Shown here: positions 1 through 64,000 of the stretch, piece by piece | Position numbering within the stretch: the stretch's first letter is position 1 | Layout of the letters: the number at the start of each line of letters is the position of its first letter | Assembly (NCBI GenBank): GCA_002418985.1 | Contig: DIFE01000081.1 | Span: forward strand, 1,822-65,821 | DNA length: 64,000 nt | Reading direction: 5' to 3' | From: Deltaproteobacteria bacterium UBA5756 | Lineage (GTDB): Bacteria; Desulfobacterota; Syntrophorhabdia; Syntrophorhabdales; Syntrophorhabdaceae | Made by a program: the position numbers and the translations under genes | The notes under the pieces: model-generated | What the model saw: only the letters and a program-made list of their open reading frames with translations | Told to the model about the DNA's origin: nothing | Databases searched by the model: none

Positions 1-1611
1 CGCTTTCTGCCGCCCATGACGGAGCGGGAGCAGTTTGCCCCGCGGGCCCCTGGAAAGACGGGCAGTCCCGGGATACCGTCGTTGCGCGAAGTGACCGAAC
101 GGGCGTTGCTCCGACAGATCGTCTCGGCCGGCGCGCTCGTCAACGGCCAGGGCGACATCCTCTACCTGCATGGCCGTACCGGCCTGTACCTGGAGCCTAC
201 CCCGGGCGAGGCACGAGTCAACAACATCCTGAAGATGGCCCGCGAAGGGTTGCGGCATGAAGTGACCATGGCCTTGCGCAAGGCCGCGGGGACAAAAGGG
301 CTGGTCCGCCACCCGGGCCTGCGCGTCAAAACCAACGGCGAGTTTACGATGGTCAATCTGACGATCTGCCCGGTTGCAGAAGGCCCTGAGGCGACGCCTG
401 AGGCGCCCCTGTATCTGATCATCCTTGAGGAGGCGATGCCCTTCGACCACGGACAGGCGCACCGGGCTGCCGTCTTCCAGACCGGCGAAGGGGCGGCAGG
501 CCCCGATAATGCGGACGCCGACACGCGGATCGCGGCGCTCAAGGAGAAATTGCGGGCCAAGGAAGAACACCTCCAGGCCGCCAACGAGGAACTGGACACC
601 TCCAACGAAGAGCTCAAATCCTCGAACGAGGAGATGCAGTCGGTCAACGAGGAACTGCAATCCACCAACGAGGAACTCGAGACCTCCAAGGAGGAATTGC
701 AGTCGGTCAACGAGGAACTGGCCACGATCAACACTGAACTGCAAACCAAGGTGGCCGACCTGTCGCGGGCCAACAACGACATGAACAACCTGCTGGCAGG
801 CACGGGTATCGGTACCGTCTTCGTGGACCATCAGCTGCGCATCCTGCGCTTCACCCCCACCGCCACCCGGATTATCAACCTGATCCTGAGCGACGTGGGA
901 AGGCCCGTGGGCCACATCGTCTCCAACCTGGTGGGTTACGACCACCTGGTGGAGGACGTGCAGAAGGTGCTGGACACGCTTTTCCCCAAAGAGGTGGTGG
1001 TGCAGAGCCGCGCGGGGGCGTGGTACACGATGCACATCATGCCCTACCGGACGCTGGACAATGTGATCGAGGGCGCCGTGATCACCTTTGTTGACATTAC
1101 CGAAATGAGAAAGGTGCAGGCTGAGATCGGGGAGAACGGACCCGGCTTGCGGGAGCTTGCGGAGTCTCTGAAGCGAAGTGAAGCACTCCTTAGCGCCACG
1201 CAGCGAGTGGCCCGCGTTGGCAGTTGGGAGTGGGATATTGAAAAGCAAACCATGTTCTGGACAGAGGAGCTGTATCGCATCCATGATCTCGAACCGGGCG
1301 AACTCGTGCCCGGGACGCCGGAGCACATCGCCCCCGGCATGGAATGTTACCTGCCGGGGGACCGCCAACTGATCGTGGCTGCCTTTCAGAGGTGCGTGGA
1401 AAAAGGACAGCCGTACGATCTGGAGTTACGTTTCACCACCGCAAAGGGACGGCAGTTGTGGGTTCGCGCGCTCGCCGAGCCCGTATTGGAGAACGGAAAA
1501 GTGGTCCGGGTGGTCGGCGCCATCATGGACATCAGCGATAGCCGACCTCAAGACCTGGCAGATACTGGTGGGAAAGAAAAAGCGCCGGAAAACGATGGAA
1601 ATGCCCGATGA
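1..1611 (+). CDS. PAS-domain sensor of the CheB/CheR-fusion type, C-terminal part (5' end probably off-window)
   Basis: The frame is open from nt 1 (RFLPP precedes the first ATG at 16). It has eight consecutive NEEL/KEEL heptads followed by PAS-like segments (GIGTVFVDHQLRILRFTP; GSWEWDIEKQTMFWTEELYRIHD), the C-terminal architecture of CheB/CheR-PAS fusion proteins. The stop overlaps the next start (ATGA 1608-1611). Confidence 0.6.
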   Translation, partial: RFLPPMTEREQFAPRAPGKTGSPGIPSLREVTERALLRQIVSAGALVNGQGDILYLHGRTGLYLEPTPGEARVNNILKMAREGLRHEVTMALRKAAGTKGLVRHPGLRVKTNGEFTMVNLTICPVAEGPEATPEAPLYLIILEEAMPFDHGQAHRAAVFQTGEGAAGPDNADADTRIAALKEKLRAKEEHLQAANEELDTSNEELKSSNEEMQSVNEELQSTNEELETSKEELQSVNEELATINTELQTKVADLSRANNDMNNLLAGTGIGTVFVDHQLRILRFTPTATRIINLILSDVGRPVGHIVSNLVGYDHLVEDVQKVLDTLFPKEVVVQSRAGAWYTMHIMPYRTLDNVIEGAVITFVDITEMRKVQAEIGENGPGLRELAESLKRSEALLSATQRVARVGSWEWDIEKQTMFWTEELYRIHDLEPGELVPGTPEHIAPGMECYLPGDRQLIVAAFQRCVEKGQPYDLELRFTTAKGRQLWVRALAEPVLENGKVVRVVGAIMDISDSRPQDLADTGGKEKAPENDGNAR

Positions 1612-3449
1612 AAAAAGATGATAAAACATCCCGACAAACCGCCGAACTACGCAGGCGGGCCGAAGAGATCGCCCGGAGAAAGGTGGCCCAGCTGCCGGGA
1701 AACCTGGAGGCCCCGGGACCCGAAGAAACCCAGCAGATGCTCCATGAATTGCAGGTGCATCAGATCGAACTGGAGATGCAGAATGAGGAGTTGCGCCGGG
1801 TGCAGGCGGAACTGGAAGCTTCGCGGGTGCGCTATTTCGACCTCTACGACCGGGCTCCGGTAAGCTATTGCACACTCAGCGAAAAGGGGCTGATACTGGA
1901 GGCGAATCTCACCACCGTGTCCCTGCTGGGTGTCCCCCGGGGCAAGCTGGTCAGGCAGCCGATCACCCGGTTCATCCTTCCTGAGAATCAGGATATCTAC
2001 TATCTTCAACACAGACAGCTTCTGAAAACCGGCGAGGCACAGACGTGCGAATTGAGAATGGCACGAAAGGACGGCACCCAATTCTGGGCCCATATGGATG
2101 CTACCCTGGTGGAGGACGCTGACGGCTTGCCGGTGAGCCGGGTCGTGATCAGCGACATCACCGAACGCAAGCTGGCCGAGGAGGCGCTGGCGAGGGCTCA
2201 TGACGACCTCGAACTACGTGTTCATGAACGCACCGCCGAGCTGGCGCAGGCCTGTAACCAGTTCAGGACAGAGATCGTGGAGCGCGAACAGGCCGAAGAG
2301 CACCTCCGCCGGGTACAGAAAATTGAAGCGCTCGGCACTCTCGCGGGTGGCATAGCGCATGACTTCAACAACCTCCTGGCGGCCATCCTCGGCTTCACCG
2401 AGATGGCCATTGACGATGTTCCCGATAGACCTTCGGTGGAGAAGAACCTCAATATGGTCCTCAAGGCGGCGATGAGGGCCAGAAACCTCGTAAAGCAGAT
2501 CCTTTCCTTCAACCGGAAGAGCGCTCTCGCCAGAAGTCACGTGTCTCTTTCCCCGTTGGTGAAGGAGACAGTGCAGCTCTTGCGGGCTTCCATTCCCTCC
2601 ACGATCGAGATACAGATGGTTATCGGTGCGAGTTCGGATACCGTCCTTGCGACCGCGGATGAGGTGCATCAGATACTGATGAACCTTGCCACCAATGCTT
2701 CTATCGCCATGGAAGAGACTGGCGGGATCATGGAAATCAGCTTCGGCGACGCCGACTTCGTACCCGACTTGCCCATGCTGGCGCCGGATGTTGTGCCTCG
2801 TGAATACGTGGAGCTTGTGGTAAAAGACACAGGGACGGGCATGAGCCCCGAGGTAATGGAAAGAATCTTCGATCCCTTCTTCACCACGAGGGAAGTAGGG
2901 AAAGGCACAGGCATGGGCCTCGCCGTAGTCTACGGGATCGTCAGAAACCTCCAGGGCTTTATCACGGTGGAAAGCAGGCCGGGTATCGGTTCCACCTTTC
3001 GGGTATTGCTTCCCAAGGTAAAAAGTGAAGCGATTGAAGACCCGTTCGAGACCGTGCAGATCGTGGGAGGTACGGAGCACATCCTCTTTGTCGATGACGA
3101 GGAGTTGCTCGTGGATTGGGGCCGGGCTGCCCTTGAGCGTCTCGGCTATACCGTCACCGTCCTGACGGACCCCACGGAGGCCCTGAAAACCTTCTCTGCC
3201 GACCCCTCCCGCTTCCACCTCGTCATCACCGATCAGACCATGCCGAAGCTCACGGGCATAGGCCTTGCCAGGAAGATTCTTGCACTAAGGCCCGACATCC
3301 CCGTCATCCTCTGCACGGGGCACAGCGTCACCGTGTCACCCGAGAAGGTAAAGGAGGCAGGAATCAAAAAATTTCTCATGAAACCCGTGAGGAGGCAGGA
3401 ACTGGCAAGAGGGATCAGAATGGTGCTTGACTCAGGGGAGGAGCAATAA
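1608..3449 (+). CDS. PAS-domain hybrid sensor histidine kinase / response regulator
   Basis: N-terminal coiled coil plus PAS; H-box GGIAHDFNNLL; ATPase G-boxes KDTGTGM and GKGTGMGLAVVYGIV; C-terminal receiver (ILFVDDEE ... VITDQTMPKLTG). Confidence 0.85.
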   Translation: MKKDDKTSRQTAELRRRAEEIARRKVAQLPGNLEAPGPEETQQMLHELQVHQIELEMQNEELRRVQAELEASRVRYFDLYDRAPVSYCTLSEKGLILEANLTTVSLLGVPRGKLVRQPITRFILPENQDIYYLQHRQLLKTGEAQTCELRMARKDGTQFWAHMDATLVEDADGLPVSRVVISDITERKLAEEALARAHDDLELRVHERTAELAQACNQFRTEIVEREQAEEHLRRVQKIEALGTLAGGIAHDFNNLLAAILGFTEMAIDDVPDRPSVEKNLNMVLKAAMRARNLVKQILSFNRKSALARSHVSLSPLVKETVQLLRASIPSTIEIQMVIGASSDTVLATADEVHQILMNLATNASIAMEETGGIMEISFGDADFVPDLPMLAPDVVPREYVELVVKDTGTGMSPEVMERIFDPFFTTREVGKGTGMGLAVVYGIVRNLQGFITVESRPGIGSTFRVLLPKVKSEAIEDPFETVQIVGGTEHILFVDDEELLVDWGRAALERLGYTVTVLTDPTEALKTFSADPSRFHLVITDQTMPKLTGIGLARKILALRPDIPVILCTGHSVTVSPEKVKEAGIKKFLMKPVRRQELARGIRMVLDSGEEQ

Positions 3450-3674
3450 TCGCTGAAATCGACGGACAAGGTAGTTACAGCAATATAAATCCTTGCACCA
3501 TGTTTCGATTGGTAATCCGTCTGTGCCTGTTTCTAAGCAGCTATTTAGTAGTAGGTGCCATACGTAACATCTTCATGCTTCCCCTTATTCACGCCGCAAC
3601 CTTGAGATAAATTAAGATGACTTGATCAGGAATGAGTCGCCCAGCGCAAGAAATGTTTTGCCTCGCCCCAAATA

Positions 3675-3803
3675 CCTAAAATCAAACCCCTCTTGAAAAC
3701 ACCCCCAAAACTCCCTTAATTTTACCAACCGTAAGATTAGTCAGAAGTGACTTATAACATTATTCGGTACTTAGTTATCACACCCCCCTACACAATCTTG
3801 TAG
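3675..3803. repeat. Direct repeat copy A (left island boundary)
   Basis: cctaaaatcaaacccctcttgaaaacacccccaaaactcccttaattttaccaaccgtaagattagtcagaagtgacttataacattattcggtacttagttatcacacccccctacacaatcttgtag. It matches 13530-13657 apart from 2 substitutions, a 1-nt C-run indel and 1 terminal substitution. Confidence 0.9.
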
Positions 3804-3905
3804 CCGCGTGTTATAACTCAGGGGCAAGAAATGTTATAAGTCGGTCCTTGGAATCGCTTGATAGTGTCAAAAAAGGTTTGATTTCTCCAGCAGTACATAA
3901 GACGC

Positions 3906-6371
3906 TCAAGTCTTAAGATTGATAGTTGTTGTGCCACAATTGCAGCATAACACTTCCGGCTGACCTTTGCGTGGCAAGACATACAGATAAGACCTACAGG
4001 TCAGATTCGCACAGCGCATGTGCTCAAGAAGATCTTTGTATGCGTTGACCACTTCTTGAAATTCCTTCGTCTGTAGGTTTGCCCATTCATTAAAGTGAAC
4101 TGATGGGTTAATGGCCCACTGTTCCACATACGTCTTAGCAACCAGGTCCTTAGCCGTGGCCCGCATTGCTGCAAGCATAGTCTTGACTTCCCGAAGGTTC
4201 CATTTCGTGGCGGAGTCCTCACCATCCTCGAGTAATTTTCGCCACCGATTTAACGCTTGAGGCAGGAGGTCGGCGAGATCATGGTGACCGTCGCCCCTGA
4301 ATTCAATTCTAGCACGAAGATTATCGGCAAGGATGAAGGCTACGTATTCGAGGTAGCGGCGCAGCAGCCAAGCTGCTCGGGCCACATCGTCCTTGGCAAG
4401 TTCACCCTCGATTTCGGTCCAGATGTCCTGATCGTCCCAAACGCGCGGGCCGAAGTCGATGGTCCAACCACTGAATGACCGGCTCCTAGAAATCAGGTTT
4501 TCTGTCTTCATGTATTGGAGCCACACGCGGTCATGAGTTGTAAGAATGAATTGTGTATTAGGGAACTCTTTCTTGAGAAACCGGCAAACCTCCCGGCGGT
4601 GCCCGGTGTCAACTGACATGAGTACATCGTCTAGGACAGCGAAGGTGAATTTCTCTCCAAGCGTGTGTTTCATGAGAGCTAAATAAAGGCACAGCCCCAT
4701 GGCGTCCTGATGGCCTTCGCTGTGATAGGCGCCAGGTGGAAAGAGTCCGCGGCCATAGAAATCCACATCAAAACTGAGTTTGGCCGGTTCCGAGATAAGT
4801 CTGCCGTGAAACTTGTCCTCATCCTCATGATTGATCGTACCATAATACTTTACGAAGTCCTGCGCGACCTGATCGTAGATGCCTTCGAGAGTTGCCATAG
4901 CGGAAGTGTTGTAGTGGCTCACAACCTTCTGCGCGACATCACTCCGGGTCTTTTCCACCTCAGCCGTTTGTATTGCCCCCAGTAACCGCTCATAGCGATC
5001 CTGGGCGACGATCAGAGCATCGCGAGCCGCATCCTCGGCAGAGGTGTCAGGCAAAGCTTTCACAGCGGCTTGGCACCCGTCAACCTCCCTCTTCTGCTCC
5101 GCCCCTAGCGACCACCACGAGTTGGTTACGGCTTTGAGGGCTGGACTGACTTGGCTGTGATCTTCGAGGAATTCCTTGAGTGCCTTTTCTGCCTCCCTTA
5201 GTTTGTTGAGGTAAATACCAGTTTCAACGTGTGGTAAGACCGGTTGGAAGCTTTCACTATACTCGACAACCCGCTCCATCGCCCGAATGCGCCCCACCAA
5301 GGTTCCAAGTACGGTGTTAATGCTGCTTCGGAGCTGGTTGAGTAGTTTCTCGATATTCTCCGCGCTAAGGATCTTCTTGCGCAGGTGTTCGCGCAGTTCA
5401 TCTGCGTTCCACGGTCTATCGCAAAGTGGACAGGAGTCTTGTGTGACAAAGTCGAGGCCGGTCTTAACGAATTGGTACTGACGAGCTAGTGTCAACGCTT
5501 GCTCGTCCTCTTTGAGCTTTTCGAGGGCGCCTTTCACATCATTACGGCTGTCAACGAGTGTGGAGGGCTCCGTACCTTGAAGTGCAGTCTGCAAGGCTTC
5601 GAGATCGACCAGAGCCGAGGCCTTGCTCAGGACCGATTTCTGTTTTTGATCCTTGACTTCGGGTAAACCAGCTTTAAAAGACGTGTTCTTGGTCAGTTTT
5701 GTCAGAACGGGTAAGGAAAGAAGCTTGCGCTTCTCGTTCACTTTTGCCAAAACAAGTGCGTGCTCCAGCTTATCAACCTTCAGGACGGTTCTTAGCTCGG
5801 TCGCTGCCGTGATGCGATTTCGTTCTGCTTCATCCGCCTTGCTCTTTTGCTTGTTGTTAAATGTCGTGAAAGTCTTCCTCAGGCGTCCGATATGGTCGAG
5901 GCGAAGCAGCGTTTGAACATCGGTAGAGCGCTGACCAGGGGGTGTGATGATGTACTTGACAATCTCTCGGCGGGAGAGTGCAAACTCGGGATGGGTTTCC
6001 AACTCAGCGATAATATGTCTAACGGCTCCATCATCGGGCGTCACCGTGACGGTGCCGGGGTTCTTCACCGAGCGGTGAATAGTGATGGTCTTATTTAGCG
6101 AAGGAATATTGCAGGTCATGGTGACATTGGCGTCTTCCGGATGGGTACGTTGATCCACGTGTGGTGCGTGTAGTTTGACGCTCAGTCCTGCCGTGCCCTG
6201 CCCAGACAAGCGGGTTATGTCACCTGTAAGGCAGAATTCAATGGCGTCGACAACACCACTCTTGCCGGTACCGTTGGGACCACATATCCCAAAATTCTTG
6301 CCACCCAAGTCCAAGTCAAGGGTCCGAATACCACGGAACTCTGCGATGTGGAGGGTCTTAATGCGGATCAC
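3906..6371 (-). CDS. SMC/Rad50-like ABC ATPase with a coiled-coil zinc hook and a C-terminal Cys4 domain (RloC/AAA_13-like architecture); candidate defence protein
   Basis: GTG start overlaps the stop of the upstream 72-aa ORF (GTGA). Walker A GPNGTGKSG (aa 31-38); helical insert of roughly aa 165-520 with central CPLC (aa 314-317, nt 5421-5432); signature-like SEGHQ (551-555); Walker B FAVLDD (577-582); TTHD (611-614); ~200-aa C-terminal domain ending CANLTC...CCNCG. Confidence 0.7.
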   Translation of the reverse strand: MIRIKTLHIAEFRGIRTLDLDLGGKNFGICGPNGTGKSGVVDAIEFCLTGDITRLSGQGTAGLSVKLHAPHVDQRTHPEDANVTMTCNIPSLNKTITIHRSVKNPGTVTVTPDDGAVRHIIAELETHPEFALSRREIVKYIITPPGQRSTDVQTLLRLDHIGRLRKTFTTFNNKQKSKADEAERNRITAATELRTVLKVDKLEHALVLAKVNEKRKLLSLPVLTKLTKNTSFKAGLPEVKDQKQKSVLSKASALVDLEALQTALQGTEPSTLVDSRNDVKGALEKLKEDEQALTLARQYQFVKTGLDFVTQDSCPLCDRPWNADELREHLRKKILSAENIEKLLNQLRSSINTVLGTLVGRIRAMERVVEYSESFQPVLPHVETGIYLNKLREAEKALKEFLEDHSQVSPALKAVTNSWWSLGAEQKREVDGCQAAVKALPDTSAEDAARDALIVAQDRYERLLGAIQTAEVEKTRSDVAQKVVSHYNTSAMATLEGIYDQVAQDFVKYYGTINHEDEDKFHGRLISEPAKLSFDVDFYGRGLFPPGAYHSEGHQDAMGLCLYLALMKHTLGEKFTFAVLDDVLMSVDTGHRREVCRFLKKEFPNTQFILTTHDRVWLQYMKTENLISRSRSFSGWTIDFGPRVWDDQDIWTEIEGELAKDDVARAAWLLRRYLEYVAFILADNLRARIEFRGDGHHDLADLLPQALNRWRKLLEDGEDSATKWNLREVKTMLAAMRATAKDLVAKTYVEQWAINPSVHFNEWANLQTKEFQEVVNAYKDLLEHMRCANLTCRSYLYVLPRKGQPEVLCCNCGTTTINLKT

Positions 6372-6586
6372 TTTTGATCCTCCGGCGTCGATTCGAATAG
6401 CATTGCGATTACCTGCTCTGGCGTCTTCGGTATAAAACCTTTGCTCAGGAAACTGTATAGTCTGTCTATCCCATCATCTGAAATCGCAGGATCAGCTCGC
6501 ATCGCGGCAACAAACTGCTCCAGTACCTGAAGAACGGTCGGCGACATAACTACGTTACTGTTTTCCTCGGCCTTATCCTTAGCCAT
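6368..6586 (-). CDS. Small acidic hypothetical protein translationally coupled to the ATPase
   Basis: 72 aa with no recognisable motif. Its stop overlaps the ATPase GTG start, and its own ATG is overlapped by an upstream 46-aa ORF. Confidence 0.45.
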   Translation of the reverse strand: MAKDKAEENSNVVMSPTVLQVLEQFVAAMRADPAISDDGIDRLYSFLSKGFIPKTPEQVIAMLFESTPEDQK

Positions 6587-6719
6587 GTCTATTCCGTATG
6601 CCTGCGACGTAGTTTAGAATAGTTGGGTGGATCGGTATAGAGATTCTTTGTGCCTGTTGTTCTTCGACTCTTAACCCATAAACCCGTTGTTTCAACTTGC
6701 CGGAGCTGTTATCCTTCAT
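6579..6719 (-). CDS. Possible 46-aa leader ORF (below the ORF-track cutoff)
   Basis: Hand translation gives MKDNSSGKLKQRVYGLRVEEQQAQRISIPIHPTILNYVAGIRNRHG. RBS GGAG lies 7 nt upstream of the ATG at 6719. The stop TAA overlaps the start of the 72-aa ORF (ATGGCTAA). Confidence 0.2.
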   Translation of the reverse strand: MKDNSSGKLKQRVYGLRVEEQQAQRISIPIHPTILNYVAGIRNRHG

Positions 6720-6811
6720 CTGCTTGCTCCAAGTTTCATGATGGCGTTACTTTTATCGATTATTGCTTACTAATAGCATACATATTATTAACAATTACTC
6801 AAGAAAAGCTT

Positions 6812-6838
6812 TTATAGGATATTGGAATTACCCTATAA
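6812..6838 (-). terminator. Hairpin immediately after the Dam-like ORF stop (weak intrinsic terminator candidate)
   Basis: On the minus strand: TTATAGG-13 nt-CCTATAA followed by AAGCTTTTCTT. The stem is AT-rich, so stability is doubtful. Confidence 0.3.
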
Positions 6839-7519
6839 TTATGGGACATAGTTCCCAACCAACAATTCTGTCACCTTCTTTTGTTTGTTGGCCCCTGGCA
6901 TCTTATAGCTCGTCGTGACCTCCTCGATAGAATAATCTTTGAACAGTTCCCGGATCTCCCGGACGTCATTAATGGACACGATAAACCTCCCCTGAATCCC
7001 CGCCAGTACATCCCGAAGCCTCGCGAAGTCCTCTCGATTGAATATCCCCTCACCATAATCATTTTCATTCCCATAATAGGGTGGATCGATATAGAAAAAG
7101 GTCTCCGGCCGGTCAAACCGTTCGATAAGCTTTTGATAATGCATGTTCTCGATGTAGACCCGGGACAGGCGGAGATGAGCCTCAGAAAGTTCCTCTTCGA
7201 TCCTTAATAGATTTAATGATGACGGCCGAGTCGGGCCAATATTGAAAGTCTGCCCCACCACTTTGGCCCCGTATCCGGCCCTCAGAAGGTAGTAGAAACG
7301 CACCGCCCGCTGGATATCGGTGAGGGTATCCGGATTCTCGGCCTTAAACCGGGAGAATTCCTCCCTGGCAACGAGAATCCACTTGAGATAGCGGATAAAT
7401 TCCTCAAGATGGTGCTGGATAACCCGGTACAGCGTTACCAGGTCCTTGTTGATATCGTTAATGATCTCGACCTTTGATTCTTCCTTCTTGAACAACAGCC
7501 ATGCAGCCCCTGCAAACAC
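6839..7519 (-). CDS. D12-class N6-adenine DNA methyltransferase (Dam-like), catalytic portion; N-terminal segment missing from this frame
   Basis: DPPY motif (FYIDPPYYG). FxGxG-like FAGAAW sits at the very N-terminus, followed by NDINKDL. The N-terminal W-x-G-x-K segment that normally precedes motif I is absent from this frame (see finding). Confidence 0.75.
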   Translation of the reverse strand: MFAGAAWLLFKKEESKVEIINDINKDLVTLYRVIQHHLEEFIRYLKWILVAREEFSRFKAENPDTLTDIQRAVRFYYLLRAGYGAKVVGQTFNIGPTRPSSLNLLRIEEELSEAHLRLSRVYIENMHYQKLIERFDRPETFFYIDPPYYGNENDYGEGIFNREDFARLRDVLAGIQGRFIVSINDVREIRELFKDYSIEEVTTSYKMPGANKQKKVTELLVGNYVP

Positions 7520-7520
7520 C

Positions 7521-7874
7521 TCACAGTAGCAGGTATGTTTCGTAGTCGGCGCAGACCTGACAGAATGCGGCCACGATATCGATGGACATTCCCCATCGTT
7601 TGTTGCCGTTATGGTCTATGATGTCGCCCGCCAGATCACGGCTTTCCGCTGACCAATTGTCGAGGGTGCTTTTGGGAACCTCGATACCGGTCAGCTTGTA
7701 GATCCCCGAACAGATGTCGACCCTGTCCATGCCGGATTTCTTGATTGCTGTCGAGACGGCCTGGCGGACCCTGGCGCTGACGTTCAGGCTGCCGGGAGCA
7801 GGAGGTCTTTCCGGTTTCAGGTACTCGAAGAGTCCTCCCTGTCGACTGTCAATTTTCTGTTTAACTTTTGACAT
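7521..7874 (-). CDS. Hypothetical protein; probable N-terminal fragment of the frameshifted Dam-like methyltransferase
   Basis: RBS GAGG lies 6 nt upstream of the ATG. The C-terminus NGNKRWG-x19-ETYLLL resembles the SAM-binding N-terminal segment of Dam enzymes. The stop is 1 nt from the Dam-frame GTG. Confidence 0.45.
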   Translation of the reverse strand: MSKVKQKIDSRQGGLFEYLKPERPPAPGSLNVSARVRQAVSTAIKKSGMDRVDICSGIYKLTGIEVPKSTLDNWSAESRDLAGDIIDHNGNKRWGMSIDIVAAFCQVCADYETYLLL

Positions 7875-8027
7875 TGCAAACCTCGGTGCTGTTTGTTAGA
7901 ATCAAACCAGATTTGAAAATATGACGGGGGGAGTGGCTCTTGAGGAAAAAGGAAGAAGGGATACCTGATGAGGTTTTTGCCTTCGCCTTGCCGGTCAAAG
8001 AGAAGATGCGCAAGCTCATGGAACTCC

Positions 8028-8387
8028 TCATTCCTCTTCCCTGTTTTGAATACAGCATGAAAACCGGAGATTGTTCGGAATTTGAGTGTCCAACCGGAGA
8101 CGGTGAAGAGTCTCTTTGCAGAACCAGGAGACTCCTCGCTGAGCAACTGGCAGCCGCGATACAAATAAACAGATACGATCCGCTGCATCCCGAATATAAA
8201 AGGCTATCTCAGAAGGAGAAAACCCTGCTTCTGAAAGTTCACGAACTAAACGGCGGATATGTTCCTCCTCCTCACCTGATTCCACGAAGGGAAAAGGGGT
8301 AGAGGCGCATATGGCGGCCATACAGAGCATGCGATCTCGCAACATTAATGATCGCTCAGTCTGCATTGTTACTGGGTTGCATTTCAT
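8028..8387 (-). CDS. Hypothetical protein
   Basis: The ATG lies 9 nt after the stop of the upstream HTH gene, with RBS AGGAGAG. No motif recognised. It competes with plus-strand ORF 7940-8302. Confidence 0.4.
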   Translation of the reverse strand: MKCNPVTMQTERSLMLRDRMLCMAAICASTPFPFVESGEEEEHIRRLVRELSEAGFSPSEIAFYIRDAADRICLFVSRLPVAQRGVSWFCKETLHRLRLDTQIPNNLRFSCCIQNREEE

Positions 8388-8396
8388 GAGTCTCTC

Positions 8397-8618
8397 CTAT
8401 GCGGCCCGTTTTGGTTTTTCGTCCGGCCATAGATCTGACACCTGGACACCCAGGGAATCTGCGATCGCCTGGCGGATGTGCGGTGATACCTGTCTGCCGA
8501 TCATTACGTGGTACACGTTCTGGCGGGTACAGCCAATCTTGCGGGCTATTTCTGCGCCCGTTACATCTTTGTCAATCATAAGTTTCTGGATCTTCTTTTT
8601 GGTCTGGGTTGTTGCCAT
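8397..8618 (-). CDS. Small HTH DNA-binding protein (Ner/Cro-like)
   Basis: 73 aa with HTH VTGAEIARKIGCTRQNVYHVMIG. It is divergent from the CI-like repressor across a 61-bp spacer. Confidence 0.6.
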   Translation of the reverse strand: MATTQTKKKIQKLMIDKDVTGAEIARKIGCTRQNVYHVMIGRQVSPHIRQAIADSLGVQVSDLWPDEKPKRAA

Positions 8619-8679
8619 GGTTAGATTATTATATGCACGATGATGTGTTGTAAAGGAAAAATATGCAGCATAGTGCGTA

Positions 8680-9363
8680 ATGAAGAACGAACATAGCGAT
8701 ATAGGGCAGAGGTTGAAGATGTTGAGGGGTTCTCTATCTCAAACTGAGATGGGAAAACTCTTTAATATGCCATTACGTACATATCAGTCATATGAGTATG
8801 GGCAGCGGGTACCTCCCTCGCATGCTCTATCAAGTATTGCAAGAAAGTTCGGAACCACTGTTGAATGGATATTAACCGGTGTGGACGAGCGAGCGGACGA
8901 AGAAACAGGTAAAGGCGTACTGAAGAAAGAACCTTCTCCAGGAGAGAAGCTGGGGCAGGATTTCGCATATATTCCCCAGGTGAATGGAAGAATCAGCGCA
9001 GGAAAAGGTTTAGCTCCTGATAATGTTATCGAAATGAGGGTCGCCTTTCGAAAAGAATGGATTGCGCGAAAGGGTAACGCAAAAGACATGGTTCTTATTA
9101 AGGTATCCGGTGATAGCATGGATCCGACCCTTTTGAATGGCGATCTTGTTCTCATCGATCGTGGCAGAAAATATTTTGAACCGCAGGGCGGTATTTACGC
9201 CATTGCAGTGGACGATACGATAATGATAAAGCGAGTCCAGGTTGTTGGGGATCGTGCAAAGATTATCAGTGACAATAAAATGTATGAGCCTTTTGAGGTT
9301 AGTGCCGATCAGGTAAAGATAAACGGCAAAGTCATCTGGTTCGCCAGGGAATTGGAGAGGTAG
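8680..9363 (+). CDS. LexA/CI-type repressor (XRE HTH + S24 peptidase)
   Basis: HTH SQTEMGKLFNMPLRTYQSYEYGQR; Ala-Gly cleavage candidate ISAGKG; S24 Ser VSGDSMDPTL and Lys IMIKRV. Confidence 0.8.
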   Translation: MKNEHSDIGQRLKMLRGSLSQTEMGKLFNMPLRTYQSYEYGQRVPPSHALSSIARKFGTTVEWILTGVDERADEETGKGVLKKEPSPGEKLGQDFAYIPQVNGRISAGKGLAPDNVIEMRVAFRKEWIARKGNAKDMVLIKVSGDSMDPTLLNGDLVLIDRGRKYFEPQGGIYAIAVDDTIMIKRVQVVGDRAKIISDNKMYEPFEVSADQVKINGKVIWFARELER

Positions 9364-9485
9364 AAAATGGGTTCGTTGTTGACTCGCTGCGGATCAGTCC
9401 GCAATCTATTACAGTTAGTTTGAACAGGTATCGATATCTTCTGTTGGCTCTGTAAAGGCAGGATTCATCCGATTGAGCGGGTTTT

Positions 9486-10280
9486 ATGAATAATTCTGAT
9501 TTTTTCAGCATCTGCTACGCACATCAAGAGCCACAAGTTTCGTGGTGTGGCGTTATTGTAAAGGACGGGGAAGACTTCGATCTTTTCATGAGAAATGAGG
9601 TTGCTTCCCGCCTCCACGATGCGAGCGGCGCGAGAGAATTTGAGGACTGTCTGCGTAGTCTTGTCGCGACAGGCTTTAATCGAGACAATCTGGAAGACAT
9701 TCTTGCTGCTGAGATTCCCGAAGATCGGGACTGGGCCGTCGGTGAAGCTATAGCGGAAGCTTATTTGAGCGAAAAGCATGGTATTATTTGGCCCTGGAAC
9801 ACAGAACGGGATAAGCGAACACCCCGAGCCAGTCTTCCGGGTGCCGATCTAATTGGTTTCGATGTCAGAAGAGAAGGTATTCGATTTGCCTTGGGCGAAG
9901 TAAAAACTTCGAGCGATAAAGATGTTCCGCCCAACGTCATGAACGGACGGACCGGTATGATACATCAGCTGGAAAACCTAGCCGACAATCTAGGGTTAAT
10001 CAACCAATTGCTCAAGTGGCTGTTCTTTCGATGCAGAGCCACAGATCACGAAAAATCCTTCAAAGCGGCCAGCACTCTCTTTCTTAGTTCTGGCAAGAAG
10101 GCCGTCGCCTTATTTGGCGTGTTAGTTCGTGATACAGCGCCCGACGAACTAGACTTAAGAAACCGAGGAAACGCATTTGCCAAGAAACTCAAAGATCCCA
10201 CTGAGTGTCAGTTGGTAGCAGTGTACTTACCATGCGCAGTTGCGGATCTTCCCGCACGCGTCTCGGGAGGCACAGTGTGA
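9486..10280 (+). CDS. hamA: PD-(D/E)xK nuclease-fold protein, HamA-like (Hachiman)
   Basis: 264 aa. D121 (PGADLIGFD) ... E138-V-K140 (FALGEVKTS) fits a PD-ExK motif. It lies immediately upstream of, and is start/stop-coupled to, a large SF2 helicase. Confidence 0.5.
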   Translation: MNNSDFFSICYAHQEPQVSWCGVIVKDGEDFDLFMRNEVASRLHDASGAREFEDCLRSLVATGFNRDNLEDILAAEIPEDRDWAVGEAIAEAYLSEKHGIIWPWNTERDKRTPRASLPGADLIGFDVRREGIRFALGEVKTSSDKDVPPNVMNGRTGMIHQLENLADNLGLINQLLKWLFFRCRATDHEKSFKAASTLFLSSGKKAVALFGVLVRDTAPDELDLRNRGNAFAKKLKDPTECQLVAVYLPCAVADLPARVSGGTV

Positions 10281-13200
10281 GTCATTGGTTACTGGACAGC
10301 CTTGCCGAAACAGTACAGTTGGCGCTAAAACAGGCAGATGGCGTGGAGATCCAACGTGCGTTGATGGGCTCCCCTTCCGGCAATGACGTGGGTCTTATCG
10401 AAAGAACTGTTGAAGCGTTGGAATTAGCAGTGTTTGACCTTGTTGCTGAAGGCACGCCACGCGAAGAAAACGCTAGAAATGAGCTTAGAAGGATTGCTGC
10501 CGATGCTTTCCGGTTGATTCGTGTATTGCCCAGACGAGATGATCCGATTGAATGCGCAAGACTCTTGTTACGGGGTGGCGCACTCGCTGTGCTCGGGGAC
10601 AAGGGGTCGGACGCGGCACGATGGCTACGCGAAGATGAATGGCCCGATTTGCCGCTGGAATCGAGCGATTGGAGTGAACGTACCTGGGCAACAATCATCG
10701 ATATTTGGTTGCGATTAATTCGCAAGCATGGTTGGTCCGACCGCGACAAAGTGCTGAAGTGTATCTCTACACTACGTGATTCTCAGGTTGTGTTCGAAAG
10801 AGATTATCTTGCTGGTAGAGAGCACATACATGCCAAATCCGCAGCTCTCGAACTTGTCGGTCTCTATCATCTTGCTAAGGCGGCAGAAATACTTGCTTAT
10901 TACATAACCGATGGTGTGGTGGATGGGAAGTATCAAATTCATCAACTCCTAGAACAGCACTTTGACCGAGTGTTTGCCGTTTGTGAGTACGCCCAAATGT
11001 ATGAGTTAGAACCTTTAGCCCGACTTCTTTCGGCCTGTTCGTCTCAAATGGCAGACAATTCCATCTGGACGGTTACTCGCGCTGTCAACTCAAGGGTAAC
11101 AAGGTTTGTCGAGACGCTCGTTGCCCAAGGCCGAGGCGATCGAGCAATTTTTGATGTCTTGCCTCCACAGCGCCGCTCGTTGGCAGAAAAGGGTTTGCTC
11201 GGTTCAAGTCGGAGGGCGGTCGTAGTGAGTCTTCCTACATCTAGCGGCAAAACATTGATTGCGCAGTTTCGTATTCTTCAAGCCTTGAACCAGTTCGAGC
11301 TGGAGCGCGGCTGGGTAGCTTATCTTGTTCCGACCCGAGTGTTAGTTAACCAGATAACGCGCCAGTTGCGCCGTGATTTTGAGCCGCTATCGGTTGTTGT
11401 TGAAAAGGTCAGTCCGGCTTTGGAGGTCGACAATATAGAGTCTGAATTGTTGCGTCAAGAAGATCAGACACGGGCCTTTCGAGTGCTTGTTACTACTCCC
11501 GAAAAGCTGGATCTGATGTTACGACAAGGTCTGGAGGCAACAATCGGTCGCCCTTTGACATTGGTCGTTGTGGACGAGGCTCACAACATTCAGGGTGTTC
11601 AACGAGGGCTTAAGCTTGAACTATTGTTGGCAACCATCAACAACGAGTGTCAAAGAGCACAGTTCCTGTTATTAACACCTTTCATCAGGAATTCGGAAGA
11701 AGTCGCCCGGTGGCTTGGAGGTCAGAGTTCCGATGACATAAACCTGGCTCTAGACTGGCAACCCAACGATCGCATTGTTGGAATCGTGCAGGCCGAAAAA
11801 GGTGACGCTTTGGACGGGAGAAGTTTCGATTATCAGCTTTGTTTAGAGACAGTGCATACTACCAGAAATACTCTGACAATCGACAATTCTCTGTTCCTAC
11901 CGAAGAATCCTGATATTGCATCAACTTTTAGTAAAGCGTCGAATGCTAGCAGCTTGGCGGCTATTACCGCCCAGCGTTTGCACGAAAGAGGGCCGGTAAT
12001 TGTAATGCACGCCCGACCTGATTGGGTGTGGGCTCTGGCTAAGAAGTTCATGATTCCAGAGAACAAGAGGGAACTCTCTACCGAAAAAGTCAAGTTGGTT
12101 CAACAATTTCTTGACCTCGAATATGGTGTTAGTTTCCAGTTGCAAGACTTGCTTTCATACGGTGTTGGAATCCATCATGCTGGTCTGTCAGATGATGTTC
12201 GCCTTCTAATGGAATGGTTGTTCGAAGAGAACGAACTAGATTTTCTGGTGGCAACCACAACCATTGCCCAAGGGGTAAATTTTCCAGTTACCGCCGTAGT
12301 CATGGCTTCACATCAGTATCCTATTGACAAGAAAATGACGGATATGTCACCCGAAGATTTTTGGAACATCGCGGGTCGGGCCGGAAGAATAGGTCAAGGT
12401 AGCGTTGGAATTGTAACGCTGGTTGCTGACAATGATAGTAAGGCTTCGATTCTTCGTAATTTTATTAATCACCAGAGCGGCGAACTGAATTCCGCTCTTG
12501 TTACTCTGGCTAGAGAAGCCGGAGAGATGCTCGAAAACCTTGGAGCAATCGTTTACAGACATCCGGAATGGTCCGCTTTTCTTCAATACCTAGCGCATAC
12601 ATATCGCCAGATGGGCAAACCCGAGGCGTTTGTGAATGAAATCGAGCAGGTCCTTCGTGGAACGTTCGGATACGAGAAACTTCGTAGCCAAGACTCTTCT
12701 TTGGCAAGGAAACTGCTTGATGGAATTCTAGTTTATGCTCGCTATCTCGGCGAACCTGGACAGCCCCTTAAACTTGTTGACAGCACTGGTTTCTCACTTC
12801 AAAGTATAAGGACCGTCCTCGGCGCCGCAAGTGTTGAGGGAATTCATGGCGACGCATGGAATTCTCAATCCCTATTCAACGAAAACAACCGCGATCTTCA
12901 AAAAATGATGGGCGTTTTGCTCAATGTTCCCGAATTGCGGGAGAACTTGAAGGCTGTGACGGGCGGCAGGTCCCCCGATGGGAATAAGCTTGCGTCAATC
13001 GTGAAAGACTGGGTAAATGGGGTTTCAGTTCCAGAGATAACCAAGCGCCATTTCTTCAAGGAGGGCGACGACTTTACGTTGGCCATGACAACATGCGGAC
13101 GAAACATCTTCGGCAGGCTGACTCAGACTGCCGCATGGGGCCTTGGGGCTTTGCTTTCAATTACTGGCAGCGGTTTGTCTGAAGAGCAGTTGTTGTCGCT

Positions 13201-13450
13201 GAGCAATCTGCCATCGCAAGTTTACTACGGCGTTAACAACGATTCCGCCGTTGCCTTGAGACTGCTAGGCGTACCAAGAACTGCCGCGACATCCCTGGCA
13301 AGTTTTATGGGCGATGTTCTCACTGAACCGCTAGCCAGTATCCGTGGACAGTTGCGCGACATGCCTGCCGCAAGTTGGCAACAAGCGCTTGGACAACACC
13401 ACGGAGAGGTTTACCAAAGAGTATGGAAGGTTCTAGAAGGATTAGACTAA
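10277..13450 (+). CDS. hamB: Ski2/Hel308-like SF2 DEAH helicase, HamB-like (Hachiman)
   Basis: Motif I LPTSSGKT, motif II VVDEAHNI, motif V ATTTIAQGVNFP, motif VI AGRAGRIGQG. The preferred start is the GTG at 10277 overlapping the upstream TGA; the ATG at 10232 is an alternative. The helicase core is flanked by N- and C-terminal regions of about 320 and 355 aa. Confidence 0.7.
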   Translation: MSHWLLDSLAETVQLALKQADGVEIQRALMGSPSGNDVGLIERTVEALELAVFDLVAEGTPREENARNELRRIAADAFRLIRVLPRRDDPIECARLLLRGGALAVLGDKGSDAARWLREDEWPDLPLESSDWSERTWATIIDIWLRLIRKHGWSDRDKVLKCISTLRDSQVVFERDYLAGREHIHAKSAALELVGLYHLAKAAEILAYYITDGVVDGKYQIHQLLEQHFDRVFAVCEYAQMYELEPLARLLSACSSQMADNSIWTVTRAVNSRVTRFVETLVAQGRGDRAIFDVLPPQRRSLAEKGLLGSSRRAVVVSLPTSSGKTLIAQFRILQALNQFELERGWVAYLVPTRVLVNQITRQLRRDFEPLSVVVEKVSPALEVDNIESELLRQEDQTRAFRVLVTTPEKLDLMLRQGLEATIGRPLTLVVVDEAHNIQGVQRGLKLELLLATINNECQRAQFLLLTPFIRNSEEVARWLGGQSSDDINLALDWQPNDRIVGIVQAEKGDALDGRSFDYQLCLETVHTTRNTLTIDNSLFLPKNPDIASTFSKASNASSLAAITAQRLHERGPVIVMHARPDWVWALAKKFMIPENKRELSTEKVKLVQQFLDLEYGVSFQLQDLLSYGVGIHHAGLSDDVRLLMEWLFEENELDFLVATTTIAQGVNFPVTAVVMASHQYPIDKKMTDMSPEDFWNIAGRAGRIGQGSVGIVTLVADNDSKASILRNFINHQSGELNSALVTLAREAGEMLENLGAIVYRHPEWSAFLQYLAHTYRQMGKPEAFVNEIEQVLRGTFGYEKLRSQDSSLARKLLDGILVYARYLGEPGQPLKLVDSTGFSLQSIRTVLGAASVEGIHGDAWNSQSLFNENNRDLQKMMGVLLNVPELRENLKAVTGGRSPDGNKLASIVKDWVNGVSVPEITKRHFFKEGDDFTLAMTTCGRNIFGRLTQTAAWGLGALLSITGSGLSEEQLLSLSNLPSQVYYGVNNDSAVALRLLGVPRTAATSLASFMGDVLTEPLASIRGQLRDMPAASWQQALGQHHGEVYQRVWKVLEGLD

Positions 13451-13529
13451 CAACAAAAGTAACCCTCGAACATAGAGACTTGTCAGATCGGCAACATACG
13501 ACAGCAGAAATACTTTTTCGCTTAATCCC

Positions 13530-13657
13530 CCTAAAATCAAACCTCCCTTGAAAACACCCCCAAAACTCCCTTAATTTTACCAACCGTAAGATTAGTCAGA
13601 AGTGACTTATAACATTATTCGGTACTTAGTTATCACACCCCCTACACAATCTTTTAG
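13530..13657. repeat. Direct repeat copy B (right island boundary)
   Basis: See copy A. Weaker similarity extends about 30 nt upstream in both copies (gcaagaaatgtttt versus gcagaaatacttttt). Confidence 0.9.
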
Positions 13658-13661
13658 TCAA

Positions 13662-13690
13662 TTGACACTTTTAGTGTGAAAGTGATATAA
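13662..13690 (+). promoter_or_regulatory. Sigma70-like promoter candidate for the TMEM175-like gene
   Basis: TTGACA (13662-13667), 17-nt spacer, ATATAA (13685-13690). It begins a few nt after repeat copy B ends. Confidence 0.35.
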
Positions 13691-13701
13691 GCGTTAACAT
13701 A

Positions 13702-14346
13702 ATGGCAAAAACCGAATCTTCCGGCGGCCGGTTTGTTATGACGACTCACCGCATAGAAAGTCTGTCAGACTGCATTTTCGCCTTTTCGATGACTCTTCTC
13801 GTCATGAATTTTTCTTTCCCGACCGTCGGGACTGACAAAAGCGAGGCGCAGGTTACAGAAGTGTTCCTGAGGGAGATAGCGAAGTTTGACCGCTACGTCC
13901 TTACCTTCGTCCTTCTGGCCATTTTCTGGATTACACATCATCAGCAATTCCACCATATCAGGAGAACGGACCGCGGCTTTCTCTGGATCCAGGTGGCCAC
14001 CCTTATGTTTATCGTGATGGTCCCCTTCACCGCGGCATGGATGTCGGCTTACAGCCACCTCCATATTACCAATCTCGTCTTTGATATCAATCTATTTATT
14101 CTCGGACTTCTCTTCCTCGTAGCCTGGATCTACGCAACGCATGGAGGAAGACTTGTTGATGAAGGCATTGACGGCCGTTCTGTCTGGCGGGGCACGGCAA
14201 GGTCCCTTCTTACATGTGCTGTCGCGCTGATCGCCATCGCGGTTTCCTTCTATCATCCCGGCTGGAGCAACTATGCGTTTATCCTGACGCCGGTGGTTCT
14301 CCTGCTTAAGCCTTTTCGACAGTCAGAAAGACCGGGCGGCCGCTGA
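13702..14346 (+). CDS. TMEM175/DUF1211-family membrane protein (putative K+ channel)
   Basis: N-terminal RIESLSDCIFAFSMTLLV motif typical of DUF1211, and about 6 hydrophobic segments. The true start may be the ATG at 13738. Confidence 0.7.
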   Translation: MAKTESSGGRFVMTTHRIESLSDCIFAFSMTLLVMNFSFPTVGTDKSEAQVTEVFLREIAKFDRYVLTFVLLAIFWITHHQQFHHIRRTDRGFLWIQVATLMFIVMVPFTAAWMSAYSHLHITNLVFDINLFILGLLFLVAWIYATHGGRLVDEGIDGRSVWRGTARSLLTCAVALIAIAVSFYHPGWSNYAFILTPVVLLLKPFRQSERPGGR

Positions 14347-14395
14347 TCGTTCCGGCGGAACCTTTCTTATTTTCGATAGGTATACGATGGCCATC

Positions 14396-15565
14396 TCAGT
14401 CCGCGTTACTCGCTCGGCCGGCGCCCATGGAATGGCTCAATCCTGCCCCAATGGCCTCGGAAGCGATACGGTAGCTCCTCATGAGGAACACAAGGGCCGG
14501 AATACCGAGCACCGCCGGGACCAATACGGTTGCGATGAACAATCGAAAGACAAACCCGTACATCTCGCCCGCCACCTGGAAGACGCTTGCATCACTCAGT
14601 TTGTCGATATTACTGAAAAGGTAGCCCTCTACCATCTTCAACGCGATCCCGCTCCCCATGCACAGGTTGTAGGCCATGACGAGAACATTGAGGACATTGA
14701 CCGCGACGATCGGAGTCAGCGCAATGGCGAATGCCTTGACGATATTTTGAAAGAACACCTCTTTGCGGGAATCAAAGGCCATGGTTATGACAGAGAAGGG
14801 GAAGGTGACGCAAAATACGGCCGCCCTGACGGCGGCAGCGACAATGACACCGGTGAAGGTGAATATCAGCAGCGTATGAAAGAGAAAACCGGCGATGGTC
14901 CCGATATGACTGCGCACCAGTTCGCGGACAGTCTCCAGGACAAATATCATGCTGCCGGCGTCTACGTTCACCCCGATACCACTGGAGATAACGGCCATGT
15001 ATTCCGATACGACATAGCTGATCATCATCATGAACGCGCCCAGGGCAGGATGGAAAAGGGCAAGACAGGCCGAGGGAGGGATGAGGGGCAAAAGAAAGAT
15101 AAGTTGGGCAAGCCGCACCTTGATCGCGTCGACCCATTTTATCTTCACGCCGGCAAGCGGCGACGTCTCCTTGATATCCGTCAGTTTTTCGGAAAGTTCC
15201 TGCGACCCCATTTCCCTTCCCAGTTTGGCCTTGACGGCATCGAGGTTTGCAAAGATCCTACCGTCCCCGACCTGTGTGAACCCGGCGGATATGACCATCC
15301 GTGGAAACGTCCCGATGAACGTACCGGCTTTGCCGTCCGCTCCACCCAGAAAGGGCAGCGGCGTGCACAGGGCGCAGATGATCATGAACCTGCTCGCCTG
15401 CTCCTTGACATAGGGCAGGATGTTCTCGTATCCCTTCTTGTAAAGCGTGAAGACTATCCGGGAGCTTCCCATGAAGAAGGCAAGGGCGGTGACGATGGCG
15501 GCCACCTGTTGCTCCACCTGCGCGACGAGTTGAGAGGATTGCGCCAGAAGGTCCGTCGGGTTCAT
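14396..15565 (-). CDS. Polytopic inner-membrane protein of unknown function (TrbL/VirB6-like topology possible)
   Basis: 389 aa with many hydrophobic spans. It is co-directional with, and 121 bp downstream of, the 886-aa surface-protein gene. No diagnostic motif. Confidence 0.5.
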   Translation of the reverse strand: MNPTDLLAQSSQLVAQVEQQVAAIVTALAFFMGSSRIVFTLYKKGYENILPYVKEQASRFMIICALCTPLPFLGGADGKAGTFIGTFPRMVISAGFTQVGDGRIFANLDAVKAKLGREMGSQELSEKLTDIKETSPLAGVKIKWVDAIKVRLAQLIFLLPLIPPSACLALFHPALGAFMMMISYVVSEYMAVISSGIGVNVDAGSMIFVLETVRELVRSHIGTIAGFLFHTLLIFTFTGVIVAAAVRAAVFCVTFPFSVITMAFDSRKEVFFQNIVKAFAIALTPIVAVNVLNVLVMAYNLCMGSGIALKMVEGYLFSNIDKLSDASVFQVAGEMYGFVFRLFIATVLVPAVLGIPALVFLMRSYRIASEAIGAGLSHSMGAGRASNAD

Positions 15566-15686
15566 GACGGCCCGCTCAGTTCATTTTTCTCCACACATTA
15601 TATATAGCGCCCCACTTCCATCAATGACTTTTTAGTCAACGACCCTTATGCACCGCCCGGAAGACTGCTGATTTCCTGCCCGGCCC

Positions 15687-18347
15687 TTATCGCCTCAATG
15701 TAAAGGAACGCGGCGGGTTTCCGGAATGGGTTTCGCCGCCCTGCCATTTTTTCTTGATCGTCACCGTTTTCCCATCATCATTCCATTGGACATGAAAGGG
15801 GTATAGCGTTCCCTGAAGTTCGTTATTGTTTGTTCCAATGGTAAAGGTGGCCTTTGCGGTAATCGATCCCACTGCTTGCGACACCCTCATATCCTGCAGG
15901 TATTGGTTTATGACCCCGGGGCTGTTGAAGCTCAGTATAACCGAAACGGTCTTTCCCGATAGTGAGCCGGAGACGGGGATGCTGCCGCCTGGGGTTTGCA
16001 TGGAACCGCTGACGCTGGAGCCGGACTGGCTGAGGCTCATCTTGCCGTTGAACCGGCCCTTCGAATCGACCGCGTTCCATGTCCCGTTCAGCGAGAACTG
16101 GGTGGCGGGAAGTTTCGCCGCCGTGTAGGCCCTGCCGACAGGTATGTTCGTATCCGGCTGCCTGGTCGGGGTCGTCCCGGTGGATGTTCCGGGCTTGCTC
16201 GACCCACCCAGGATCGCCGACATGAGGTCTCCGAGCGGGTCGGGTTTTTCTCCTTTCCTGACCACCGTTACGCTGTGGAAGGCTTGGGCCAGCTTGACCG
16301 GTTTCGGCTGATACTTCATCCACAACTCTGCCGTGACGTGATATGTTCCCGGAGCACTTGCCGGAAAGGAAATGGATTTGCTGTAATTATATCTCCTGCC
16401 GTTCACCACCCAGCTGTAGTAAAGTGCCGAAGCCGGCACGTTTGTGTCACCGACGGCGGCATTAAGTTCAATCCCGTCCCCCACTTCGACCGAGGACGGC
16501 CCGCTGACGGAGATAGACCCGTTTGCAGGATCAGGACCTGCGGCAACGAAAACATGGGCCGCGTCCCCCGCCTTCACCCATTTGCCGCCCACCGCCTGCC
16601 AGACGACGACGCGGACGGTGTTCCGGCCCGCCCGTGTCACCTTCAAGGACTCCCTGTCGCCGTTGCCTCCGAATTTCGCGCCGTCTACAGACCAGCCGAA
16701 GGTGTAGGTCGCCTCCTTGTCACTGTTGCTGAGCTGTTTCACCTGCGCCCTGAAGGAGGCGTCCTCGCCCACCTTGCTTTCGCCGGGCCCGCTCAAGCTC
16801 ACGCTGATCCTGCGCTGTTCGGCGACGATCTTGTGGACGGCGTCCCCGAGAAGCACGTTTCCTGTGCCGGGGCGATGCACATAGACGACAAGGCTGACGA
16901 TGTATGCCCCCGGATGAATGAGATTCCTCTTGAACCTGGCGGTGGAGGCAAGCACCGTATTATCTCCCGCGAGACGCCATGCGTACTTGAGAGCGGGCTT
17001 GACCGCTTCCGTAGCTTCGACCTCAGCTTCAAGCTCCACGACGTCGCCCGTGAAAGCCTGACCCGTGCCGTTGATCTTAACGGTTATCCGCGGCTTTAGA
17101 TTGAAATTGACGAGAACGGGCGTCTCGGCGCTTTTCTCGTCCCTGGGCCTTACGGCGATCTTGCGGGTCTCCGGGGCAAATCCGTCCGCCTCGGCGGTGA
17201 ACGTGTACGTCCCGGAAGGGACCTTGTCAAACCGGGCGTCCCCGGTCTCACCCGTTGTCTCAGGAGACCGGGAAGACATGCGGACCTTTGCATCGGCAAC
17301 GGGAATGGAACCGGACCTCACCGTGACGACAATGGTGCTCAGTATGGGCTCCAGCGTCACCGTGCGGCTCTCTTCCCTTGATGGGGCAAGCTGCACCGAT
17401 TCCGAATATCCGAGAAAACCGTCCGCCGAGACGCGAAGGGTGTACGTCGCCGGCTTCACGCCCTTTGCCGTGACGGCACCGTCCTTTCCGGTTGTCCCGC
17501 TGTATGTGACATTACCGGTTATTGTCACGTGGGCGCCGCTCACCGGGATTCCCTGGCTGTCCCTGACCTCAATTTTCATTTCCCTCAGGTTTATTCTCGT
17601 CTTGTCGATAACTTCTTTTCGTGCCTCTTCCAGGTCTTTCTTCGTCTTTCCCTCGTCGGAAGAAAAGCTGTTATAGCCCTGGTGCTTCTGCATCAACTCT
17701 CCCCAGCTTTCCGTCTTTATGCCATTCCAGGCGCTGTTGTCAAAGCTCTTGAAATTCCCTTCCGAGCCTCCATGCGCCCAGAGGTCGAAAGAATAGGGAA
17801 CCCCGTCAATAACGACAACCGGGGCCACGTGGTTGATATTCGCATCCAGAAAATATCCGCTGTTGAGGGCCTGCAAACCGTCCTTGTATCCTACAATGGA
17901 ATGTATCTGGCCGCCATCGAACCCTGCCCCCTTGAGCGTCTCCGTCAGGGCATCATTCAAATAGACGCACGTCCCCACCGACCCGTCGCCGTACCTCACC
18001 GAGGCGTCAATGCGACCTGCGAGAGATGTATTGGGGGTGATGCCGTTCCTTTCAAGCTCTTTTGCGACTTCCGTGGCGACGTATCTTGCCTTGTCGAGCT
18101 CATTCGCGGGGGCGTTTGCCTTGAGCTGTTCACCGTACTTCTTCCAGTAATCGGGGGTTGGAACCGGAGTTTTCGTGCTTTGTGTATCGGGAGCCGGATA
18201 CCCATGGTCTTTCCGAATATCACTCGGCAAAGGTCTGTCGGCATATGACGTTCCCGGGACGATCACCGCAAGGAGCGCGATACAGACGGCAATAGATATA
18301 CAATACTTGAGGGTCCGGGCGTTGCGTGTTCGGCGCTGACTGTCCAT
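15687..18347 (-). CDS. Large secreted multidomain protein (CarboxypepD_reg-like and PKD-like repeats)
   Basis: The start was moved to the ATG at 18347 (RBS GGGAGA 6 nt upstream; signal peptide ...CIALLAVIVPGTSYA). It has two Ig-like CarboxypepD_reg-type modules (SGAHVTITGN...GKDGAVTAKGVKPATYTL; ADAKVRMSS...FDKVPSGTYTF) and three PKD-like repeats (YAWRL, FGWSVDG, YSWVVNG). Confidence 0.7.
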   Translation of the reverse strand: MDSQRRTRNARTLKYCISIAVCIALLAVIVPGTSYADRPLPSDIRKDHGYPAPDTQSTKTPVPTPDYWKKYGEQLKANAPANELDKARYVATEVAKELERNGITPNTSLAGRIDASVRYGDGSVGTCVYLNDALTETLKGAGFDGGQIHSIVGYKDGLQALNSGYFLDANINHVAPVVVIDGVPYSFDLWAHGGSEGNFKSFDNSAWNGIKTESWGELMQKHQGYNSFSSDEGKTKKDLEEARKEVIDKTRINLREMKIEVRDSQGIPVSGAHVTITGNVTYSGTTGKDGAVTAKGVKPATYTLRVSADGFLGYSESVQLAPSREESRTVTLEPILSTIVVTVRSGSIPVADAKVRMSSRSPETTGETGDARFDKVPSGTYTFTAEADGFAPETRKIAVRPRDEKSAETPVLVNFNLKPRITVKINGTGQAFTGDVVELEAEVEATEAVKPALKYAWRLAGDNTVLASTARFKRNLIHPGAYIVSLVVYVHRPGTGNVLLGDAVHKIVAEQRRISVSLSGPGESKVGEDASFRAQVKQLSNSDKEATYTFGWSVDGAKFGGNGDRESLKVTRAGRNTVRVVVWQAVGGKWVKAGDAAHVFVAAGPDPANGSISVSGPSSVEVGDGIELNAAVGDTNVPASALYYSWVVNGRRYNYSKSISFPASAPGTYHVTAELWMKYQPKPVKLAQAFHSVTVVRKGEKPDPLGDLMSAILGGSSKPGTSTGTTPTRQPDTNIPVGRAYTAAKLPATQFSLNGTWNAVDSKGRFNGKMSLSQSGSSVSGSMQTPGGSIPVSGSLSGKTVSVILSFNSPGVINQYLQDMRVSQAVGSITAKATFTIGTNNNELQGTLYPFHVQWNDDGKTVTIKKKWQGGETHSGNPPRSFTLRR

Positions 18348-18527
18348 GGCGTATCTCCCGATATGAGCTTTATAAAGGATATGAGGTCGTACAATGTCCT
18401 CGGCATGCAGAACATATTTAAACAAATTTGCCGCGGAAAATCTATCTATTGCAGTCACGATACCCCGACGCAGCCCGGTTTTGTCCATCGAAAGGGCTTC
18501 CGTACTTGTTCTATTCCTCTTTTGAAT

Positions 18528-19283
18528 ATGCTAGGCTCTGTATCAGGTATGACTTCGACCTGTTCACTATACAGACTGGTGCGTTCAATCAGGCAATCTC
18601 CTATCCGGGTTCTTTTCATCGTTCCCATCTGTCTTTTCCTTGTACAGTGTTCGATAGTCAAGGCGCCCTATACAGTCGTCAAAACAACCATTAAAGGCAG
18701 CTACTATGTAGTAAAAGGCACGTACGAACTCACAGCGGGTACGACAAAAATAGTCTACAAGGTTGGAAAATATACCTTTAAGGTCGTAAAGGCCCCAATG
18801 GACTGGGCGTTTACCAATGAAGATATTGAAACGATCGACGACCTGCCGCCGAAAGAGGCCATCCGCAAAGGCCGGGTGAAAACCGCACCCTACACGGTGA
18901 AGGGAAAGAGATATTATCCCATGTCCGTCGAGAAGGCAAAGTCTTACCAGGAAACGGGCACGGCTTCATGGTATGGCGACGAGACCCTGCGTTACAATAA
19001 AGGACGCATGACCGCAAACGGAGAGGTCTTCGATCCGAAACAAATGACCGCGGCCCACAAATACCTTCCCCTTCCGACCCACGTGAAGGTCACAAATCTG
19101 GAAAACAACCGTTCCATTATCGTAAGGGTAAACGACAGGGGTCCGTTCCCCAGTGACTATAACGCCTCATCAGGTGAACGGATCATTGACGTCTCCGCCG
19201 GTGCCGCCAAAAAACTGGGATTCTATAATAAGGGGCTGGCAAGGGTAAAGGTCGAGACGATAGAACTCAAGCAGGAAGGCTGA
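18528..19283 (+). CDS. rlpA: Septal ring lytic transglycosylase RlpA-family (DPBB domain) lipoprotein
   Basis: GTASWYGDE...MTAAHKYLPLPTHVKVTNLENNRSIIVRVNDRGPF. The start was chosen so as not to overlap the divergent gene (ATG 18528; 18549 is also possible). LVQC is a lipobox-like sequence. Confidence 0.75.
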   Translation: MLGSVSGMTSTCSLYRLVRSIRQSPIRVLFIVPICLFLVQCSIVKAPYTVVKTTIKGSYYVVKGTYELTAGTTKIVYKVGKYTFKVVKAPMDWAFTNEDIETIDDLPPKEAIRKGRVKTAPYTVKGKRYYPMSVEKAKSYQETGTASWYGDETLRYNKGRMTANGEVFDPKQMTAAHKYLPLPTHVKVTNLENNRSIIVRVNDRGPFPSDYNASSGERIIDVSAGAAKKLGFYNKGLARVKVETIELKQEG

Positions 19284-19294
19284 TTTTCCCCGCA

Positions 19295-19729
19295 TCACCG
19301 GGCGACATCGGGATCGATCGGTTTGTCCGTCCTGTAGGATACGCTCTTCATGGTCGCGATCAGAGTGCGCGCCACGCCATCTTCCATATATACATTGAAC
19401 AGAAACGCGCCCGTGCGCCTTGTCGTCGATATAGTCTGTCCCTCTACCACAAGTACGGTGTCCGGACGGGGGCTTGCATGGTAGATGATGGAACATTCGA
19501 GGGCAACGCAGATGGTGTTCCTGTTATTCCCGAGAACGGAAAACGCGGTATCCGCAAGGGAGTAGATGACCGCGCCATGGGGCCGGTCATAGAAGTTCAG
19601 CATGTTCCTTCTGAGGCCGAGGTGCATCCGGATGGTATCGTCCGTCAGTTCGTCGAGAACAATCCCGAGGGACCTGGCGTATTCATCTCTGCCAAACTGC
19701 TTCCTTGCAATTTCCAGGTGTTCCTTCAT
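19295..19729 (-). CDS. PaaI-family hotdog-fold thioesterase
   Basis: 144 aa; the motif HGAVIYSLADTAFS and the size are typical of PaaI/4HBT thioesterases. Confidence 0.7.
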   Translation of the reverse strand: MKEHLEIARKQFGRDEYARSLGIVLDELTDDTIRMHLGLRRNMLNFYDRPHGAVIYSLADTAFSVLGNNRNTICVALECSIIYHASPRPDTVLVVEGQTISTTRRTGAFLFNVYMEDGVARTLIATMKSVSYRTDKPIDPDVAR

Positions 19730-19745
19730 GGGCAGCCCTCACGTG

Positions 19746-20642
19746 CTATGACAGCGTTCTTCTACTCTCAAAACATCGGTCCCGTCCTGTCAGAGGGTCC
19801 GGGAAAGAGATGGACCGTGCCAACAGTTTCAGGGGGAAGGAAAAGTCATCGTAGGCTGCTGGTTGCACGTTGGGGTAGATCCTGTCATTGATGATCGGGA
19901 TTCCCAGGGCAGCCAGATGCACCCGCAACTGGTGTTTCCTTCCGGTACGGGGGATCAGCCGGTAGAGGGTAATCTCGCCCGTTTCCCGAAGAACATCTAT
20001 CCAGGTCTCGGAATTCGGTATACCCTCGACTTCCCGCATCCGGAAAAAAGGCTTCCCTTCCGCCATACAACTGCGATAGGAAACAGGAAAGCTGCGCCCC
20101 GGAAGGGTGGGGGCCAGCGCTTCGTAGACCTTCTCCACCTTTCGCTTCTGGAAGAGCGATGCATAGTCACCCCGCGTTCCGGGGTTAACGGAAAATATGA
20201 CGAGGCCCGCGGTCTCCCTGTCGATACGATGGAGGGGCACAAGATCTTCCAGCACAAGCTTCTTCTTCAAACGGACGAGAAGCGTCTCATGAAGAAATAC
20301 GCCGGAAGGCACGACAGGCAAAAAATGGGGCTTATCCGCCACCAGGATGTGATCGTCCCGGTAAAGGATGTCTTCCTCGAAAGGGATCGGCGTTTCCTCC
20401 CGCGGTTCGCGGTAGTAAAAGACAAACCCTCCCCGGCGACAGGGAGTGTCGGGCCCTATGGGCACTCCTTTTTCATCTACCACCTGCCCCTTGTTCATGC
20501 GCGAGATCCAACTGGCTGATGTCACCTTCGGAAATCGTTCCTTCAGATATTCAAGAATGTTCTGCCCCGAACTGCAGGAGATTCTGAGACAGCTCGGTCC
20601 CACGCCTTCGATTGTAGGAAGAGGTATATTCATCGGTTTCAT
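19746..20642 (-). CDS. RluA-family pseudouridine synthase
   Basis: Catalytic HRIDRETAGLVIFS motif and KVYEALA; the size is typical. Confidence 0.8.
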   Translation of the reverse strand: MKPMNIPLPTIEGVGPSCLRISCSSGQNILEYLKERFPKVTSASWISRMNKGQVVDEKGVPIGPDTPCRRGGFVFYYREPREETPIPFEEDILYRDDHILVADKPHFLPVVPSGVFLHETLLVRLKKKLVLEDLVPLHRIDRETAGLVIFSVNPGTRGDYASLFQKRKVEKVYEALAPTLPGRSFPVSYRSCMAEGKPFFRMREVEGIPNSETWIDVLRETGEITLYRLIPRTGRKHQLRVHLAALGIPIINDRIYPNVQPAAYDDFSFPLKLLARSISFPDPLTGRDRCFESRRTLS

Positions 20643-20771
20643 GATTTTACCACAAATAAACGCACATCGTCTCTACACCTGTCACGGCATTCCGCAAAAA
20701 AACTGCTTGTATATCTTCCCGTTTGAATAGATAATGAGCTACAGTCAAAAAGTTGAGGAGGTACGACCGCA

Positions 20772-21260
20772 ATGAGCCATATCTCGAGATTCCTCGTTAT
20801 ATTTCTGGCAGTCTTCCTGTTCCTTTCGGGCGCGGCAAGCGCACAGTGGGTCTACCTGGGAAGAAAGGCCATAGGAAAAGTAAAGCAATTCACCAGCGAA
20901 CCGGCAGGCAGCCAGGAGTCGCAGCCCGCCGATCAATCACAGAAAACCCCTCAGCCCGGATACGATGTCGCCACAGTCCTCCTCAAGGCCCCCGCCGACA
21001 GAGTCTACAAGACCGCCATCAACGTATTGCAGGCAAACAAGGATATCAGGATAAGCAAGAAAGATGACAAAGCACTCAGCATAGAGTTCGTCGACGGCAG
21101 CCTCGCGGTGGGGATGCAGATAAGCCCCGTCTCGGAGAAGGTCAGTCAGCTTCTCGCGGTTTCCACAACATCGGGAAAACAGGGCACTTCAATTGTGCTC
21201 AACGGGATCATGCGGGTATGCAAAGAGATGGGCGTACAATGCCAGTCCGCCGATAAGTAG
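20772..21260 (+). CDS. Secreted hypothetical protein
   Basis: Signal peptide FLVIFLAVFLFLSGAASAQW; no motif recognised. Confidence 0.5.
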   Translation: MSHISRFLVIFLAVFLFLSGAASAQWVYLGRKAIGKVKQFTSEPAGSQESQPADQSQKTPQPGYDVATVLLKAPADRVYKTAINVLQANKDIRISKKDDKALSIEFVDGSLAVGMQISPVSEKVSQLLAVSTTSGKQGTSIVLNGIMRVCKEMGVQCQSADK

Positions 21261-21347
21261 CCGATCGGTCAATAATCTGTCGTCCGGGCCATGATCGGGT
21301 GCGCCCGGGCATCGCACTTCGATCTGTTACTACCCCATGCATCCTCT

Positions 21348-21373
21348 GTCATTCCGGTCAGGGCCGGAACGAC
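21348..21373. repeat. Small palindromic REP-like element (GTCATWCCGG-N6-CCGGWAY family)
   Basis: gtcattccggtcagggccggaacgac. Related copies lie at 46502-46527 (reverse orientation) and 23465-23482. Confidence 0.6.
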
Positions 21374-21450
21374 ACCTGGAAAAACCGGAATGAAATTTCC
21401 CGTTGATTAGATGTTCAATTTTAACATATTCTAACTGAAAGGAGAATATA

Positions 21451-21825
21451 GTGAGGCTACAAGAAGTCAGAGAGATACTCGACGCGGATATTATTGTTGG
21501 TAAAGACCAGATGGACATGGAGGTAACGGCTGCTTTTGGCGCTGATTTGATGAGTGACGTTTTGGCTTTCGCCAAACCGGGAAGTCTTTTGCTCACCGGG
21601 CTTACAAATCCCCAGATTATTCGTACATCCGATGTTCTTGACATTGCGGCCATCATACTGGTGCGCGGAAAACAGCCTTTGCCGGAAACGGTACAGCTTG
21701 CGGAGGAACTGCGAATCCCGCTTCTCACCACACAATACATCCTCTTTGAAGCAGTCGGCAGACTGTACAGCAAAGGTATCGTTGGCTGCATAGAAAAGGT
21801 CGGCAAGACACGTGACTTCTCATGA
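21451..21825 (+). CDS. DRTGG-domain protein
   Basis: 124 aa; LLLTGLTNPQIIRTS...AAIILVRGKQP resembles the DRTGG domain. Confidence 0.55.
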   Translation: MRLQEVREILDADIIVGKDQMDMEVTAAFGADLMSDVLAFAKPGSLLLTGLTNPQIIRTSDVLDIAAIILVRGKQPLPETVQLAEELRIPLLTTQYILFEAVGRLYSKGIVGCIEKVGKTRDFS

Positions 21826-22258
21826 GACTTATGAGAGGTCCTTTCCCGTGGAAGCGGGATTCGAGAACGCCGGGCGTGTCGCCGGTCAGGTAAAGGCACT
21901 GCTGACAGATATGAGTCTCCCCAGGCAGGTGATCCGGAGAGCCTCCGTGGTCACCTATGAGGCGGAAATGAACATCTGTTCCTATGCAAACCGCGGCGCG
22001 ATAGCGCTCCGGGTAACACCCAAATTCATAACCATCGAAGCGATCGACGAAGGAGAAGGCATAAGCGATATCGGATTGGCCATGAAAGAAGGCTACTCAA
22101 CGGCTACCGACAAAATCCGAAGCATGGGTTTTGGGGCCGGCATGGGACTATCCAATATGAGAAAATTTTCGGACACCTTTCGGATTATTTCAGAGGTCGG
22201 CAAGGGCACCCATTTGAAAATGCTCATACGCATCAGAGAGAGCAACGAGAGTCAATGA
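21812..22258 (+). CDS. HATPase_c-type ATP-binding protein (anti-sigma regulatory kinase-like)
   Basis: G-boxes DEGEGI and GFGAGMGLSNM. It overlaps the DRTGG gene by 14 nt. Confidence 0.6.
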   Translation: MTSHETYERSFPVEAGFENAGRVAGQVKALLTDMSLPRQVIRRASVVTYEAEMNICSYANRGAIALRVTPKFITIEAIDEGEGISDIGLAMKEGYSTATDKIRSMGFGAGMGLSNMRKFSDTFRIISEVGKGTHLKMLIRIRESNESQ

Positions 22259-22396
22259 CGCCCGTATATCTGATGGACCCTTCGGATTGCACAGTGCACC
22301 TTCGAAGCCCCATGTATTACCCCCACCGCCAACCGTAGCGAGGCTATCGACCATGCCGAGGCAGAACCGTAGGTCCGAGTCGGACCAGTCTGGAGC

Positions 22397-22425
22397 TTGG
22401 CCTTTCCTCAACCGTGTTGTATAAT
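22397..22425 (+). promoter_or_regulatory. Sigma70-like promoter candidate
   Basis: TTGGCC (22397-22402), 17-nt spacer, TATAAT (22420-22425), about 20 nt upstream of the ATG at 22445. Confidence 0.4.
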
Positions 22426-22444
22426 CAAATGAGAGCAACGCCTT

Positions 22445-22888
22445 ATGAATCTTAACAGAAAACAAATCGGAAAATTGCTTGAATTATCGGAGAACTACGT
22501 TGTCATCGATAAGGCGGCGTATGATCCGCAGTACCCAAACGATCTCAGGGTTTTAAAATTGCTGGCGAAAGATGACATTGATTTTATAAGCCATATATCG
22601 GGCTATCACATATATCCGGATTATGCCATTGCAAAGATTGTGAATCAGGGAATACGACTTCTGGTCTGTCTTCTCTACCCCGATCTTAAGGATATCCCTG
22701 TCGGCATGATCGAACACATTAAATTGAGGGGACAACTCTATCCAAACGACGAGATGAATATATTGATTAAAAAGTGGCAGGATAGGAGCAGGATAGCAAA
22801 GTTCGAAATTGGAATTGAGAACCAGAGAGGTTTTCTGGTATACGAATCGACAGTCTATGGAACTCCTATTGAAAGAAAACCGGGTTGA
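22445..22888 (+). CDS. Hypothetical protein (AT-rich gene)
   Basis: 147 aa with no motif recognised. One counted 60-nt line was about 40% GC. Confidence 0.45.
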   Translation: MNLNRKQIGKLLELSENYVVIDKAAYDPQYPNDLRVLKLLAKDDIDFISHISGYHIYPDYAIAKIVNQGIRLLVCLLYPDLKDIPVGMIEHIKLRGQLYPNDEMNILIKKWQDRSRIAKFEIGIENQRGFLVYESTVYGTPIERKPG

Positions 22889-23204
22889 CCCGGCATCGGT
22901 TGTCTGTCTCAGATGCGGTGCCTGTTGTCACGTAGACATGATCGCCTATGTTTCTCCTGAAGATATTCGGAGATGGGAAAAAGAGGGACGTCATGATATT
23001 ATTGCCCGGCTGCGTGACAACGTGGTCATCTGGGCGGGCGACCGGATAATCAACAGGTCCGGGGGAAAAGTGACGAGCTGTTATTATCTGGATTGGGATG
23101 GTTCGTCTTTTTTCTGCCAGATTTATGAAACGCGCCCGATGGTGTGCCGCAATTATATTCCCGGGTCGTCCGAACTGTGTCCCCAGTATAATCGAAAAGA
23201 GTAG
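22857..23204 (+). CDS. YkgJ-family cysteine-cluster protein (UPF0153)
   Basis: CLRCGACCH plus the distal C...C cluster (CYYLD...CQIYETRPMVCRNY...CP). The start was moved to the ATG at 22857. Confidence 0.65.
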   Translation: MELLLKENRVDPASVVCLRCGACCHVDMIAYVSPEDIRRWEKEGRHDIIARLRDNVVIWAGDRIINRSGGKVTSCYYLDWDGSSFFCQIYETRPMVCRNYIPGSSELCPQYNRKE

Positions 23205-23464
23205 TTCTCCAAAGACAGGCAGACGCAACGATGGGCGGACAGCGCAAGGCTGCTGGCCGGGGGGCGTTCCCCTCGCCTTTAACTACACGACTGCGTTTCC
23301 GCCCACTTCCAGCGGTATAATTTCATGAGGTTATGGGTCAGGCAGATAATCTGCCATTCAGAGGCGACCTTTTCCAGACCCCGCAGCCGGAAATGCTTCT
23401 ATCGTTAAAGAAGGCTGGGAAGAGCCGGCGCATTCTGGACCCCGGGGTAGGCGTCATAAAAGAA

Positions 23465-23482
23465 GTCATTCCGCGGGATGAC
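23465..23482. repeat. Short palindromic REP-like element
   Basis: gtcattccgcgggatgac is a near-perfect palindrome. It overlaps the stop of the OYE gene. Confidence 0.4.
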
Positions 23483-24599
23483 TTTTCGCGGCCCGTTGCT
23501 TTTCGCGGTCCTCCACAACGCAGAAGACCCCTTTCCCCTTGAAGCCCGGCGTGAAACAACCGCTGTCCGAAACACACCGCGCCGGTCGCCGGTCGCCTGA
23601 TTTCCAGCGGTTCACGAGGTCGGGTTCTCTGATGAGGGGTCTCGAGAGCGAGATATAGTCTGCCGTCCCTGAATCAACCAACTTCTCTGCCGTCTCTATG
23701 GTACGTATCCCGCCCACCAGCATAAGAGGAATTGAGATCTCCGATTTGTATGTTCTGGCCGCGGCCTCGTAGTAAGCCTCGGGATTCCCGGGACCAGGTT
23801 TCCCCGTGCGGGAGGGGGTATTTTTTCCGGAGAGAAAAGTCCCTCCGCTCATCTCAATCCCGTCGACGCCAGCCCCTTCGAGAAACGCCGCGGTGCGGAC
23901 CATATCCGCAACTGTAAGGCCTCCGGGAAGAAAGTCCTCGGAATTGATTTTCACGAGTATGGGGAACTCAGGCCCTGTTGCCTCCCGGACCCTTTTCACT
24001 ACCTCAGCCAGGAGCCGCGCCCGGTTTTCTATGCCGCCCCCGTAGTCATCTTTTCTCTTGTTGAAAAAAGGGGAAAGGTACTGGCTCAGCAGATACCCGT
24101 GGGCTGCGTGGATCTGAACCGCATCAAACCCGGCGGTCCGGGCCCTCGCTGCCGCCCGGGCAAAGGCCTCGGTGACCTCCCTGATGTCTTTTACGGTCAT
24201 CTCCCTTCCCGCGGTTCCCGATTCCGCATCCATAATGGATGGCCCCATGGGTTCGAGACCGCTTATGTGGAAGGCTGCGCGAGATCCCGCATGGGCAAGC
24301 TGCAGGGCCACCCTGCCTCCTGCGCCGTGAATGGCGTCCGCCATCGTCTTAAGCCCGGGAACCAGTACATCCGAGTAGGCCCCAAGCTGCCAGTTGCCGG
24401 CCTGCCCCTCCTTGCTCACGTACGCATGGCCGCTGATAATGAGTCCGACGCCGCCACGGGCGAGCTGTATCTGAACGTCAATGAGCCTCGGCGTAACCGA
24501 GCCGTCATCAGCCGCCATACCTTCCCATGTGGCCGAACGGACAAAGCGGTTCGCCAGGACCATATTCTTGATGGATGTCGATTCAAAAAGTCTGGACAT
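23466..24599 (-). CDS. NADH:flavin oxidoreductase, Old Yellow Enzyme family
   Basis: IISGHAYV, QLAHAGS, GFDAVQIHAAHGYLLSQYLSPFFNKRKDDYGG, LVGGIR. Confidence 0.85.
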   Translation of the reverse strand: MSRLFESTSIKNMVLANRFVRSATWEGMAADDGSVTPRLIDVQIQLARGGVGLIISGHAYVSKEGQAGNWQLGAYSDVLVPGLKTMADAIHGAGGRVALQLAHAGSRAAFHISGLEPMGPSIMDAESGTAGREMTVKDIREVTEAFARAAARARTAGFDAVQIHAAHGYLLSQYLSPFFNKRKDDYGGGIENRARLLAEVVKRVREATGPEFPILVKINSEDFLPGGLTVADMVRTAAFLEGAGVDGIEMSGGTFLSGKNTPSRTGKPGPGNPEAYYEAAARTYKSEISIPLMLVGGIRTIETAEKLVDSGTADYISLSRPLIREPDLVNRWKSGDRRPARCVSDSGCFTPGFKGKGVFCVVEDREKQRAAKSHPAE

Positions 24600-24774
24600 G
24601 TGGGTTCTCCTTGCTTAAAAACCATGCGCACCTTTGAAATAGGGCTGTAGATTCCCATTATACCACAATTTCCTGAACATATTGGCTAATGAGGGGTCCG
24701 ATGTTGAGCGGCATCGATAGGGTGACACATGCAGCCATGGTAGTAAAAACTATGGTGCAGCCGGAAGGTCCCTG

Positions 24775-25521
24775 CTAATCCAGTATTTCCATCATTTCCT
24801 CAACAGCCCTCGATAACCCGACAGAATCGGATCGTGAGATTATTGCATGTCCGATGTTGAGTTCCAGGAGCTCTTTGGCATGTAAAAGAGGCACAACGTT
24901 TTTGTAATTGAGGCCATACCCGGCGTTGGTCTTAATTCTGATCCTTGCGGCATGTTCCGAAGCCTTGTAGATCAGCTCGATTTGTCTGTCAATCTCGGGC
25001 TTGTCCACCGCGTCAGCATATGCGCCCGTGTGGATCTCTATAAAATCGGCACCGCATTCTTTCGAAAGTTCAACGGTCTCTATGTCAGGTTCGATGAAGA
25101 CGGACACGGATATGCCGTGATCATGAAGCGACTCGATGGCATTTCTGATCGCAAGCATGTTCTTCCTGACATCAAGACCGCCTTTCGCCGTCATCTCTTC
25201 CTTCTTTTCAGGAACGATCGTGACCCGATCCGGTCTTGCTTTTTTTGCGATATCAACCATCTCCCGTGAGAGGGCCGTCTCAATATAGATCTTCCCGTTG
25301 ATCGGAATCGCTTTCCTTATCCCGATAATATCCCTGTCCTGTATATGACGCCTGTCTTCACGCAAACGAACCGCAATGCTGTTGCAGCCTGTTTTTGCAC
25401 ATATTGTTGCGGCCTCGACAGGGTCGGGCTCGCTTCCTCCCCGGCCCGCCCGCAATGCCGCAACGTGGCTGACATTCACGCACAACAGTGTGCGCGGCAC
25501 CTGAACTCCTCCGAATGCCAT
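24775..25521 (-). CDS. pdxJ: Pyridoxine 5'-phosphate synthase
   Basis: LCVNVSHVAALRAGRGGSEPDPVEAA...VRLREDRRHIQDRD...EIHTGAYA...NAGYGLNY. Confidence 0.9.
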   Translation of the reverse strand: MAFGGVQVPRTLLCVNVSHVAALRAGRGGSEPDPVEAATICAKTGCNSIAVRLREDRRHIQDRDIIGIRKAIPINGKIYIETALSREMVDIAKKARPDRVTIVPEKKEEMTAKGGLDVRKNMLAIRNAIESLHDHGISVSVFIEPDIETVELSKECGADFIEIHTGAYADAVDKPEIDRQIELIYKASEHAARIRIKTNAGYGLNYKNVVPLLHAKELLELNIGHAIISRSDSVGLSRAVEEMMEILD

Positions 25522-25887
25522 AGAAAAACCTCCCGTTCCTCACATTTTTGATCGATATTGCGTCCGGTAATACCGATAATACCCGCACCGGGTGTCATGA
25601 ATTACCGCATCGATAGACGATATTTTCGACATGGTTCCCGTTTTCCTCATCCGAAAAAATCGTACGAATCAAGATATCTCATATCTACGAAAATTTCAAA
25701 CCTTCCGCGCATGTGACAGCTCCTCATCACCATCTCAATGATACGACCCTGGATGTAAACCTATGGATTCTTCCAAAGAGAGCTGATGAGTGGAAAATCC
25801 GAGCTCGTAGTCCTCAAAGCATCGTAGACTTCAAACGGCAATCTATGCCGCCAAGCCAAAGCGAGGCAGGCATTAAGAAAGATGTTC

Positions 25888-25916
25888 TTGACAGATGTTA
25901 ACTTGTGCGTTAACAT
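25888..25916 (+). promoter_or_regulatory. Promoter candidate with two GTTAAC palindromes (likely TA autoregulation operator)
   Basis: TTGACA (25888-25893), 17 nt containing GTTAAC-6 nt-GTTAAC, then TAACAT (25911-25916). Confidence 0.4.
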
Positions 25917-26272
25917 GCCGTGTGCGGCGATCCGTTACGTTTTATGCGACTGTCGATGGCAAATGTCCGGTAAGAGATTTCCTTGACTCATTATCCGAAA
26001 AGGCCGCACAGAAAGCAACATGGGTATTAAACCTGTTGGAGGATCTTGAGGTTGTTCCTTCATCGTATTTCAAAAAGCTCACTGGAACAGAGGGCATCTG
26101 GGAATGCAGAATCCCGTTCGGTTCGAACGCGTACCGCATATTCTGTTTCTTTGCCGGCAGTTCAGTGGTTGTTCTTACACATGGATTGGTTAAGAAGAGC
26201 CAGAAAATGCCCAAACGAGAGATTCAGAGGGCAGAAGAGTATAGGAAAGATTATCTAAATAGGAGCGCATGA
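25895..26272 (+). CDS. Type II toxin, Gp49/HigB-like (RelE/ParE superfamily)
   Basis: [20 protein letters not shown]...[19 protein letters not shown] is typical of the phage Gp49-like family. The true start is probably the GTG at 25922, because the ATG at 25895 lies inside the promoter candidate. The stop overlaps the antitoxin start. Confidence 0.65.
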
Positions 26273-26550
26273 CCATGAGCGATCTGAAAAAATATATCCA
26301 CGAGAGAAAAAAAAGAGACACGAAGTTCGCGCAGGGTTACGAAGCAGGATACGAACAGTTCAAGATAGGCGTGATGCTCCGCCAGGCGAGGGAGTCTGCG
26401 GGCCTGACCCAGGAAGAGCTGGCCGGAAGGCTCAAAACCAAGAAAACTGCCATTTCCAGGATCGAGAATCACGCGGAAGACATCAAGCTGTCGACCCTTG
26501 AAAGGGTTGCGGCAGCGCTCGGAAAACGGCTACAGGTGAGCATCTCCTGA
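26269..26550 (+). CDS. XRE-family HTH antitoxin (HigA-like)
   Basis: [31 protein letters not shown]; 4-nt overlap with the upstream toxin gene. Confidence 0.8.
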
Positions 26551-26741
26551 CCCAGGTTCCCGCTGCTTCCCCATGAATAACTTCCCGGAAGAAATAGATC
26601 GTCAACCTTTTCCAGCCATCCCGTATCCTTGAGGAGGGCATCGTATTGCACTGACACTTCCTTTTCGCAACAAGTGCTGACAGACATGATGTTTCCTGGA
26701 CTGAAGGTCGGCAGAGCAGCTGCGGTCAGTTGTGTCATTTA

Positions 26742-27137
26742 CTATGCGAGGATTATCTTATCTATCTGTTCAATTTGTTCAAAGTGCCGGTCTCGCGTGA
26801 GAAGAGTACCGCCGACGCTCATGCAGCAGGCGGCTATCCAGACATCGTTTATCGGAATGGGGGTCCCTCTCGCAGAGAGTGCGGAGTACACGAGCGAGTA
26901 TTTCCGGGCCACCTCTTCATCAACATCTATTATCGAAACCCCAAGGCCGGTGATGAAGTGCCGGAACCTTGTCTCATTCTCTTTGCTCTTGCTTCCCTTC
27001 TGAAAACCATAGAACAGTTCTCCCAGAACAATGACGGGCAGAAGGATCTCCGTGCTTCGCGTTGCAATGAGATCCACCACTTCCTGCCTTCCTTGACCGA
27101 AATCGACATAGATGTTCGTATCGAGGACAAGCTTCAT
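26742..27137 (-). CDS. vapC: PIN-domain toxin VapC
   Basis: MKLVLDTNIY..., LPVIVLGELFYG, DVWIAACC, LLTRDRHF. The ATG at 27137 overlaps the antitoxin stop (ATGA). Confidence 0.8.
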   Translation of the reverse strand: MKLVLDTNIYVDFGQGRQEVVDLIATRSTEILLPVIVLGELFYGFQKGSKSKENETRFRHFITGLGVSIIDVDEEVARKYSLVYSALSARGTPIPINDVWIAACCMSVGGTLLTRDRHFEQIEQIDKIILA

Positions 27138-27373
27138 TTCCAATCCCCTTCGTGGATTTCTTCAAAAACCTGAAGGGCTTCTCTCAGTTCGGAGGCATCT
27201 TCGGGAGTCAACCAGCCTGCCGCTTTCCTGATAAGCTGCTCGCGATTTGCCTCAAGACCCAACTTCTCATCGATCGCATCGAGAATAAAGGCTGTTTTCG
27301 TTTTCCCTTCTTTCTTTGCCGCCTGCCGTATCATCTCCTCTTTCTTCGGCGGAATTCGCAGACTGACTGGCAT
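27134..27373 (-). CDS. Ribbon-helix-helix antitoxin (VapB/CopG-like)
   Basis: The start was moved to the ATG at 27373 (RBS AGGAGG 7 nt upstream). MPVSLRIPPKKEEMIRQAAKKEGKTKTAFI fits an RHH N-terminus. Confidence 0.6.
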   Translation of the reverse strand: MPVSLRIPPKKEEMIRQAAKKEGKTKTAFILDAIDEKLGLEANREQLIRKAAGWLTPEDASELREALQVFEEIHEGDWK

Positions 27374-27457
27374 TTTGCATCCTCCTGTATCGCAAATATA
27401 CCTATTGTATCTCATCAGCCTGTCCCCGTCAAGAAGGCCTTAGCTGGCCGCTCCTTT

Positions 27458-28534
27458 TCACTGCGGATAGATCACCCTCTGTGAATAGACCCACCTTCCG
27501 CCGACCATAACCCCAACCGTCCCTCCATAGGGAGGAAGTGCCGCTGACCACGTCCATTTTGGGCATGGGGCGGGAGGGGCTGAGGATATAGGAGTCCCGT
27601 CCGCCCGGGTTATGAGGCCTATCGTTACCGGGTTGCCGAACCCGTCGGTGCGGTATGCGCTGCCGGCGGTGATTGAGGCCAGGAATCCCGGGATCGTATT
27701 TGCGTTGGTTATGTTGCGTGTCCCATCGGTGCTCCAGAAGGTCCCGTCGAAACCGCTGCAGCCGCACCTGCCCGTAATTGTGCCGAAGCACTTCTCCCCG
27801 GCGTAGCCGCCGGTTGCCTGCCAGATCCAGGGGATGAGGATGTCGTCGTTGCTCGCCAACCCCCCCTGCCCGCTGCATGGGTTTGACACCGCCTCGATGG
27901 TCAGCCGGCTGAGGTGATAGGATTTCATCGCCCGGGCAACGGTCAGGAGCTTCTCCTGGGACCGGACCATGTATTCGCTGTCGAGATGGCCCGAACTCCA
28001 CGTATCCGTCATCGACGTATTCCCGCCCGCCGTGATGGTCACGCTGTAGGGTGTCCGGTTATATCCGTTCAGATAGACGCTCCCGGCGGGATGCTCGTTG
28101 ACTGTCGCAAAGGTGAAGTCGAAACCGTACCCATCCGTGCATGTTGCATGGTGCACGGGCAATGCATCGGGAACGAGAGTACACTTTGCCTCGCGGAAAG
28201 CACTCACCACCGCATCGCTCCTGGTAGTGATAAGGAGTTTCGTTCCCGACGTGTCGGAGGTATCACGTGACGGAAGGACAGCCAGCGCCTTACAGCCGTC
28301 ATCGGTCCATCCGTGGCAATTTTCTTCCACGTCCCGAATGTTCTCCCGGTAAAGAACCTCAAAGGCATCCTCGATCTTCTCAAACCTCTGTATCGTATCG
28401 GCGGTGCCCTTAAAGTGAATGACCCTGTCCATGAAGGTGACGATGGTGCCCATGACGACTGAGGTAATGGCGATGGTTACAATGATCTCCAGCAGGGTCA
28501 GTCCCCCGGAACCTCTGAAATCGGCCGACGTCAC
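27458..28534 (-). CDS. Large prepilin-type minor pilin (R64 PilV-like position)
   Basis: Class III signal GG/LTLLEIIVTIAITSVVMG; 358 aa; last gene of the pilus operon. Confidence 0.65.
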   Translation of the reverse strand: MTSADFRGSGGLTLLEIIVTIAITSVVMGTIVTFMDRVIHFKGTADTIQRFEKIEDAFEVLYRENIRDVEENCHGWTDDGCKALAVLPSRDTSDTSGTKLLITTRSDAVVSAFREAKCTLVPDALPVHHATCTDGYGFDFTFATVNEHPAGSVYLNGYNRTPYSVTITAGGNTSMTDTWSSGHLDSEYMVRSQEKLLTVARAMKSYHLSRLTIEAVSNPCSGQGGLASNDDILIPWIWQATGGYAGEKCFGTITGRCGCSGFDGTFWSTDGTRNITNANTIPGFLASITAGSAYRTDGFGNPVTIGLITRADGTPISSAPPAPCPKWTWSAALPPYGGTVGVMVGGRWVYSQRVIYPQ

Positions 28535-29109
28535 CGTAAATCCACCATATCATAGAAAGAACACCCGGCGTCTGTTGCCGGCCTGGAATAGCGGTAATTC
28601 ATGACCGTGCCGTTCGACATTTCCGACAGCATGCCTTCGGGGACAGCCTCTCTGAAGAGATGTCTGCCGTACCATGCGTAGTCAACGTCTGTGGCCGTTT
28701 CGCAGTCGAGGCTCGTGGAGACCGGGCCTGCGCGTATTTCAGAGACAAGGCCGCTTTCGTTGGGCATGAAAGCCCAGAGAAAGTCCACGTCGTCTTTGCC
28801 GCACTGTGCCTGCATCATAACGCACGTATTGACCATTGCCTGCTCGATCACGGCCTTGCGCCACCTTCTGTCCTCCTGTGTACCCTGACGTACAGGGAAC
28901 AGATCCAATTCATCGGCCCTGACGGCTATCTGCCTGCCGAATACGGTAACATTCTCCGGCACCTGCCCCGTCTCATGAAGTATCGATCTGGCCCGGTCAT
29001 TCGCAACCTTCTCGTATTCAGAAAGAGGTAGTCCATCTATGCCCGCAAAAACAGTTAGAAGCATGATAGGCAGCACGGCAAGCATGAGGAGGACAACGGA
29101 GGCTAGCAT
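28531..29109 (-). CDS. Membrane-anchored hypothetical protein
   Basis: The start was moved to the ATG at 29109, downstream of the pilin stop. It has a single N-terminal TM (LASVVLLMLAVLPIMLLTVFA) and 4 Cys in the periplasmic part. Confidence 0.4.
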   Translation of the reverse strand: MLASVVLLMLAVLPIMLLTVFAGIDGLPLSEYEKVANDRARSILHETGQVPENVTVFGRQIAVRADELDLFPVRQGTQEDRRWRKAVIEQAMVNTCVMMQAQCGKDDVDFLWAFMPNESGLVSEIRAGPVSTSLDCETATDVDYAWYGRHLFREAVPEGMLSEMSNGTVMNYRYSRPATDAGCSFYDMVDLR

Positions 29110-29143
29110 AAGAAATCGATAACAATTGTATGGACCACACCGT

Positions 29144-29617
29144 CTACCGGCATCGGGCGGTGCCTTTGAATCCGGTAACGACGCAATTGATCGCATTATC
29201 GTCACTTACATCCGAGTCAGATTCACAAATTCTCTGGTCGACAAGTCTGGTCAGGATAGCTTTAGCGGAGTCCTGGCTCTCGAACGTAGGGGTCTGAAGT
29301 ACCAGATCGCTGGACTCACATTGATAACCATGCGCAATGGCGCCGGTTCTGAAATCCGCTTCAACATAATCGTCGAGTGCCGCAGGCCATGTGGCGGTCA
29401 TGTCTGCTGCTACGGGCAATGAATGTTTGTACATAACATATTCGGTCAATCCTGTGGAAATAACCCTTATCCTTTCCTGGGCCGTTGAGAAATTGGCGGC
29501 GGCTTTGCCTTTCCCGAGAAGAATAGCCGTTAAGCCTATTAGTGCCGCCGCAAGTGCCACAACGACAACAAACTCAATCAACGTAAAACCATGCTTGTTT
29601 TTCAAAACTTTCTTCAT
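29144..29617 (-). CDS. Type IV pilin (prepilin-type N-terminal cleavage/methylation domain)
   Basis: KHG/FTLIEFVVVVALAAALIG; 157 aa. Confidence 0.75.
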   Translation of the reverse strand: MKKVLKNKHGFTLIEFVVVVALAAALIGLTAILLGKGKAAANFSTAQERIRVISTGLTEYVMYKHSLPVAADMTATWPAALDDYVEADFRTGAIAHGYQCESSDLVLQTPTFESQDSAKAILTRLVDQRICESDSDVSDDNAINCVVTGFKGTARCR

Positions 29618-29628
29618 AGCTCTTCTCC

Positions 29629-30855
29629 TTATATTTTTCCCTGATCGACCCTGTCGAGAAGCTCCATCTTAAGGCAACTGTCTATGATCCCCTTGCGCTC
29701 GAGAACAGACAGGGACATCTCGAAAGTTACGGCATTCCTGATCGCGTTGCCGCGAAAGGCGTTTTCCACCTCATTGTATGCTCCCCGTTCGATACCGGCC
29801 TTGATCGTTGGCGGGAAAAAGAGGACCTCGGGTACGAGAATATATCCCGTCCTTTTTGTACCCTTTGCCGTATATTCCTTGTGAATGAGCTTTTGGCTGA
29901 CAATCGCCGTCAGGCACTGGGCCATCTTCTTGCGCCACGCATCTGTGTCCTCTCCGTAGCCGTCGAGAAGGCGCAGCGTGGTCATTGCATCCGGAGTATG
30001 GATGCTGGAGATCACAAGAAATCCTTTCTCCGCGGCAGTAAATAGCGCGGTGACCTCATCTCTTGTGCGTACCTCGCCCACAACGAGACCGGCAAGGTTG
30101 TTCCTTAACGCCATCCTTACGCCTTCCAGGATATCGGGAATGTGGACACCGATCTCGTATTGCCGGAAAACCGTTCTTTTGTTCTGATAGACATATTCTA
30201 TGGGATCTTCGAGGGTGTAGACGGCGCCGTTCATCCGTTCCGCAAGGAAGTCGAGTTCCGATGCGATGAGTGTCGTCTTGCCGGAACCTACCACCCCGGT
30301 ATGAAGAATAAGCCCGCGAGGATAGGAATAGGAAAAGTCGAAGAGGCTTTTGATGCCCGCGAGCATGTTAAAGGGATCAAGATCTTCGAGTCGCGGTATC
30401 GCATAGGGCAAGACACGGGCGGCAAAACCAAGACCCTCCTGTGAATTGGAGACGCTCATGCGGAACCTGCCTATGTCCTTCACCGAGAACGCATATTCAA
30501 AATAACCTTTGTTTCTGATGTGTTTCAGGATTGCCGTGCCTGCATCGCTATCCGTTTCCCCCTTGAACTTCCTTTGTCGTGTATTTGCGACAGCAGCGAG
30601 GATTTCCGCCTTGCCTGGTTTTACCACCACGCCCCCGGTTATCTCCATGACTTCACATTTCTTCAGAATGCCGAGCCTGACCGGGCGCTTTTCAACAGCG
30701 ATAATATCGGTGGCATTCCTTTCTTTCGCGTAGATGAGAACGTCCCTGAACCAGCCGAGGTTCTCGATATTAAGCTCAGCGGCACCGATGTCGACAGTGC
30801 CTTTGTCTGTCATCGTGTGTAGCCCGGGATCCCACCCTGCCCGTTCCATTTTCAT
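29629..30855 (-). CDS. PilT-like secretion ATPase (GspE superfamily, short form)
   Basis: Walker A GVVGSGKTT, Asp/Walker B VVGEVRTRDE, His box SSIHT. It has no GspE-type Cys4 motif. Confidence 0.75.
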   Translation of the reverse strand: MKMERAGWDPGLHTMTDKGTVDIGAAELNIENLGWFRDVLIYAKERNATDIIAVEKRPVRLGILKKCEVMEITGGVVVKPGKAEILAAVANTRQRKFKGETDSDAGTAILKHIRNKGYFEYAFSVKDIGRFRMSVSNSQEGLGFAARVLPYAIPRLEDLDPFNMLAGIKSLFDFSYSYPRGLILHTGVVGSGKTTLIASELDFLAERMNGAVYTLEDPIEYVYQNKRTVFRQYEIGVHIPDILEGVRMALRNNLAGLVVGEVRTRDEVTALFTAAEKGFLVISSIHTPDAMTTLRLLDGYGEDTDAWRKKMAQCLTAIVSQKLIHKEYTAKGTKRTGYILVPEVLFFPPTIKAGIERGAYNEVENAFRGNAIRNAVTFEMSLSVLERKGIIDSCLKMELLDRVDQGKI

Positions 30856-30860
30856 CTCCT

Positions 30861-31883
30861 TTAAAACATCTTGCCTGACGCCGATTTGTCGATGAAGGTG
30901 AAAAGCATCGTATACACCGGCGACATTATGACAACGATCTGGATAGCGACGACGGCAAAGGCAAAGACATTTACAAACGACCCTATAACGGAGAATTTCG
31001 AGATGGCGTCATCGATCATCTTCGTGCCGATCATCGCAAAACCCTCCGACATGTTGGCGGTATCTATCTTCACCTTGAGTAATAAATAGCTTTCAAAAGG
31101 CAGATATTCTTCGATCTCATCGATGACTTCCGAAAAACTTCGCGTCACCGATTCGTCGGCCACCATGTGGAATATCTGCATCCACATGCCTTGAGAGAAA
31201 TCAGCCACGCGGCGGAAGGCGTTGGACGGTGAAAGACCGGACATCAAGGCGAGGGACACAACCTTGAAGGCCTGGCCGAGAACAAGGGAACCGTAGACGT
31301 TTCGGATCACGGGCATTTTGTCGGCTTTTTTGAATACCAGGGCGATGGCGCTGCCCGTAATTGCCGTGTACGTAAGGAAAAGGACATTGCGATGGGCAAC
31401 GATGAATTTACCCGTTTTGAAGGAGAGTTCCTTTTCAATACCGGGAAGTTTCAGGGCATTGAGAATATTGGCGAGCACATAGGTGAGTCCGTATCCAACC
31501 GCTATCGATACCCCGATCACGAGCAGGGGATAGATCACCGCCGAGACGATCTTCTTTTTTGCCGCGGCAACCTCTTCTTCCATATCCACGAGTTCCTTGA
31601 GAACTGTATTGAGGTTTCCCGTCTGCTGCCCTATCTCGATAAGGTCAACATACTTTTCGAAGAGACCCACCTCACGCATCGCCTCGGGAAGCGTCCGCCC
31701 TTCCCTGCTCACCATATCTGAAGCAACCGACAGGCGGTCCGCCATTTCGCTGTCAGGAAGCTTGTCGGCTATCCTGCGCAACGCCTCCTGGATCGATACA
31801 TTGGCCACCATAAGGAGGTGGAGACTCTTCATGATCGTAATATCGCCAACCTTCCTTCCTGTAAACCGCGAAAAAACCTGCAT
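30861..31883 (-). CDS. GspF/PilC-family platform protein (R64 PilR-like size)
   Basis: 340 aa with the T2SSF-like pattern (LPEAM...LIEIGQQTGNL) and 3 TM segments. The start overlaps the stop of the upstream ATPase gene (TAATG). Confidence 0.7.
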   Translation of the reverse strand: MQVFSRFTGRKVGDITIMKSLHLLMVANVSIQEALRRIADKLPDSEMADRLSVASDMVSREGRTLPEAMREVGLFEKYVDLIEIGQQTGNLNTVLKELVDMEEEVAAAKKKIVSAVIYPLLVIGVSIAVGYGLTYVLANILNALKLPGIEKELSFKTGKFIVAHRNVLFLTYTAITGSAIALVFKKADKMPVIRNVYGSLVLGQAFKVVSLALMSGLSPSNAFRRVADFSQGMWMQIFHMVADESVTRSFSEVIDEIEEYLPFESYLLLKVKIDTANMSEGFAMIGTKMIDDAISKFSVIGSFVNVFAFAVVAIQIVVIMSPVYTMLFTFIDKSASGKMF

Positions 31884-33721
31884 TACAGGAGCCTCAGTAC
31901 CGCGTCCATGTCTATCGTCCCCAATGTCATCTTGTTGTATGCATCCATAAGGATGCTGTTGCTCATGTCGGCGGCCTCCACCTTCGCTTCCATGTGATAA
32001 CCGGAGATCCTTCCGTCGGAAAAGTGGCCCGGCCTGAACTCGATCGCCTCGCCGAGAACCGTTCGGCCTGAATACCCCGCGGAGAGAACACGCCGCGCCA
32101 TCCCCCGGCTGCCTTCCCCGATCGTCTTCCTGCAGGCATCACAGCCGTCGGACAGACTTGGGATATAGAATCTTTTTTCGCGGATATTGCTGAGGAAAAG
32201 GTCCCTTTCGGGATAACGGAGTTTTTTCATCCATTCCGGTATAGTGCCCAGGGGTTCCACCATCTCTTTTTTGCAGTGGTTGCAGAGCTTCTTTACCAGC
32301 ACCTGGTTAACACCCATGATAAGATTGTCCGCCACGGCGTCGATGGAAACCCCATAATCCTCTATCAGCATCTGGGGAATCTGTGCGACCCGTGATACGT
32401 GGAGAGTTCCCAATACAAGATGCCCTGTTTTGGACAGGTGGACCGCCGTGCTGACCGTTTCTTCATCACGCAGTTCGCCTATGAAAATGACGTCCGGGTC
32501 GTGCCTCTTGAAGGCCCTCGCAAATTCCGGGAATCCCACCACGTGTATGCTTGTCTTGCTGCTCTTCTCGCTGCCCGCGTCCTCCACGTATTCAAAGGTC
32601 TGGAATTGGCGCCCGCCGGGGATCTGATACTCGATGGGGTCCTCGACGCAGAGTATACATTTTGTCGAAGACAGGCCCGCCAGAAGGGTGTTCACCGTTC
32701 TCGACTTTCCGCTCCCTGTGGGACCGGTGACAAGGATGATTCCGCGGTTTCGTCTGACAGCCGTCTCGAACATATCGACGTGGTGCTCCAGGTATCCCAG
32801 ATCGTATAGCTTCTCGTTCCTGATGTCCGTTTTGGCGAGGACGCGCAGGACAACATCGCTGTTTACCGCGTCGGGTTTCCAGATCAATGACATTCTGAGG
32901 TCTACATCCGTATGCCATCCGACGTCTTCTTTTCTGCATATGATCTTTCCATCGAGAGGCCGTCTTTTTTCGTCAGTCTTCAGGGAAGGAGTCATTTCCT
33001 TTGCCCAGTTGATAAGCACATTGACGAGGGAACGTCCTTTCTCGGCCTTCAATGTATGGACGTCGACAAGATCGCCGAGGAGTCTGAAACGGATCTTGTA
33101 TATATCCTGATTGTCCTGGGGAAAGATATGGATGTCCGTCGCCCCGTGAATGAGGGCATCCCTGATGAAAGGATAGATAAACTCTCTGGATACATTTCTG
33201 TCGGCTATGACGACTTTCGCTGTACCTGCCGGGTTTGCATATCCGCTCTTGATCTCGATGTTGTGAAAATCGTCCTTCTTCAGGAGGAAGAAACTGGTTT
33301 CATCAATGCGATCCTTCCCGAGATCTTTGAGGGCCATGGGATGCCAGACATATACGTGCATGGAGGAATTGCCCTCCGAGCCGTCTATCGTAGACGTGAT
33401 GAGCCTGCCGTCTTTGATATGCCGGATGTGGCCCTCCACGTCCCGGGCGGCGGGGATGCCCGTGAGAGTCTGAAATACGCTGCGGAGCTCCTCATACGTC
33501 ATGGCGTTCTCAATCTCGCAGATCACGTTATATACGCTCTGGTCGATCTGTTTTGCCCTTTCAAGGAAGATCTTGAAAGACTCCTGGGCCATACCCTTGA
33601 TGTCGACAAGATACCGGGAGATCGCATTTTCAACACGTGAACGATCCAGTGATTCGATCCGGTTGGCGACCCGGCCAACCGTTGCGCATGTATCGGTACT
33701 GTTCACAGGTCTTTCCATCAT
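31883..33721 (-). CDS. GspE/PilB-family assembly ATPase
   Basis: Walker A GPTGSGKSRT, FIGELRDEET, GTLHV, and the C-terminal Cys4 (CNHC...CDAC) typical of extension ATPases. Confidence 0.85.
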   Translation of the reverse strand: MMERPVNSTDTCATVGRVANRIESLDRSRVENAISRYLVDIKGMAQESFKIFLERAKQIDQSVYNVICEIENAMTYEELRSVFQTLTGIPAARDVEGHIRHIKDGRLITSTIDGSEGNSSMHVYVWHPMALKDLGKDRIDETSFFLLKKDDFHNIEIKSGYANPAGTAKVVIADRNVSREFIYPFIRDALIHGATDIHIFPQDNQDIYKIRFRLLGDLVDVHTLKAEKGRSLVNVLINWAKEMTPSLKTDEKRRPLDGKIICRKEDVGWHTDVDLRMSLIWKPDAVNSDVVLRVLAKTDIRNEKLYDLGYLEHHVDMFETAVRRNRGIILVTGPTGSGKSRTVNTLLAGLSSTKCILCVEDPIEYQIPGGRQFQTFEYVEDAGSEKSSKTSIHVVGFPEFARAFKRHDPDVIFIGELRDEETVSTAVHLSKTGHLVLGTLHVSRVAQIPQMLIEDYGVSIDAVADNLIMGVNQVLVKKLCNHCKKEMVEPLGTIPEWMKKLRYPERDLFLSNIREKRFYIPSLSDGCDACRKTIGEGSRGMARRVLSAGYSGRTVLGEAIEFRPGHFSDGRISGYHMEAKVEAADMSNSILMDAYNKMTLGTIDMDAVLRLL

Positions 33722-34638
33722 TGTGCCGTTACCTTCAGTGTCCTTCCGCTCTTGAGGTGCACTTCATTCATCGTGATTCCCGCAACGGAGTCGCCATCCA
33801 CTACCGAACCCACTTTCAGTTCGCCCTTGTTCGTCAATGCGATTGAGGTATTCTGTGTTTGTATGACCCCGACCACCTTCAGATCCCCGGGCCGATCGGT
33901 CCCGCCCAAGATCGACGGCAGGACAGCGAGTTCATTGCCGGTGAGGCCCGACGTCAATTTTCCTGCGTTGCCCGATCGTGGAGAACGCGAAGATGCGGCA
34001 TTCTTTCGGCGAGTCTTCGGCGCCCGTGAGGCTTCAAATCTTTTCAGAAATTTGTCACGAAAAGGATTGTCATCCCTCAGCACCAACTGGTTGAGAAGCG
34101 TCTCGGGCTGAACCGGCGCGGCCCGTGGCGCCGTCGCCGTCCCCAAGGTCCGGACTGCCTTTTCGCCGGGTGGCGGTGAAACCGCTTTAACCGGAACGGA
34201 CCGTTCCGCCGGCACGGGTTTGTTCTGCGCGGGTGCGCCGTTTGTGACGTGATCCACGACAGGTGCCGCTTGCGGGACCCGTCCGTTCGACGGCGGCAAT
34301 TGTGCTGATTGCGCGGCGTCGCCCGGCTGCCCATCGATAAACTGCGTGTCCGGGGAGGATGGGGCGCCTCCTCCTTTCCCGAGATCGATACCCTTTACAA
34401 GGGCAGGGGGATTGGCGGAGATCCTCTTATTAAGCGACCACCGGGTAGAGTCAAGGTAGAAGTACCCGCCGATTGCAGCCGCAAAGACGATGAATACACC
34501 AATACAGAGGCCGATCCACGTCAGAATGCCCCCGCCCTTTTCGGCCGCCTTGTTTTGCAGGACGGGATACTCTTCCGCGCGACATTCATCACCGGATTCA
34601 TCATCTCCGCCTTTCTTCTTCACAAATGGAAGTCTCAT
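33718..34638 (-). CDS. Bitopic Pro-rich protein with C-terminal beta domain (PilP/GspC-like position)
   Basis: One TM (WIGLCIGVFIVFAAAIGGYFY), a Pro/Ala-rich linker, and the C-terminus LKVVGVIQTQNTSIALTNKGELKVGSVVDGDSV. Confidence 0.45.
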   Translation of the reverse strand: MRLPFVKKKGGDDESGDECRAEEYPVLQNKAAEKGGGILTWIGLCIGVFIVFAAAIGGYFYLDSTRWSLNKRISANPPALVKGIDLGKGGGAPSSPDTQFIDGQPGDAAQSAQLPPSNGRVPQAAPVVDHVTNGAPAQNKPVPAERSVPVKAVSPPPGEKAVRTLGTATAPRAAPVQPETLLNQLVLRDDNPFRDKFLKRFEASRAPKTRRKNAASSRSPRSGNAGKLTSGLTGNELAVLPSILGGTDRPGDLKVVGVIQTQNTSIALTNKGELKVGSVVDGDSVAGITMNEVHLKSGRTLKVTAQ

Positions 34639-34652
34639 GCCTGTCTCCCGAT

Positions 34653-35783
34653 TTAGAATCTGTGGCAGGTCAATTCCCCTACGGTCTTGTCGCCACTGAC
34701 GGTCATGCTGTTGATCACGACCGGCGATAGATAGATGTCATTCAATATCCTCACCACATTCTTGTAGTCCTTTTCCACCAGCGTAAACTTCCACTCCTTA
34801 TCACCTCTGGCTTCAACATCACAAAGGCCCACAATGGTCTCGAAGCCTTTTGCGTTCTGACGTGCGTGTCCCTCCGTCTTCATAGCCGCGGGCACGTCGC
34901 TTCTGCTTTTTGTGAAAACAAGCTCCTTTTCGAAGGTAAAGAGATCTCCGCTCTTCCTGCTTCCGCGAAAGGGATAGAATGATTCGAATTGAAAGGATAG
35001 CGTGCCCTTCAACTCCTGTTTACCGCCCTGACCGCCGGGCAGGAGCCGGAAAGAAGCGCTCTTCAAGGCAATGTCTTCAGGAAGTGTTTCGACATAAAGT
35101 TTATACTTGACCAGGGCTTCGCTGGTTATGAGTATCGACAATGCCCGTATCTCTTCACCGGTAAGGGGTGGTATTTCCCGCTTCACTTCGGCATACGAAC
35201 GCGGCACCGCTGTCTTCTTCGAGAAGGTACCCGTATAGTACAGAAAGGCTCCGGTGACTGCTGCAACGATCAGGAGAATGACAGCCGCCTGAAAGGGCGT
35301 AACCCCGCTTGTCACTTCTTTGAGAAGTTTCTCATAGGGGATAGTGATAAAATCCGGCTCCAGGGAAAGGGATGCATCGCCGAAGATCCCGTCGTACTGC
35401 CTGCCCGCCATGGCCATGAAATTGCCGGGGCTGCTGTCCACGTTGGGCATGTATCGCGTTTCGATGGTCATATTGCCGGCCTTGATCTCCATGAAGACAT
35501 GTTTGCCGTCACCACGGTCAAAGAATCCCGCCAGAACGCTCTTTTTGTTCTTCACCATGTAATAGGCCATGAGATACGCGAAGGATACACGGCGGGACGA
35601 TATCCACCGGTCGCCTGCGCGATGGCACAGTTTCTCCCGCGGCTTGAGCTTTCGTATGGAGATGTGCCCGGCAAAAGGGATGATCCGCGCGCCCCTTCCG
35701 AGCCTGATCATCCCCGGATCGATCATTTTTTGCGCAAGGACATCGAAGACGAGATTGTCGTCAAATTTAACATAGAGTTTCAC
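34653..35783 (-). CDS. Pilus biogenesis membrane protein (R64 PilO-like position)
   Basis: The start was moved to the GTG at 35783 (RBS GGGAGA 6 nt upstream; 1 nt after the secretin stop). It has one central TM segment. Confidence 0.45.
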   Translation of the reverse strand: MKLYVKFDDNLVFDVLAQKMIDPGMIRLGRGARIIPFAGHISIRKLKPREKLCHRAGDRWISSRRVSFAYLMAYYMVKNKKSVLAGFFDRGDGKHVFMEIKAGNMTIETRYMPNVDSSPGNFMAMAGRQYDGIFGDASLSLEPDFITIPYEKLLKEVTSGVTPFQAAVILLIVAAVTGAFLYYTGTFSKKTAVPRSYAEVKREIPPLTGEEIRALSILITSEALVKYKLYVETLPEDIALKSASFRLLPGGQGGKQELKGTLSFQFESFYPFRGSRKSGDLFTFEKELVFTKSRSDVPAAMKTEGHARQNAKGFETIVGLCDVEARGDKEWKFTLVEKDYKNVVRILNDIYLSPVVINSMTVSGDKTVGELTCHRF

Positions 35784-35784
35784 C

Positions 35785-37227
35785 TCATATCTCCCTATCT
35801 CCTTTCTCTTCAACAAAGTTGATGAGAACGGTGAGTTCCGACGTCCTGTCTCTTGAACTGTTGTATCCAAAAAGATAGGAAAGGACCGGCAGGTTGCTCA
35901 ATACGGGTATCCCCACTCGTTTTTTATCGGTACTCTTGATCTTGAAACCCGATATAGCGACCATCTCGCCGACGGACATTTTGATCGGTATCGAGACGTA
36001 ATTGCGCTCCACCTGCGGAAGTTCCATCTTCTCAACAACCTGAAAGCCAAGGAGATTGGAGAGGTCGACGCTGGTATTCACAAGGTATCCCTTCTCCAGT
36101 TTCAACGGGTTGACGGTCATCTTGATGCCAACCTCCATGCTGGACATCTGCGGCGTCGTTATCGTCTGGTCGTTGATGACCTGGATTATACTGCCCGTCG
36201 TGTACCAGACAGTCTGCGACATCTCGAAGGGGAGGATGGCGCCCGAGACTGCCCTCGACTCCCACGAATGGACCACATGAACATCGCCGTATGTTCCCAG
36301 CATCTTGATGAATCCTGCAAAATCCTCATCGATCACCAGCAGGGTGGCCACATTGCTGTCGCCCATCGTCTGCGTAAAATTAACGCCAAATTCAACGGAT
36401 GGGGCCCTCGCCCTGAGTAGTGCATACCAGTTGAGCCCGGTCTCGTACTCATCTTTGTAGTCTATCCGGACAAGAGTGATCTTCATCGTGATGGTCTTGC
36501 GTTTCTTAATGTCTGTCTCGAGCATTTCCCTGACCATTTTGACCCGTGAGGGTATGTCCCGCACATAGACGAAACCGGTTGTCATTGGGGTAACCACCCC
36601 CTTTGTCGAGAGCATTTTCTTTATGCTCTCCATGATCTTCGACATCTCACGGTCTTCCGTTTTTTCCCCCGTCGATGAAGATCCCGATGAACCTGTAGAT
36701 GTCCCCGAATTGGAATATCCGCCGATTGTCGAAGTCTGGGAGGTCCGTGTGAGCGAACGGTTGTTCGATGAAGCAGTGTCACTCAGGGATTCCTTCTGCG
36801 TAACGTACACATCATGAACATTCAGGATGGCCTCCTCATAAGGCGTTACGACATACGACCCTTCGATCACCCTCCTAAAGGCGTAGTCAAGACCGGAGAC
36901 TATCGTCTCGATGGCCTCCTCGAAAGACTCTCCTTCGTAATAAGCACTCACCTTCACTTTCGAGGCGTCGATCTCGCGGTCGATGGTGATACTGGCCCCC
37001 GCTTGCCTTCCCAGGGACAAGAGGGCGTCGTTCAAGGGCACGCCATTGAAATTGAGACTGACCGCCTTTGTGCCCGTGTTTTTCACGACCGCTTCTGACA
37101 GCAGGGCTCTTTTAAGCGCGCCGTCCGCCGCTTCGGCACCGTTGACATCAGTAAGTCCTCCGGCACCCCAAATCAGGGCAAGAACCGCCATTAAAAAGCC
37201 CAACCTGATAATATTCTTTCCCGTCAC
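35785..37227 (-). CDS. Secretin (type IVb pilus PilN/BfpB-like)
   Basis: STN-like N-domain (VSLNFNGVPLNDALLSLGRQAGASI) and C-terminal secretin motif VGIPVLSNLPVLSYLFG. The GTG at 37227 overlaps the upstream stop (GTGA) and has RBS GGAGGG. Confidence 0.8.
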   Translation of the reverse strand: MTGKNIIRLGFLMAVLALIWGAGGLTDVNGAEAADGALKRALLSEAVVKNTGTKAVSLNFNGVPLNDALLSLGRQAGASITIDREIDASKVKVSAYYEGESFEEAIETIVSGLDYAFRRVIEGSYVVTPYEEAILNVHDVYVTQKESLSDTASSNNRSLTRTSQTSTIGGYSNSGTSTGSSGSSSTGEKTEDREMSKIMESIKKMLSTKGVVTPMTTGFVYVRDIPSRVKMVREMLETDIKKRKTITMKITLVRIDYKDEYETGLNWYALLRARAPSVEFGVNFTQTMGDSNVATLLVIDEDFAGFIKMLGTYGDVHVVHSWESRAVSGAILPFEMSQTVWYTTGSIIQVINDQTITTPQMSSMEVGIKMTVNPLKLEKGYLVNTSVDLSNLLGFQVVEKMELPQVERNYVSIPIKMSVGEMVAISGFKIKSTDKKRVGIPVLSNLPVLSYLFGYNSSRDRTSELTVLINFVEEKGDREI

Positions 37228-37862
37228 TGAATCCCTCCTGCATCCGGCGTATACCTTTTTATCCTGCATACAAACCCGTCGGGCGTCAGGAATGTGCCCT
37301 CGCCGCCAGAAAACGCAAGGGAGACCCTTCTTGCGGCTTTTTGCGGTATATAGAGAACGTTGAAACCATCCCGTTCATTCATGATGGTATAGACCGTTCT
37401 GCCGGCGTCGAATGTCCCTCCCGACATCGGGACGACGCGTATCGACGGGACCTCTCCCGCGAAAAGCGCCCTGACTCCGGACCAGACGATCTGCCTCGCT
37501 TTGTGGACCACGCCTTCCTCGCCGGTATTATAGACGGCAACAACTAATTTGGTGCCGGGCGTCTCGAGCGTTTTGAGGGTGAGGCCTTCAGGCAGGGGTG
37601 CCTCGGGTATCTCAAGAATGCCGGCAAGCCTTGTCTGCCATTTCCTGCCTTCTGTTAATGGCGTTCTGTCCTTCCCTGCTCCATCAGACGCAACATCTTC
37701 CGGGACGCCTCGGGCATCCCGACTCTTGACGACCTTCGGTTTTTCGAGAAAAGCGTCTTCCAGTTCTGAAGACACCCCTCGCATCGACAGTGCCTGACTA
37801 TATCCCAGACATGTGCAAAGGAGTATGCCTGCCGCAAACAGGGCCCCCGGAATATGCCTCAT
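37224..37862 (-). CDS. Secreted hypothetical protein
   Basis: The ATG at 37862 overlaps the upstream stop (ATGA). Signal peptide MRHIPGALFAAGILLCTCLGYSQA. Confidence 0.4.
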   Translation of the reverse strand: MRHIPGALFAAGILLCTCLGYSQALSMRGVSSELEDAFLEKPKVVKSRDARGVPEDVASDGAGKDRTPLTEGRKWQTRLAGILEIPEAPLPEGLTLKTLETPGTKLVVAVYNTGEEGVVHKARQIVWSGVRALFAGEVPSIRVVPMSGGTFDAGRTVYTIMNERDGFNVLYIPQKAARRVSLAFSGGEGTFLTPDGFVCRIKRYTPDAGGIQ

Positions 37863-38572
37863 GGCTTCCCCCCTTCCCGGGCTATCGTGACGAGGGCAAA
37901 GGTGGAGCTCCACGAAAGACGCAGAACGTAATGCCGTTCATCTTTGTATTTCCCTTCTTTCCTGAGCCTTGTCACCAGCTTTTTAAGCTGCGGCATCGTG
38001 TCAAACGTCCCGAGGATCTCGCATTTGAGGCCCTCCAGCCTGTTTCTGGCATCCATGAACGCAACAAGTTTCTGCGTTTCATTCACATACTGCTTTTTCG
38101 TTTGCACGAGGAGATTACATTTTTGGTCGACGCTCAGGTCCATGACCGACGGAAACCAGGATGGACGGAATTCGACAGGCGTATAGACACCGGGGATGAT
38201 CGCAAGCCTTCCACCGGCGGCATACCCGCCGCTGAAAGGCACGCGGTCGGACCCTGCCATGTCCAGATCATACGATCGACCCGGTACAACCTTTAGTTCC
38301 GCGCCGCTGACAACAAGCCTCATATTTTCATCGCCTCCCCGCGCTATAGACACGATACCCGATCCCCCTTCACGCCCGTCTGTTTCCACGATCCTGTAAA
38401 GATAGCGTGAATAGGGCCCTGCCGCCTCGGTATCACCAAGGATATTCGCCATGTCACCTGCCGTTGCCGTTGAGAATGGATCATCCGGGCCGTACCCGGC
38501 GTTCTCAAGGCCGCCGCAGGATGCGAGCGCTGCGCTGATGACAAGTGCCTGGAGGAGAAGTCTTAGGTCCAT
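37859..38572 (-). CDS. Lipoprotein, function unknown
   Basis: Lipobox ISAALASC. Confidence 0.5.
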   Translation of the reverse strand: MDLRLLLQALVISAALASCGGLENAGYGPDDPFSTATAGDMANILGDTEAAGPYSRYLYRIVETDGREGGSGIVSIARGGDENMRLVVSGAELKVVPGRSYDLDMAGSDRVPFSGGYAAGGRLAIIPGVYTPVEFRPSWFPSVMDLSVDQKCNLLVQTKKQYVNETQKLVAFMDARNRLEGLKCEILGTFDTMPQLKKLVTRLRKEGKYKDERHYVLRLSWSSTFALVTIAREGGKP

Positions 38573-38588
38573 AGCTCTTTTCCCCCGT

Positions 38589-39743
38589 CTACGGCGTGAA
38601 GTAGATCAGGACGGGCACTCCCTTTTCCATGATGAGGGTTGGGTTTTTTTTCGTTGAACTTTCCACTTTCTTCGACAAACCCTGAAAGATCGTGTCACCG
38701 GCAGCGAGACCGCCTTCCCGCAGGCGGTCGTCACTTTTGGTCTCGCCCGTCACCGTCACGCCTCCGCTGGCGACCTCCACCGTCGTCGTGTCTTTTCTCA
38801 GTGCATTGAGAAAAGAGGATACACCGGCCATGACACCACTCGTAACCGTACCGGCTATATCCTCGTGTTTCACCACCGATACTATGCCGTCGGTTTCATC
38901 TATCGACGCTACATAGCCTTTCATTTGATGGTGCTTGTTATCGGGCCCGATAATTCCGGACACCTCCACATGGAAACGGCTGTCCGTGAAATTGGCTACC
39001 GCCTTACCCACAACCTTCCAGCCTTTCACCGGAATCTCGGTCCCGGTGGCAACAAAGACTGCATTTGTCTGTGCAGAGGTAAAGGTCCTATCCATGACAG
39101 CCCTGTAAGGTTTGTAATAGCTGACATTTGGTCCGTTGCCGCCGGTTGTGGCCCCTTTTTGTTCGCCCCCCTCGTCACCGACCGTTGCCTGCGCTTTGTT
39201 GATGAAACCGCCCGAGGTCTTTCGTATGTAGATATATTCCCATGCCTTTCTCTTTGATTCCTCCGGGCCCCCTTCCCCGCTCTTTTCGCCCCTGTCGTGC
39301 TGCGCCGCCTCATTATAAATACTTCGCTTCCCTCTGCGCCCGGGCATGGACGGACTTAGCGGATCTGAACCATCGGCCTCAGCCACGATTTCGTCAAGAA
39401 GGGGGTCGGGGTCCTTTTTCTTCTTCTTTGAAACGCCGACACCACCGACGTATCCGCCTTTCTCGCTTTCTTTCAGCATTTGTTGCTCTTTTTTGATTGC
39501 ATCACCTATGGTACTTTCAGTCTTCTTACCCTCTTCGACGATTTGAGGCTCTTCGTTCTTCAGCCTCGCTTCCCCGGCGTCCTTCTGTGAATCTCCGGAC
39601 CCATTTACCTCCAATTGAGAGATCCGCGTCTTCTTGGTTGTACTCTTCATAAGCACACCTACGACCACCGACATTACCACCGCCAGTGCGACCACGCCCA
39701 GCGTGATCAGGATTGCGGGTCTCGAAAGTTTCCTCACGGTCAA
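38589..39743 (-). CDS. VirB10/TrbI/TraB-like T4SS channel protein
   Basis: N-terminal TM, a Lys/Glu-rich linker, and a C-terminal beta domain with the family-like pattern (IPVKGWKVVGKAV...DSRFHVEVSGIIGPD...MKGYVASIDETDGI...PTLIMEKGVPVLIYF). Confidence 0.55.
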   Translation of the reverse strand: MTVRKLSRPAILITLGVVALAVVMSVVVGVLMKSTTKKTRISQLEVNGSGDSQKDAGEARLKNEEPQIVEEGKKTESTIGDAIKKEQQMLKESEKGGYVGGVGVSKKKKKDPDPLLDEIVAEADGSDPLSPSMPGRRGKRSIYNEAAQHDRGEKSGEGGPEESKRKAWEYIYIRKTSGGFINKAQATVGDEGGEQKGATTGGNGPNVSYYKPYRAVMDRTFTSAQTNAVFVATGTEIPVKGWKVVGKAVANFTDSRFHVEVSGIIGPDNKHHQMKGYVASIDETDGIVSVVKHEDIAGTVTSGVMAGVSSFLNALRKDTTTVEVASGGVTVTGETKSDDRLREGGLAAGDTIFQGLSKKVESSTKKNPTLIMEKGVPVLIYFTP

Positions 39744-40318
39744 AGTCCCGACGCCACGGGCCTGACTATATATTGCGAACCCGAAAACAGTATTGCGTTC
39801 CCGCCGCGGATCCTGGCCGATCCAACGGTTCCCCGCTTGTCGTTGAAATAGATCGATATCGCTCTCTCGCCATCAGCCTTGACCGCAACCACGACATCTC
39901 CAAGGTCAAGGGGCTCCTTTTCATGGAGGCAGTAGACCACCTTCAAATTATGGTGTGATTGCAGATATTTGTACTCGTCGCGGGAGATCTCGCTCCATTT
40001 CCCGTCGATGACCGGCAAATGCTCGCTGTCAAAGACGAGGGCGACGATTTCACTGCCGCCGTGGGGAGAGAAGATCTCTATTCTTTCCGGAATCTCGTAT
40101 GTGGTGCGCACCTTTTCAAGGAAAGGATCACCGCCGGGAAGAGCCTTTTTTCCTCCAGCAAGTGTCTTCATGCCCAGCAAGAGTTCCCCGAGGGCGTCCA
40201 TAGCGGCGCCACCGGTCCCATGCTTCTCTATCGCACCTGCAGGCGACGTCGTCATCAGGACGATCATGATTGCCAATGAAATCAATACGTGAAGAATGGT
40301 CGGGCCTCCTGTTGTCAT
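39740..40318 (-). CDS. Secreted/membrane hypothetical protein
   Basis: N-terminal hydrophobic segment; 4-nt overlap with the downstream gene. Confidence 0.4.
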   Translation of the reverse strand: MTTGGPTILHVLISLAIMIVLMTTSPAGAIEKHGTGGAAMDALGELLLGMKTLAGGKKALPGGDPFLEKVRTTYEIPERIEIFSPHGGSEIVALVFDSEHLPVIDGKWSEISRDEYKYLQSHHNLKVVYCLHEKEPLDLGDVVVAVKADGERAISIYFNDKRGTVGSARIRGGNAILFSGSQYIVRPVASGL

Positions 40319-40320
40319 CT

Positions 40321-43062
40321 TTATAAGAAATAGCCGTCTGAATCGATCTTTTTCATTACGGCCCCGATATCAATCGATTGTCCGATACTCCCGAGGGGAA
40401 GCATGTCCGCCAGGACCTCCACGGCAACAGACTGTGCCCGCCTTTGCGATACCCCTCTTGACTTCAGCGTTGATGCGACGGTTTCCCTCAGGTAGCGTTC
40501 ATCCTTGTGAGTCGTATATCTCCAGCGCGTTCGCGGGGTCTGTACATTTACGATAACACCCTTACCAATATCTTCGTTGAGCGCCAGGATCTCGGCATAT
40601 TTGCCCGGATAGAATTTGAGCGAGAGAAGGAGCTCCCGCTCTTGATTCCCTAGCCCGATGATCTTCACGAGATTGTCTATGCCTTCCATGGTCGGGTTGT
40701 CGACGGAAACGTGGCGGGTGAAATACTTGTTCGAGGCTGCGGAAATAAAATGTTTACCTTTTTCCGCCACGTCGAGGATGTCCTGCGTCACCAGATACGT
40801 TGCAAGCCCGAGCGTTCTTTGCTGCCTTGCGTCCTTGTCGAGTACGTCGAGGATGGGTTCGCTGTTCTTCAGATTGTGGAATTCGTCGTACACAAATAAC
40901 TTTGGCCTTTTCTGAGCGGCAAGGATCCACTCTATCGAGGTGGCGTTTAGAAAGGGGGGCATCTCGGTGGGAAGGTAGACTGCCTTGCGATATGCGAAGT
41001 CCCTGTAAAGGAGCAGAAGAAGGGCCAGGATTTCCTTTCTCTCACTGACGAGGCCCATGTGGATACAGAATATATCCCGATCCACGGAGAAATTGGTCAC
41101 CCCGTTCAAGAGTGCCGCCTGTTCTCCCTGCGCATACAGGTTAAGGACTCTGCGCATCTCTTCGGCTATCTGCCGGTCCCTGGTATTCGTATTGATGGCA
41201 GGGTCGGACGCAAGGATTCTCATGAAATCATTCAGTGTCGGAGTGGCCAGGCACTGCGCCGTCTCTGCCCGAAGAAAATCCTTCTTGTCCCCTGTCGATA
41301 AGAATTGCCCCACGTAATGGTTGCGGTACTCGATATATGTATCGTATGAGGGAGCCCCGGCCAGCAGCTCTTCCTGGTCCTCGTTCGTAACCTTCACGTT
41401 CCGCACAAGGCGCGGTTCCTCCTTGAAAAGACTGTCGTACATCCTTTTGACCGCCCGTTCCAGGATGGACTGGGTCTCCTTCGCGATTCCCCTTCCATCC
41501 TCACCGAGCATCGCAGTGAAAATGGCATTCAAGGAAAGGATCTTCGAACCCGCGGGCTGTTCAAATCCTACTCTCAAGTCGAACATATTGACCCTGTTGT
41601 CGCTGCTGCCGAAGGCGACGGGGATGAAGCTGCCTCCGTAGTTTGAGACAACGGGTTCGTATGAGGAGGCCTTCGACATGTCTATGACCACAACGACAGG
41701 GTCATACGCCATGGCCCCTGCGATGATCCCATTCGTGAGAACGGATTTTCCACTGCCTGTCGGGCCTATGACAAGTCCCGCCCACCTGTTCTGCCTTGAG
41801 CTGAAAGGGTTCAGGGCCGTGACGCCGCCATACCGGTTTCTCAGCACTATTGCCGGTTCGGTACGGTCGCCCCGGTACATCCCCCGAAGAGGAACAAACT
41901 TCAGTACATCATGACCAAAGACGATGTGCGGATCGTAGCTTTTCGTGGGGCATCCCGGAAGCGACGCGATAAAGGCGCTTTCCTTTCTCATCCACTCGGC
42001 GAACACCCCCGCCCCATCCACTGCCCTGGTCACGGCCACGCGTACGGCCTGGATTTTTGCCTGCAAGTCTTCGACATTCCGGTCCCAGATGAGGTAGCTG
42101 TTGAAACATTTGACCAGTTTCCAACCCTGTCTGGCCCGATCCTGCAGGAGTTCGTCAATGGCGACGATCTTTTCCCTGTTCTCCACTGCCGCGGAGGTTC
42201 TTTTTCCGCTGAAAACATTAGCCATCAGTCTTTGACGTGCCAGGTCCCGCGTGATTCTCGACAGGTCTTCGCACAGAAGGGTGGTATTCATTACCATCGG
42301 GAAATCCACGTTCTGCAGTATCCTGGACCCGCATCCCACCGGGATGCTGTTGGGGATGGTATCCATTACGAGAGCTGCAAAATAGTACCGTCCATTGGAC
42401 AAATAGTAGTCCTTGGAATAGAAGTCGGTATTGAACACCCTCTTTCTGAGAGGCAAAAGCATGCCGCATTCCGATATCTCCATCGATGGCGGCGGGTCTT
42501 CGGGGTTCGCGATCCTGGAGATGATCCGCATCATTCCTTCACCCGTCATATCCCTCACCTCATAGCCAAGGGGCACAAGCGTGTCCTTGAGCATCACCAC
42601 CACCTCACCTAACCGTCTGTCCCGGTTCAGAAAATCGCCTTCATCGAACCCTTTCTTTTTCTTCCCTTCGATCGATGCTTCCGCGTTCAGGGGAACCACA
42701 ATTGTGCAATACAGGGATGTGTCGATAACACCTCTGCCGGAGGTGAATTCCGCTATGTTCTCCCGGGCCATCGATTCAGATACCGGATCGCCGTTGAGGC
42801 GTCTGTATCGATCGAACAGCTCATCAAGATCACGGCTGAAGTATGTTGTGAACTGCACGAAAACATTCTGCGCGGTGATATTCTTGAGGAGTTCGGCACA
42901 GGTGTTGACTTCCATTTCCATGACCGACCTGTCTATCCCGTCGGCACCGGTCTGGACGATCTCAAAGCCCCTGGCCTTTTCGAAGTTTTCAAGAACAAGA
43001 TAATCGCTGCCGATCATGTTGATCGGTATGCGCCGGTAGAACGGAGAAGATCTCCGAAACAT
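40321..43062 (-). CDS. VirB4/TraC/DotO-like T4SS ATPase
   Basis: Walker A GPTGSGKSV and Walker B LFVYDEFHNL; about 913 aa. The start was moved to the ATG at 43062 (RBS AGGAGA 7 nt upstream, after the upstream TAG). Confidence 0.85.
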   Translation of the reverse strand: MFRRSSPFYRRIPINMIGSDYLVLENFEKARGFEIVQTGADGIDRSVMEMEVNTCAELLKNITAQNVFVQFTTYFSRDLDELFDRYRRLNGDPVSESMARENIAEFTSGRGVIDTSLYCTIVVPLNAEASIEGKKKKGFDEGDFLNRDRRLGEVVVMLKDTLVPLGYEVRDMTGEGMMRIISRIANPEDPPPSMEISECGMLLPLRKRVFNTDFYSKDYYLSNGRYYFAALVMDTIPNSIPVGCGSRILQNVDFPMVMNTTLLCEDLSRITRDLARQRLMANVFSGKRTSAAVENREKIVAIDELLQDRARQGWKLVKCFNSYLIWDRNVEDLQAKIQAVRVAVTRAVDGAGVFAEWMRKESAFIASLPGCPTKSYDPHIVFGHDVLKFVPLRGMYRGDRTEPAIVLRNRYGGVTALNPFSSRQNRWAGLVIGPTGSGKSVLTNGIIAGAMAYDPVVVVIDMSKASSYEPVVSNYGGSFIPVAFGSSDNRVNMFDLRVGFEQPAGSKILSLNAIFTAMLGEDGRGIAKETQSILERAVKRMYDSLFKEEPRLVRNVKVTNEDQEELLAGAPSYDTYIEYRNHYVGQFLSTGDKKDFLRAETAQCLATPTLNDFMRILASDPAINTNTRDRQIAEEMRRVLNLYAQGEQAALLNGVTNFSVDRDIFCIHMGLVSERKEILALLLLLYRDFAYRKAVYLPTEMPPFLNATSIEWILAAQKRPKLFVYDEFHNLKNSEPILDVLDKDARQQRTLGLATYLVTQDILDVAEKGKHFISAASNKYFTRHVSVDNPTMEGIDNLVKIIGLGNQERELLLSLKFYPGKYAEILALNEDIGKGVIVNVQTPRTRWRYTTHKDERYLRETVASTLKSRGVSQRRAQSVAVEVLADMLPLGSIGQSIDIGAVMKKIDSDGYFL

Positions 43063-43075
43063 CAGTCCATCTCCT

Positions 43076-44572
43076 CTAGAACCCCTCGGGCAATCCGTTG
43101 TCCTCGGCATACCGGATGACATCGGGATCTTCCGTGCCCAGTGATTCGGTCATGGCCCGAAGGGCCAGGAGCCTGAGCCTCTGATTCTCCAGGCACAGGA
43201 GGTAATAATTGAAGCGCGCCAGGTCCTTCCACGCCATGTCCTCGTAGTTGCCGTCGATGGCTCCCGGGTCAAATCCCGACAGTCCGGCCCTGATGGCTGA
43301 GGCCGTCTCCAGTGACGCCCGGGCAACCAGGTAGTGTTTGACCGCCAGTCTTCTTCGCAGCAACGATGAGTTCCTTCCGGCGAGGAGGACCGTTATTTTT
43401 TTCACACTTTCTTCGTCAAGCAGGGATGCCCTGATTTTCTCCATGGCGACGGTTCCAACCTGCCGGCTGTCTCGAAGGAGTTCATAGACCTCTTTTTCAA
43501 TCCCGGCATAAAGGCGGTTTGCGGAGCCCTCTTTTTCTTTCTCCAATGCCATCTCCCTGTTGATGGACGAAAGGGCCGAGGCAATCGCACTCTTCATTTT
43601 TGCGGTCAACGAGATGCTGGTCTGAAGAGCAAGATCGTCAAGCGTGCCCGTGGCAGATCGGATGTGGTCCGATACCGTGCCCGCAGCCGCCTTGTTCACG
43701 CTTTCGATGATCCCGGCAATTTCCTTATCGGAGAGAGAGGCTTTGCCTTCCAGGGTGCGAACTTTATCGATCCTTGCCTTGAGATAATCGTTGCAGGAAC
43801 TGCGAAAATCCCCGTTTATAGAATCCGCAATAGCAATCGCGGCGATCCCGGCCATATTCTTGAGGCCGCCCCTCGTGTGCGCGAGGCACTCCTCGAGCAT
43901 CTGCCGGGTGTTGCCGTTACTCCCCGCCGTTTGCTTCCCCTGGATTCCATCGGTAATATCCATTTTCCCGGCAAGCACTGTCATCCGGGAGAGTAATTCT
44001 GCCGACGCCGGCAAAAACTCAGCCGCCATTGTCTGGAAATCCTTGACCTGGTTCGCGTAAGTCCCGACGGTTTGCCGGGAATTAAGGAATTCCTTCCCGT
44101 AGTCGGCAAGGATACTGCCAATCTGTTTCTCTTCAAGTCCACACTGCTTCAGTTCCTGACGCAAGACCGTGAATACGGCCTTATTAAGGCGGTTCGTGAA
44201 CGCTTCGACACTCATACCCGACCTGGCGTAATTCAGCTGCGAATTGAGACCCGTATTGACGGGATCGCTGCCGGGAAGCTTCAGATCGGTGGCCTTCCGA
44301 AGGCCTCCTTCCATCGCCCTCAAATTGCCGGGCATAAACTCAAGGTTCAGCTTCTCCGAAAGGGAGAGTTTCAGCTCCGTAATAAGACGGTCCTGTATGA
44401 GATTCTTGAGTAACGCTGAAAAATATCCGTAATTCGTTACGCCGATAACGGGTGAACACTTGACGTAGCAGCCGCCCTGACCGGGAATGAAGACGGCGCA
44501 AATGATGATGCCCACCGCCGCGGCGAGAGATGCGAGAAGCAGTACTCGCTTATTGACACGAACCCGGTTCAT
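43076..44572 (-). CDS. Secreted alpha-helical protein, paralogue 3 of a tandem triad (VirB5/TrbJ-like?)
   Basis: Signal/TM N-terminus. It shares N-terminal (VTNYGYFSALLKNLIQDRLITELK) and C-terminal (GFDPGAIDGN...WKDLARFNYY) modules with 45205-45960. Confidence 0.45.
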   Translation of the reverse strand: MNRVRVNKRVLLLASLAAAVGIIICAVFIPGQGGCYVKCSPVIGVTNYGYFSALLKNLIQDRLITELKLSLSEKLNLEFMPGNLRAMEGGLRKATDLKLPGSDPVNTGLNSQLNYARSGMSVEAFTNRLNKAVFTVLRQELKQCGLEEKQIGSILADYGKEFLNSRQTVGTYANQVKDFQTMAAEFLPASAELLSRMTVLAGKMDITDGIQGKQTAGSNGNTRQMLEECLAHTRGGLKNMAGIAAIAIADSINGDFRSSCNDYLKARIDKVRTLEGKASLSDKEIAGIIESVNKAAAGTVSDHIRSATGTLDDLALQTSISLTAKMKSAIASALSSINREMALEKEKEGSANRLYAGIEKEVYELLRDSRQVGTVAMEKIRASLLDEESVKKITVLLAGRNSSLLRRRLAVKHYLVARASLETASAIRAGLSGFDPGAIDGNYEDMAWKDLARFNYYLLCLENQRLRLLALRAMTESLGTEDPDVIRYAEDNGLPEGF

Positions 44573-44575
44573 TTT

Positions 44576-45202
44576 CTACTGATCCCCCTCAAGAGCATCC
44601 ATCATTTTCAAAAGGGATAGCAGCCTGAGTTCCTGCGCCTGAATCAGGCCCCGGGTAAGGGCAAGCTTTGCGGCATCTTTCCGTGCCTGGCGCCCGGAGG
44701 AAAAGTCGAAGGCTGTGGGCGCAAAATTCCCCAGCGCCTTCTCCACCCGGGAGGCTCTGGATAAGGCTTTTTTTCCTTCGGCGTAGGTCATCAGGGCCGT
44801 TGTGGCTTTCATTACCCGCATCTTCGCACCGGTCAGCTCTCTGATACCCGGGTTCTTGAGATTGATACGCCGGGCAGCTTTTTCGATCCTCCTCAGAACA
44901 TCTGAAACCACCGCTTCATCGGAGGTTCTCAAGATATCCGACAGCTCAGAAGCCTGTCGGAAAACACCTTTTGTGATCTTCTGCTTCAGCAGAATGTTGC
45001 GGCGTTCCTGAAGATAGCCGCAGTATGGATCCTTGAACGACGCAGCCCATTGCTGCGCCATCTGGCCCACGGTCGCGTCAGTGGCGACGGGACATGGTGG
45101 AATGACCGCGGATGAGTTGCCGGTAAGAACAATCGCCAGAACTGCCGAGGCAAGAACAATAATAACGAGAGTCCTTGAACGTGCGGGCAAACCGTGATCC
45201 AT
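44576..45202 (-). CDS. Secreted alpha-helical protein, paralogue 2 of the triad
   Basis: Signal peptide. The C-terminal module FDFSSGRQARKDAAKLALTRG...LRLLSLL is related to its neighbours. Confidence 0.45.
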   Translation of the reverse strand: MDHGLPARSRTLVIIVLASAVLAIVLTGNSSAVIPPCPVATDATVGQMAQQWAASFKDPYCGYLQERRNILLKQKITKGVFRQASELSDILRTSDEAVVSDVLRRIEKAARRINLKNPGIRELTGAKMRVMKATTALMTYAEGKKALSRASRVEKALGNFAPTAFDFSSGRQARKDAAKLALTRGLIQAQELRLLSLLKMMDALEGDQ

Positions 45203-45204
45203 CG

Positions 45205-45960
45205 CTACCTGCCCTCAAGGGCCCGGCGCATCTCGCCCTGGGACATAACGGCAAGGATCTCCGATTGGAGCATGGTGTTGTAATAGGCGAGCTTCGCCAG
45301 ATCCTTGACGGCTTGATCGGACTTGGCGCTGTCGATGCAGGCCGGATCGAATGAAGACAACTCCTTGTGAAACCGTGCGGCTACAAACGCACCCTCCGCC
45401 GCCTTTTCATAGGCTGCAACGGACGCCTGATTGAAAGTGTCGCGAAGCTTCACTGTCGCGTATTCCGCTGTCGTGAAATGCTTCATCTTGTCGGTACCTC
45501 CACCGGGAGGCCCGGCCAGCAGGATGGACACCTCGCGGACCTTTTTCTGGAATTCCCCGAAGTCGGAATTGACCGACGGGATGGTTACCGGCGTCTTGCT
45601 CTTCGCGGCCTCGGCAAAGTACTTGCCGTCGGCTTTCGAGAAAGCCCCGGTATTGTTCTTCATGTATTGCGATATCATCCGGTCCGTGTATGAAGACATG
45701 TTGTACTTGACGAAAGAGACGGCCTTTGTATTGATCATTCCCGGCTCGAGTTTGATCTTCACCTCCTCGTTCCATACCGACTTGATCTTGTCGGTGATTC
45801 CCTGAGTGACCGTCTTCTGGATCATGTTCATAAGAGCGGGAAAGTTGACAACCTGCACCGCGGTGCCGTAGGCGCTGGTGACAAGCCCGAAAATGATCAT
45901 TACCCCGCAGATCACCCTCCCGGTTTTCATACCAAAAAACATTCGCAGTCCGTCTTTCAT
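45205..45960 (-). CDS. Secreted alpha-helical protein, paralogue 1 of the triad
   Basis: RBS GGAGGA 6 nt upstream; signal peptide; C-terminal SFDPACIDSAKSDQAVKDLAKLAYYNTML. Confidence 0.45.
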   Translation of the reverse strand: MKDGLRMFFGMKTGRVICGVMIIFGLVTSAYGTAVQVVNFPALMNMIQKTVTQGITDKIKSVWNEEVKIKLEPGMINTKAVSFVKYNMSSYTDRMISQYMKNNTGAFSKADGKYFAEAAKSKTPVTIPSVNSDFGEFQKKVREVSILLAGPPGGGTDKMKHFTTAEYATVKLRDTFNQASVAAYEKAAEGAFVAARFHKELSSFDPACIDSAKSDQAVKDLAKLAYYNTMLQSEILAVMSQGEMRRALEGR

Positions 45961-46063
45961 ACTTTGTCCTCCGTATTATCTAATAGCCTCCGTGACAGGA
46001 ATCCTGTTAAGACGGCAGTGATAAAATTGCCGGAGGCTGCAGGCCATCATCCTCGAGCGAACG

Positions 46064-46300
46064 ATGCTACTCAGTCACATAGTTAATTCCGGAGGCAAGA
46101 ATGAGAGATCATGGGATGACAGCGGAGGTTTTTTAACCGCCTTTAAAACATTGTCCAGAAAAGAACAGGGCATCTTCTTTGCGGAGATTATCAAAAACAA
46201 GCGATTACGCGAAGATCTTGTAGATATCGCTATTGCAGAGAGCAGGAAAAAGCATAAGAGCAGGCCTTTTCGCAAGTTTATCAAGGAGCATACGGGGTAG
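46064..46300 (+). CDS. Possible antitoxin remnant
   Basis: A short ORF immediately upstream of, and abutting, a RelE-like ORF. The start codon is uncertain. Confidence 0.35.
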   Translation: MLLSHIVNSGGKNERSWDDSGGFLTAFKTLSRKEQGIFFAEIIKNKRLREDLVDIAIAESRKKHKSRPFRKFIKEHTG

Positions 46301-46647
46301 TGGGATATATCATTGAAATTGTCCCAGGAGCCGAAGAAGAATACCTCAAGCTCCCAGGTTCCATTCAATCAAGAATCAAACAAAATATTCTTTCCCTTGA
46401 AACCAACCCAAGGCCGATCGGCTCCAGGAAATTGCGCGAAAGTTCTTACTACAGGATCCGCACGGGGGACTCCAGATGTTTTCTATCCCAACGTTCTTCC
46501 TGGATACCGGCCTGCGCCGGTATGACGAGAAAAACCAGATGCAACAGAAAACAGTCTTTATCAACAACCCTTGAGACTCTGAAACTGTCTTTCCTGGGTG
46601 AACTATTTTTCATGACAGACCGCTGCGGTGAATACCAACCACATTAA
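46300..46647 (+). pseudogene. RelE/ParE-family toxin remnant, truncated where a REP-like element begins
   Basis: The first ~57 aa look RelE-like (IEIVPGAEEEYLKLP...ILSLETNPRPIGSRKL...YYRIRTGD). The conserved (Y)R(V/I)IY...H/R C-terminal half is then replaced by ...SSWIPACAGMT..., the translation of repeat 46502-46527. Confidence 0.5.
46502..46527. repeat. REP-like palindromic element
   Basis: ggataccggcctgcgccggtatgacg. Its reverse complement aligns with 21348-21373. Confidence 0.6.
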
Positions 46648-46656
46648 CCGCAATAT

Positions 46657-47781
46657 GTGCGGATATTGAACGTTTACATTCACGAATTACCCGATTGGCC
46701 CCATTTTTTCTGGGACGAGAAACGTTTATCACGTCCGCTCGGACTGGTCCGCCACAGGCAGGGAAGGCTTATCGGCCGGATGGAGACCCTCGGCTTCCCT
46801 CTCCGTACCGAGGCCGTTTTGCGCACACTGACACTGGACGTTGTGAAGTCAAGTGAGATCGAGGGAGCGCTGCTCGACAAGGCTGAGGTGCGATCATCCA
46901 TTGCCCGGCGACTTGGTGTCGATATTGGCGATACGGTGCCCGCGAGCCGGAACGTGGAGGGCGTTGTAGAGATGATGCTGGATGCCACGCAAAACTACGA
47001 TAAGCCCTTGATCAAAGAAAGGTTGTTCGCCTGGCACGCCTCTCTCTTCCCCGCTGGCCGAAGCGGGATGAACGCAATCAAAGTGAGCGCCTGGCGTGAC
47101 GACAGCAAAGGCCCGACGCAGGTCGTTTCAGGACCCCTTGGCCACGAACGGGTCCATTTTGAAGCCCCCGTTGCCAGCCGGCTGGAAAGGGAAATGACGG
47201 CCTTTCTCGACTGGCTCAATGCGGATGACGGCACGGATGCGGTCTTGCGGGCGGGAATAGCCCATCTCTGGTTCGTAACTATCCACCCCTTCGATGACGG
47301 CAATGGCCGCATCGCGCGCGCCATCGCCGATATGATCCTTGCCCGTTCAGAGGAAAGCTCGCAGCGTTTTTACAGCATGTCAGCACAGATCCGCAGCGAG
47401 CGCGACACCTATTATGAAAGATTGGAGGAGGCGCAGCAGGGAACGCTGGATATCACAAAGCACCTGGAATGGTTTCTTGAGTGCCTTAACCACGCCTTTG
47501 ACAGCGTGGAGAGCACAGTTGGTACCATCCTCAATAAGGCCCGTTTCTGGGACTCCCACGCGGGAGCGGCCTTCAATGACCGGCAGCGGATGATGTTGAA
47601 CAGACTCCTTGAAGATTTTGAAGGGAAGCTGACATCAACGAAATGGGCGAAACTGGCAAAATGCTCCCAGGATACGGCACTGCGCGATATCCTTGGCCTC
47701 GTCGGGAGCGGGATCCTGACGAAAGACCCCGGCGGCGGTCGCAGTACCAGCTACTCTCTTAAGAGCGACATAGACCGGTAA
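46657..47781 (+). CDS. Fic-family protein (DUF4172-type N-terminus)
   Basis: Fic motif HPFDDGNGRIAR and an N-terminal inhibitory-helix motif SSEIEG (S/TxxxE[G/N]); GTG start. Confidence 0.85.
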   Translation: MRILNVYIHELPDWPHFFWDEKRLSRPLGLVRHRQGRLIGRMETLGFPLRTEAVLRTLTLDVVKSSEIEGALLDKAEVRSSIARRLGVDIGDTVPASRNVEGVVEMMLDATQNYDKPLIKERLFAWHASLFPAGRSGMNAIKVSAWRDDSKGPTQVVSGPLGHERVHFEAPVASRLEREMTAFLDWLNADDGTDAVLRAGIAHLWFVTIHPFDDGNGRIARAIADMILARSEESSQRFYSMSAQIRSERDTYYERLEEAQQGTLDITKHLEWFLECLNHAFDSVESTVGTILNKARFWDSHAGAAFNDRQRMMLNRLLEDFEGKLTSTKWAKLAKCSQDTALRDILGLVGSGILTKDPGGGRSTSYSLKSDIDR

Positions 47782-47841
47782 CTGTCTAAAAAACAGCTGC
47801 AAAAATACCGCCAGGGGTCCGCATGGTATCGAGAAGAAGTC

Positions 47842-48072
47842 TCATTCCTCATACTCGCAAAGGATCGATTCGGGCAATGGTTCGTCGAAATCCTTTTCGA
47901 TTCTGACTTTACCCTTTACCGTTCCTGCAACCCGCTCATGGGCTTTCTCCCGGATGGGACCGAGGCGGGCTACCGGTGTCCCCGCCCTCGCAATAGTAAT
48001 CTCTTCGCCGCCTTCCACCCGGCTCTGCAACTCCGACAATCTCGTCTTGGCATCATGTACATTCACTTTCAT
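47842..48072 (-). CDS. Phd/YefM-type antitoxin, orphan
   Basis: MKVNVHDAKTRLSELQSRVEGGEEITIARAGTPVARL. There is no room for a toxin ORF downstream (60 bp to the convergent fic gene). Confidence 0.7.
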   Translation of the reverse strand: MKVNVHDAKTRLSELQSRVEGGEEITIARAGTPVARLGPIREKAHERVAGTVKGKVRIEKDFDEPLPESILCEYEE

Positions 48073-48163
48073 AAACCCATGATAGGCTAAGCAATGGACT
48101 AAGCCAAGGTTCGTTACCTCCTGTCCCTGGCATTTTCTTGCTGTTTCCTGACTCCCGCTCTTT

Positions 48164-49255
48164 TCACTCCTGCATAAACAGAGCAGGATCGTTAGTTGCC
48201 TTGCGGGCGCCGGACTCCTCCACCTCGCCGGAATCGACGAGAACCCTCAGGCTCTGGTTGAGAGTCCAACCTATCTTCCCGCTTCTTTGCTGCCGGCGCA
48301 GAAGGTCGTATTTGCCCCTCAGCAGCAATTCCCGGGTGGCCGCGTCCTTCGTGTCCAGGAATTCCGTGGCAAGGGCCAGCCGGTCCCTCTGACGGCGGGA
48401 CCCCGCCGTCGGCACCAGTACCTGCACCATTACGGCGAGCAGCACGTCCGCTAGTTCCCGGATCATCCATTCCTGTTTCTCCACGGGGAACATCGACGCT
48501 ATCCTTGAGGGAACCTGTGTTGCCATGAGCGTGTGTATCGTCGTAAACACAAGATGTCCCGTTTTGGCCGCCTGAATTGCCGCCGATGCTGTTTCGGGGT
48601 CCCTGACCTCACCCACCAGGATCACGTCGGGCCTCTGACGCATTGCCGCCCTCAGCGCCCGTTCGAAGGACAGTGTCGTGGTCCCCACCTCCCGCTCGAT
48701 GATGTTGCCCATCCCCTCGGGAATGTCGTATTCGATAGGATCTTCTATGGTGATGCAGTTGAGGCACCTTGACTTCACAAGGTATGCGATGATGGATGCA
48801 AGGGTCGTCGATTTGCCGCTGCCTGTCGGACCGGCAATGAAGATGATGCCGCCCCCCGAACTTTCAAGGACCAGACGGAGAAGGTCACTGGGAATCCCTA
48901 GATTGACGGGGTTTGGGTCCACCGTCTTGAGGCGCCTCATGACTATGGAAACCCCTTTTTTCGTCAGGCACAGGTTGACACGAAACCTGACCGTCGTCTT
49001 TTCTTTACCGGTGCCCGTTTGCCTGGTATAGGAGAGGTCTTTCTCCTCCCGGTCGTAGAGCTGGGCCCTGGCACCGGAAACCTTGAGGATTCTTTCTATG
49101 GCTTCATCTATCTCGTATCCTTGGGGCACTGCGTGATCGGCGGCGGCCATCCGTCCATGGACCCTCAGGAATAGCGGACTCTCCGACTGGATGTAGATAT
49201 CGGAGGCATCCTCCCGGATTGCCGCATCGATTATTTCATCAAGAAAATTGTCCAT
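48164..49255 (-). CDS. PilT/DotB-like hexameric secretion ATPase
   Basis: Walker A GPTGSGKST, VGEVRDPET, TTIHT; 363 aa. Confidence 0.8.
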   Translation of the reverse strand: MDNFLDEIIDAAIREDASDIYIQSESPLFLRVHGRMAAADHAVPQGYEIDEAIERILKVSGARAQLYDREEKDLSYTRQTGTGKEKTTVRFRVNLCLTKKGVSIVMRRLKTVDPNPVNLGIPSDLLRLVLESSGGGIIFIAGPTGSGKSTTLASIIAYLVKSRCLNCITIEDPIEYDIPEGMGNIIEREVGTTTLSFERALRAAMRQRPDVILVGEVRDPETASAAIQAAKTGHLVFTTIHTLMATQVPSRIASMFPVEKQEWMIRELADVLLAVMVQVLVPTAGSRRQRDRLALATEFLDTKDAATRELLLRGKYDLLRRQQRSGKIGWTLNQSLRVLVDSGEVEESGARKATNDPALFMQE

Positions 49256-49287
49256 TCGTTATTTCCGTATTTTTCCGGCAAAACCCT

Positions 49288-49608
49288 TCACCTGCAGCGC
49301 AGCCACTCGGTGCCGAGGAGATATGCCAGGTAGCGCCTGAGTACTCCGGACCGGCTGTATCCCCGCTGCCCCAACTCTTCCTTTCTTTTTCTGCGCGCAA
49401 AGATATACAGTGCCACGGACCCCGAGATACCCGTCGTAATCACGAAGACGCCGATTCCCTCCGAGATGTATGACAGGATGGATGCGATGCCGTTGCCGAG
49501 CATCGCCGGGCAAATGCAGACCAGGAGGTCTTCCAGGGATATATTGAGCCTCGGGACAATTATGGCGCTGTTTATATTTTGATAGTCATGTCTCGATTCC
49601 GGACCCAC
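49288..49608 (-). CDS. Small membrane protein
   Basis: One or two TM segments (GIGVFVITTGISGSVALYIF) followed by a basic tail; start uncertain. Confidence 0.35.
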   Translation of the reverse strand: MGPESRHDYQNINSAIIVPRLNISLEDLLVCICPAMLGNGIASILSYISEGIGVFVITTGISGSVALYIFARRKRKEELGQRGYSRSGVLRRYLAYLLGTEWLRCR

Positions 49609-49614
49609 GGTGGT

Positions 49615-49992
49615 CTACCCGGCGCTGGCCGTCATCGTTGCCTTGATGATCCCGAGGATGGCGGAGGTCGATACCAGGCACCCTCCGAAAGCGACTTTCT
49701 TCCACGCACCCTGCGCACCCTGGGGGTTGCCGTCTCTGTTGGCCATCATGACAAAACCCCATACGATGAGGCCTGTTCCGGCGCAAAAGGAGATCGCCAG
49801 CAGGCCGTACATGATTATATTCGCAAGATTGCTCAGGAACTCACCGGCATCCGTGGTCTCCTGGGCCCACCTGCTTTCGTTGAACGTCTGCGCCCAGCTG
49901 TCTGTGACAGACAAAACCGTGCACAACGAAGACAGTGCGACAAAAGAATACTCCAAAAGCCGATCCTTCCCTGTTTCTGCTTTTTCCAGCAT
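49615..49992 (-). CDS. VirB2/TrbC-like pilin candidate
   Basis: The start was moved to the ATG at 49992 (RBS AAGGAG). It has a signal-like N-terminus ending SWA/QT, then two hydrophobic helices separated by a short polar loop, and is about 125 aa. Confidence 0.45.
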   Translation of the reverse strand: MLEKAETGKDRLLEYSFVALSSLCTVLSVTDSWAQTFNESRWAQETTDAGEFLSNLANIIMYGLLAISFCAGTGLIVWGFVMMANRDGNPQGAQGAWKKVAFGGCLVSTSAILGIIKATMTASAG

Positions 49993-49996
49993 GGTA

Positions 49997-50476
49997 CTAA
50001 TTTCTCCTTTCTTTCGTGAGTATGTCGCTGAACATGGCCCGTTCGTCGTCAGACTGGAAATAGATGTCACCCCTATCGAAGGAAAGGCCTCCATAGAGGT
50101 GTCTTTCCACGGTTACTTTGAAAACCCAGGATACATACCCGACAAGGGCAAAGCTGACAACCAGTTGAATCATAGCCATGACGCTGAGGCCCGCCAGGCC
50201 ACCCCCGTGGATCTTGAGTGCTGTGCCGCAGCCGCCGGCGCAGAAGGCCATAAGAAGAAGGAAAAGACCCCCCATCTTCATCCACGTCGCAATCTTTTTT
50301 TCACCGGACATGAGAGGAGCGCACCGCCCGAGCTCCACCTCCTGTCTCTTGCCGTCGGCAGTCTCGAAGACCAAACTTCCCGCACCCTCTCCCTCGCGCT
50401 GATGAATCACTATCTTTCTCTGAACAGGTACGGGAATCCTTTCGTCAAGCTTGCCCGGCAAGTACCTGACCAACAT
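49997..50476 (-). CDS. Membrane protein, function unknown
   Basis: A soluble N-terminal ~60 aa is followed by 2-3 TM segments. Confidence 0.4.
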   Translation of the reverse strand: MLVRYLPGKLDERIPVPVQRKIVIHQREGEGAGSLVFETADGKRQEVELGRCAPLMSGEKKIATWMKMGGLFLLLMAFCAGGCGTALKIHGGGLAGLSVMAMIQLVVSFALVGYVSWVFKVTVERHLYGGLSFDRGDIYFQSDDERAMFSDILTKERRN

Positions 50477-50488
50477 GTAAATTGCCTC

Positions 50489-51139
50489 CTACTCGACCCT
50501 GATCGGCTGACGCCCGAGCTTACGATAAAAACCCATGGCTCCGTCGCATTTCAGTTTGAAGGTCTTTGCGATGACCGCCCATTTTCCGCCGTCCCCATGG
50601 GGAGCGATGGTTACGAACACGTCGTCGGGCTTTGGGGACGTGCCCAGGAATGAAAAGGCCTCCGCCTCCGTTGAAAAGGAATCGACCAGAAAATAACAGA
50701 AATTGGCCCGGTCCTTGCTGAGCCAGTCTCCACCCGAATCGTCGGAGACGAACCGGGGCGGCGACACTATCTTCCATACCAGCGTCGGCGCCGAATAGCT
50801 GCTCCCGTCCTGGCTAATCTTTGCGGGATTATAAATGAGGCTGACCTGTGCCGGCAAGATGGCACCGCCTTTCGTCAACTCCAGATAGAGGAGCTCATCA
50901 CGGTAACTTCGGACAAAATCCCTCAGTCGTGTCTCCAACTCCTGCCTGCACAGGTTCCTACCTTCCCTTCTGCCTTCCTGCCTGCCCTCTTCCCTGGCAA
51001 TGCGGATCGATTCCGATTCGATCACATCTTCCGGCACCGCCCGGATGGTGGGAGCACACGCACCCGCAGCCAGCAGGATTCCTGCCAGGGTAATGACATT
51101 GACGAGCGAAAGCGAAAGACTTTTCTTTTTCATCATCAC
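50489..51139 (-). CDS. Probable lipoprotein of the T4SS array
   Basis: N-terminus KKKSLSLSLVNVITLAGILLAAGAC is lipobox-like but not canonical. Confidence 0.5.
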   Translation of the reverse strand: MMMKKKSLSLSLVNVITLAGILLAAGACAPTIRAVPEDVIESESIRIAREEGRQEGRREGRNLCRQELETRLRDFVRSYRDELLYLELTKGGAILPAQVSLIYNPAKISQDGSSYSAPTLVWKIVSPPRFVSDDSGGDWLSKDRANFCYFLVDSFSTEAEAFSFLGTSPKPDDVFVTIAPHGDGGKWAVIAKTFKLKCDGAMGFYRKLGRQPIRVE

Positions 51140-51408
51140 CTGTCCCCATTCCCTTGCCTTCTCATGTCATCGACGACCACACCGCGGGTCTTTCGAGGTG
51201 GCTCGTCCTGCCGGTACTGATAGGGATAGCCGACTGAGAAGGACTTCACGAAGGCGATCTGCCTTGCAAGGACACTTACCAGGACGGAAGACGGGATGTC
51301 CGGAGGATTGTCGCGTGCCTCCTCAGCCGTGAGCACCGTCCCGGCGCCGCATATGAGCGCGATAAGGGCGATGCAGCAGCTAACGCGCGTTAGTGAACGT
51401 CTTGCCAT
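51136..51408 (-). CDS. Small secreted hypothetical protein
   Basis: Signal-like N-terminus; 4-nt overlap with the downstream gene. Confidence 0.3.
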   Translation of the reverse strand: MARRSLTRVSCCIALIALICGAGTVLTAEEARDNPPDIPSSVLVSVLARQIAFVKSFSVGYPYQYRQDEPPRKTRGVVVDDMRRQGNGDR

Positions 51409-52228
51409 CCCCTACCCTCCTCACGGTTATTTCGCGGTCTCTCGAAGCCACTACGCTCGTCCCGTTGCCAAGATCCACACAAAATTCATGACCGCCGACA
51501 GGCATCACTTTTCCGGCGATCATGAAGACGTGAAGTTCGGGCCCGGACAGCTTCATCATCCTGATAAAGGGATAGGCCGCGAGCTCTGTCAGGGACGGCG
51601 ACCTGCCCTCGAGAAGGATGTCCTCGGCGGTACCCTTTTCAGGGATGCGCCGGGTCGTGATGACACGCACCATCGCATCCGTCAGGTCCACCCCGGCGCC
51701 CAGGCTCCCCCGCTTTATATTAACGGTAAGATCGGCCTCGCCCGATGCCCCGTCCTCGACAAGAACATAGTGGTGCGGCACCGGTTCACCCTGTGATCTT
51801 TCGAAGACGACAATATTAGTTGATTTGAATTCACTCACCGGAAAGATGACGAGCGAATTGCCTTTTGTTTCGACGGTGAATTTCTCCCGCGCACCGATGG
51901 CAATATCATCGACAGTGAAAACGTAGGGGAGGTTGATAACGGTTCCGTACCCGTATGCAAGATGAATTCTGGGCACGACCCCGGGGACTTCACCGATGTC
52001 GCGCACCCTCATGCGGGACAGTTCCCGGTCTTTCTCGATGAGCGGCTTCAGACGCTGCACCTTCTCCTTGATCTCGCGAATATCCTCTTCGGGAAGATCG
52101 AAGGGAGGGATAGTTATCTGTGTCTCCGCCGGCTGTTTCCGGGCCTCCGCCATCTGGTCCGTTGCCGCGTCAGTTGCCGGCAGGTTCAGAAAAACGAACA
52201 ATATACAGACCGAAAGGGTTCTCCACAC
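51380..52228 (-). CDS. VirB9/TraK/DotH-like outer-membrane core protein
   Basis: Signal peptide. The pattern IHLAYGYGTVINLPYVFTVDDIAIGAREKFTVETKGNSLVIFPVSEFKSTNIVVFE...HHYVLVE matches the VirB9/TraK N-domain consensus as I recall it. Confidence 0.55.
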   Translation of the reverse strand: MWRTLSVCILFVFLNLPATDAATDQMAEARKQPAETQITIPPFDLPEEDIREIKEKVQRLKPLIEKDRELSRMRVRDIGEVPGVVPRIHLAYGYGTVINLPYVFTVDDIAIGAREKFTVETKGNSLVIFPVSEFKSTNIVVFERSQGEPVPHHYVLVEDGASGEADLTVNIKRGSLGAGVDLTDAMVRVITTRRIPEKGTAEDILLEGRSPSLTELAAYPFIRMMKLSGPELHVFMIAGKVMPVGGHEFCVDLGNGTSVVASRDREITVRRVGDGKTFTNAR

Positions 52229-52859
52229 TGCGTGCTCCTTTGTACAACTTTATCTCGTATGTTTTCATTTTGAGGTCTTCGCCGGATGCCTCTTCTCCGA
52301 CAACGCGAACGGCGTTGAGTCGCACCGAGACGAGAATGACGGCTTCCCTGCCGCGTATCTTCGAATCTTTCAAGGCATTCCACTGTGCGGTGACGATAAC
52401 CTTCTGATCCGACAGGGACTTGAGGTAATTGTCCCGGTACGGCTCGTAGAACGCCTTGAAAGAGGCAGGGTCAAAGCGCTTCGATACCCGGCCCATCCGG
52501 CTGGTAAAATCACCCTGCGACTTCACCTCAACGTACGTCCACCCGAGGATGTCCCTGATCGCATCCCGGCAGAAGATCTCAAGCTCCGGCCAATGGATCC
52601 TGTCGGGATCATCGACACGGACCAGGGATGGCCTGCCGGCGGCATCCATGAAAACGATCTTGTCCTTTCCTTTTCCGGCAGCCACTATGACAATCGATGC
52701 TATCGCCATGACGATGCCGAGGATCACCGCCGCCGCGGAAATGACAAGAAGCGCCCGGGAGGTAAGCCTGAGCCCCCTGAATATGCCCACTTCTATGGCA
52801 AGGGCCTGCATGCCGTCTTTCACGGTCCGTTTTTGTTTCTCCTTGTTGAATACCGTCAT
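52170..52859 (-). CDS. VirB8/TraE/DotI-like bitopic protein
   Basis: An N-terminal TM (ALLVISAAAVILGIVMAIASIVIVAA) is followed by a ~160-aa periplasmic domain ending ENPFGLYIVRF. Confidence 0.5.
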   Translation of the reverse strand: MTVFNKEKQKRTVKDGMQALAIEVGIFRGLRLTSRALLVISAAAVILGIVMAIASIVIVAAGKGKDKIVFMDAAGRPSLVRVDDPDRIHWPELEIFCRDAIRDILGWTYVEVKSQGDFTSRMGRVSKRFDPASFKAFYEPYRDNYLKSLSDQKVIVTAQWNALKDSKIRGREAVILVSVRLNAVRVVGEEASGEDLKMKTYEIKLYKGARSVENPFGLYIVRFSEPAGN

Positions 52860-52908
52860 CCATCTCCTGCTATATGATAAATAGCGCCACGGAAAGGTTT
52901 ATGGACCC

Positions 52909-53163
52909 ATGACCGAATTAATCACGAAACTGATCGGCAACGCGCAGACCATGGTCTCCCCCATGATGCCCGTGCTGGGAACCTACCTCATCATCCGGGG
53001 TCTCATACGCCTCGCGAACGGCAATGACGCCGCCAAAGGAGGGGCGGGCGGGGGGAAAATGATCCTCATCGGGTCCTTCCTGACGTGCTATAAACTGACA
53101 TCCTGGATCGTTATCACCACGCTCACACGATGCGGCCTTGGTCTCGGCAGTGCCGGTCTTTAA
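52909..53163 (+). CDS. Small two-TM membrane protein encoded opposite to the array
   Basis: The plus frame has strongly G/C-biased third codon positions by hand count. The overlapping minus-strand ORF 52918-53181 does not, and has a TTG start. Confidence 0.35.
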   Translation: MTELITKLIGNAQTMVSPMMPVLGTYLIIRGLIRLANGNDAAKGGAGGGKMILIGSFLTCYKLTSWIVITTLTRCGLGLGSAGL

Positions 53164-53177
53164 GCGGTCTAAGTCGG

Positions 53178-64000: not shown

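What the first reader, a model, noticed from the sequence alone, without database searches (positions are those of the whole stretch)
3646..13657. About 10 kb of AT-richer accessory DNA bracketed by ~128-bp near-identical direct repeats, with no recombinase inside
Copy A (3675-3803) and copy B (13530-13657) are in direct orientation. They differ only by two substitutions near the 5' end, a 1-nt indel in a C-run and one substitution at the 3' end. Looser similarity continues about 30 nt further upstream in both copies. Everything between them is accessory or phage-like: a zinc-hook ATPase, a Dam-like methyltransferase, a CI/Cro pair and a Hachiman-like pair. The genes just outside are ordinary chromosomal genes (sensor kinases on the left, a TMEM175-like channel on the right). 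Hand counts of single 60-nt lines gave about 42-58% GC inside versus about 60% outside. I saw no integrase, transposase or tRNA gene, so this is either a decayed or trans-mobilised island with attL/attR-like ends, or an insertion between two copies of a dispersed element. The 12-mer GCAAGAAATGTT also flanks copy A on both sides (3646-3657 and 3824-3835).
Basis: seen in the sequence. Interest (0 to 1): 0.75.

Follow-up and report, generated by a model that had tools for sequence, protein, structure and literature searches.

The report
Defective Mu-like prophage with defence cargo
The 10-kb block is the gutted remains of a Mu-type transposable phage that lost its transposase and all virion genes in one deletion but kept both ends, its repressor and several anti-phage genes; the "direct repeats" are two copies of the same phage end, one of them an orphan left by an earlier phage that landed at the same spot just upstream of a host promoter.

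Summary
Two ~124-nt direct copies (97.6% identical) bracket ~9.85 kb of lower-GC DNA (0.49 vs 0.54-0.60), with no recombinase inside. The repeats are not attL/attR cores. Each is the repressor-proximal end of a Mu-like transposable phage plus a 6-bp target duplication.

The true element is 3799-13646. It has TG...CA tips, imperfect inverted ends (33/44 nt) and CAATCT on both sides. Copy A (3646-3792) lies outside it, as an orphan end of an older element.

Intact relatives carry a repressor, ner and orf160, then a DDE transposase, a MuB-like ATPase, Gam, GemA, Mor and tail genes, and a methylase at the far end. In the window, a single deletion (junction 7533-7538) fuses orf160 codon ~112 to methylase codon 38. 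The cargo next to both ends is defence-related: the Hachiman-like PDC-M23 pair and an LmuB-like ATPase. Relatives carry other defence genes in the same slot.

So this is a known kind of element. One unexpected result came out of the comparison: in 9 of 18 host junctions of this phage family, a perfect TTGACA lies 12-15 nt outside the tip. This suggests insertion targeted upstream of promoters, which would explain the abutted ends.

The parts
3646..3792 (+). Orphan repressor-side (attL-type) end of an older Mu-like element, with its tip ...CACCCCCCTACA at 3792.
   Evidence: It is 97.6% identical to 13530-13646 and 93-96% identical to ends in other genomes. It matches the end profile built from family tips. 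No phage gene lies to its left, only 196 nt and then the kinase stop at 3449.
3793..3798 (.). CAATCT, left copy of the 6-bp target-site duplication. It is also the spacer between the two abutted tips.
   Evidence: Read directly from the sequence. It is identical to 13647-13652.
3799..3887 (+). Tail-side (attR-type) end of the defective prophage: TGTAGCCGCG-TGTTATAAC-N14-TGTTATAAG..., with two putative transposase-binding sites at 3809-3817 and 3831-3839.
   Evidence: 33 of 44 nt match the inverted attL-type tip, against 0 of 20000 shuffles (I1). It is 81.5% identical to the equivalent junction in L011/L014. The same tip in the intact 37.9-kb viral contig (L041) is followed by a methylase and tail/baseplate genes.
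3906..6371 (-). Cargo: an 821-aa SMC-family ATPase (LmuB-like) with a Cys-rich C-terminal extension.
   Evidence: Pfam SMC_N 2e-18 and AAA_23 2.7e-15; PADLOC LmuB 2.1e-28. The same slot holds different ORFs in L041 and L027.
6368..6586 (-). 72-aa ORF overlapping the ATPase start. It is probably its partner; function unknown.
   Evidence: Called in every independent assembly. No significant family hit (only a weak, below-cutoff Pfam FliG_N match).
6839..7532 (-). 5'-truncated phage D12-class adenine methyltransferase, missing its first 37 codons.
   Evidence: 87% identical to residues 38-262 of the L041 phage methylase. The Pfam match starts at profile position 28. Nucleotide homology to L041 ends at 7532.
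7533..7538 (.). Junction of the internal deletion that removed the transposase, MuB-like ATPase, Gam, GemA, Mor, lysis, head and tail genes.
   Evidence: Homology to L019 (early region) ends at 7539 and homology to L041 (methylase) ends at 7532.
7539..7874 (-). 3'-truncated orf160: the first ~112 codons of a 160-aa early gene. The ORF reads on into the junction and stops at 7521.
   Evidence: 90% identical to P0002 over 117 aa. All 106 homologues are ~160 aa. It matches phrog_2345 and hits orf3 of Pseudomonas Mu-like phages such as MP22 and JBD88a.
7940..8302 (+). Conserved 120-aa ORF of the early-control region; function unknown.
   Evidence: Called in all assemblies and in L019/L020. It lies within the 91%-identical block 7539-8629.
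8397..8618 (-). Ner/Cro-like HTH protein, the first gene of the leftward early operon.
   Evidence: Matches PHROG transcriptional repressor families. Precomputed Pfam hits HTH_35/HTH_26.
8719..9363 (+). cI-like repressor (HTH + S24 autopeptidase), transcribed divergently from ner.
   Evidence: Pfam Peptidase_S24 5.8e-23 and HTH_3; phrog_4 2e-48. 82-86% nucleotide identity to L008/L011/L019.
9486..13450 (+). Cargo between the repressor and the end: the PDC-M23A (9486-10280) and PDC-M23B (10277-13450) Hachiman-like pair.
   Evidence: PADLOC PDC-M23A 6e-100 and PDC-M23B E=0, with HamB 8e-65 as the next family. Pfam DEAD/ResIII/Helicase_C.
13505..13646 (+). The prophage's own repressor-side (attL-type) end, with its tip at 13646.
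   Evidence: The same terminal sequence bounds the Smithella ME-1 Mu-like prophage (L016, tip at 8098) and the 36-41-kb viral contigs.
13647..13652 (.). CAATCT, right copy of the target-site duplication.
   Evidence: Homology to the relatives L026/L027 starts at 13650.
13662..13695 (+). Native promoter-like region of the TMEM175-family gene (TTGACA at 13662-13667, then ...AAAGTGATATAAGCG). It starts 15 nt outside the phage tip.
   Evidence: Conserved in phage-free distant relatives L028 and L033. It is not scored by the strict consensus scan, because its -10-like hexamer ends in G.

Best explanation
Window 3799-13646 is a Mu-like (DDE-transposable) temperate phage that inserted 15 nt upstream of the -35 hexamer of the TMEM175-family gene and duplicated the 6 bp CAATCT.

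One illegitimate deletion (junction 7533-7538) then removed everything from codon ~113 of the early gene orf160 to codon 37 of the phage methylase. That stretch held the transposase, the MuB-like ATPase, Gam, GemA, Mor and the lysis, head and tail genes. What remains is:
- both transposon ends;
- the cI/ner switch;
- two cargo slots next to the ends, holding PDC-M23AB (Hachiman-like) downstream of cI and an LmuB-like SMC ATPase with a 72-aa partner.

The element is now a fixed, non-autonomous defence and immunity island.

The "direct repeat" arises because the same 6 bp had already been used by an earlier related phage. Only its repressor-side end survives (3646-3792). It abuts the new element's tail-side tip across one copy of the duplication.

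Shown directly: the ends, the duplication, the deletion junction, homology to intact phages, and the absence of transposition genes.

Inferred: the order of the two insertions and the deletion of the older element; that the intact ends could still be mobilised in trans by a related helper; and that the cargo genes are expressed and protective.
For: Ends:
- Across 8 loci from other genomes, the repeat is conserved at 92-96% up to ...CCCCCCTACA, and the flanks diverge immediately after it.
- The same tip bounds a Smithella ME-1 prophage next to its repressor and 36-41-kb IMG/VR phage contigs. One contig (L077/L097, 38,025 nt) runs exactly tip to tip.
- The other arm (3799-) matches the inverted tip at 33 of 44 nt, against 0 of 20000 shuffles. 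In the intact viral contig L041 it precedes a methylase, tail fibre and baseplate genes.

Target duplication: CAATCT lies on both sides.

Family identity:
- orf160 matches phrog_2345 and orf3 of Pseudomonas Mu-like phages.
- In the intact relatives, orf160 is followed by a 573-600-aa transposase (phrog_310, 3.6e-57; a weak rve hit; retroviral integrase cores in the PDB at 1e-6).
- Next come a MuB-like ATPase (phrog_296, 5e-46), then Gam, GemA and Mor.

Deletion:
- L019 homology (91%) stops at 7539 and L041 methylase homology (83% nucleotide, 87% amino acid from residue 38) stops at 7532.
- No transposition or virion gene is found anywhere in the window.

Assembly: the same structure appears in at least 6 independent assemblies that span one or both repeats.

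Cargo slot: other family members carry other cargo between the end and the repressor, most of it defence-related. These are PD-Lambda-1 (1e-166), DruA with CARF-STK-AAA, and a methylase-Mrr fusion.
Against: - No intact helper phage of this family was seen in the window, and I could not scan the rest of the genome, so mobilisation in trans is untested.
- The 6-bp duplication is documented for this one element only; Mu itself makes 5 bp.
- The origin of the orphan end is inferred. There is no allele with only the older element. The near relatives L026/L027 carry a different (tail-side, inverted) end remnant at the same site, so the local history is more complex than two insertions.
- The analogous abutted junction in MAG RA.bin14 (spacer GCTTCG) has no matching duplication among the flanks recovered.
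- All the sequences are metagenome assemblies.
Confidence: 0.88

Rival explanations
1. An integrative island bounded by attL/attR, in which the ~128-nt direct repeat is the shared core of a site-specific (tyrosine or serine) recombination. The integrase has been lost or acts in trans.
For: The repeats are direct and near-identical, they bracket AT-richer accessory DNA, and no recombinase lies inside.
Against: - The repeat is the terminal segment of Mu-like phages and ends exactly at a TG...CA tip.
- The element has inverted ends plus a 6-bp duplication.
- The intact relatives examined carry a DDE transposase and a MuB-like ATPase in the early regions held, and none shows an integrase there.
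- There is no tRNA or other usual att target.
- In other genomes, single copies sit at one end of a phage, not in pairs around it.
Confidence: 0.03
2. The DNA was inserted between two copies of a dispersed short repeat (MITE or REP-like) that has nothing to do with the insertion.
For: Contigs in several assemblies break at the repeat, as happens with multi-copy repeats.
Against: - Whole-collection scans found it in only a handful of contigs, each with a Mu-type architecture beside it.
- The contig breaks are explained by the two or three phage ends per genome; the break at 3721 equals the first shared 31-mer.
- There is no MITE-like symmetry.
Confidence: 0.03
3. The orphan end (copy A) is not from a separate earlier insertion. 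It is left over from a tandem duplication of the same prophage, or from aberrant replicative transposition, followed by deletion of most of one copy.
For: The two copies are 97.6% identical and are separated from the element by exactly the sequence that flanks it (CAATCT), as a head-to-tail dimer junction would be. Mu-type replicative transposition is known to cause adjacent rearrangements (general knowledge), and synteny is broken on the left side.
Against: - Inward of 3675/13530 the two copies fall to roughly 55% identity while still matching the family motif. This fits two different family members better than a recent duplicate.
- In L011 the equivalent abutted end belongs to a distinct element with its own repressor and cargo.
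- The same promoter was hit independently, in the opposite orientation, in L026/L027.
Confidence: 0.12

Closest known systems
Transposable (Mu-like) temperate phages: Mu and the Pseudomonas D3112/MP22/JBD group ('saltoviruses'), and their deletion derivatives (mini-Mu, defective Mu-like prophages)
   Same: - TG...CA tips and inverted terminal transposase-site pairs.
- A short target duplication.
- Repressor and ner at one end, followed in intact relatives by a DDE transposase and a AAA+ target-capture protein.
- Gam, GemA and Mor, a contractile-tail module, and a DNA-modification gene at the far end.
- A mini-Mu likewise keeps only the ends and the control region.
   Different: - The duplication is 6 bp rather than 5 bp.
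- The repressor is an S24 (LexA/cI-type) protein.
- There are extra early genes (orf160, a 99-aa IclR-type HTH protein, a ~311-337-aa protein).
- Ends of two elements lie 6 nt apart, whereas Mu cis-immunity excludes insertions within ~1.5-5 kb of an end (PMC7350765).
- Insertions cluster 12-15 nt from TTGACA, whereas Mu has only a degenerate 5-bp preference (PMC7350765).
- The hosts are uncultivated Syntrophorhabdaceae, Smithella, Nitrospirota and similar lineages.
Burkholderia transposable phage KS10 (PMC2628397)
   Same: It has two short direct transposase-binding repeats at each end, with the left pair inverted relative to the right pair. That is the same layout as the two TGT(G/T)ATAA(C/G) sites 22 nt apart at both ends here.
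   Different: The site sequences are unrelated, and no flanking direct repeats were found for KS10.
Hotspots of P. aeruginosa saltovirus Ab30 at a fixed distance from a REP-like motif (PMC5977238)
   Same: A transposable phage inserts at a fixed distance from a short host sequence motif without orientation bias.
   Different: There the motif is a 35-bp REP-like palindrome 55-61 bp away and accounts for about 5% of lytic-cycle insertions. Here it is a -35 hexamer with a -10-like TAT 16-19 nt beyond it, 12-15 nt away, and the counts are compatible with most or all established prophages.
Defence-gene hotspots of prophages and satellites (P2/P4-type cargo slots), and 'grounded' prophages (PMC6379469)
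   Same: Variable anti-phage systems occupy a fixed slot next to conserved phage genes, and a decayed prophage is retained with its accessory genes.
   Different: The slots lie between the transposon ends and the first and last phage genes of a Mu-like phage. As far as my searches went, this position is not documented for Mu-like phages.
Tn7-like elements stacked at attTn7
   Same: Repeated use of one insertion point, defined by a sequence on one side, gives arrays of elements whose ends abut across the same duplicated bases (general knowledge).
   Different: There is no TnsD/TniQ-type selector, orientation is not fixed, and the apparent determinant is a promoter element rather than a conserved gene.

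Membership tests
Mu-like transposable phage (derivative) | Termini 5'-TG...CA-3' with inverted terminal transposase-binding repeats | tested here: met
   TGTAG at 3799 and CTACA at 13646. 33 of 44 nt are identical in inverted alignment (0 of 20000 shuffles), with two TGTkATAAs sites at the same offsets in both ends. The same tips bound intact relatives.
Mu-like transposable phage (derivative) | Short direct duplication of the target flanking the element | tested here: met
   CAATCT at 3793-3798 and 13647-13652. This is one element only, and it is 6 bp rather than Mu's 5 bp.
Mu-like transposable phage (derivative) | DDE (MuA-type) transposase and AAA+ MuB-type protein encoded by the element | tested here: not met
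   Absent from the element and from the whole window. Present in the intact relatives L016, L019, L088 and L092: phrog_310 3.6e-57, phrog_296 5e-46, and integrase-core matches in the PDB. The element is therefore a defective derivative, not an autonomous member.
Mu-like transposable phage (derivative) | Repressor/ner control region next to one end, with the early operon reading inward | tested here: met
   cI-S24 (8719-9363) lies divergent from the Cro/Ner-like HTH gene (8397-8618), then orf160. The order is the same as in L016, L019 and L088.
Mu-like transposable phage (derivative) | Mu-type middle/late functions (Gam, GemA, Mor, head and contractile-tail genes) | tested here: not met
   None in the window. 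They are present in relatives. Their loss is explained by the deletion junction at 7533-7538.
Site-specific integrative island (attL/attR) | Tyrosine or serine recombinase, with direct repeats representing the crossover core in a conserved target such as a tRNA gene | tested here: not met
   No integrase domain and no tRNA or tmRNA. The repeat ends at a transposon tip plus a target duplication.
Dispersed repeat / MITE | Many copies per genome, independent of other mobile-element genes | tested here: not met
   There are 4 matching stretches in the metagenome collection and 4 in 185,579 species genomes. All lie at Mu-type ends.
Hachiman (HamA/HamB) | HamB superfamily-2 helicase plus a HamA (DUF1837) partner | tested here: inconclusive
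   The helicase hits HamB models (8e-65) but fits the candidate family PDC-M23B far better (E=0). The partner fits PDC-M23A (6e-100) and has no Pfam domain. I file it as PDC-M23, Hachiman-like.
Lamassu | LmuB SMC ATPase together with an LmuA effector (and LmuC) | tested here: not met
   There is an LmuB-like hit (2.1e-28), but no LmuA-type effector gene. The only neighbour is a 72-aa ORF without matches.

The most novel reading that the evidence does not exclude
This uncultivated family of Mu-like phages does not insert quasi-randomly. It targets the DNA ~12-15 bp upstream of the -35 hexamer of strong sigma70-type promoters (about -49 relative to the start site), in either orientation. It presumably does so by recognising the -35 element or the RNA polymerase holoenzyme bound to it.

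Evidence:
- Nine of 18 independent phage-host junctions have a perfect TTGACA at 12-15 nt, reading away from the phage.
- All nine are followed by TAT 16-19 nt later.
- 50% is what is expected if every insertion has one promoter-facing side.
- By my own binomial estimate, the chance expectation per junction is about 1e-3, so nine of 18 is far beyond chance even after allowing for all hexamers and offsets.
- The TMEM175 promoter is native, because phage-free relatives keep it. It was hit at least three times: by the orphan, by the present element, and by an inverted end remnant in L026/L027 at 14 nt.

Repeated hits on one promoter would also explain tips abutted across one duplication, in contrast to Mu cis-immunity.
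Probability: 0.5. Interest if true: 0.75.

Novelty: new member of a known kind. Interest (0 to 1): 0.5.

Why it matters
For the finding itself, the puzzle of an island with long direct repeats and no recombinase is resolved into something ordinary. It is a grounded Mu-like prophage whose missing recombinase was a DDE transposase lost in one deletion. The case is a useful caution: direct repeats around accessory DNA can be two like ends of tandem transposable elements rather than att sites.

Two family-level points go beyond that.

First, the intervals between each transposon end and the first or last phage gene are variable cargo slots. They hold PDC-M23, PD-Lambda-1, Druantia-type DruA, methylase-nuclease fusions and an LmuB-like ATPase. 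This extends the idea of prophage defence hotspots to transposable phages of anaerobic syntrophs.

Second, if the promoter-upstream targeting is real, it would be a bacterial-virus counterpart of the way yeast Ty elements use the transcription machinery to find safe insertion sites. It would be a Mu relative with near site-specific target choice and no cis-immunity. Both features are directly testable and could be useful for targeted insertion tools.

Tried and rejected
- **ncRNA or riboswitch reading of the repeat.** Rfam gave nothing at the gathering threshold or at E<=10, and there is no tRNA.
- **Empty-site search.** Contigs carrying the exact kinase and TMEM175 proteins all have the island or break at the repeat. 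The look-ups for the 214-aa TMEM175 start and the 406-aa ORF found no record. The near relatives (93-94% TMEM175) have no empty site but an inverted tail-side end remnant. The distant relatives show the probable ancestral neighbour, a sigma54 activator.
- **L026's 160-aa gene next to that remnant.** It is not an orf160 homologue.
- **A shared chromosomal target to explain the flank similarity between the window and L012.** Rejected, because the downstream genes are unrelated. What the flanks share is the TTGACA promoter element.
- **PHROG annotation of the genes beyond the abutted junction in L011.** No hits, so I could not show that the second RA.bin14 element is a full phage.
- **Extra end-pattern scans of viral contigs.** They mostly returned known loci or chance matches (L084, L086, L118, L119).
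- **A second example of the 6-bp duplication.** I found no contig for which I held both junctions.
- **The 12-mer GCAAGAAATGTT.** Not significant.
- **The strict sigma70 scan.** It does not score the TMEM175 promoter, because its -10-like hexamer ends in G. I therefore call it promoter-like, supported by conservation.

Full report
**1. Checking the observation**

The two copies are real. Window 3675-3798 and 13530-13652 align over 124 columns with two substitutions and one 1-nt indel. This is the only long direct repeat in the 64 kb.

GC is 0.492 between the copies, against 0.596 to the left and 0.542 to the right. It is lower than in any same-size window to the right (0.519-0.557).

There is no tRNA and no Rfam family, and no ORF inside has an integrase or transposase domain.
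- The zinc-hook ATPase is an SMC_N/AAA_23 protein that best matches LmuB models (2e-28).
- The Hachiman-like pair is the PADLOC candidate system PDC-M23 (A 6e-100, B E=0, HamB 8e-65).

The same structure is present, base for base, in several independent assemblies (ENA, three JGI metagenomes, Logan). The Logan contigs break at 3721, exactly where a 31-mer graph would first meet sequence shared by the two copies. The arrangement is therefore not an assembly artefact.

**2. What the repeat is**

I scanned the genome and metagenome collections for a 22-mer from the repeat. It turned up in only a few other contigs: a deltaproteobacterial MAG (RA.bin14), a Syntrophobacterales MAG, and three metagenomes.

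When all the copies are aligned, the conserved block (92-96% identical) ends sharply at ...CACCCCCCTACA, and every flank diverges after that.

In the window, copy A is followed by CAATCT and then TGTAGCCGCGTGTTATAAC.... This is an inverted, imperfect copy of the repeat's own tip (I1; 33 of 44 nt, 0 of 20000 shuffles). Copy B is followed by the same CAATCT and then by host sequence.

That is the signature of a transposon, not an att core. The element runs from TG at 3799 to CA at 13646, has inverted ends, and is flanked by a 6-bp target duplication.

**3. Which transposon**

The small ORF at 7521-7874 matches phrog_2345. By tblastn it hits orf3 of Pseudomonas Mu-like phages (MP22, JBD88a and others), which sits between the repressor/ner genes and the transposase. 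Its 106 metagenomic homologues are all about 160 aa long, whereas the window copy has 117.

Contigs carrying these homologues show a canonical transposable-phage early region:
- repressor, ner-like gene and orf160;
- a 99-aa IclR-type HTH protein and a ~311-337-aa protein;
- a 573-600-aa protein;
- a ~413-aa AAA_22 protein;
- then Gam, GemA, Mor, lysis genes and terminase.

The 573-aa protein is phrog_310 "transposase" (3.6e-57). It has a weak rve hit and matches retroviral integrase catalytic cores in the PDB (1e-6). The AAA protein is phrog_296 "DNA transposition protein" (5e-46).

The Smithella ME-1 prophage begins with TGTGGAGGGGTGTGATAACTAAGTA..., which is the reverse complement of the window repeat's tip. 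IMG/VR phage contigs of 36-41 kb end the same way, and one 38,025-nt contig runs exactly from one tip type to the other.

The second tip type (TGTAGCCGC-TGTTATAA...) occurs in an intact 37.9-kb viral contig. That contig also encodes a 93%-identical orf160 (L041/L046/L095). Behind this tip come two cargo ORFs, a 262-aa methylase, tail-fibre genes and baseplate genes, all reading toward the tip.

So copy B is the repressor-side ("left", attL-type) end, and 3799-3887 is the tail-side ("right", attR-type) end.

**4. How the element lost its recombinase**

- Nucleotide homology to the intact early region (L019, 91%) stops at window 7539, inside orf160.
- The window methylase is 87% identical to the L041 phage methylase from residue 38 onward.
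- Homology to the methylase of the intact phage (L041, 83% nucleotide) stops at 7532.

A single deletion with its junction at 7533-7538 therefore removed the transposase, the MuB-like ATPase and all middle and late genes. None of these genes is found anywhere in the 64 kb. What is left is a natural "mini-Mu" with cargo.

**5. Cargo**

Between the left end and the repressor sits PDC-M23AB. Between the right end and the methylase sit the LmuB-like ATPase and a 72-aa ORF.

Other family members fill the left slot with different genes:
- PD-Lambda-1 (1e-166, L088);
- DruA plus a CARF-STK-AAA-like pair (L015);
- a methylase-Mrr fusion plus unknown ORFs (L011).

Other members also fill the right slot with other ORFs. 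These intervals behave like the defence-gene hotspots known from other temperate phages.

**6. Why two like ends sit in tandem**

Copy A (3646-3792) has no phage genes to its left, only 196 nt and then the intact kinase gene. I read it as the orphan left end of an older related element.

Inward of 3675/13530 the two copies drop to about 55% identity while still matching a family motif. This argues for two different family members rather than a duplicate.

The same arrangement (left-end tip, 6 nt, right-end tip) occurs in RA.bin14/L011, where the left end belongs to a real element with its own repressor and cargo. Degenerate or inverted versions occur in L042 and L095. This contrasts with Mu, whose cis-immunity excludes insertions within ~1.5-5 kb of an end (PMC7350765).

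**7. The insertion site**

Close relatives (TMEM175 93-94% identical; L026, L027) share the right flank from window 13650 onward. At that point they carry an inverted, decaying right-end remnant instead. More distant Syntrophorhabdus relatives have a divergent sigma54 activator 110-145 nt upstream and no phage end. They conserve the promoter-like TTGACA...AAAGTGATATAAGCG. The promoter is therefore native, and it has been hit repeatedly.

I tabulated every independent phage-host junction I could recover. A perfect TTGACA lies 12-15 nt outside the tip, reading away from the phage, in 9 of 18 junctions. Each is followed by TAT 16-19 nt later:
- six left-end junctions: the window (15 nt), L012 (14), L039 (13), L064 (14), L069 (13) and L049 (14);
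- three right-end junctions: L027 (14), L107 (12) and L104 (14).

The flanks are otherwise unrelated. Where enough sequence is held, an outward ORF follows the promoter.

By my own binomial estimate the chance expectation is about 1e-3 per junction. Fifty per cent is the value expected if every insertion has one promoter-facing side.

I consider the association solid but the sample small. Whether the cause is sequence recognition, recruitment by RNA polymerase, or selection among survivors is open. A related precedent exists: hotspots of the Pseudomonas saltovirus Ab30 lie 55-61 bp from a REP-like motif, without orientation bias (PMC5977238).

Two hits on the same promoter-defined 6 bp explain the window's structure exactly, because the flank is identical on both sides. 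They do not explain the RA.bin14 junction, whose spacer (GCTTCG) matches none of the recovered flanks.

**8. Verdict**

The finding is a defective Mu-like prophage plus an orphan end of a predecessor. The element itself is of modest interest. The family-level hints are the parts worth following up: promoter-upstream targeting, absence of cis-immunity, a 6-bp duplication, and defence slots at both ends.

Noticed in passing
L012 127, L039 6305, L049 51, L064 128, L069 209, L104 10013, L107 15535, L027 ~1788; window 13646: In 9 of 18 phage-host junctions of this Mu-like family, a perfect TTGACA lies 12-15 nt outside the tip, with TAT 16-19 nt further on. It reads away from the phage and occurs next to either end type. 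This suggests insertion targeted upstream of promoters.
   Followed up: partly
L011 5629-5636 (= L014), L042 ~2007-2040, L095 17807-17818: These are further cases of two Mu-type tips abutted across 6-10 nt: left|GCTTCG|right in MAG RA.bin14, a degenerate left-like tip next to a right tip in L042, and two right ends tip-to-tip in an IMG/VR contig. This is unlike Mu cis-immunity. The RA.bin14 spacer has no matching duplication among the recovered flanks.
   Followed up: partly
L026 ~9880-9948 and L027 ~1720-1788: Close relatives of the window organism carry a decaying, inverted tail-side end remnant at the same TMEM175 promoter (14 nt from TTGACA), next to an ABM-domain gene. The left-hand synteny differs in every lineage examined (kinases, ABM/UbiA, or sigma54 activator).
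   Followed up: partly
L088 5739-7636; L015 3129-7955; L011 1081-5486: The slot between the left end and the repressor holds different cargo in different family members, most of it defence-related: PD-Lambda-1 (1e-166) with a weak ZorE-like HNH hit (2.9e-06), DruA with a CARF-STK-AAA-like pair, and an N6/N4 methylase fused to an Mrr-type nuclease followed by three unknown ORFs.
   Followed up: partly
window 553-762: Seven in-frame 21-nt tandem units (NEEL-type heptads) lie in the coiled-coil segment of the CheB/CheR-PAS sensor gene (family D1).
   Followed up: no
window 23296-23386; L001 224-314; L003 6331-6421: A ~92-nt sequence at 23.3 kb recurs, inverted and 89% identical, upstream of the CheB/CheR-PAS gene just left of the window. 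Its nature is unknown.
   Followed up: no
L003 1-6200 (left of the window in the same organism): The region upstream of the sensor genes holds an IS200-type Y1 transposase, a DUF3670/SNF2 helicase and a PIN/RHH toxin-antitoxin pair. The whole neighbourhood is therefore rich in mobile and defence-type genes.
   Followed up: no
L037-L040 and L062-L070, ~105-125 nt from the left-end tip; window 13535-13555: A palindrome, AATCAAA-N6-TTTGATT, is conserved inside the left ends of most family members and is degenerate in the window lineage. It may be a binding site for a host or phage protein.
   Followed up: no

Follow-up and report, generated by a model that had tools for sequence, protein, structure and literature searches.

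A mobile two-gene cassette encoding a zinc-hook ABC ATPase and a small acidic partner: a candidate genetic-conflict module

A long ORF on the minus strand of the window, as we call the whole stretch of 64,000 nucleotides analysed here, encodes an ABC ATPase whose head is split by a helical insert bearing a CPLC motif. The preliminary description of the locus saw the layout of the anticodon nuclease RloC in this protein, placed its gene at the end of a chain of three overlapping cistrons, and proposed that the chain might be an uncharacterised defence module. The locus raises the questions of what kind of ATPase this is, which genes truly belong with it, and whether the resulting unit serves defence or some other function.

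Architecture of the ATPase

The 821-aa ORF starts with GTG (coordinates in Table 1), and every motif attributed to the split ABC head could be located: Walker A (GPNGTGKS, aa 31-38), SEGHQ (551-555), FAVLDD (577-582) and TTHD (611-614). Translation also verified CPLC at aa 314-317 (nt 5421-5432). These head and hook motifs are invariant or near-invariant across 95 homologues, down to about 40% identity. The N-terminal lobe of the head is basic, with a median net charge of +5, and its delimitation draws on matches to the Pfam models SMC_N, AAA_23 and AAA_29, together with invariant columns and the structural model. The C-terminal lobe is the most conserved segment of the protein (0.80), and its Walker B, A-V-L-D581-D582 (hhhhDD), is invariant. 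An AlphaFold2 model of the ATPase, with a mean pLDDT of 84, consists of a split ABC head, an antiparallel helical arm and a C-terminal domain. Its closest fold matches are SMC and Rad50 heads, the Lamassu LmuB structures 9hqu and 9hqx among them, and the best PDB matches by sequence are Rad50 heads, at an E-value of about 2e-7. The original view that the protein joins a split ABC head of Rad50/SMC type to a zinc-hook arm was right; that it acts as an ATPase is assumed from the motifs.

The arm was expected to carry its CxxC at the apex, and the model does put CPLC in the turn between the ascending and descending helices, with a pLDDT of 53-69 around the hook. All 95 sequences have C314, P315 and C317, and archaeal homologues keep them too. 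The match to the Pfam model Rad50_zn_hook (PF04423) is weak (E 0.0095; 16.2 bits, under the cut-off of 24.3), and zinc binding and dimerisation through the hook are likewise assumed from the motifs.

The C-terminal domain could not be assigned when the locus was first described, and it has stayed an orphan: its 180 aa have no match in Pfam, PADLOC, PHROGs or PDB sequences, or among PDB folds and viral folds when searched by Foldseek against the PDB and BFVD, and no nuclease, RNase or hydrolase was matched. Modelled alone, the domain gives a pLDDT of 90.8 and a pTM of 0.85. It begins with an acidic helical bundle (median net charge -5) that contains ten invariant residues, R671, E675, D694, D701, W724, W752, N755, H759, N761 and W763, and ends in a mildly basic zinc-ribbon-like tail, which in 10 of 47 members has a weak match to IBR (half-RING). 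The Cys cluster reported at this end of the protein stands in its four invariant positions; C809, which had been offered as an alternative to C810, is not conserved and is Arg in 86% of cases. The domain as a whole is strongly conserved, the polar cluster and the Cys4 being retained in archaeal homologues at 25-29% identity, and among the best 150 of 842 representatives it is confined to this ATPase architecture. An acidic domain with no recognisable enzymatic match could have a purely structural role.

Table 1. Features of the two-gene cassette, in window coordinates
Feature	Residues	Coordinates	Strand	Remarks
AT-rich upstream spacer holding the unsupported 46-aa ORF; presumed operon promoter and leader		6587..6838	-	
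Gene 1: 72-aa acidic helical protein, pI 4.4		6368..6586	-	conserved small partner
Gene 2: 821-aa SMC/Rad50-family (LmuB-like) ABC ATPase with zinc-hook arm and family-specific C-terminal domain		3906..6371	-	
ABC head, N-terminal lobe	1-158	5898..6371	-	Walker A G31-S38, Q-loop Q153
Ascending arm helices	159-306	5454..5897	-	AlphaFold2 secondary structure and pLDDT; low-confidence break 218-249
Hook	307-322	5406..5453	-	CPLC aa 314-317, then D318 and W321
Descending arm helices	323-513	4833..5405	-	AlphaFold2 model
ABC head, C-terminal lobe	514-646	4434..4832	-	signature S551-E-G-H-Q555, Walker B, D-loop, H613
C-terminal helical bundle	647-784	4020..4433	-	orphan fold
Three-stranded zinc-ribbon-like tail	785-821	3909..4019	-	invariant C787, C792, C810, C812

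Extent of the gene unit

Two small ORFs had been chained to the ATPase gene and were expected to accompany its homologues, which holds for the 72-aa ORF and fails for the 46-aa one. The TGA stop of the 72-aa ORF overlaps the GTG start of the ATPase gene, as GTGA. In about 75 of 80 loci the gene immediately before the ATPase gene, and on its strand, is a homologue of this ORF; in 64 the two overlap by 4 nt, and an NTGA junction is found in 74 of 76 loci. The proteins align as a family of about 65-72 aa with a median pI of 4.6, gene finders do call the ORF, and it also precedes the haloarchaeal homologues. Since the small ORF is kept with a 657-aa archaeal ATPase homologue that lacks the C-terminal domain, its product probably binds the ATPase core. 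The 72-aa protein gave no match in Pfam, PADLOC, PHROGs or the PDB, individual members of the family have no consistent Pfam family, and no similarity was seen to LmuC, to the Rad50-binding region of Mre11/SbcD or to kleisins. The 72-aa ORF is a real, translationally coupled partner of the ATPase gene. When all ORFs within 6 kb were clustered across 80 loci, the small upstream ORF alone was conserved and no third conserved gene emerged. In the window, nothing follows the ATPase gene for about 450 nt; elsewhere, a tightly linked downstream gene is missing in 43 of 76 loci and heterogeneous in the others. The conserved unit is two cistrons.

The 46-aa ORF (6579..6719) does overlap the ATG of the 72-aa ORF, as ATGGCTAA, and a GGAG precedes it. 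However, it has no homologue at any of the 80 related loci and is missing both from a collection of 15 billion proteins and from the gene finders' calls on the source contig, and a mini-ORF occupies the equivalent position in 18 of 77 loci, compared with 15% at random positions. It is probably spurious, and, not being conserved, it is not part of the unit. The three-cistron version of the locus, tied to the neighbouring methyltransferase, would resemble a MADS system, and it could also draw on a PADLOC mad3 match to the ATPase (E 6.8e-19) and on the position of the methyltransferase gene, 253 nt upstream. That Dam-like gene indeed adjoins the cassette in the window, but its presence is incidental: methyltransferases are not conserved neighbours, and the local one looks 5'-truncated, without the first ~30 profile positions and with a degenerate motif I. 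Membership of MADS as a MAD3 protein was rejected on the same lack of conserved methyltransferase neighbours and on a score of 17.9 bits for the NCBIfam model NF047739, against a cut-off of 420. Comparison among loci has effectively refuted the three-cistron version already, and we regard it as highly improbable.

The AT-rich leader, by comparison, was borne out by the 253-nt spacer that follows the methyltransferase gene, and the median GC content of the 150 nt upstream, taken over the loci, is 47%, versus 56% in the ATPase gene. A promoter in this spacer is presumed, because no sigma-70 consensus was found on its minus strand.

Relationship to known ATPase families

RloC had been named as the nearest layout, and this we revise: LmuB of Lamassu is the nearest family that could be detected, although, as anticipated, the protein matches no characterised family from end to end. 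The PADLOC LmuB model PDLC03859 aligns aa 1-623 with profile positions 2-594 of 611 (E 2.1e-28), and no other defence family has a better-matching profile; the 98 bits of this alignment are far below a within-family score, and PADLOC sets no curated cut-off. Other PADLOC LmuB models match the P-loop only, and the family profile did not retrieve the solved LmuB sequences at E <= 0.01. Long LmuB proteins are marked by a length of about 800 aa, a Walker B of the form hhhhDD and a single CxxC (PMC12663957). The ATPase has this signature, with 821 aa, an invariant AVLDD and one invariant CPxC, its length being due in part to the added C-terminal domain: about 200 of the 821 residues form this extra domain and not a longer arm. 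Lamassu and the cassette share a helical-armed ABC ATPase of SMC/Rad50 descent, a sporadic, defence-island-like distribution, and a small gene just upstream, placed like LmuC or the SbcD C-terminal domain and in keeping with the gene orders LmuC-LmuB and SbcD-SbcC. In contrast to Lamassu, the cassette has no third conserved gene and no LmuA effector gene among its conserved neighbours (all ORFs within 6 kb, 80 loci), and its upstream protein, of about 65 aa, has no PADLOC LmuC match, its profile retrieving no solved structure or Pfam family. Membership of Lamassu was rejected for want of an LmuA gene and an LmuC homologue.

The RloC layout survives as an analogy. In both proteins an ABC head, a coiled-coil insert with a CxxC zinc hook and a C-terminal helical domain of about 150-200 aa form one polypeptide, the total lengths are 803 aa for RloC and 821 aa here, R-X3-E occurs at a similar relative position, and GTG starts are frequent. 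The RloC anticodon nuclease triad is R-X3-E-X36-52-H (PMC2610378). R671-X3-E675 is invariant in the present family, but across the homologues the stretch 36-52 residues beyond E675 holds no conserved His, and the sole invariant His, H759, is 83 residues past E675; the nuclease motif is lacking because the spacing here is R671-X3-E675-X83-H759. The HEPN Rx4-6H motif is absent as well. Further differences are that RloC has no obligatory small partner gene and that the cassette's ATPase has a Cys4 zinc ribbon in addition. None of 47 C-terminal domains matched the PrrC, RloC or other HEPN models of PADLOC and Pfam at E <= 5, Foldseek found no significant HEPN structure for the domain, and Pfam AAA_13, the PrrC/RloC family, aligns only with aa 174-373 of the arm, at 26.3 bits and under its cut-off of 36. 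RloC/PrrC membership was rejected on the triad spacing and the lack of any PrrC or RloC profile on the C-terminal domain.

To Rad50 and SbcC the ATPase is related by its head fold, CPxC hook and antiparallel arm, and by a partner gene directly upstream and overlapping. It differs from them in its much shorter arm, in its extra C-terminal domain, in not being a core gene, and in having no Mre11/SbcD phosphoesterase partner: Metallophos is not a conserved neighbour, the domain occurring in 1 of 29 downstream genes. The NCBIfam Rad50 and SbcC models score 14-27 bits against cut-offs of 450-1420, and the equivalog scores for Rad50, SbcC, RecN and RecF are 10-100 times below cut-off. Membership of Rad50/SbcC was rejected on these scores and on the missing phosphoesterase. 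Matches to MAD3 of MADS, PtuA of Septu and retrons, GajA of Gabija and AriA of PARIS cover the P-loop, signature and Walker B regions and are limited to these head motifs; such proteins have neither the long hook-bearing arm nor a C-terminal domain of this kind and, unlike the cassette, each pairs with a recognisable nuclease partner.

Distribution and possible function

The cassette is sporadic: 360 species genomes out of about 185,000 have it, and they belong to many phyla. It is also carried by 24 plasmids, including 7 conjugative ones, and its neighbours include integrase, T4CP and Tra genes. Phages are nearly devoid of it (0 of 50,697 records; 1 of 2.9 million viral contigs). It is a horizontally mobile, self-contained and accessory element, plasmid- or ICE-borne and widespread. 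The window was said to hold a defence-type island, and the cassette does lie in a low-GC island there, with PDC-M23A/B alongside. Defence loci often adjoin or enclose the cassette. In Halorhabdus it is embedded between BREX-5 pglX and pglZ; at locus L085 it comes directly after a type I R-M operon plus AbiE, and at L096 it sits between Wadjet plus MmeI and genes for Holliday-resolvase-like nucleases. At L060 it is convergent to a PglZ homologue that is followed by a BrxL-sized ORF, taken to be BrxL from a match in the pooled neighbour scan. AbiEii is near the cassette at L094, and RES and Mrr_cat flank it at L093. Its immediate neighbours are mostly not defence genes, and at L084 and L086 it stands among housekeeping genes.

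We suggest, as the likeliest reading and with an even chance of being right, that the cassette is a mobile anti-phage or anti-plasmid (genetic-conflict) module that follows Lamassu/RloC logic and represents a new SMC-like defence variant. On this reading, two ATPase chains would pair through the zinc-coordinating CPxC hook, with their basic head lobes binding and hydrolysing ATP as they engage DNA, where they would probably sense ends or abnormal structures of replication or recombination. The small protein, encoded where LmuC or the SbcD C-terminal domain would be, is probably an obligatory accessory or specificity subunit. The C-terminal bundle and Cys4 zinc ribbon would form the output module, a new effector or adaptor; as an effector, it might be a non-canonical RNase or nuclease using R671, E675, N755 and H759.

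A closer kinship with RloC would make the cassette a stress- or phage-activated RNase, whose Rad50-like head and hook sense DNA damage and whose C-terminal bundle, a highly diverged HEPN/PrrC-like domain restrained by the small protein, then cuts tRNA or other RNA. The hook Cys is near aa 291 in G. kaustophilus RloC and at 314 here, and R692/E696/H737 of that protein can be set beside R671/E675/H759. Moreover, the invariant R-X3-E is on the first long helix, and the last core helix has the invariant His at its N-terminus and, four residues earlier, an invariant Asn, at the place of R-N-x3-H in canonical HEPN. The topology, this His with Asn at -4 and the upstream Glu are all HEPN-compatible; the motif Arg is absent, no Arg occurring 4-6 residues before H759 in any clade, although HEPN families that have another conserved basic residue in place of the Arg are documented. 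ABC-HEPN fusions are a recurrent defence architecture, and the place of the L085 cassette, after a type I R-M operon, is one also taken by PrrC and some RloC genes. However, the Glu-to-His spacing falls outside the defining range, the profile and structure searches gave no HEPN, AAA_13 is confined to the arm and the domain is acidic, and we consider an RloC-type RNase unlikely. A somewhat different view, also unlikely in our judgement, is that the cassette is not immune at all and is an accessory repair, recombination or maintenance factor of plasmids and ICEs, an SbcC/RecN-like end tether without a nuclease that would aid the element or its host in processing DNA ends, for example in conjugative establishment. 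The Rad50/SbcC-like head, hook and arm and the lack of a detectable enzymatic effector fit such a role, as do the frequency of the cassette on conjugative plasmids, beside relaxase and T4CP genes or a strawberry-notch/DUF736 accessory region, and the chromosomal copies next to mfd (L086) or near SRAP, Fapy glycosylase and ImuB/DnaE2 (L093). A core repair function would nevertheless call for a far less sporadic occurrence, the cassette has no conserved partner of the Mre11/SbcD type, the repair equivalogs score far under their cut-offs, and its positions inside BREX-5 and beside R-M, Wadjet and Abi genes are better explained by immunity.

The two proteins could also form a toxin-antitoxin-like pair that mainly stabilises the mobile elements carrying it, in which the acidic small protein, possibly a DNA mimic in the basic groove of the head, would be a labile antitoxin against a toxic ATPase. 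A small acidic ORF that comes first and overlaps a large one is the classical antitoxin-toxin order, the charges of the head N-lobe and its partner are opposite, and the cassette is enriched on plasmids and ICEs. Yet neither protein resembles any family of toxins or antitoxins, the small protein has no apparent DNA-binding (autoregulatory) domain, and co-conservation from bacteria to archaea with a fixed partner length is more typical of a structural subunit. We hold such a pair to be quite unlikely, and it would be compatible with a defence function too.

The genetic-conflict reading has a more specific form, which we offer tentatively and think rather less than probable: the cassette may be a two-component immune system, found from bacteria to haloarchaea, in which a Rad50/LmuB-like zinc-hook sensor carries an effector of new fold in cis and is controlled by the acidic subunit of about 65 aa. 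The effector might then be a non-canonical HEPN-like or otherwise new nuclease, and the cassette, with its 'effector-in-cis', would stand as an intermediate in evolution between SbcCD, long Lamassu and RloC. This two-gene arrangement, for all its wide occurrence, was previously unnamed.

The two-gene cassette and its proposed third member

The preliminary description of this stretch read a zinc-hook ABC ATPase gene chained to two overlapping mini-ORFs as a defence module; its observations have largely held, and its interpretation is supported in part only. Both overlaps are present in the sequence, GTGA between the 72-aa ORF and the ATPase gene and ATGGCTAA between the 46-aa and 72-aa ORFs, and every ATPase motif lies at the residues claimed for it. 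Across 95 aligned homologues, with identities down to ~40%, G31, G36, K37 and S38 of Walker A, Q153, the CPxC of the hook (C314, P315, C317), S551-E-G-H-Q555, D581-D582, H613-D614 and the C-terminal C787, C792, C810 and C812 are invariant or nearly so; C809, which had been counted in the C-terminal cysteine cluster, is not conserved. Conservation of the motifs across these homologues rules out chance. An AlphaFold2 model built from the same alignment has a mean pLDDT of 84, but the local value at the CPLC turn is 53-69, so that the hook geometry there is no more than plausible. Median net charge is +5 in the N-terminal head lobe, which is basic, and -5 in the acidic helical part of the C-terminal domain; the ribbon is mildly basic.

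Features of the cassette, of its surroundings in the window and of homologous loci elsewhere
Feature	Location	Strand	Description
ATPase ORF	3906..6371	minus	821 aa, GTG start
72-aa ORF	6368..6586	minus	just upstream of ATPase
46-aa ORF	6579..6719	minus	upstream of 72-aa ORF
ABC head	aa 1-158 + 514-646		AlphaFold2 model
Ascending helices of arm	aa 159-306		AlphaFold2 model
Hook turn with CPLC	aa 307-322		AlphaFold2 model; short turn joining both helix sets
Descending helices of arm	aa 323-513		AlphaFold2 model
C-terminal helical bundle	aa 647-784		AlphaFold2 model
Three-stranded ribbon with four cysteines	aa 785-821		AlphaFold2 model; closes C-terminal domain
Dam-like D12 methyltransferase gene	window 6839-7519	minus	
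phrog_2345 ORF	window 7521-7874		117 aa, 'transcriptional regulator'
Cro/C1-type HTH gene	window 8397-8618	minus	divergent from next
HTH-S24 peptidase gene	window 8680-9363	plus	LexA/CI-like repressor
PDC-M23A and PDC-M23B genes	window 9486-13450	plus	overlapping pair
L083, Halorhabdus tiamatea plasmid pHTIA	NC_021913.1, 6805-9469		ATPase homologue inside annotated BREX-5, pglX/pglZ on either side
L089, Halomontanus rarus plasmid	8822-10968		657-aa ATPase ending right past head
L003, bacterial MAG	241-1884		helicase-related ORF
L048, bacterial MAG	101-1453		helicase-related ORF
L096	12489-13503 (Endonuc_Holl genes)		cassette between Wadjet plus MmeI-type enzyme on one side and two Holliday-resolvase-like nuclease genes on the other
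L085			cassette directly after type I R-M operon and AbiE, within ICE
L060			cassette convergent to PglZ homologue, then BrxL-sized ORF (BREX-like)
L093			RES and Mrr_cat adjoin cassette
L094			CTnDOT-like element with AbiEii
L081, L082, Rhodobacterales plasmids			relaxase/T4CP adjoin cassette
L087, L088, haloarchaea			integrase and transposase adjoin cassette
L084, L086			cassette amid housekeeping genes

The 72-aa ORF is called by gene finders, and at many loci tblastn with its product matched the stretch directly preceding the ATPase gene. Across 80 species genomes, every ORF lying no more than 6 kb from the ATPase was clustered without supervision, and a single conserved neighbour emerged, of ~67 aa, on the same strand and at a median gap of -3 nt. 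By direct inspection, ~75 of the 80 loci have a small ORF upstream, overlapping by 4 nt in 64 of them, and the ATPase start reads NTGA in 74 of 76; these results confirm the small protein as a partner. Its homologues form one alignable, acidic family (median pI 4.6), in which an acidic tail comes after the pattern V..F..FL..L ... RL...L ... ALF. In haloarchaea, too, an ORF of 58-68 aa lies upstream of the ATPase homologue and overlaps it, and the small ORF is still present beside a 657-aa haloarchaeal variant that lacks the C-terminal domain. Its retention there is an argument for joint action of the small protein with the ATPase core, and against a role merely as inhibitor of the C-terminal domain. 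Comparison of the small protein with PADLOC, Pfam and PDB gave nothing meaningful, a word-indexed search returned two matches, and a profile search of PDB and a member-by-member Pfam scan gave noise; a FliG_N identity (5 of 52 members, E >= 0.003) was judged spurious.

A three-cistron, methylation-linked unit, as first proposed, would take in the overlapping 46-aa ORF and the nearby Dam-like methyltransferase gene as well. The 46-aa ORF has no tblastn match in the 80 loci, is absent from the protein collection, is uncalled by gene finders and shows no positional enrichment, and comparison of neighbours across loci speaks against the methyltransferase link; together with the equivalog scores, it refutes the methyltransferase as a partner and membership of the methylation-associated MADS system. 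Across the loci compared, neither an LmuA-like gene nor a downstream nuclease gene, nor any other third gene, proved to be conserved, and the tightly linked downstream genes (33 of 76 loci) are mutually unrelated. A GGAG lies 8 nt ahead of the ATG of the 46-aa ORF, and the 72-aa gene's own ribosome-binding site looks weak; the unconserved 46-aa ORF may have a purely local role in translation coupling. A promoter and terminator scan of the minus strand gave nothing usable.

The C-terminal domain and the RloC comparison

About a quarter of the ATPase, plus its obligate small partner, is without detectable relatives. The C-terminal domain had no match in Pfam (E <= 10), PHROGs or a PDB sequence profile search (E <= 10), and 47 such domains compared with PADLOC and Pfam (E <= 5) yielded no identification; weak matches to IBR merely reflect the Cys-rich ribbon. 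Modelled separately, the domain reached a pLDDT of 90.8 and a pTM of 0.85, and Foldseek against PDB and BFVD returned generic helical bundles only, none better than E 0.4. Run exhaustively with HMMER against 1.84 billion representatives, the domain profile matched 842 proteins, of which the best 150 all have one architecture, ~815-830 aa long, or are truncated pieces of it, so that among these 150 the domain is found by profile search solely fused to the ATPase. Recurrent 'proteins' of ~201-207 aa were rejected as other architectures: gene callers start at the near-invariant M621 on truncated contigs. Invariant in the domain are R671, E675, D694, D701, W724, W752, N755, H759, N761, W763 and the Cys4 set, most of which persist in haloarchaeal homologues at 25-29% identity. 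Judged by sequence and model comparisons, the domain is an orphan.

RloC also combines a hook-bearing ABC head with a C-terminal module, in its case an anticodon nuclease with the triad Arg-X3-Glu-X36-52-His, which in the protein of G. kaustophilus comprises R692, E696 and H737 (PMC2610378). Its nuclease domain is placed in HEPN, whose hallmarks are Rx4-6H and an acidic residue upstream of it, and some HEPN families that lack the Arg are on record (PMC3710099). The invariant R671-X3-E675 of the ATPase is strikingly similar to the RloC R-X3-E in relative position, and H759, preceded at -4 by an invariant Asn, stands at the start of the last core helix. However, the Glu-His gap is 83 residues, against 36-52 in RloC, an Arg 4-6 residues ahead of H759 is absent in every clade, and PrrC, RloC, AAA_13 and HEPN profiles or structures are all without a match. 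For these reasons the ATPase falls outside RloC, and we regard an RNase with an RloC-like mode of action as a minority possibility and an unlikely one.

Distribution and genomic neighbourhoods

At 50% identity the family makes up at least 842 clusters, and one search scored more than 886 clusters at 90% identity. ATPase relatives occur in 360 GTDB species (~0.2% of species) from Pseudomonadota, Acidobacteriota, Nitrospirota, Bacteroidota, Verrucomicrobiota, Chloroflexota, Patescibacteria and others, under generic public names such as 'AAA family ATPase' or 'RecF'. Identity between phyla is unusually high, at 40-77%, and these sequence comparisons point to spread of the cassette by horizontal transfer. 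Plasmid records with the cassette number 24, of which 7 are conjugative, and it is also ICE-borne; none of 50,697 phage records in INPHARED and one of 2.9 million viral contigs in IMG/VR carry it.

Immediate neighbours are heterogeneous and include integrases, T4CP, methyltransferases, BrxL, QatA/D, type I and III R-M, AbiEi, TIR-TM and HmaB; the association of the cassette with defence is suggestive. BREX recurs among the contexts examined once as an embedding locus (L083) and once as an adjacent one (L060). The archaeal homologue in L083 is full length at 29% identity and has its own 68-aa overlapping upstream ORF; a hypothetical gene and a helicase-related gene come after it. Two bacterial MAGs, unrelated to each other, have ORFs 32-34% identical to this Halorhabdus BREX-5 helicase-related protein, which lie upstream of the cassette at a distance of ~6-8 kb. 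In L096, where the Wadjet genes are JetABC, the tandem Endonuc_Holl genes begin 29 nt past the ATPase on the same strand, and DUF2726, DUF4365, Mrr_cat or Metallophos genes fill this slot in other loci; such downstream nuclease genes may be optional partners or simply neighbours. The 657-aa variant on the Halomontanus plasmid has an overlapping upstream ORF of 58 aa and occurs also in Natrinema salinisoli (H22); this variant with its small ORF may represent an ancestral two-gene core.

In the window, the stretch at ~3000-14000 that holds the cassette has 47-53% GC, and its flanks 58-63%; one flank holds CheR/CheB-PAS and hybrid histidine-kinase genes, the other a TMEM175-like gene. The whole 64 kb has no tRNA genes, and no integrase was noticed in its first 14 kb. 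PDC-M23A (E 6e-100) and PDC-M23B (E 0) are PADLOC candidates, the latter a DEAD/Helicase_C protein that also matches HamB of Hachiman, and the pair is a candidate second, Hachiman-like defence system 3 kb from the cassette. The Dam-like methyltransferase lacks the first ~30 profile positions, and has a degenerate motif I (FAGAAW), and in the open frame ahead of it a start codon is missing; truncation at the 5' end or inactivity is probable. The phrog_2345 ORF abuts it. The divergent HTH and HTH-S24 genes look like a phage- or ICE-style immunity switch within the island.

Lamassu precedent and possible functions

Lamassu, Wadjet and RloC are SMC/Rad50-derived sensors and a current focus in prokaryotic immunity, and how DNA sensing leads to output in such sensors is only now being resolved. 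Pfam assigns SMC_N and AAA_23 to the ATPase, with Rad50_zn_hook below threshold, and its PDB sequence matches are Rad50 and SMC heads (E >= 2e-7). The top PADLOC match is to an LmuB model, nearly complete in extent but weak (aa 1-623 on 2-594 of 611, E 2e-28); MAD3, PtuA, GajA and other PADLOC models match head motifs only, and the protein scores far under every cut-off of the NCBIfam equivalogs for Rad50, SbcC, RecF, RecN, SMC, PtuA and MAD3. Foldseek with the full model found SMC, Rad50, condensin and cohesin heads, with LmuB (9hqu, 9hqx) also present.

Lamassu is proposed to have originated in SbcCD, and LmuC in the C-terminal domain of SbcD, which is encoded just before SbcC (PMC12663957). 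One long LmuB clade has ~800 aa, a Walker B of hhhhDD and exactly one CxxC (PMC12663957). The ATPase has all three of these signature features, and the 72-aa ORF matches the upstream position of the LmuC gene, but ~200 residues of the ATPase form an added C-terminal domain, not a longer arm.

The anatomy, conservation, coupling and context of the cassette are established. The reading we prefer, at roughly even chances, is an anti-MGE or anti-phage module on the Lamassu/RloC principle. By analogy with the behaviour of Rad50/SbcC, LmuB and RloC, from which we infer every biochemical step, the ATPase would dimerise via its hook and sense through ATP-dependent engagement of the heads on DNA, with the small subunit as an obligatory accessory of the ATPase core and the C-terminal domain as the output. 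Less probable rivals are an MGE-borne repair or maintenance factor, which carriage on plasmids and ICEs would also fit, and a TA-like addiction pair, which the overlap of the two genes would fit; the neighbouring defence genes suit a defence module better than a repair factor.

No specific model for the ATPase family exists in Pfam, NCBIfam, PHROGs or PADLOC v2.0.0 (including the PDC candidates of the 'embedded genes' screen), and searches of the accessible literature for SMC-like systems of two genes, embedded defence genes and recent preprints on large-scale discovery, subscription journals being outside this scope, yielded no prior description of the cassette. The sensor superfamily is well known and the layout has precedents, so the cassette is not categorically new; two of its components are orphans. 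Were it to act in defence, it would be a minimal SMC-like system of two genes whose output domain, of new fold, lies in cis, and a tractable model of effector gating by hook, head and accessory subunit; otherwise it would be an unrecognised DNA-handling machine carried by MGEs. Under either reading the 2.7-kb cassette is small enough for direct testing from cultured strains, and its cultured carriers include Mucilaginibacter lappiensis ATCC BAA-1855, Sphingobium lactosutens DS20, Phaeobacter inhibens P72, Rhodobacter capsulatus SP108 and Undibacterium pigrum DSM 19792.

Follow-up and report, generated by a model that had tools for sequence, protein, structure and literature searches.

The phages that most closely resemble the locus described here are Mu and the Mu-like phages of Pseudomonas (the D3112 group; PMC4378225). 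In these phages the repressor gene adjoins the left end and points in its direction. Divergent from it, a small HTH regulator precedes a DDE transposase and its AAA+ partner. The termini are of the TG...CA type with repeated internal sites, a short duplication of the target arises on insertion, and near the right end there is a DNA modification gene. The repressor and Ner of the Pseudomonas phages vary by immunity group, and the repeats at the ends of these genomes have been described (PMC4378225). Mu-like prophages of E. coli have been noted as carriers of defence systems (PMC9519451). Defence hotspots, that is, fixed slots in a conserved prophage backbone that hold differing defence systems in each relative, are attributed to P2-like phages and P4-like satellites by Rousset et al. 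2022, as cited in PMC12135933.

In phage lambda, the exclusion genes rexA and rexB are located right behind the lysogeny repressor gene cI, in the same orientation, and the repressor mRNA, which is leaderless, has its promoter within a short switch region of divergent transcription. Laboratory mini-Mu derivatives retain both ends and the immunity region of Mu, their middle part is deleted, and they need transposase in trans to move.

The window, i.e. the whole 64,000-nucleotide stretch of DNA that was analyzed, contains an island that shares properties with all of these systems. The island (3799-13646; 9,848 bp) is very probably a Mu-like transposable prophage with an internal deletion, a natural 'mini-Mu', and the divergent regulator pair in its interior is the immunity switch of this prophage (Table 1). 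The gene layout, the termini, the short duplication and the position of the modification gene are those of the Mu and D3112 group, the transposase and its partner being present in full relatives of the island. The differences from Mu are as follows. The repressor is of the self-cleaving XRE-HTH/S24 type, the duplication is 6 bp instead of 5 bp, kb-sized cargo slots separate the repressor from the left end and Dam from the right end, and the window copy lacks A, B and all late genes. Unlike the laboratory mini-Mu, the element arose naturally and carries defence cargo, and its mobility is hypothetical. Compared with the P2 and P4 hotspots, the family is transposable, the host belongs to Syntrophorhabdaceae, and there are slots at both ends of the genome. 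The likeness to lambda lies in the position of defence genes behind the repressor and in a repressor mRNA that is predicted to be leaderless; the cargo is unrelated to rexAB, two direct boxes take the place of the three dyad operators, the phage is transposable and not lambdoid, and co-transcription of the cargo is only predicted.

Table 1. Features of the island and its borders (positions in the window)
Feature	Position	Strand	Description
Relic solo left end, 'copy A'	3675-3792	+	ends ...CCCCCCTACA
Target-site duplication CAATCT, left copy	3793-3798		identical hexamer at 13647-13652
Right end of element	3799-3905	+	TGTAGCCGCGTGTTATAAC...TGTTATAAGTC, repeated TGTTATAA motifs
Right-end cargo	3906-6586	-	72-aa gene (6368-6586) and Rad50/LmuB-like zinc-hook ATPase (3906-6371)
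Dam-like D12 methyltransferase remnant	6839-7519	-	first ~26 codons gone; no start codon, no YRGGK motif
Truncated early gene	7521-7874	-	phrog_2345 'transcriptional regulator'; 112 of 164 codons, then TYLLL-stop
Internal deletion joint	7536-7539		out-of-frame fusion, early gene codon ~112 to Dam codon ~26
119-aa conserved phage early gene	8028-8387	-	without an assigned family; C22 and IMG/VR contigs have copies that are 94-95% identical
Ner/Cro-like 73-aa HTH protein	8397-8618	-	Pfam HTH_26 and HTH_35; 434-repressor-type HTH
Switch region	8619-8679		promoter scan, box count, comparison of seven related spacers
Predicted Pe	-35 TTTACA 8654-8649; -10 AATAAT 8630-8625	-	ner ATG 6 nt beyond -10
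Predicted Pc	-35 TTGTAA 8648-8653; -10 CATAGT 8669-8674	+	repressor ATG 5 nt beyond -10
Candidate operator boxes ATATGCA	8631-8637, 8661-8667	same orientation	each just upstream of one -10
c-type repressor	8680-9363	+	227 aa; XRE HTH (17-64) and S24 autopeptidase domain, A107-G108, S146, K184
Left-end cargo slot	9364-13529	+	PDC-M23A (9486-10280) and PDC-M23B (10277-13450), Hachiman-like pair
Left end of element	13530-13646	+	ends ...GTTATCACACCCCCTACA
Target-site duplication CAATCT, right copy	13647-13652		matches 3793-3798

The borders of the element are set at 3799 and 13646 because the left-end repeat, an inverted right end at 3799 and the hexamer CAATCT on both sides coincide there. The termini are TGTAG at 3799 and CTACA at 13646, and the right end is an imperfect inverted repeat of the left end. 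The repeated TGTTATAA motifs are likely transposase-binding sites. The 128-bp repeat found in the window is the left end of the phage: every copy stops at ...CCCCCCTACA, and the flanks diverge beyond this point. When 3001-14500 was compared by blastn with the window's own genome, this repeat matched once on contig C22, which carries a full prophage. The left end of the element is 94% identical to that of C22 and 91-96% identical to the left ends of relatives; its right end is 79% identical to a right end on contig C31 and 74% identical to one on C64. As judged from these features, the island has the TG...CA ends with internal repeats and the short duplication at varied sites that characterize Mu-like phages. 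It contains neither a DDE transposase nor an AAA+ MuB-like partner, so it cannot be an autonomous member of the group.

Other kinds of mobile element were considered for these borders. The 128-bp direct repeats might have been the att sites of an integrative element, but the ends of the element, with the right one inverted at 3799, and a duplication of 6 bp speak against this. An integrative island targeted to a tRNA or sRNA gene was likewise discarded, because there are no tRNA genes in the window and Rfam gave no credible match in 3000-14500. No integrase or primase of its own and no helper-hijacking genes, as would be expected of a PICI- or P4-like satellite, are found among the ORFs of the island.

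A relic left end (copy A) and the right end of the element face each other tail to tail across 6 bp. The relic is 97% identical to 13530-13646 and 96% identical to the left end of the full prophage on C22. Such an abutting relic is unusual and can be explained only tentatively.

The full prophage of the same genome gives the island its identity. In the blastn comparison, 7539-8629 matches C22 at 92% and 8958-9362, encoding the S24 domain, at 85%; the intervening 8630-8957, with the operators and the HTH domain, has no DNA match in the genome. The Ner-like protein of C22 is 96% identical and its 119-aa protein 94% identical to the window copies. These two genes are followed on C22 by those for the 164-aa phrog_2345 protein, a small IclR-type HTH protein, a 311-aa protein, a 573-aa DDE transposase (phrog_310, 2.9e-58) and a 413-aa MuB-like AAA_22 'DNA transposition protein' (phrog_296, 4e-47). 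The transposase has no Pfam match and, in the PDB, matches only retroviral integrase cores. By its gene content, this is a Mu-type early region. The paired right end is located on C31 directly after genes for baseplate-hub, wedge and tail-fibre proteins, and C64 carries a homologous right end. When the host flanks on C31 and C22 are joined, they are found uninterrupted in the related genome G011 (95% identity over 994 bp) with a single TTTTCT; this intact empty site is proof that the full prophage was inserted, with a duplication of 6 bp. Complete copies are present on single contigs of two other genomes, one of 41,443 bp in G005 flanked by AGGGTG and one of 38,099 bp in G009 flanked by AGATGG, so that the 6-bp duplications of three full relatives are known.

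The order repressor, Ner, MuA, MuB is conserved in G005, G079 and G075, in the IMG/VR locus L023 and in the metagenome locus L111. L023 is of the same immunity type as the window, with 88% DNA identity. Intact relatives are organized as left end, variable cargo, repressor, divergent Ner, early genes with the MuA-like and MuB-like genes, late genes, Dam, variable cargo and right end. The 119-aa gene lies between ner and the transposase genes in its copies on C22 and in IMG/VR. A regular-expression search for the end motifs found no ends in more distant IMG/VR relatives, and nothing in E. coli genomes, phage records or plasmids matched 7800-9500 at the DNA level.

The left arm of the island has been reshaped by a deletion. 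It had been described in the earlier note as carrying a 'split' Dam. The 117-aa ORF in front of the Dam remnant is not, however, the other half of a frameshifted gene: its PHROG match has an E-value of 3.8e-23, it is 90% identical to the 164-aa protein of C22, and its first 112 residues are the C22 early protein, which rules out a one-base frameshift in Dam. It is thus an early gene, joined by the deletion to a 5'-truncated Dam gene. The Pfam match of the remnant begins at profile position 28, and a full-length Dam in a relative starts MRSFLSYRGGKSLL..IPEHTCYCEVFAGAAW / MRSFLSYRGGKSLLANKIVKKIPEHTCYCEVFAGAAW. A three-way sequence comparison places the switch from early gene to Dam at ...GCCGACTACGAA / ACATACCTGC..., with a microhomology of ~3 nt (GAA), and the DNA homology to C22 ends at 7539. 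Homologues of Dam occur in 43 IMG/VR contigs, many of which are 36-40 kb long and have Dam at the very end as the last conserved gene, and in prophages of the family Dam is 31-37 kb away from the repressor gene or the left end. A single deletion has therefore taken out what followed in the early region, the transposition genes, every late gene and ~26 codons at the start of Dam. Its length would be about 28-32 kb, judging from relatives of 38-41 kb.

Since the assembly is a metagenome-assembled genome of 166 contigs with several related prophage ends and 3.7% contamination, the contig might in principle join pieces of different Mu-like prophages. Such a chimera is extremely unlikely. The partners share only ~3 nt at the deletion joint, and a k-mer mis-join would need more; there are four differences between copy A and copy B, and the sequence upstream of copy A is its own; and the perfect 6-bp duplication fits a real insertion.

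The retention of both ends raises the question of whether the element still moves. It could be a satellite-like mobile defence island that is moved and packaged in trans by the C22/C31 prophage, spreading the PDC-M23 and ATPase cassettes. Both ends and the target duplication are intact, the left end is 94% and the right end 79% identical to the ends of the full prophage, the TGTAG terminus and the TGTTATAA repeats being conserved, the assembly has one MuA-like gene (the only one), so a helper exists, and the operator region has been retained. The corresponding region of Mu is a transposition enhancer. The phage family would then have a specific target (the duplication, 5 nt and TCA(A)TTGAC), so that tandem insertions and relic ends would pile up. 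Nevertheless, such a helper-dependent existence is unlikely: the genome holds a single copy of the element, the exact deletion joint was not found in the metagenome contig collection, no relative has the same deletion, and the right ends are fairly diverged.

The homology with related elements ends 3 bp past the stop codon of the repressor gene and restarts at the left end. The slot between them is filled differently in each relative. In the window it contains PDC-M23 A/B. In the full prophage on C22 it contains genes for a Hypoth_Ymh protein, a DndB/DpdB-like protein, a D12 methylase and a CBASS pair consisting of a Cap15 2TM effector and a cyclase. G005 has a Ser/Thr kinase-ORC/CDC6-like protein, a CARF-like protein and DruA, and G075 has a methylase with a specificity subunit and PDC-M63 A/B. 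Among loci of the window's immunity type, L109 and L110 have a methylase and five ORFs, and L111 has a 585-aa protein. The slot between Dam and the right end holds the 72-aa gene and the zinc-hook ATPase in the window, AbiU/AIPR in G005 and PDC-S35 (TIR) in C64; it is empty in G009. Both slots thus often carry defence systems in intact relatives.

The zinc-hook ATPase matches Pfam SMC_N/AAA_23 and the PADLOC LmuB model (2e-28). The adjacent A and B genes behind the repressor match both PADLOC models of PDC-M23, a candidate defence system, over their full lengths (6.1e-100 for A and E=0 for B). PDC-M23B also matches HamB models (8e-65), and PDC-M23A has no HamA or Pfam match and no relatives in IMG/VR. 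This is the pair that had been called HamA/HamB-like earlier. In two other genomes PDC-M23 pairs occur without a repressor of this kind upstream, and the idea that the repressor forms a third, integral part of PDC-M23 was dismissed, with just two informative loci to judge from.

The positions of the ORFs bear out the earlier description of a repressor and a 73-aa HTH protein encoded divergently around a 61-bp spacer, and Pfam and an alignment to E. coli LexA do the same for the XRE HTH and the LexA/CI-type cleavage and catalytic residues. The repressor matches Peptidase_S24 (PF00717) at 5.8e-23, HTH_3 with 27.2 bits against a cut-off of 23, and phrog_4 'transcriptional repressor' at 2e-48. In the LexA alignment its Ala-Gly site (ISA-GKG) coincides with Ala84-Gly85, the serine of GDSM with Ser119, and the lysine of IKRV with Lys156. 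It thus has the N-terminal HTH, the S24 Ser-Lys dyad and the Ala-Gly linker site of a LexA/CI-type repressor in the LexA, lambda CI and UmuD family. Its score against the LexA equivalog model is 49 bits, below the cut-off of 111 bits, and it is a phage repressor other than the host LexA. The nearest relative of the protein is encoded in a genome of the same genus, G001. Mu itself has a repressor of its own c type, which is not of the self-cleaving XRE-HTH/S24 kind. The 73-aa protein matches HTH_26 (Cro/CI type) and, at the borderline, HTH_35 (Ner type; 25.3 versus 25 bits), and the solved structure closest to it is that of the 434 repressor.

The spacer between the two genes is compact. The promoter scan on its own predicts Pe as TTTACA-18-AATAAT. 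A CATAGT hexamer ahead of the repressor gene and the lack of a Shine-Dalgarno sequence, on which a leaderless start had been proposed, were both confirmed. Two ATATGCA boxes had been reported in the spacer 29 bp apart, at 8633-8639 and 8662-8668; both boxes are there, but at the positions given in Table 1, 30 bp from start to start. They are not due to chance, because the spacer has two of only four copies of this heptamer on both strands of the 64 kb.

Comparison of seven related spacers, including those of the window, L023, L019, C22, G005, G079 and G075, lends support to both the two-box and the leaderless-start ideas. The segment TTGTCAAG is conserved in all seven. It reads TTGTCA on the plus strand, which is the -35 element of Pc, and TTGACA on the minus strand, which is that of Pe. 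The segment is flanked by a direct pair of boxes whose sequence follows the immunity type: ATATGCA twice in the three window-type spacers (window, L023, L019), ATYCACA twice in spacers of the C22 and G005 type, and repeats of TGCAGATGAACGACAT in G079 and of TTACACC in G075. Each box falls within the spacer of one promoter, just 5' of its -10 element. A -10-like hexamer precedes the repressor ATG by 5-7 nt in both sequence-unrelated immunity types, and [C/A]ATAAT is found 6 nt ahead of the ner ATG in the related spacers, which fits leaderless expression of both repressor and ner. The window has an A at 8652, where its relatives have a C; this may weaken both -35 hexamers and hence both promoters. 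The new detail is that the candidate operator boxes co-vary with immunity type around a back-to-back -35 element. The window element and the resident C22 prophage are predicted to be heteroimmune, because their Ner proteins are nearly identical but the HTH domains of their repressors and the boxes differ.

A mechanism can be proposed on this basis, in which binding, cleavage and transcription are all predicted from sequence. The repressor would bind the two ATATGCA boxes, one in the spacer of Pe and the other in that of its own promoter Pc, thereby silencing the Ner arm and autoregulating its own gene. Both mRNAs would begin at or beside the AUG. RecA-stimulated self-cleavage at A107-G108 would open Pe, and Ner would then damp both promoters via the conserved GGTTAGATTAT/TTGTCAAG segment. 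PDC-M23 would occupy a cargo position that is expressed in the lysogen, like rexAB behind cI of lambda. Neither a sigma-70-like promoter nor a terminator is predicted in the interval from the repressor gene to PDC-M23A, which makes co-transcription in the repressed state plausible, and by analogy PDC-M23 probably shares the transcript of the repressor gene or is transcribed directly behind it. The cargo may also carry its own promoter, independent of Pc, because homology stops so close to the end of the repressor gene. The ATPase cassette would be exposed to possible read-through from Pe solely owing to the deletion. The surviving repressor would confer immunity against phages of its own immunity type, which differs from that of the resident full prophage.

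The earlier note had favored another function, an immunity module co-opted to bring defence genes under the control of RecA and the SOS response. On this reading, selection would have kept the pair, and DNA damage or phage attack would turn on the two neighbouring operons. The repressor does have its LexA-type cleavage and catalytic positions intact, as are all of the retained genes, both arms are co-oriented with the regulators, and no terminator is predicted after the repressor gene. The layout, however, goes back to intact phages whose transposition genes are controlled by this same pair: the pair precedes MuA/MuB-like genes in C22, in other Syntrophorhabdaceae, in IMG/VR and in metagenome contigs. 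The pair is therefore found within prophages in relatives, the situation that the note itself had set against its proposal. Defence cargo behind the repressor is the normal arrangement of these phages and is different in every relative, PDC-M23 occurs elsewhere without such a regulator, and the linkage of the left arm was made by the deletion that also destroyed Dam. Moreover, if PDC-M23 is transcribed with the repressor, as the cI-rexAB analogy suggests, the repressed state would be the one in which it is expressed, contrary to induction by SOS. Such co-option is very unlikely. The repressor beside defence genes is the ancestral phage layout, with no recruitment, because intact relatives carry differing defence cargo in the same slots, and the link of the Cro-like gene to Dam and the ATPase is an accident of the deletion.

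What holds is the fallback offered in the same note, a remnant of a satellite or prophage, in its prophage part: the pair makes up the immunity region, of the c/ner type, of a Mu-like prophage with an internal deletion. The statement that phage structural, replication and lysis genes are missing is correct within the island, where no tailed-phage late genes are found, but the island does have phage ends, a target-site duplication and phage early genes. The phage identity rests on homology and on the ends, because there is no transposase or structural gene inside the island.

The annotation of a 10-kb 'defence island without recombinase' is thereby corrected to phage DNA with transposon ends. 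The borders and direct repeats of the island, its 'split' Dam and the presence of a regulator pair are all explained at once by the mini-Mu identity. Defence genes on Mu-like prophages and variation by immunity group were already known, and current concepts are unchanged by the finding. The new elements are the host lineage, the 6-bp duplication, the slots at both ends, a natural mini-Mu beside a possible helper and the compact switch. The hosts of Mu-like phages now include Syntrophorhabdaceae, a lineage of anaerobic syntrophs. The genomes of these phages have an exchangeable defence slot at either end, with CBASS, DruA, AbiU, PDC-M23, PDC-M63 and PDC-S35 among the contents, and the slots are useful for mining new systems. 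The switch, with its back-to-back -35 elements, one box per promoter, apparently leaderless genes and boxes that co-vary with the HTH domain of the repressor, is a compact and testable model of heteroimmunity.

Phage ends repeatedly adjoin a second end, inverted, or an end-like sequence, at a spacing of 6-8 bp. Such pairs are present in the window, on contigs C31 and C64 of the same genome (G000), and on the metagenome contig L110, which has the same immunity type as the window. The degenerate end-like host sequence beside the C31 and C64 right ends is found too in the empty sites of two relatives, G011 and G018. The abutting ends are compatible with, but do not prove, repeated insertion at an identical 6-bp target, with the older copy then decaying.

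A further decayed copy is situated at the full prophage's target in G018 (locus L018). Its left end is reduced to the last ~90 bp, with a TTTTCT flank identical to that of the full prophage. The place of the remaining prophage is taken by ~7 kb of unrelated genes, including ORFs of 1172 and 995 aa.

Upstream of the TMEM175-like gene, G011 and G018 (loci L005 and L006) have a small monooxygenase-like gene instead of the histidine kinase. In G000 this small gene is on C64, adjoining another prophage right end. Its placement suggests either a rearrangement linked to prophages or a mixture of strains within the MAG. Between the full prophage's tail genes and its right end are broken IS-type transposase ORFs and a 377-aa gene without a family. 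A short dispersed repeat of ~60 bp immediately precedes the relic phage end on its left side and is 84% identical to sequences on contigs C34 (two copies, on opposite strands) and C57.

Within the common TTGTCAAG element of the repressor/Ner switch, the window has A where six relatives have C. This single base may lower the strength of the -35 hexamers of both predicted divergent promoters together.

Coordinates of phage ends, targets and neighboring features
Feature	Location	Sequence or arrangement
Target	window 13647-13670	CAATCT TTTAG TCAATTGAC
Target	C22 13683-13705	TTTTCT TTGCT TCATTGAC
Target	G009:C30 about 1570-1594	CCATCT TTTCC TCATTGAC
End pair	window 3675-3803	relic left end-CAATCT-right end
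End pair	L110 5629-5680	left end-GCTTCG-right-end-like sequence
Right end	C31 8194-8225	beside degenerate end-like host sequence
Right end	C64 2070-2120	beside degenerate end-like host sequence
Decayed copy	G018:C44 100697-107703	
Transposase fragments, 377-aa gene	C31 6835-7813	
Dispersed repeat	window 3580-3648	
Region compared for the monooxygenase-like gene	window 13660-13700	
Switch promoter base	window 8652	

Three independent insertions, in the window, on C22 (the full prophage) and in the relative G009, have similar targets if the sequence is followed from the left end into the host flank. The insertion in G005 differs, with GATTGAC on the right-end side. The pattern, drawn from four cases only, suggests that insertion may be targeted sequence-specifically to positions just upstream of TTGACA-type -35 boxes. 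Such targeting, if true, would be unusual among Mu-like phages.
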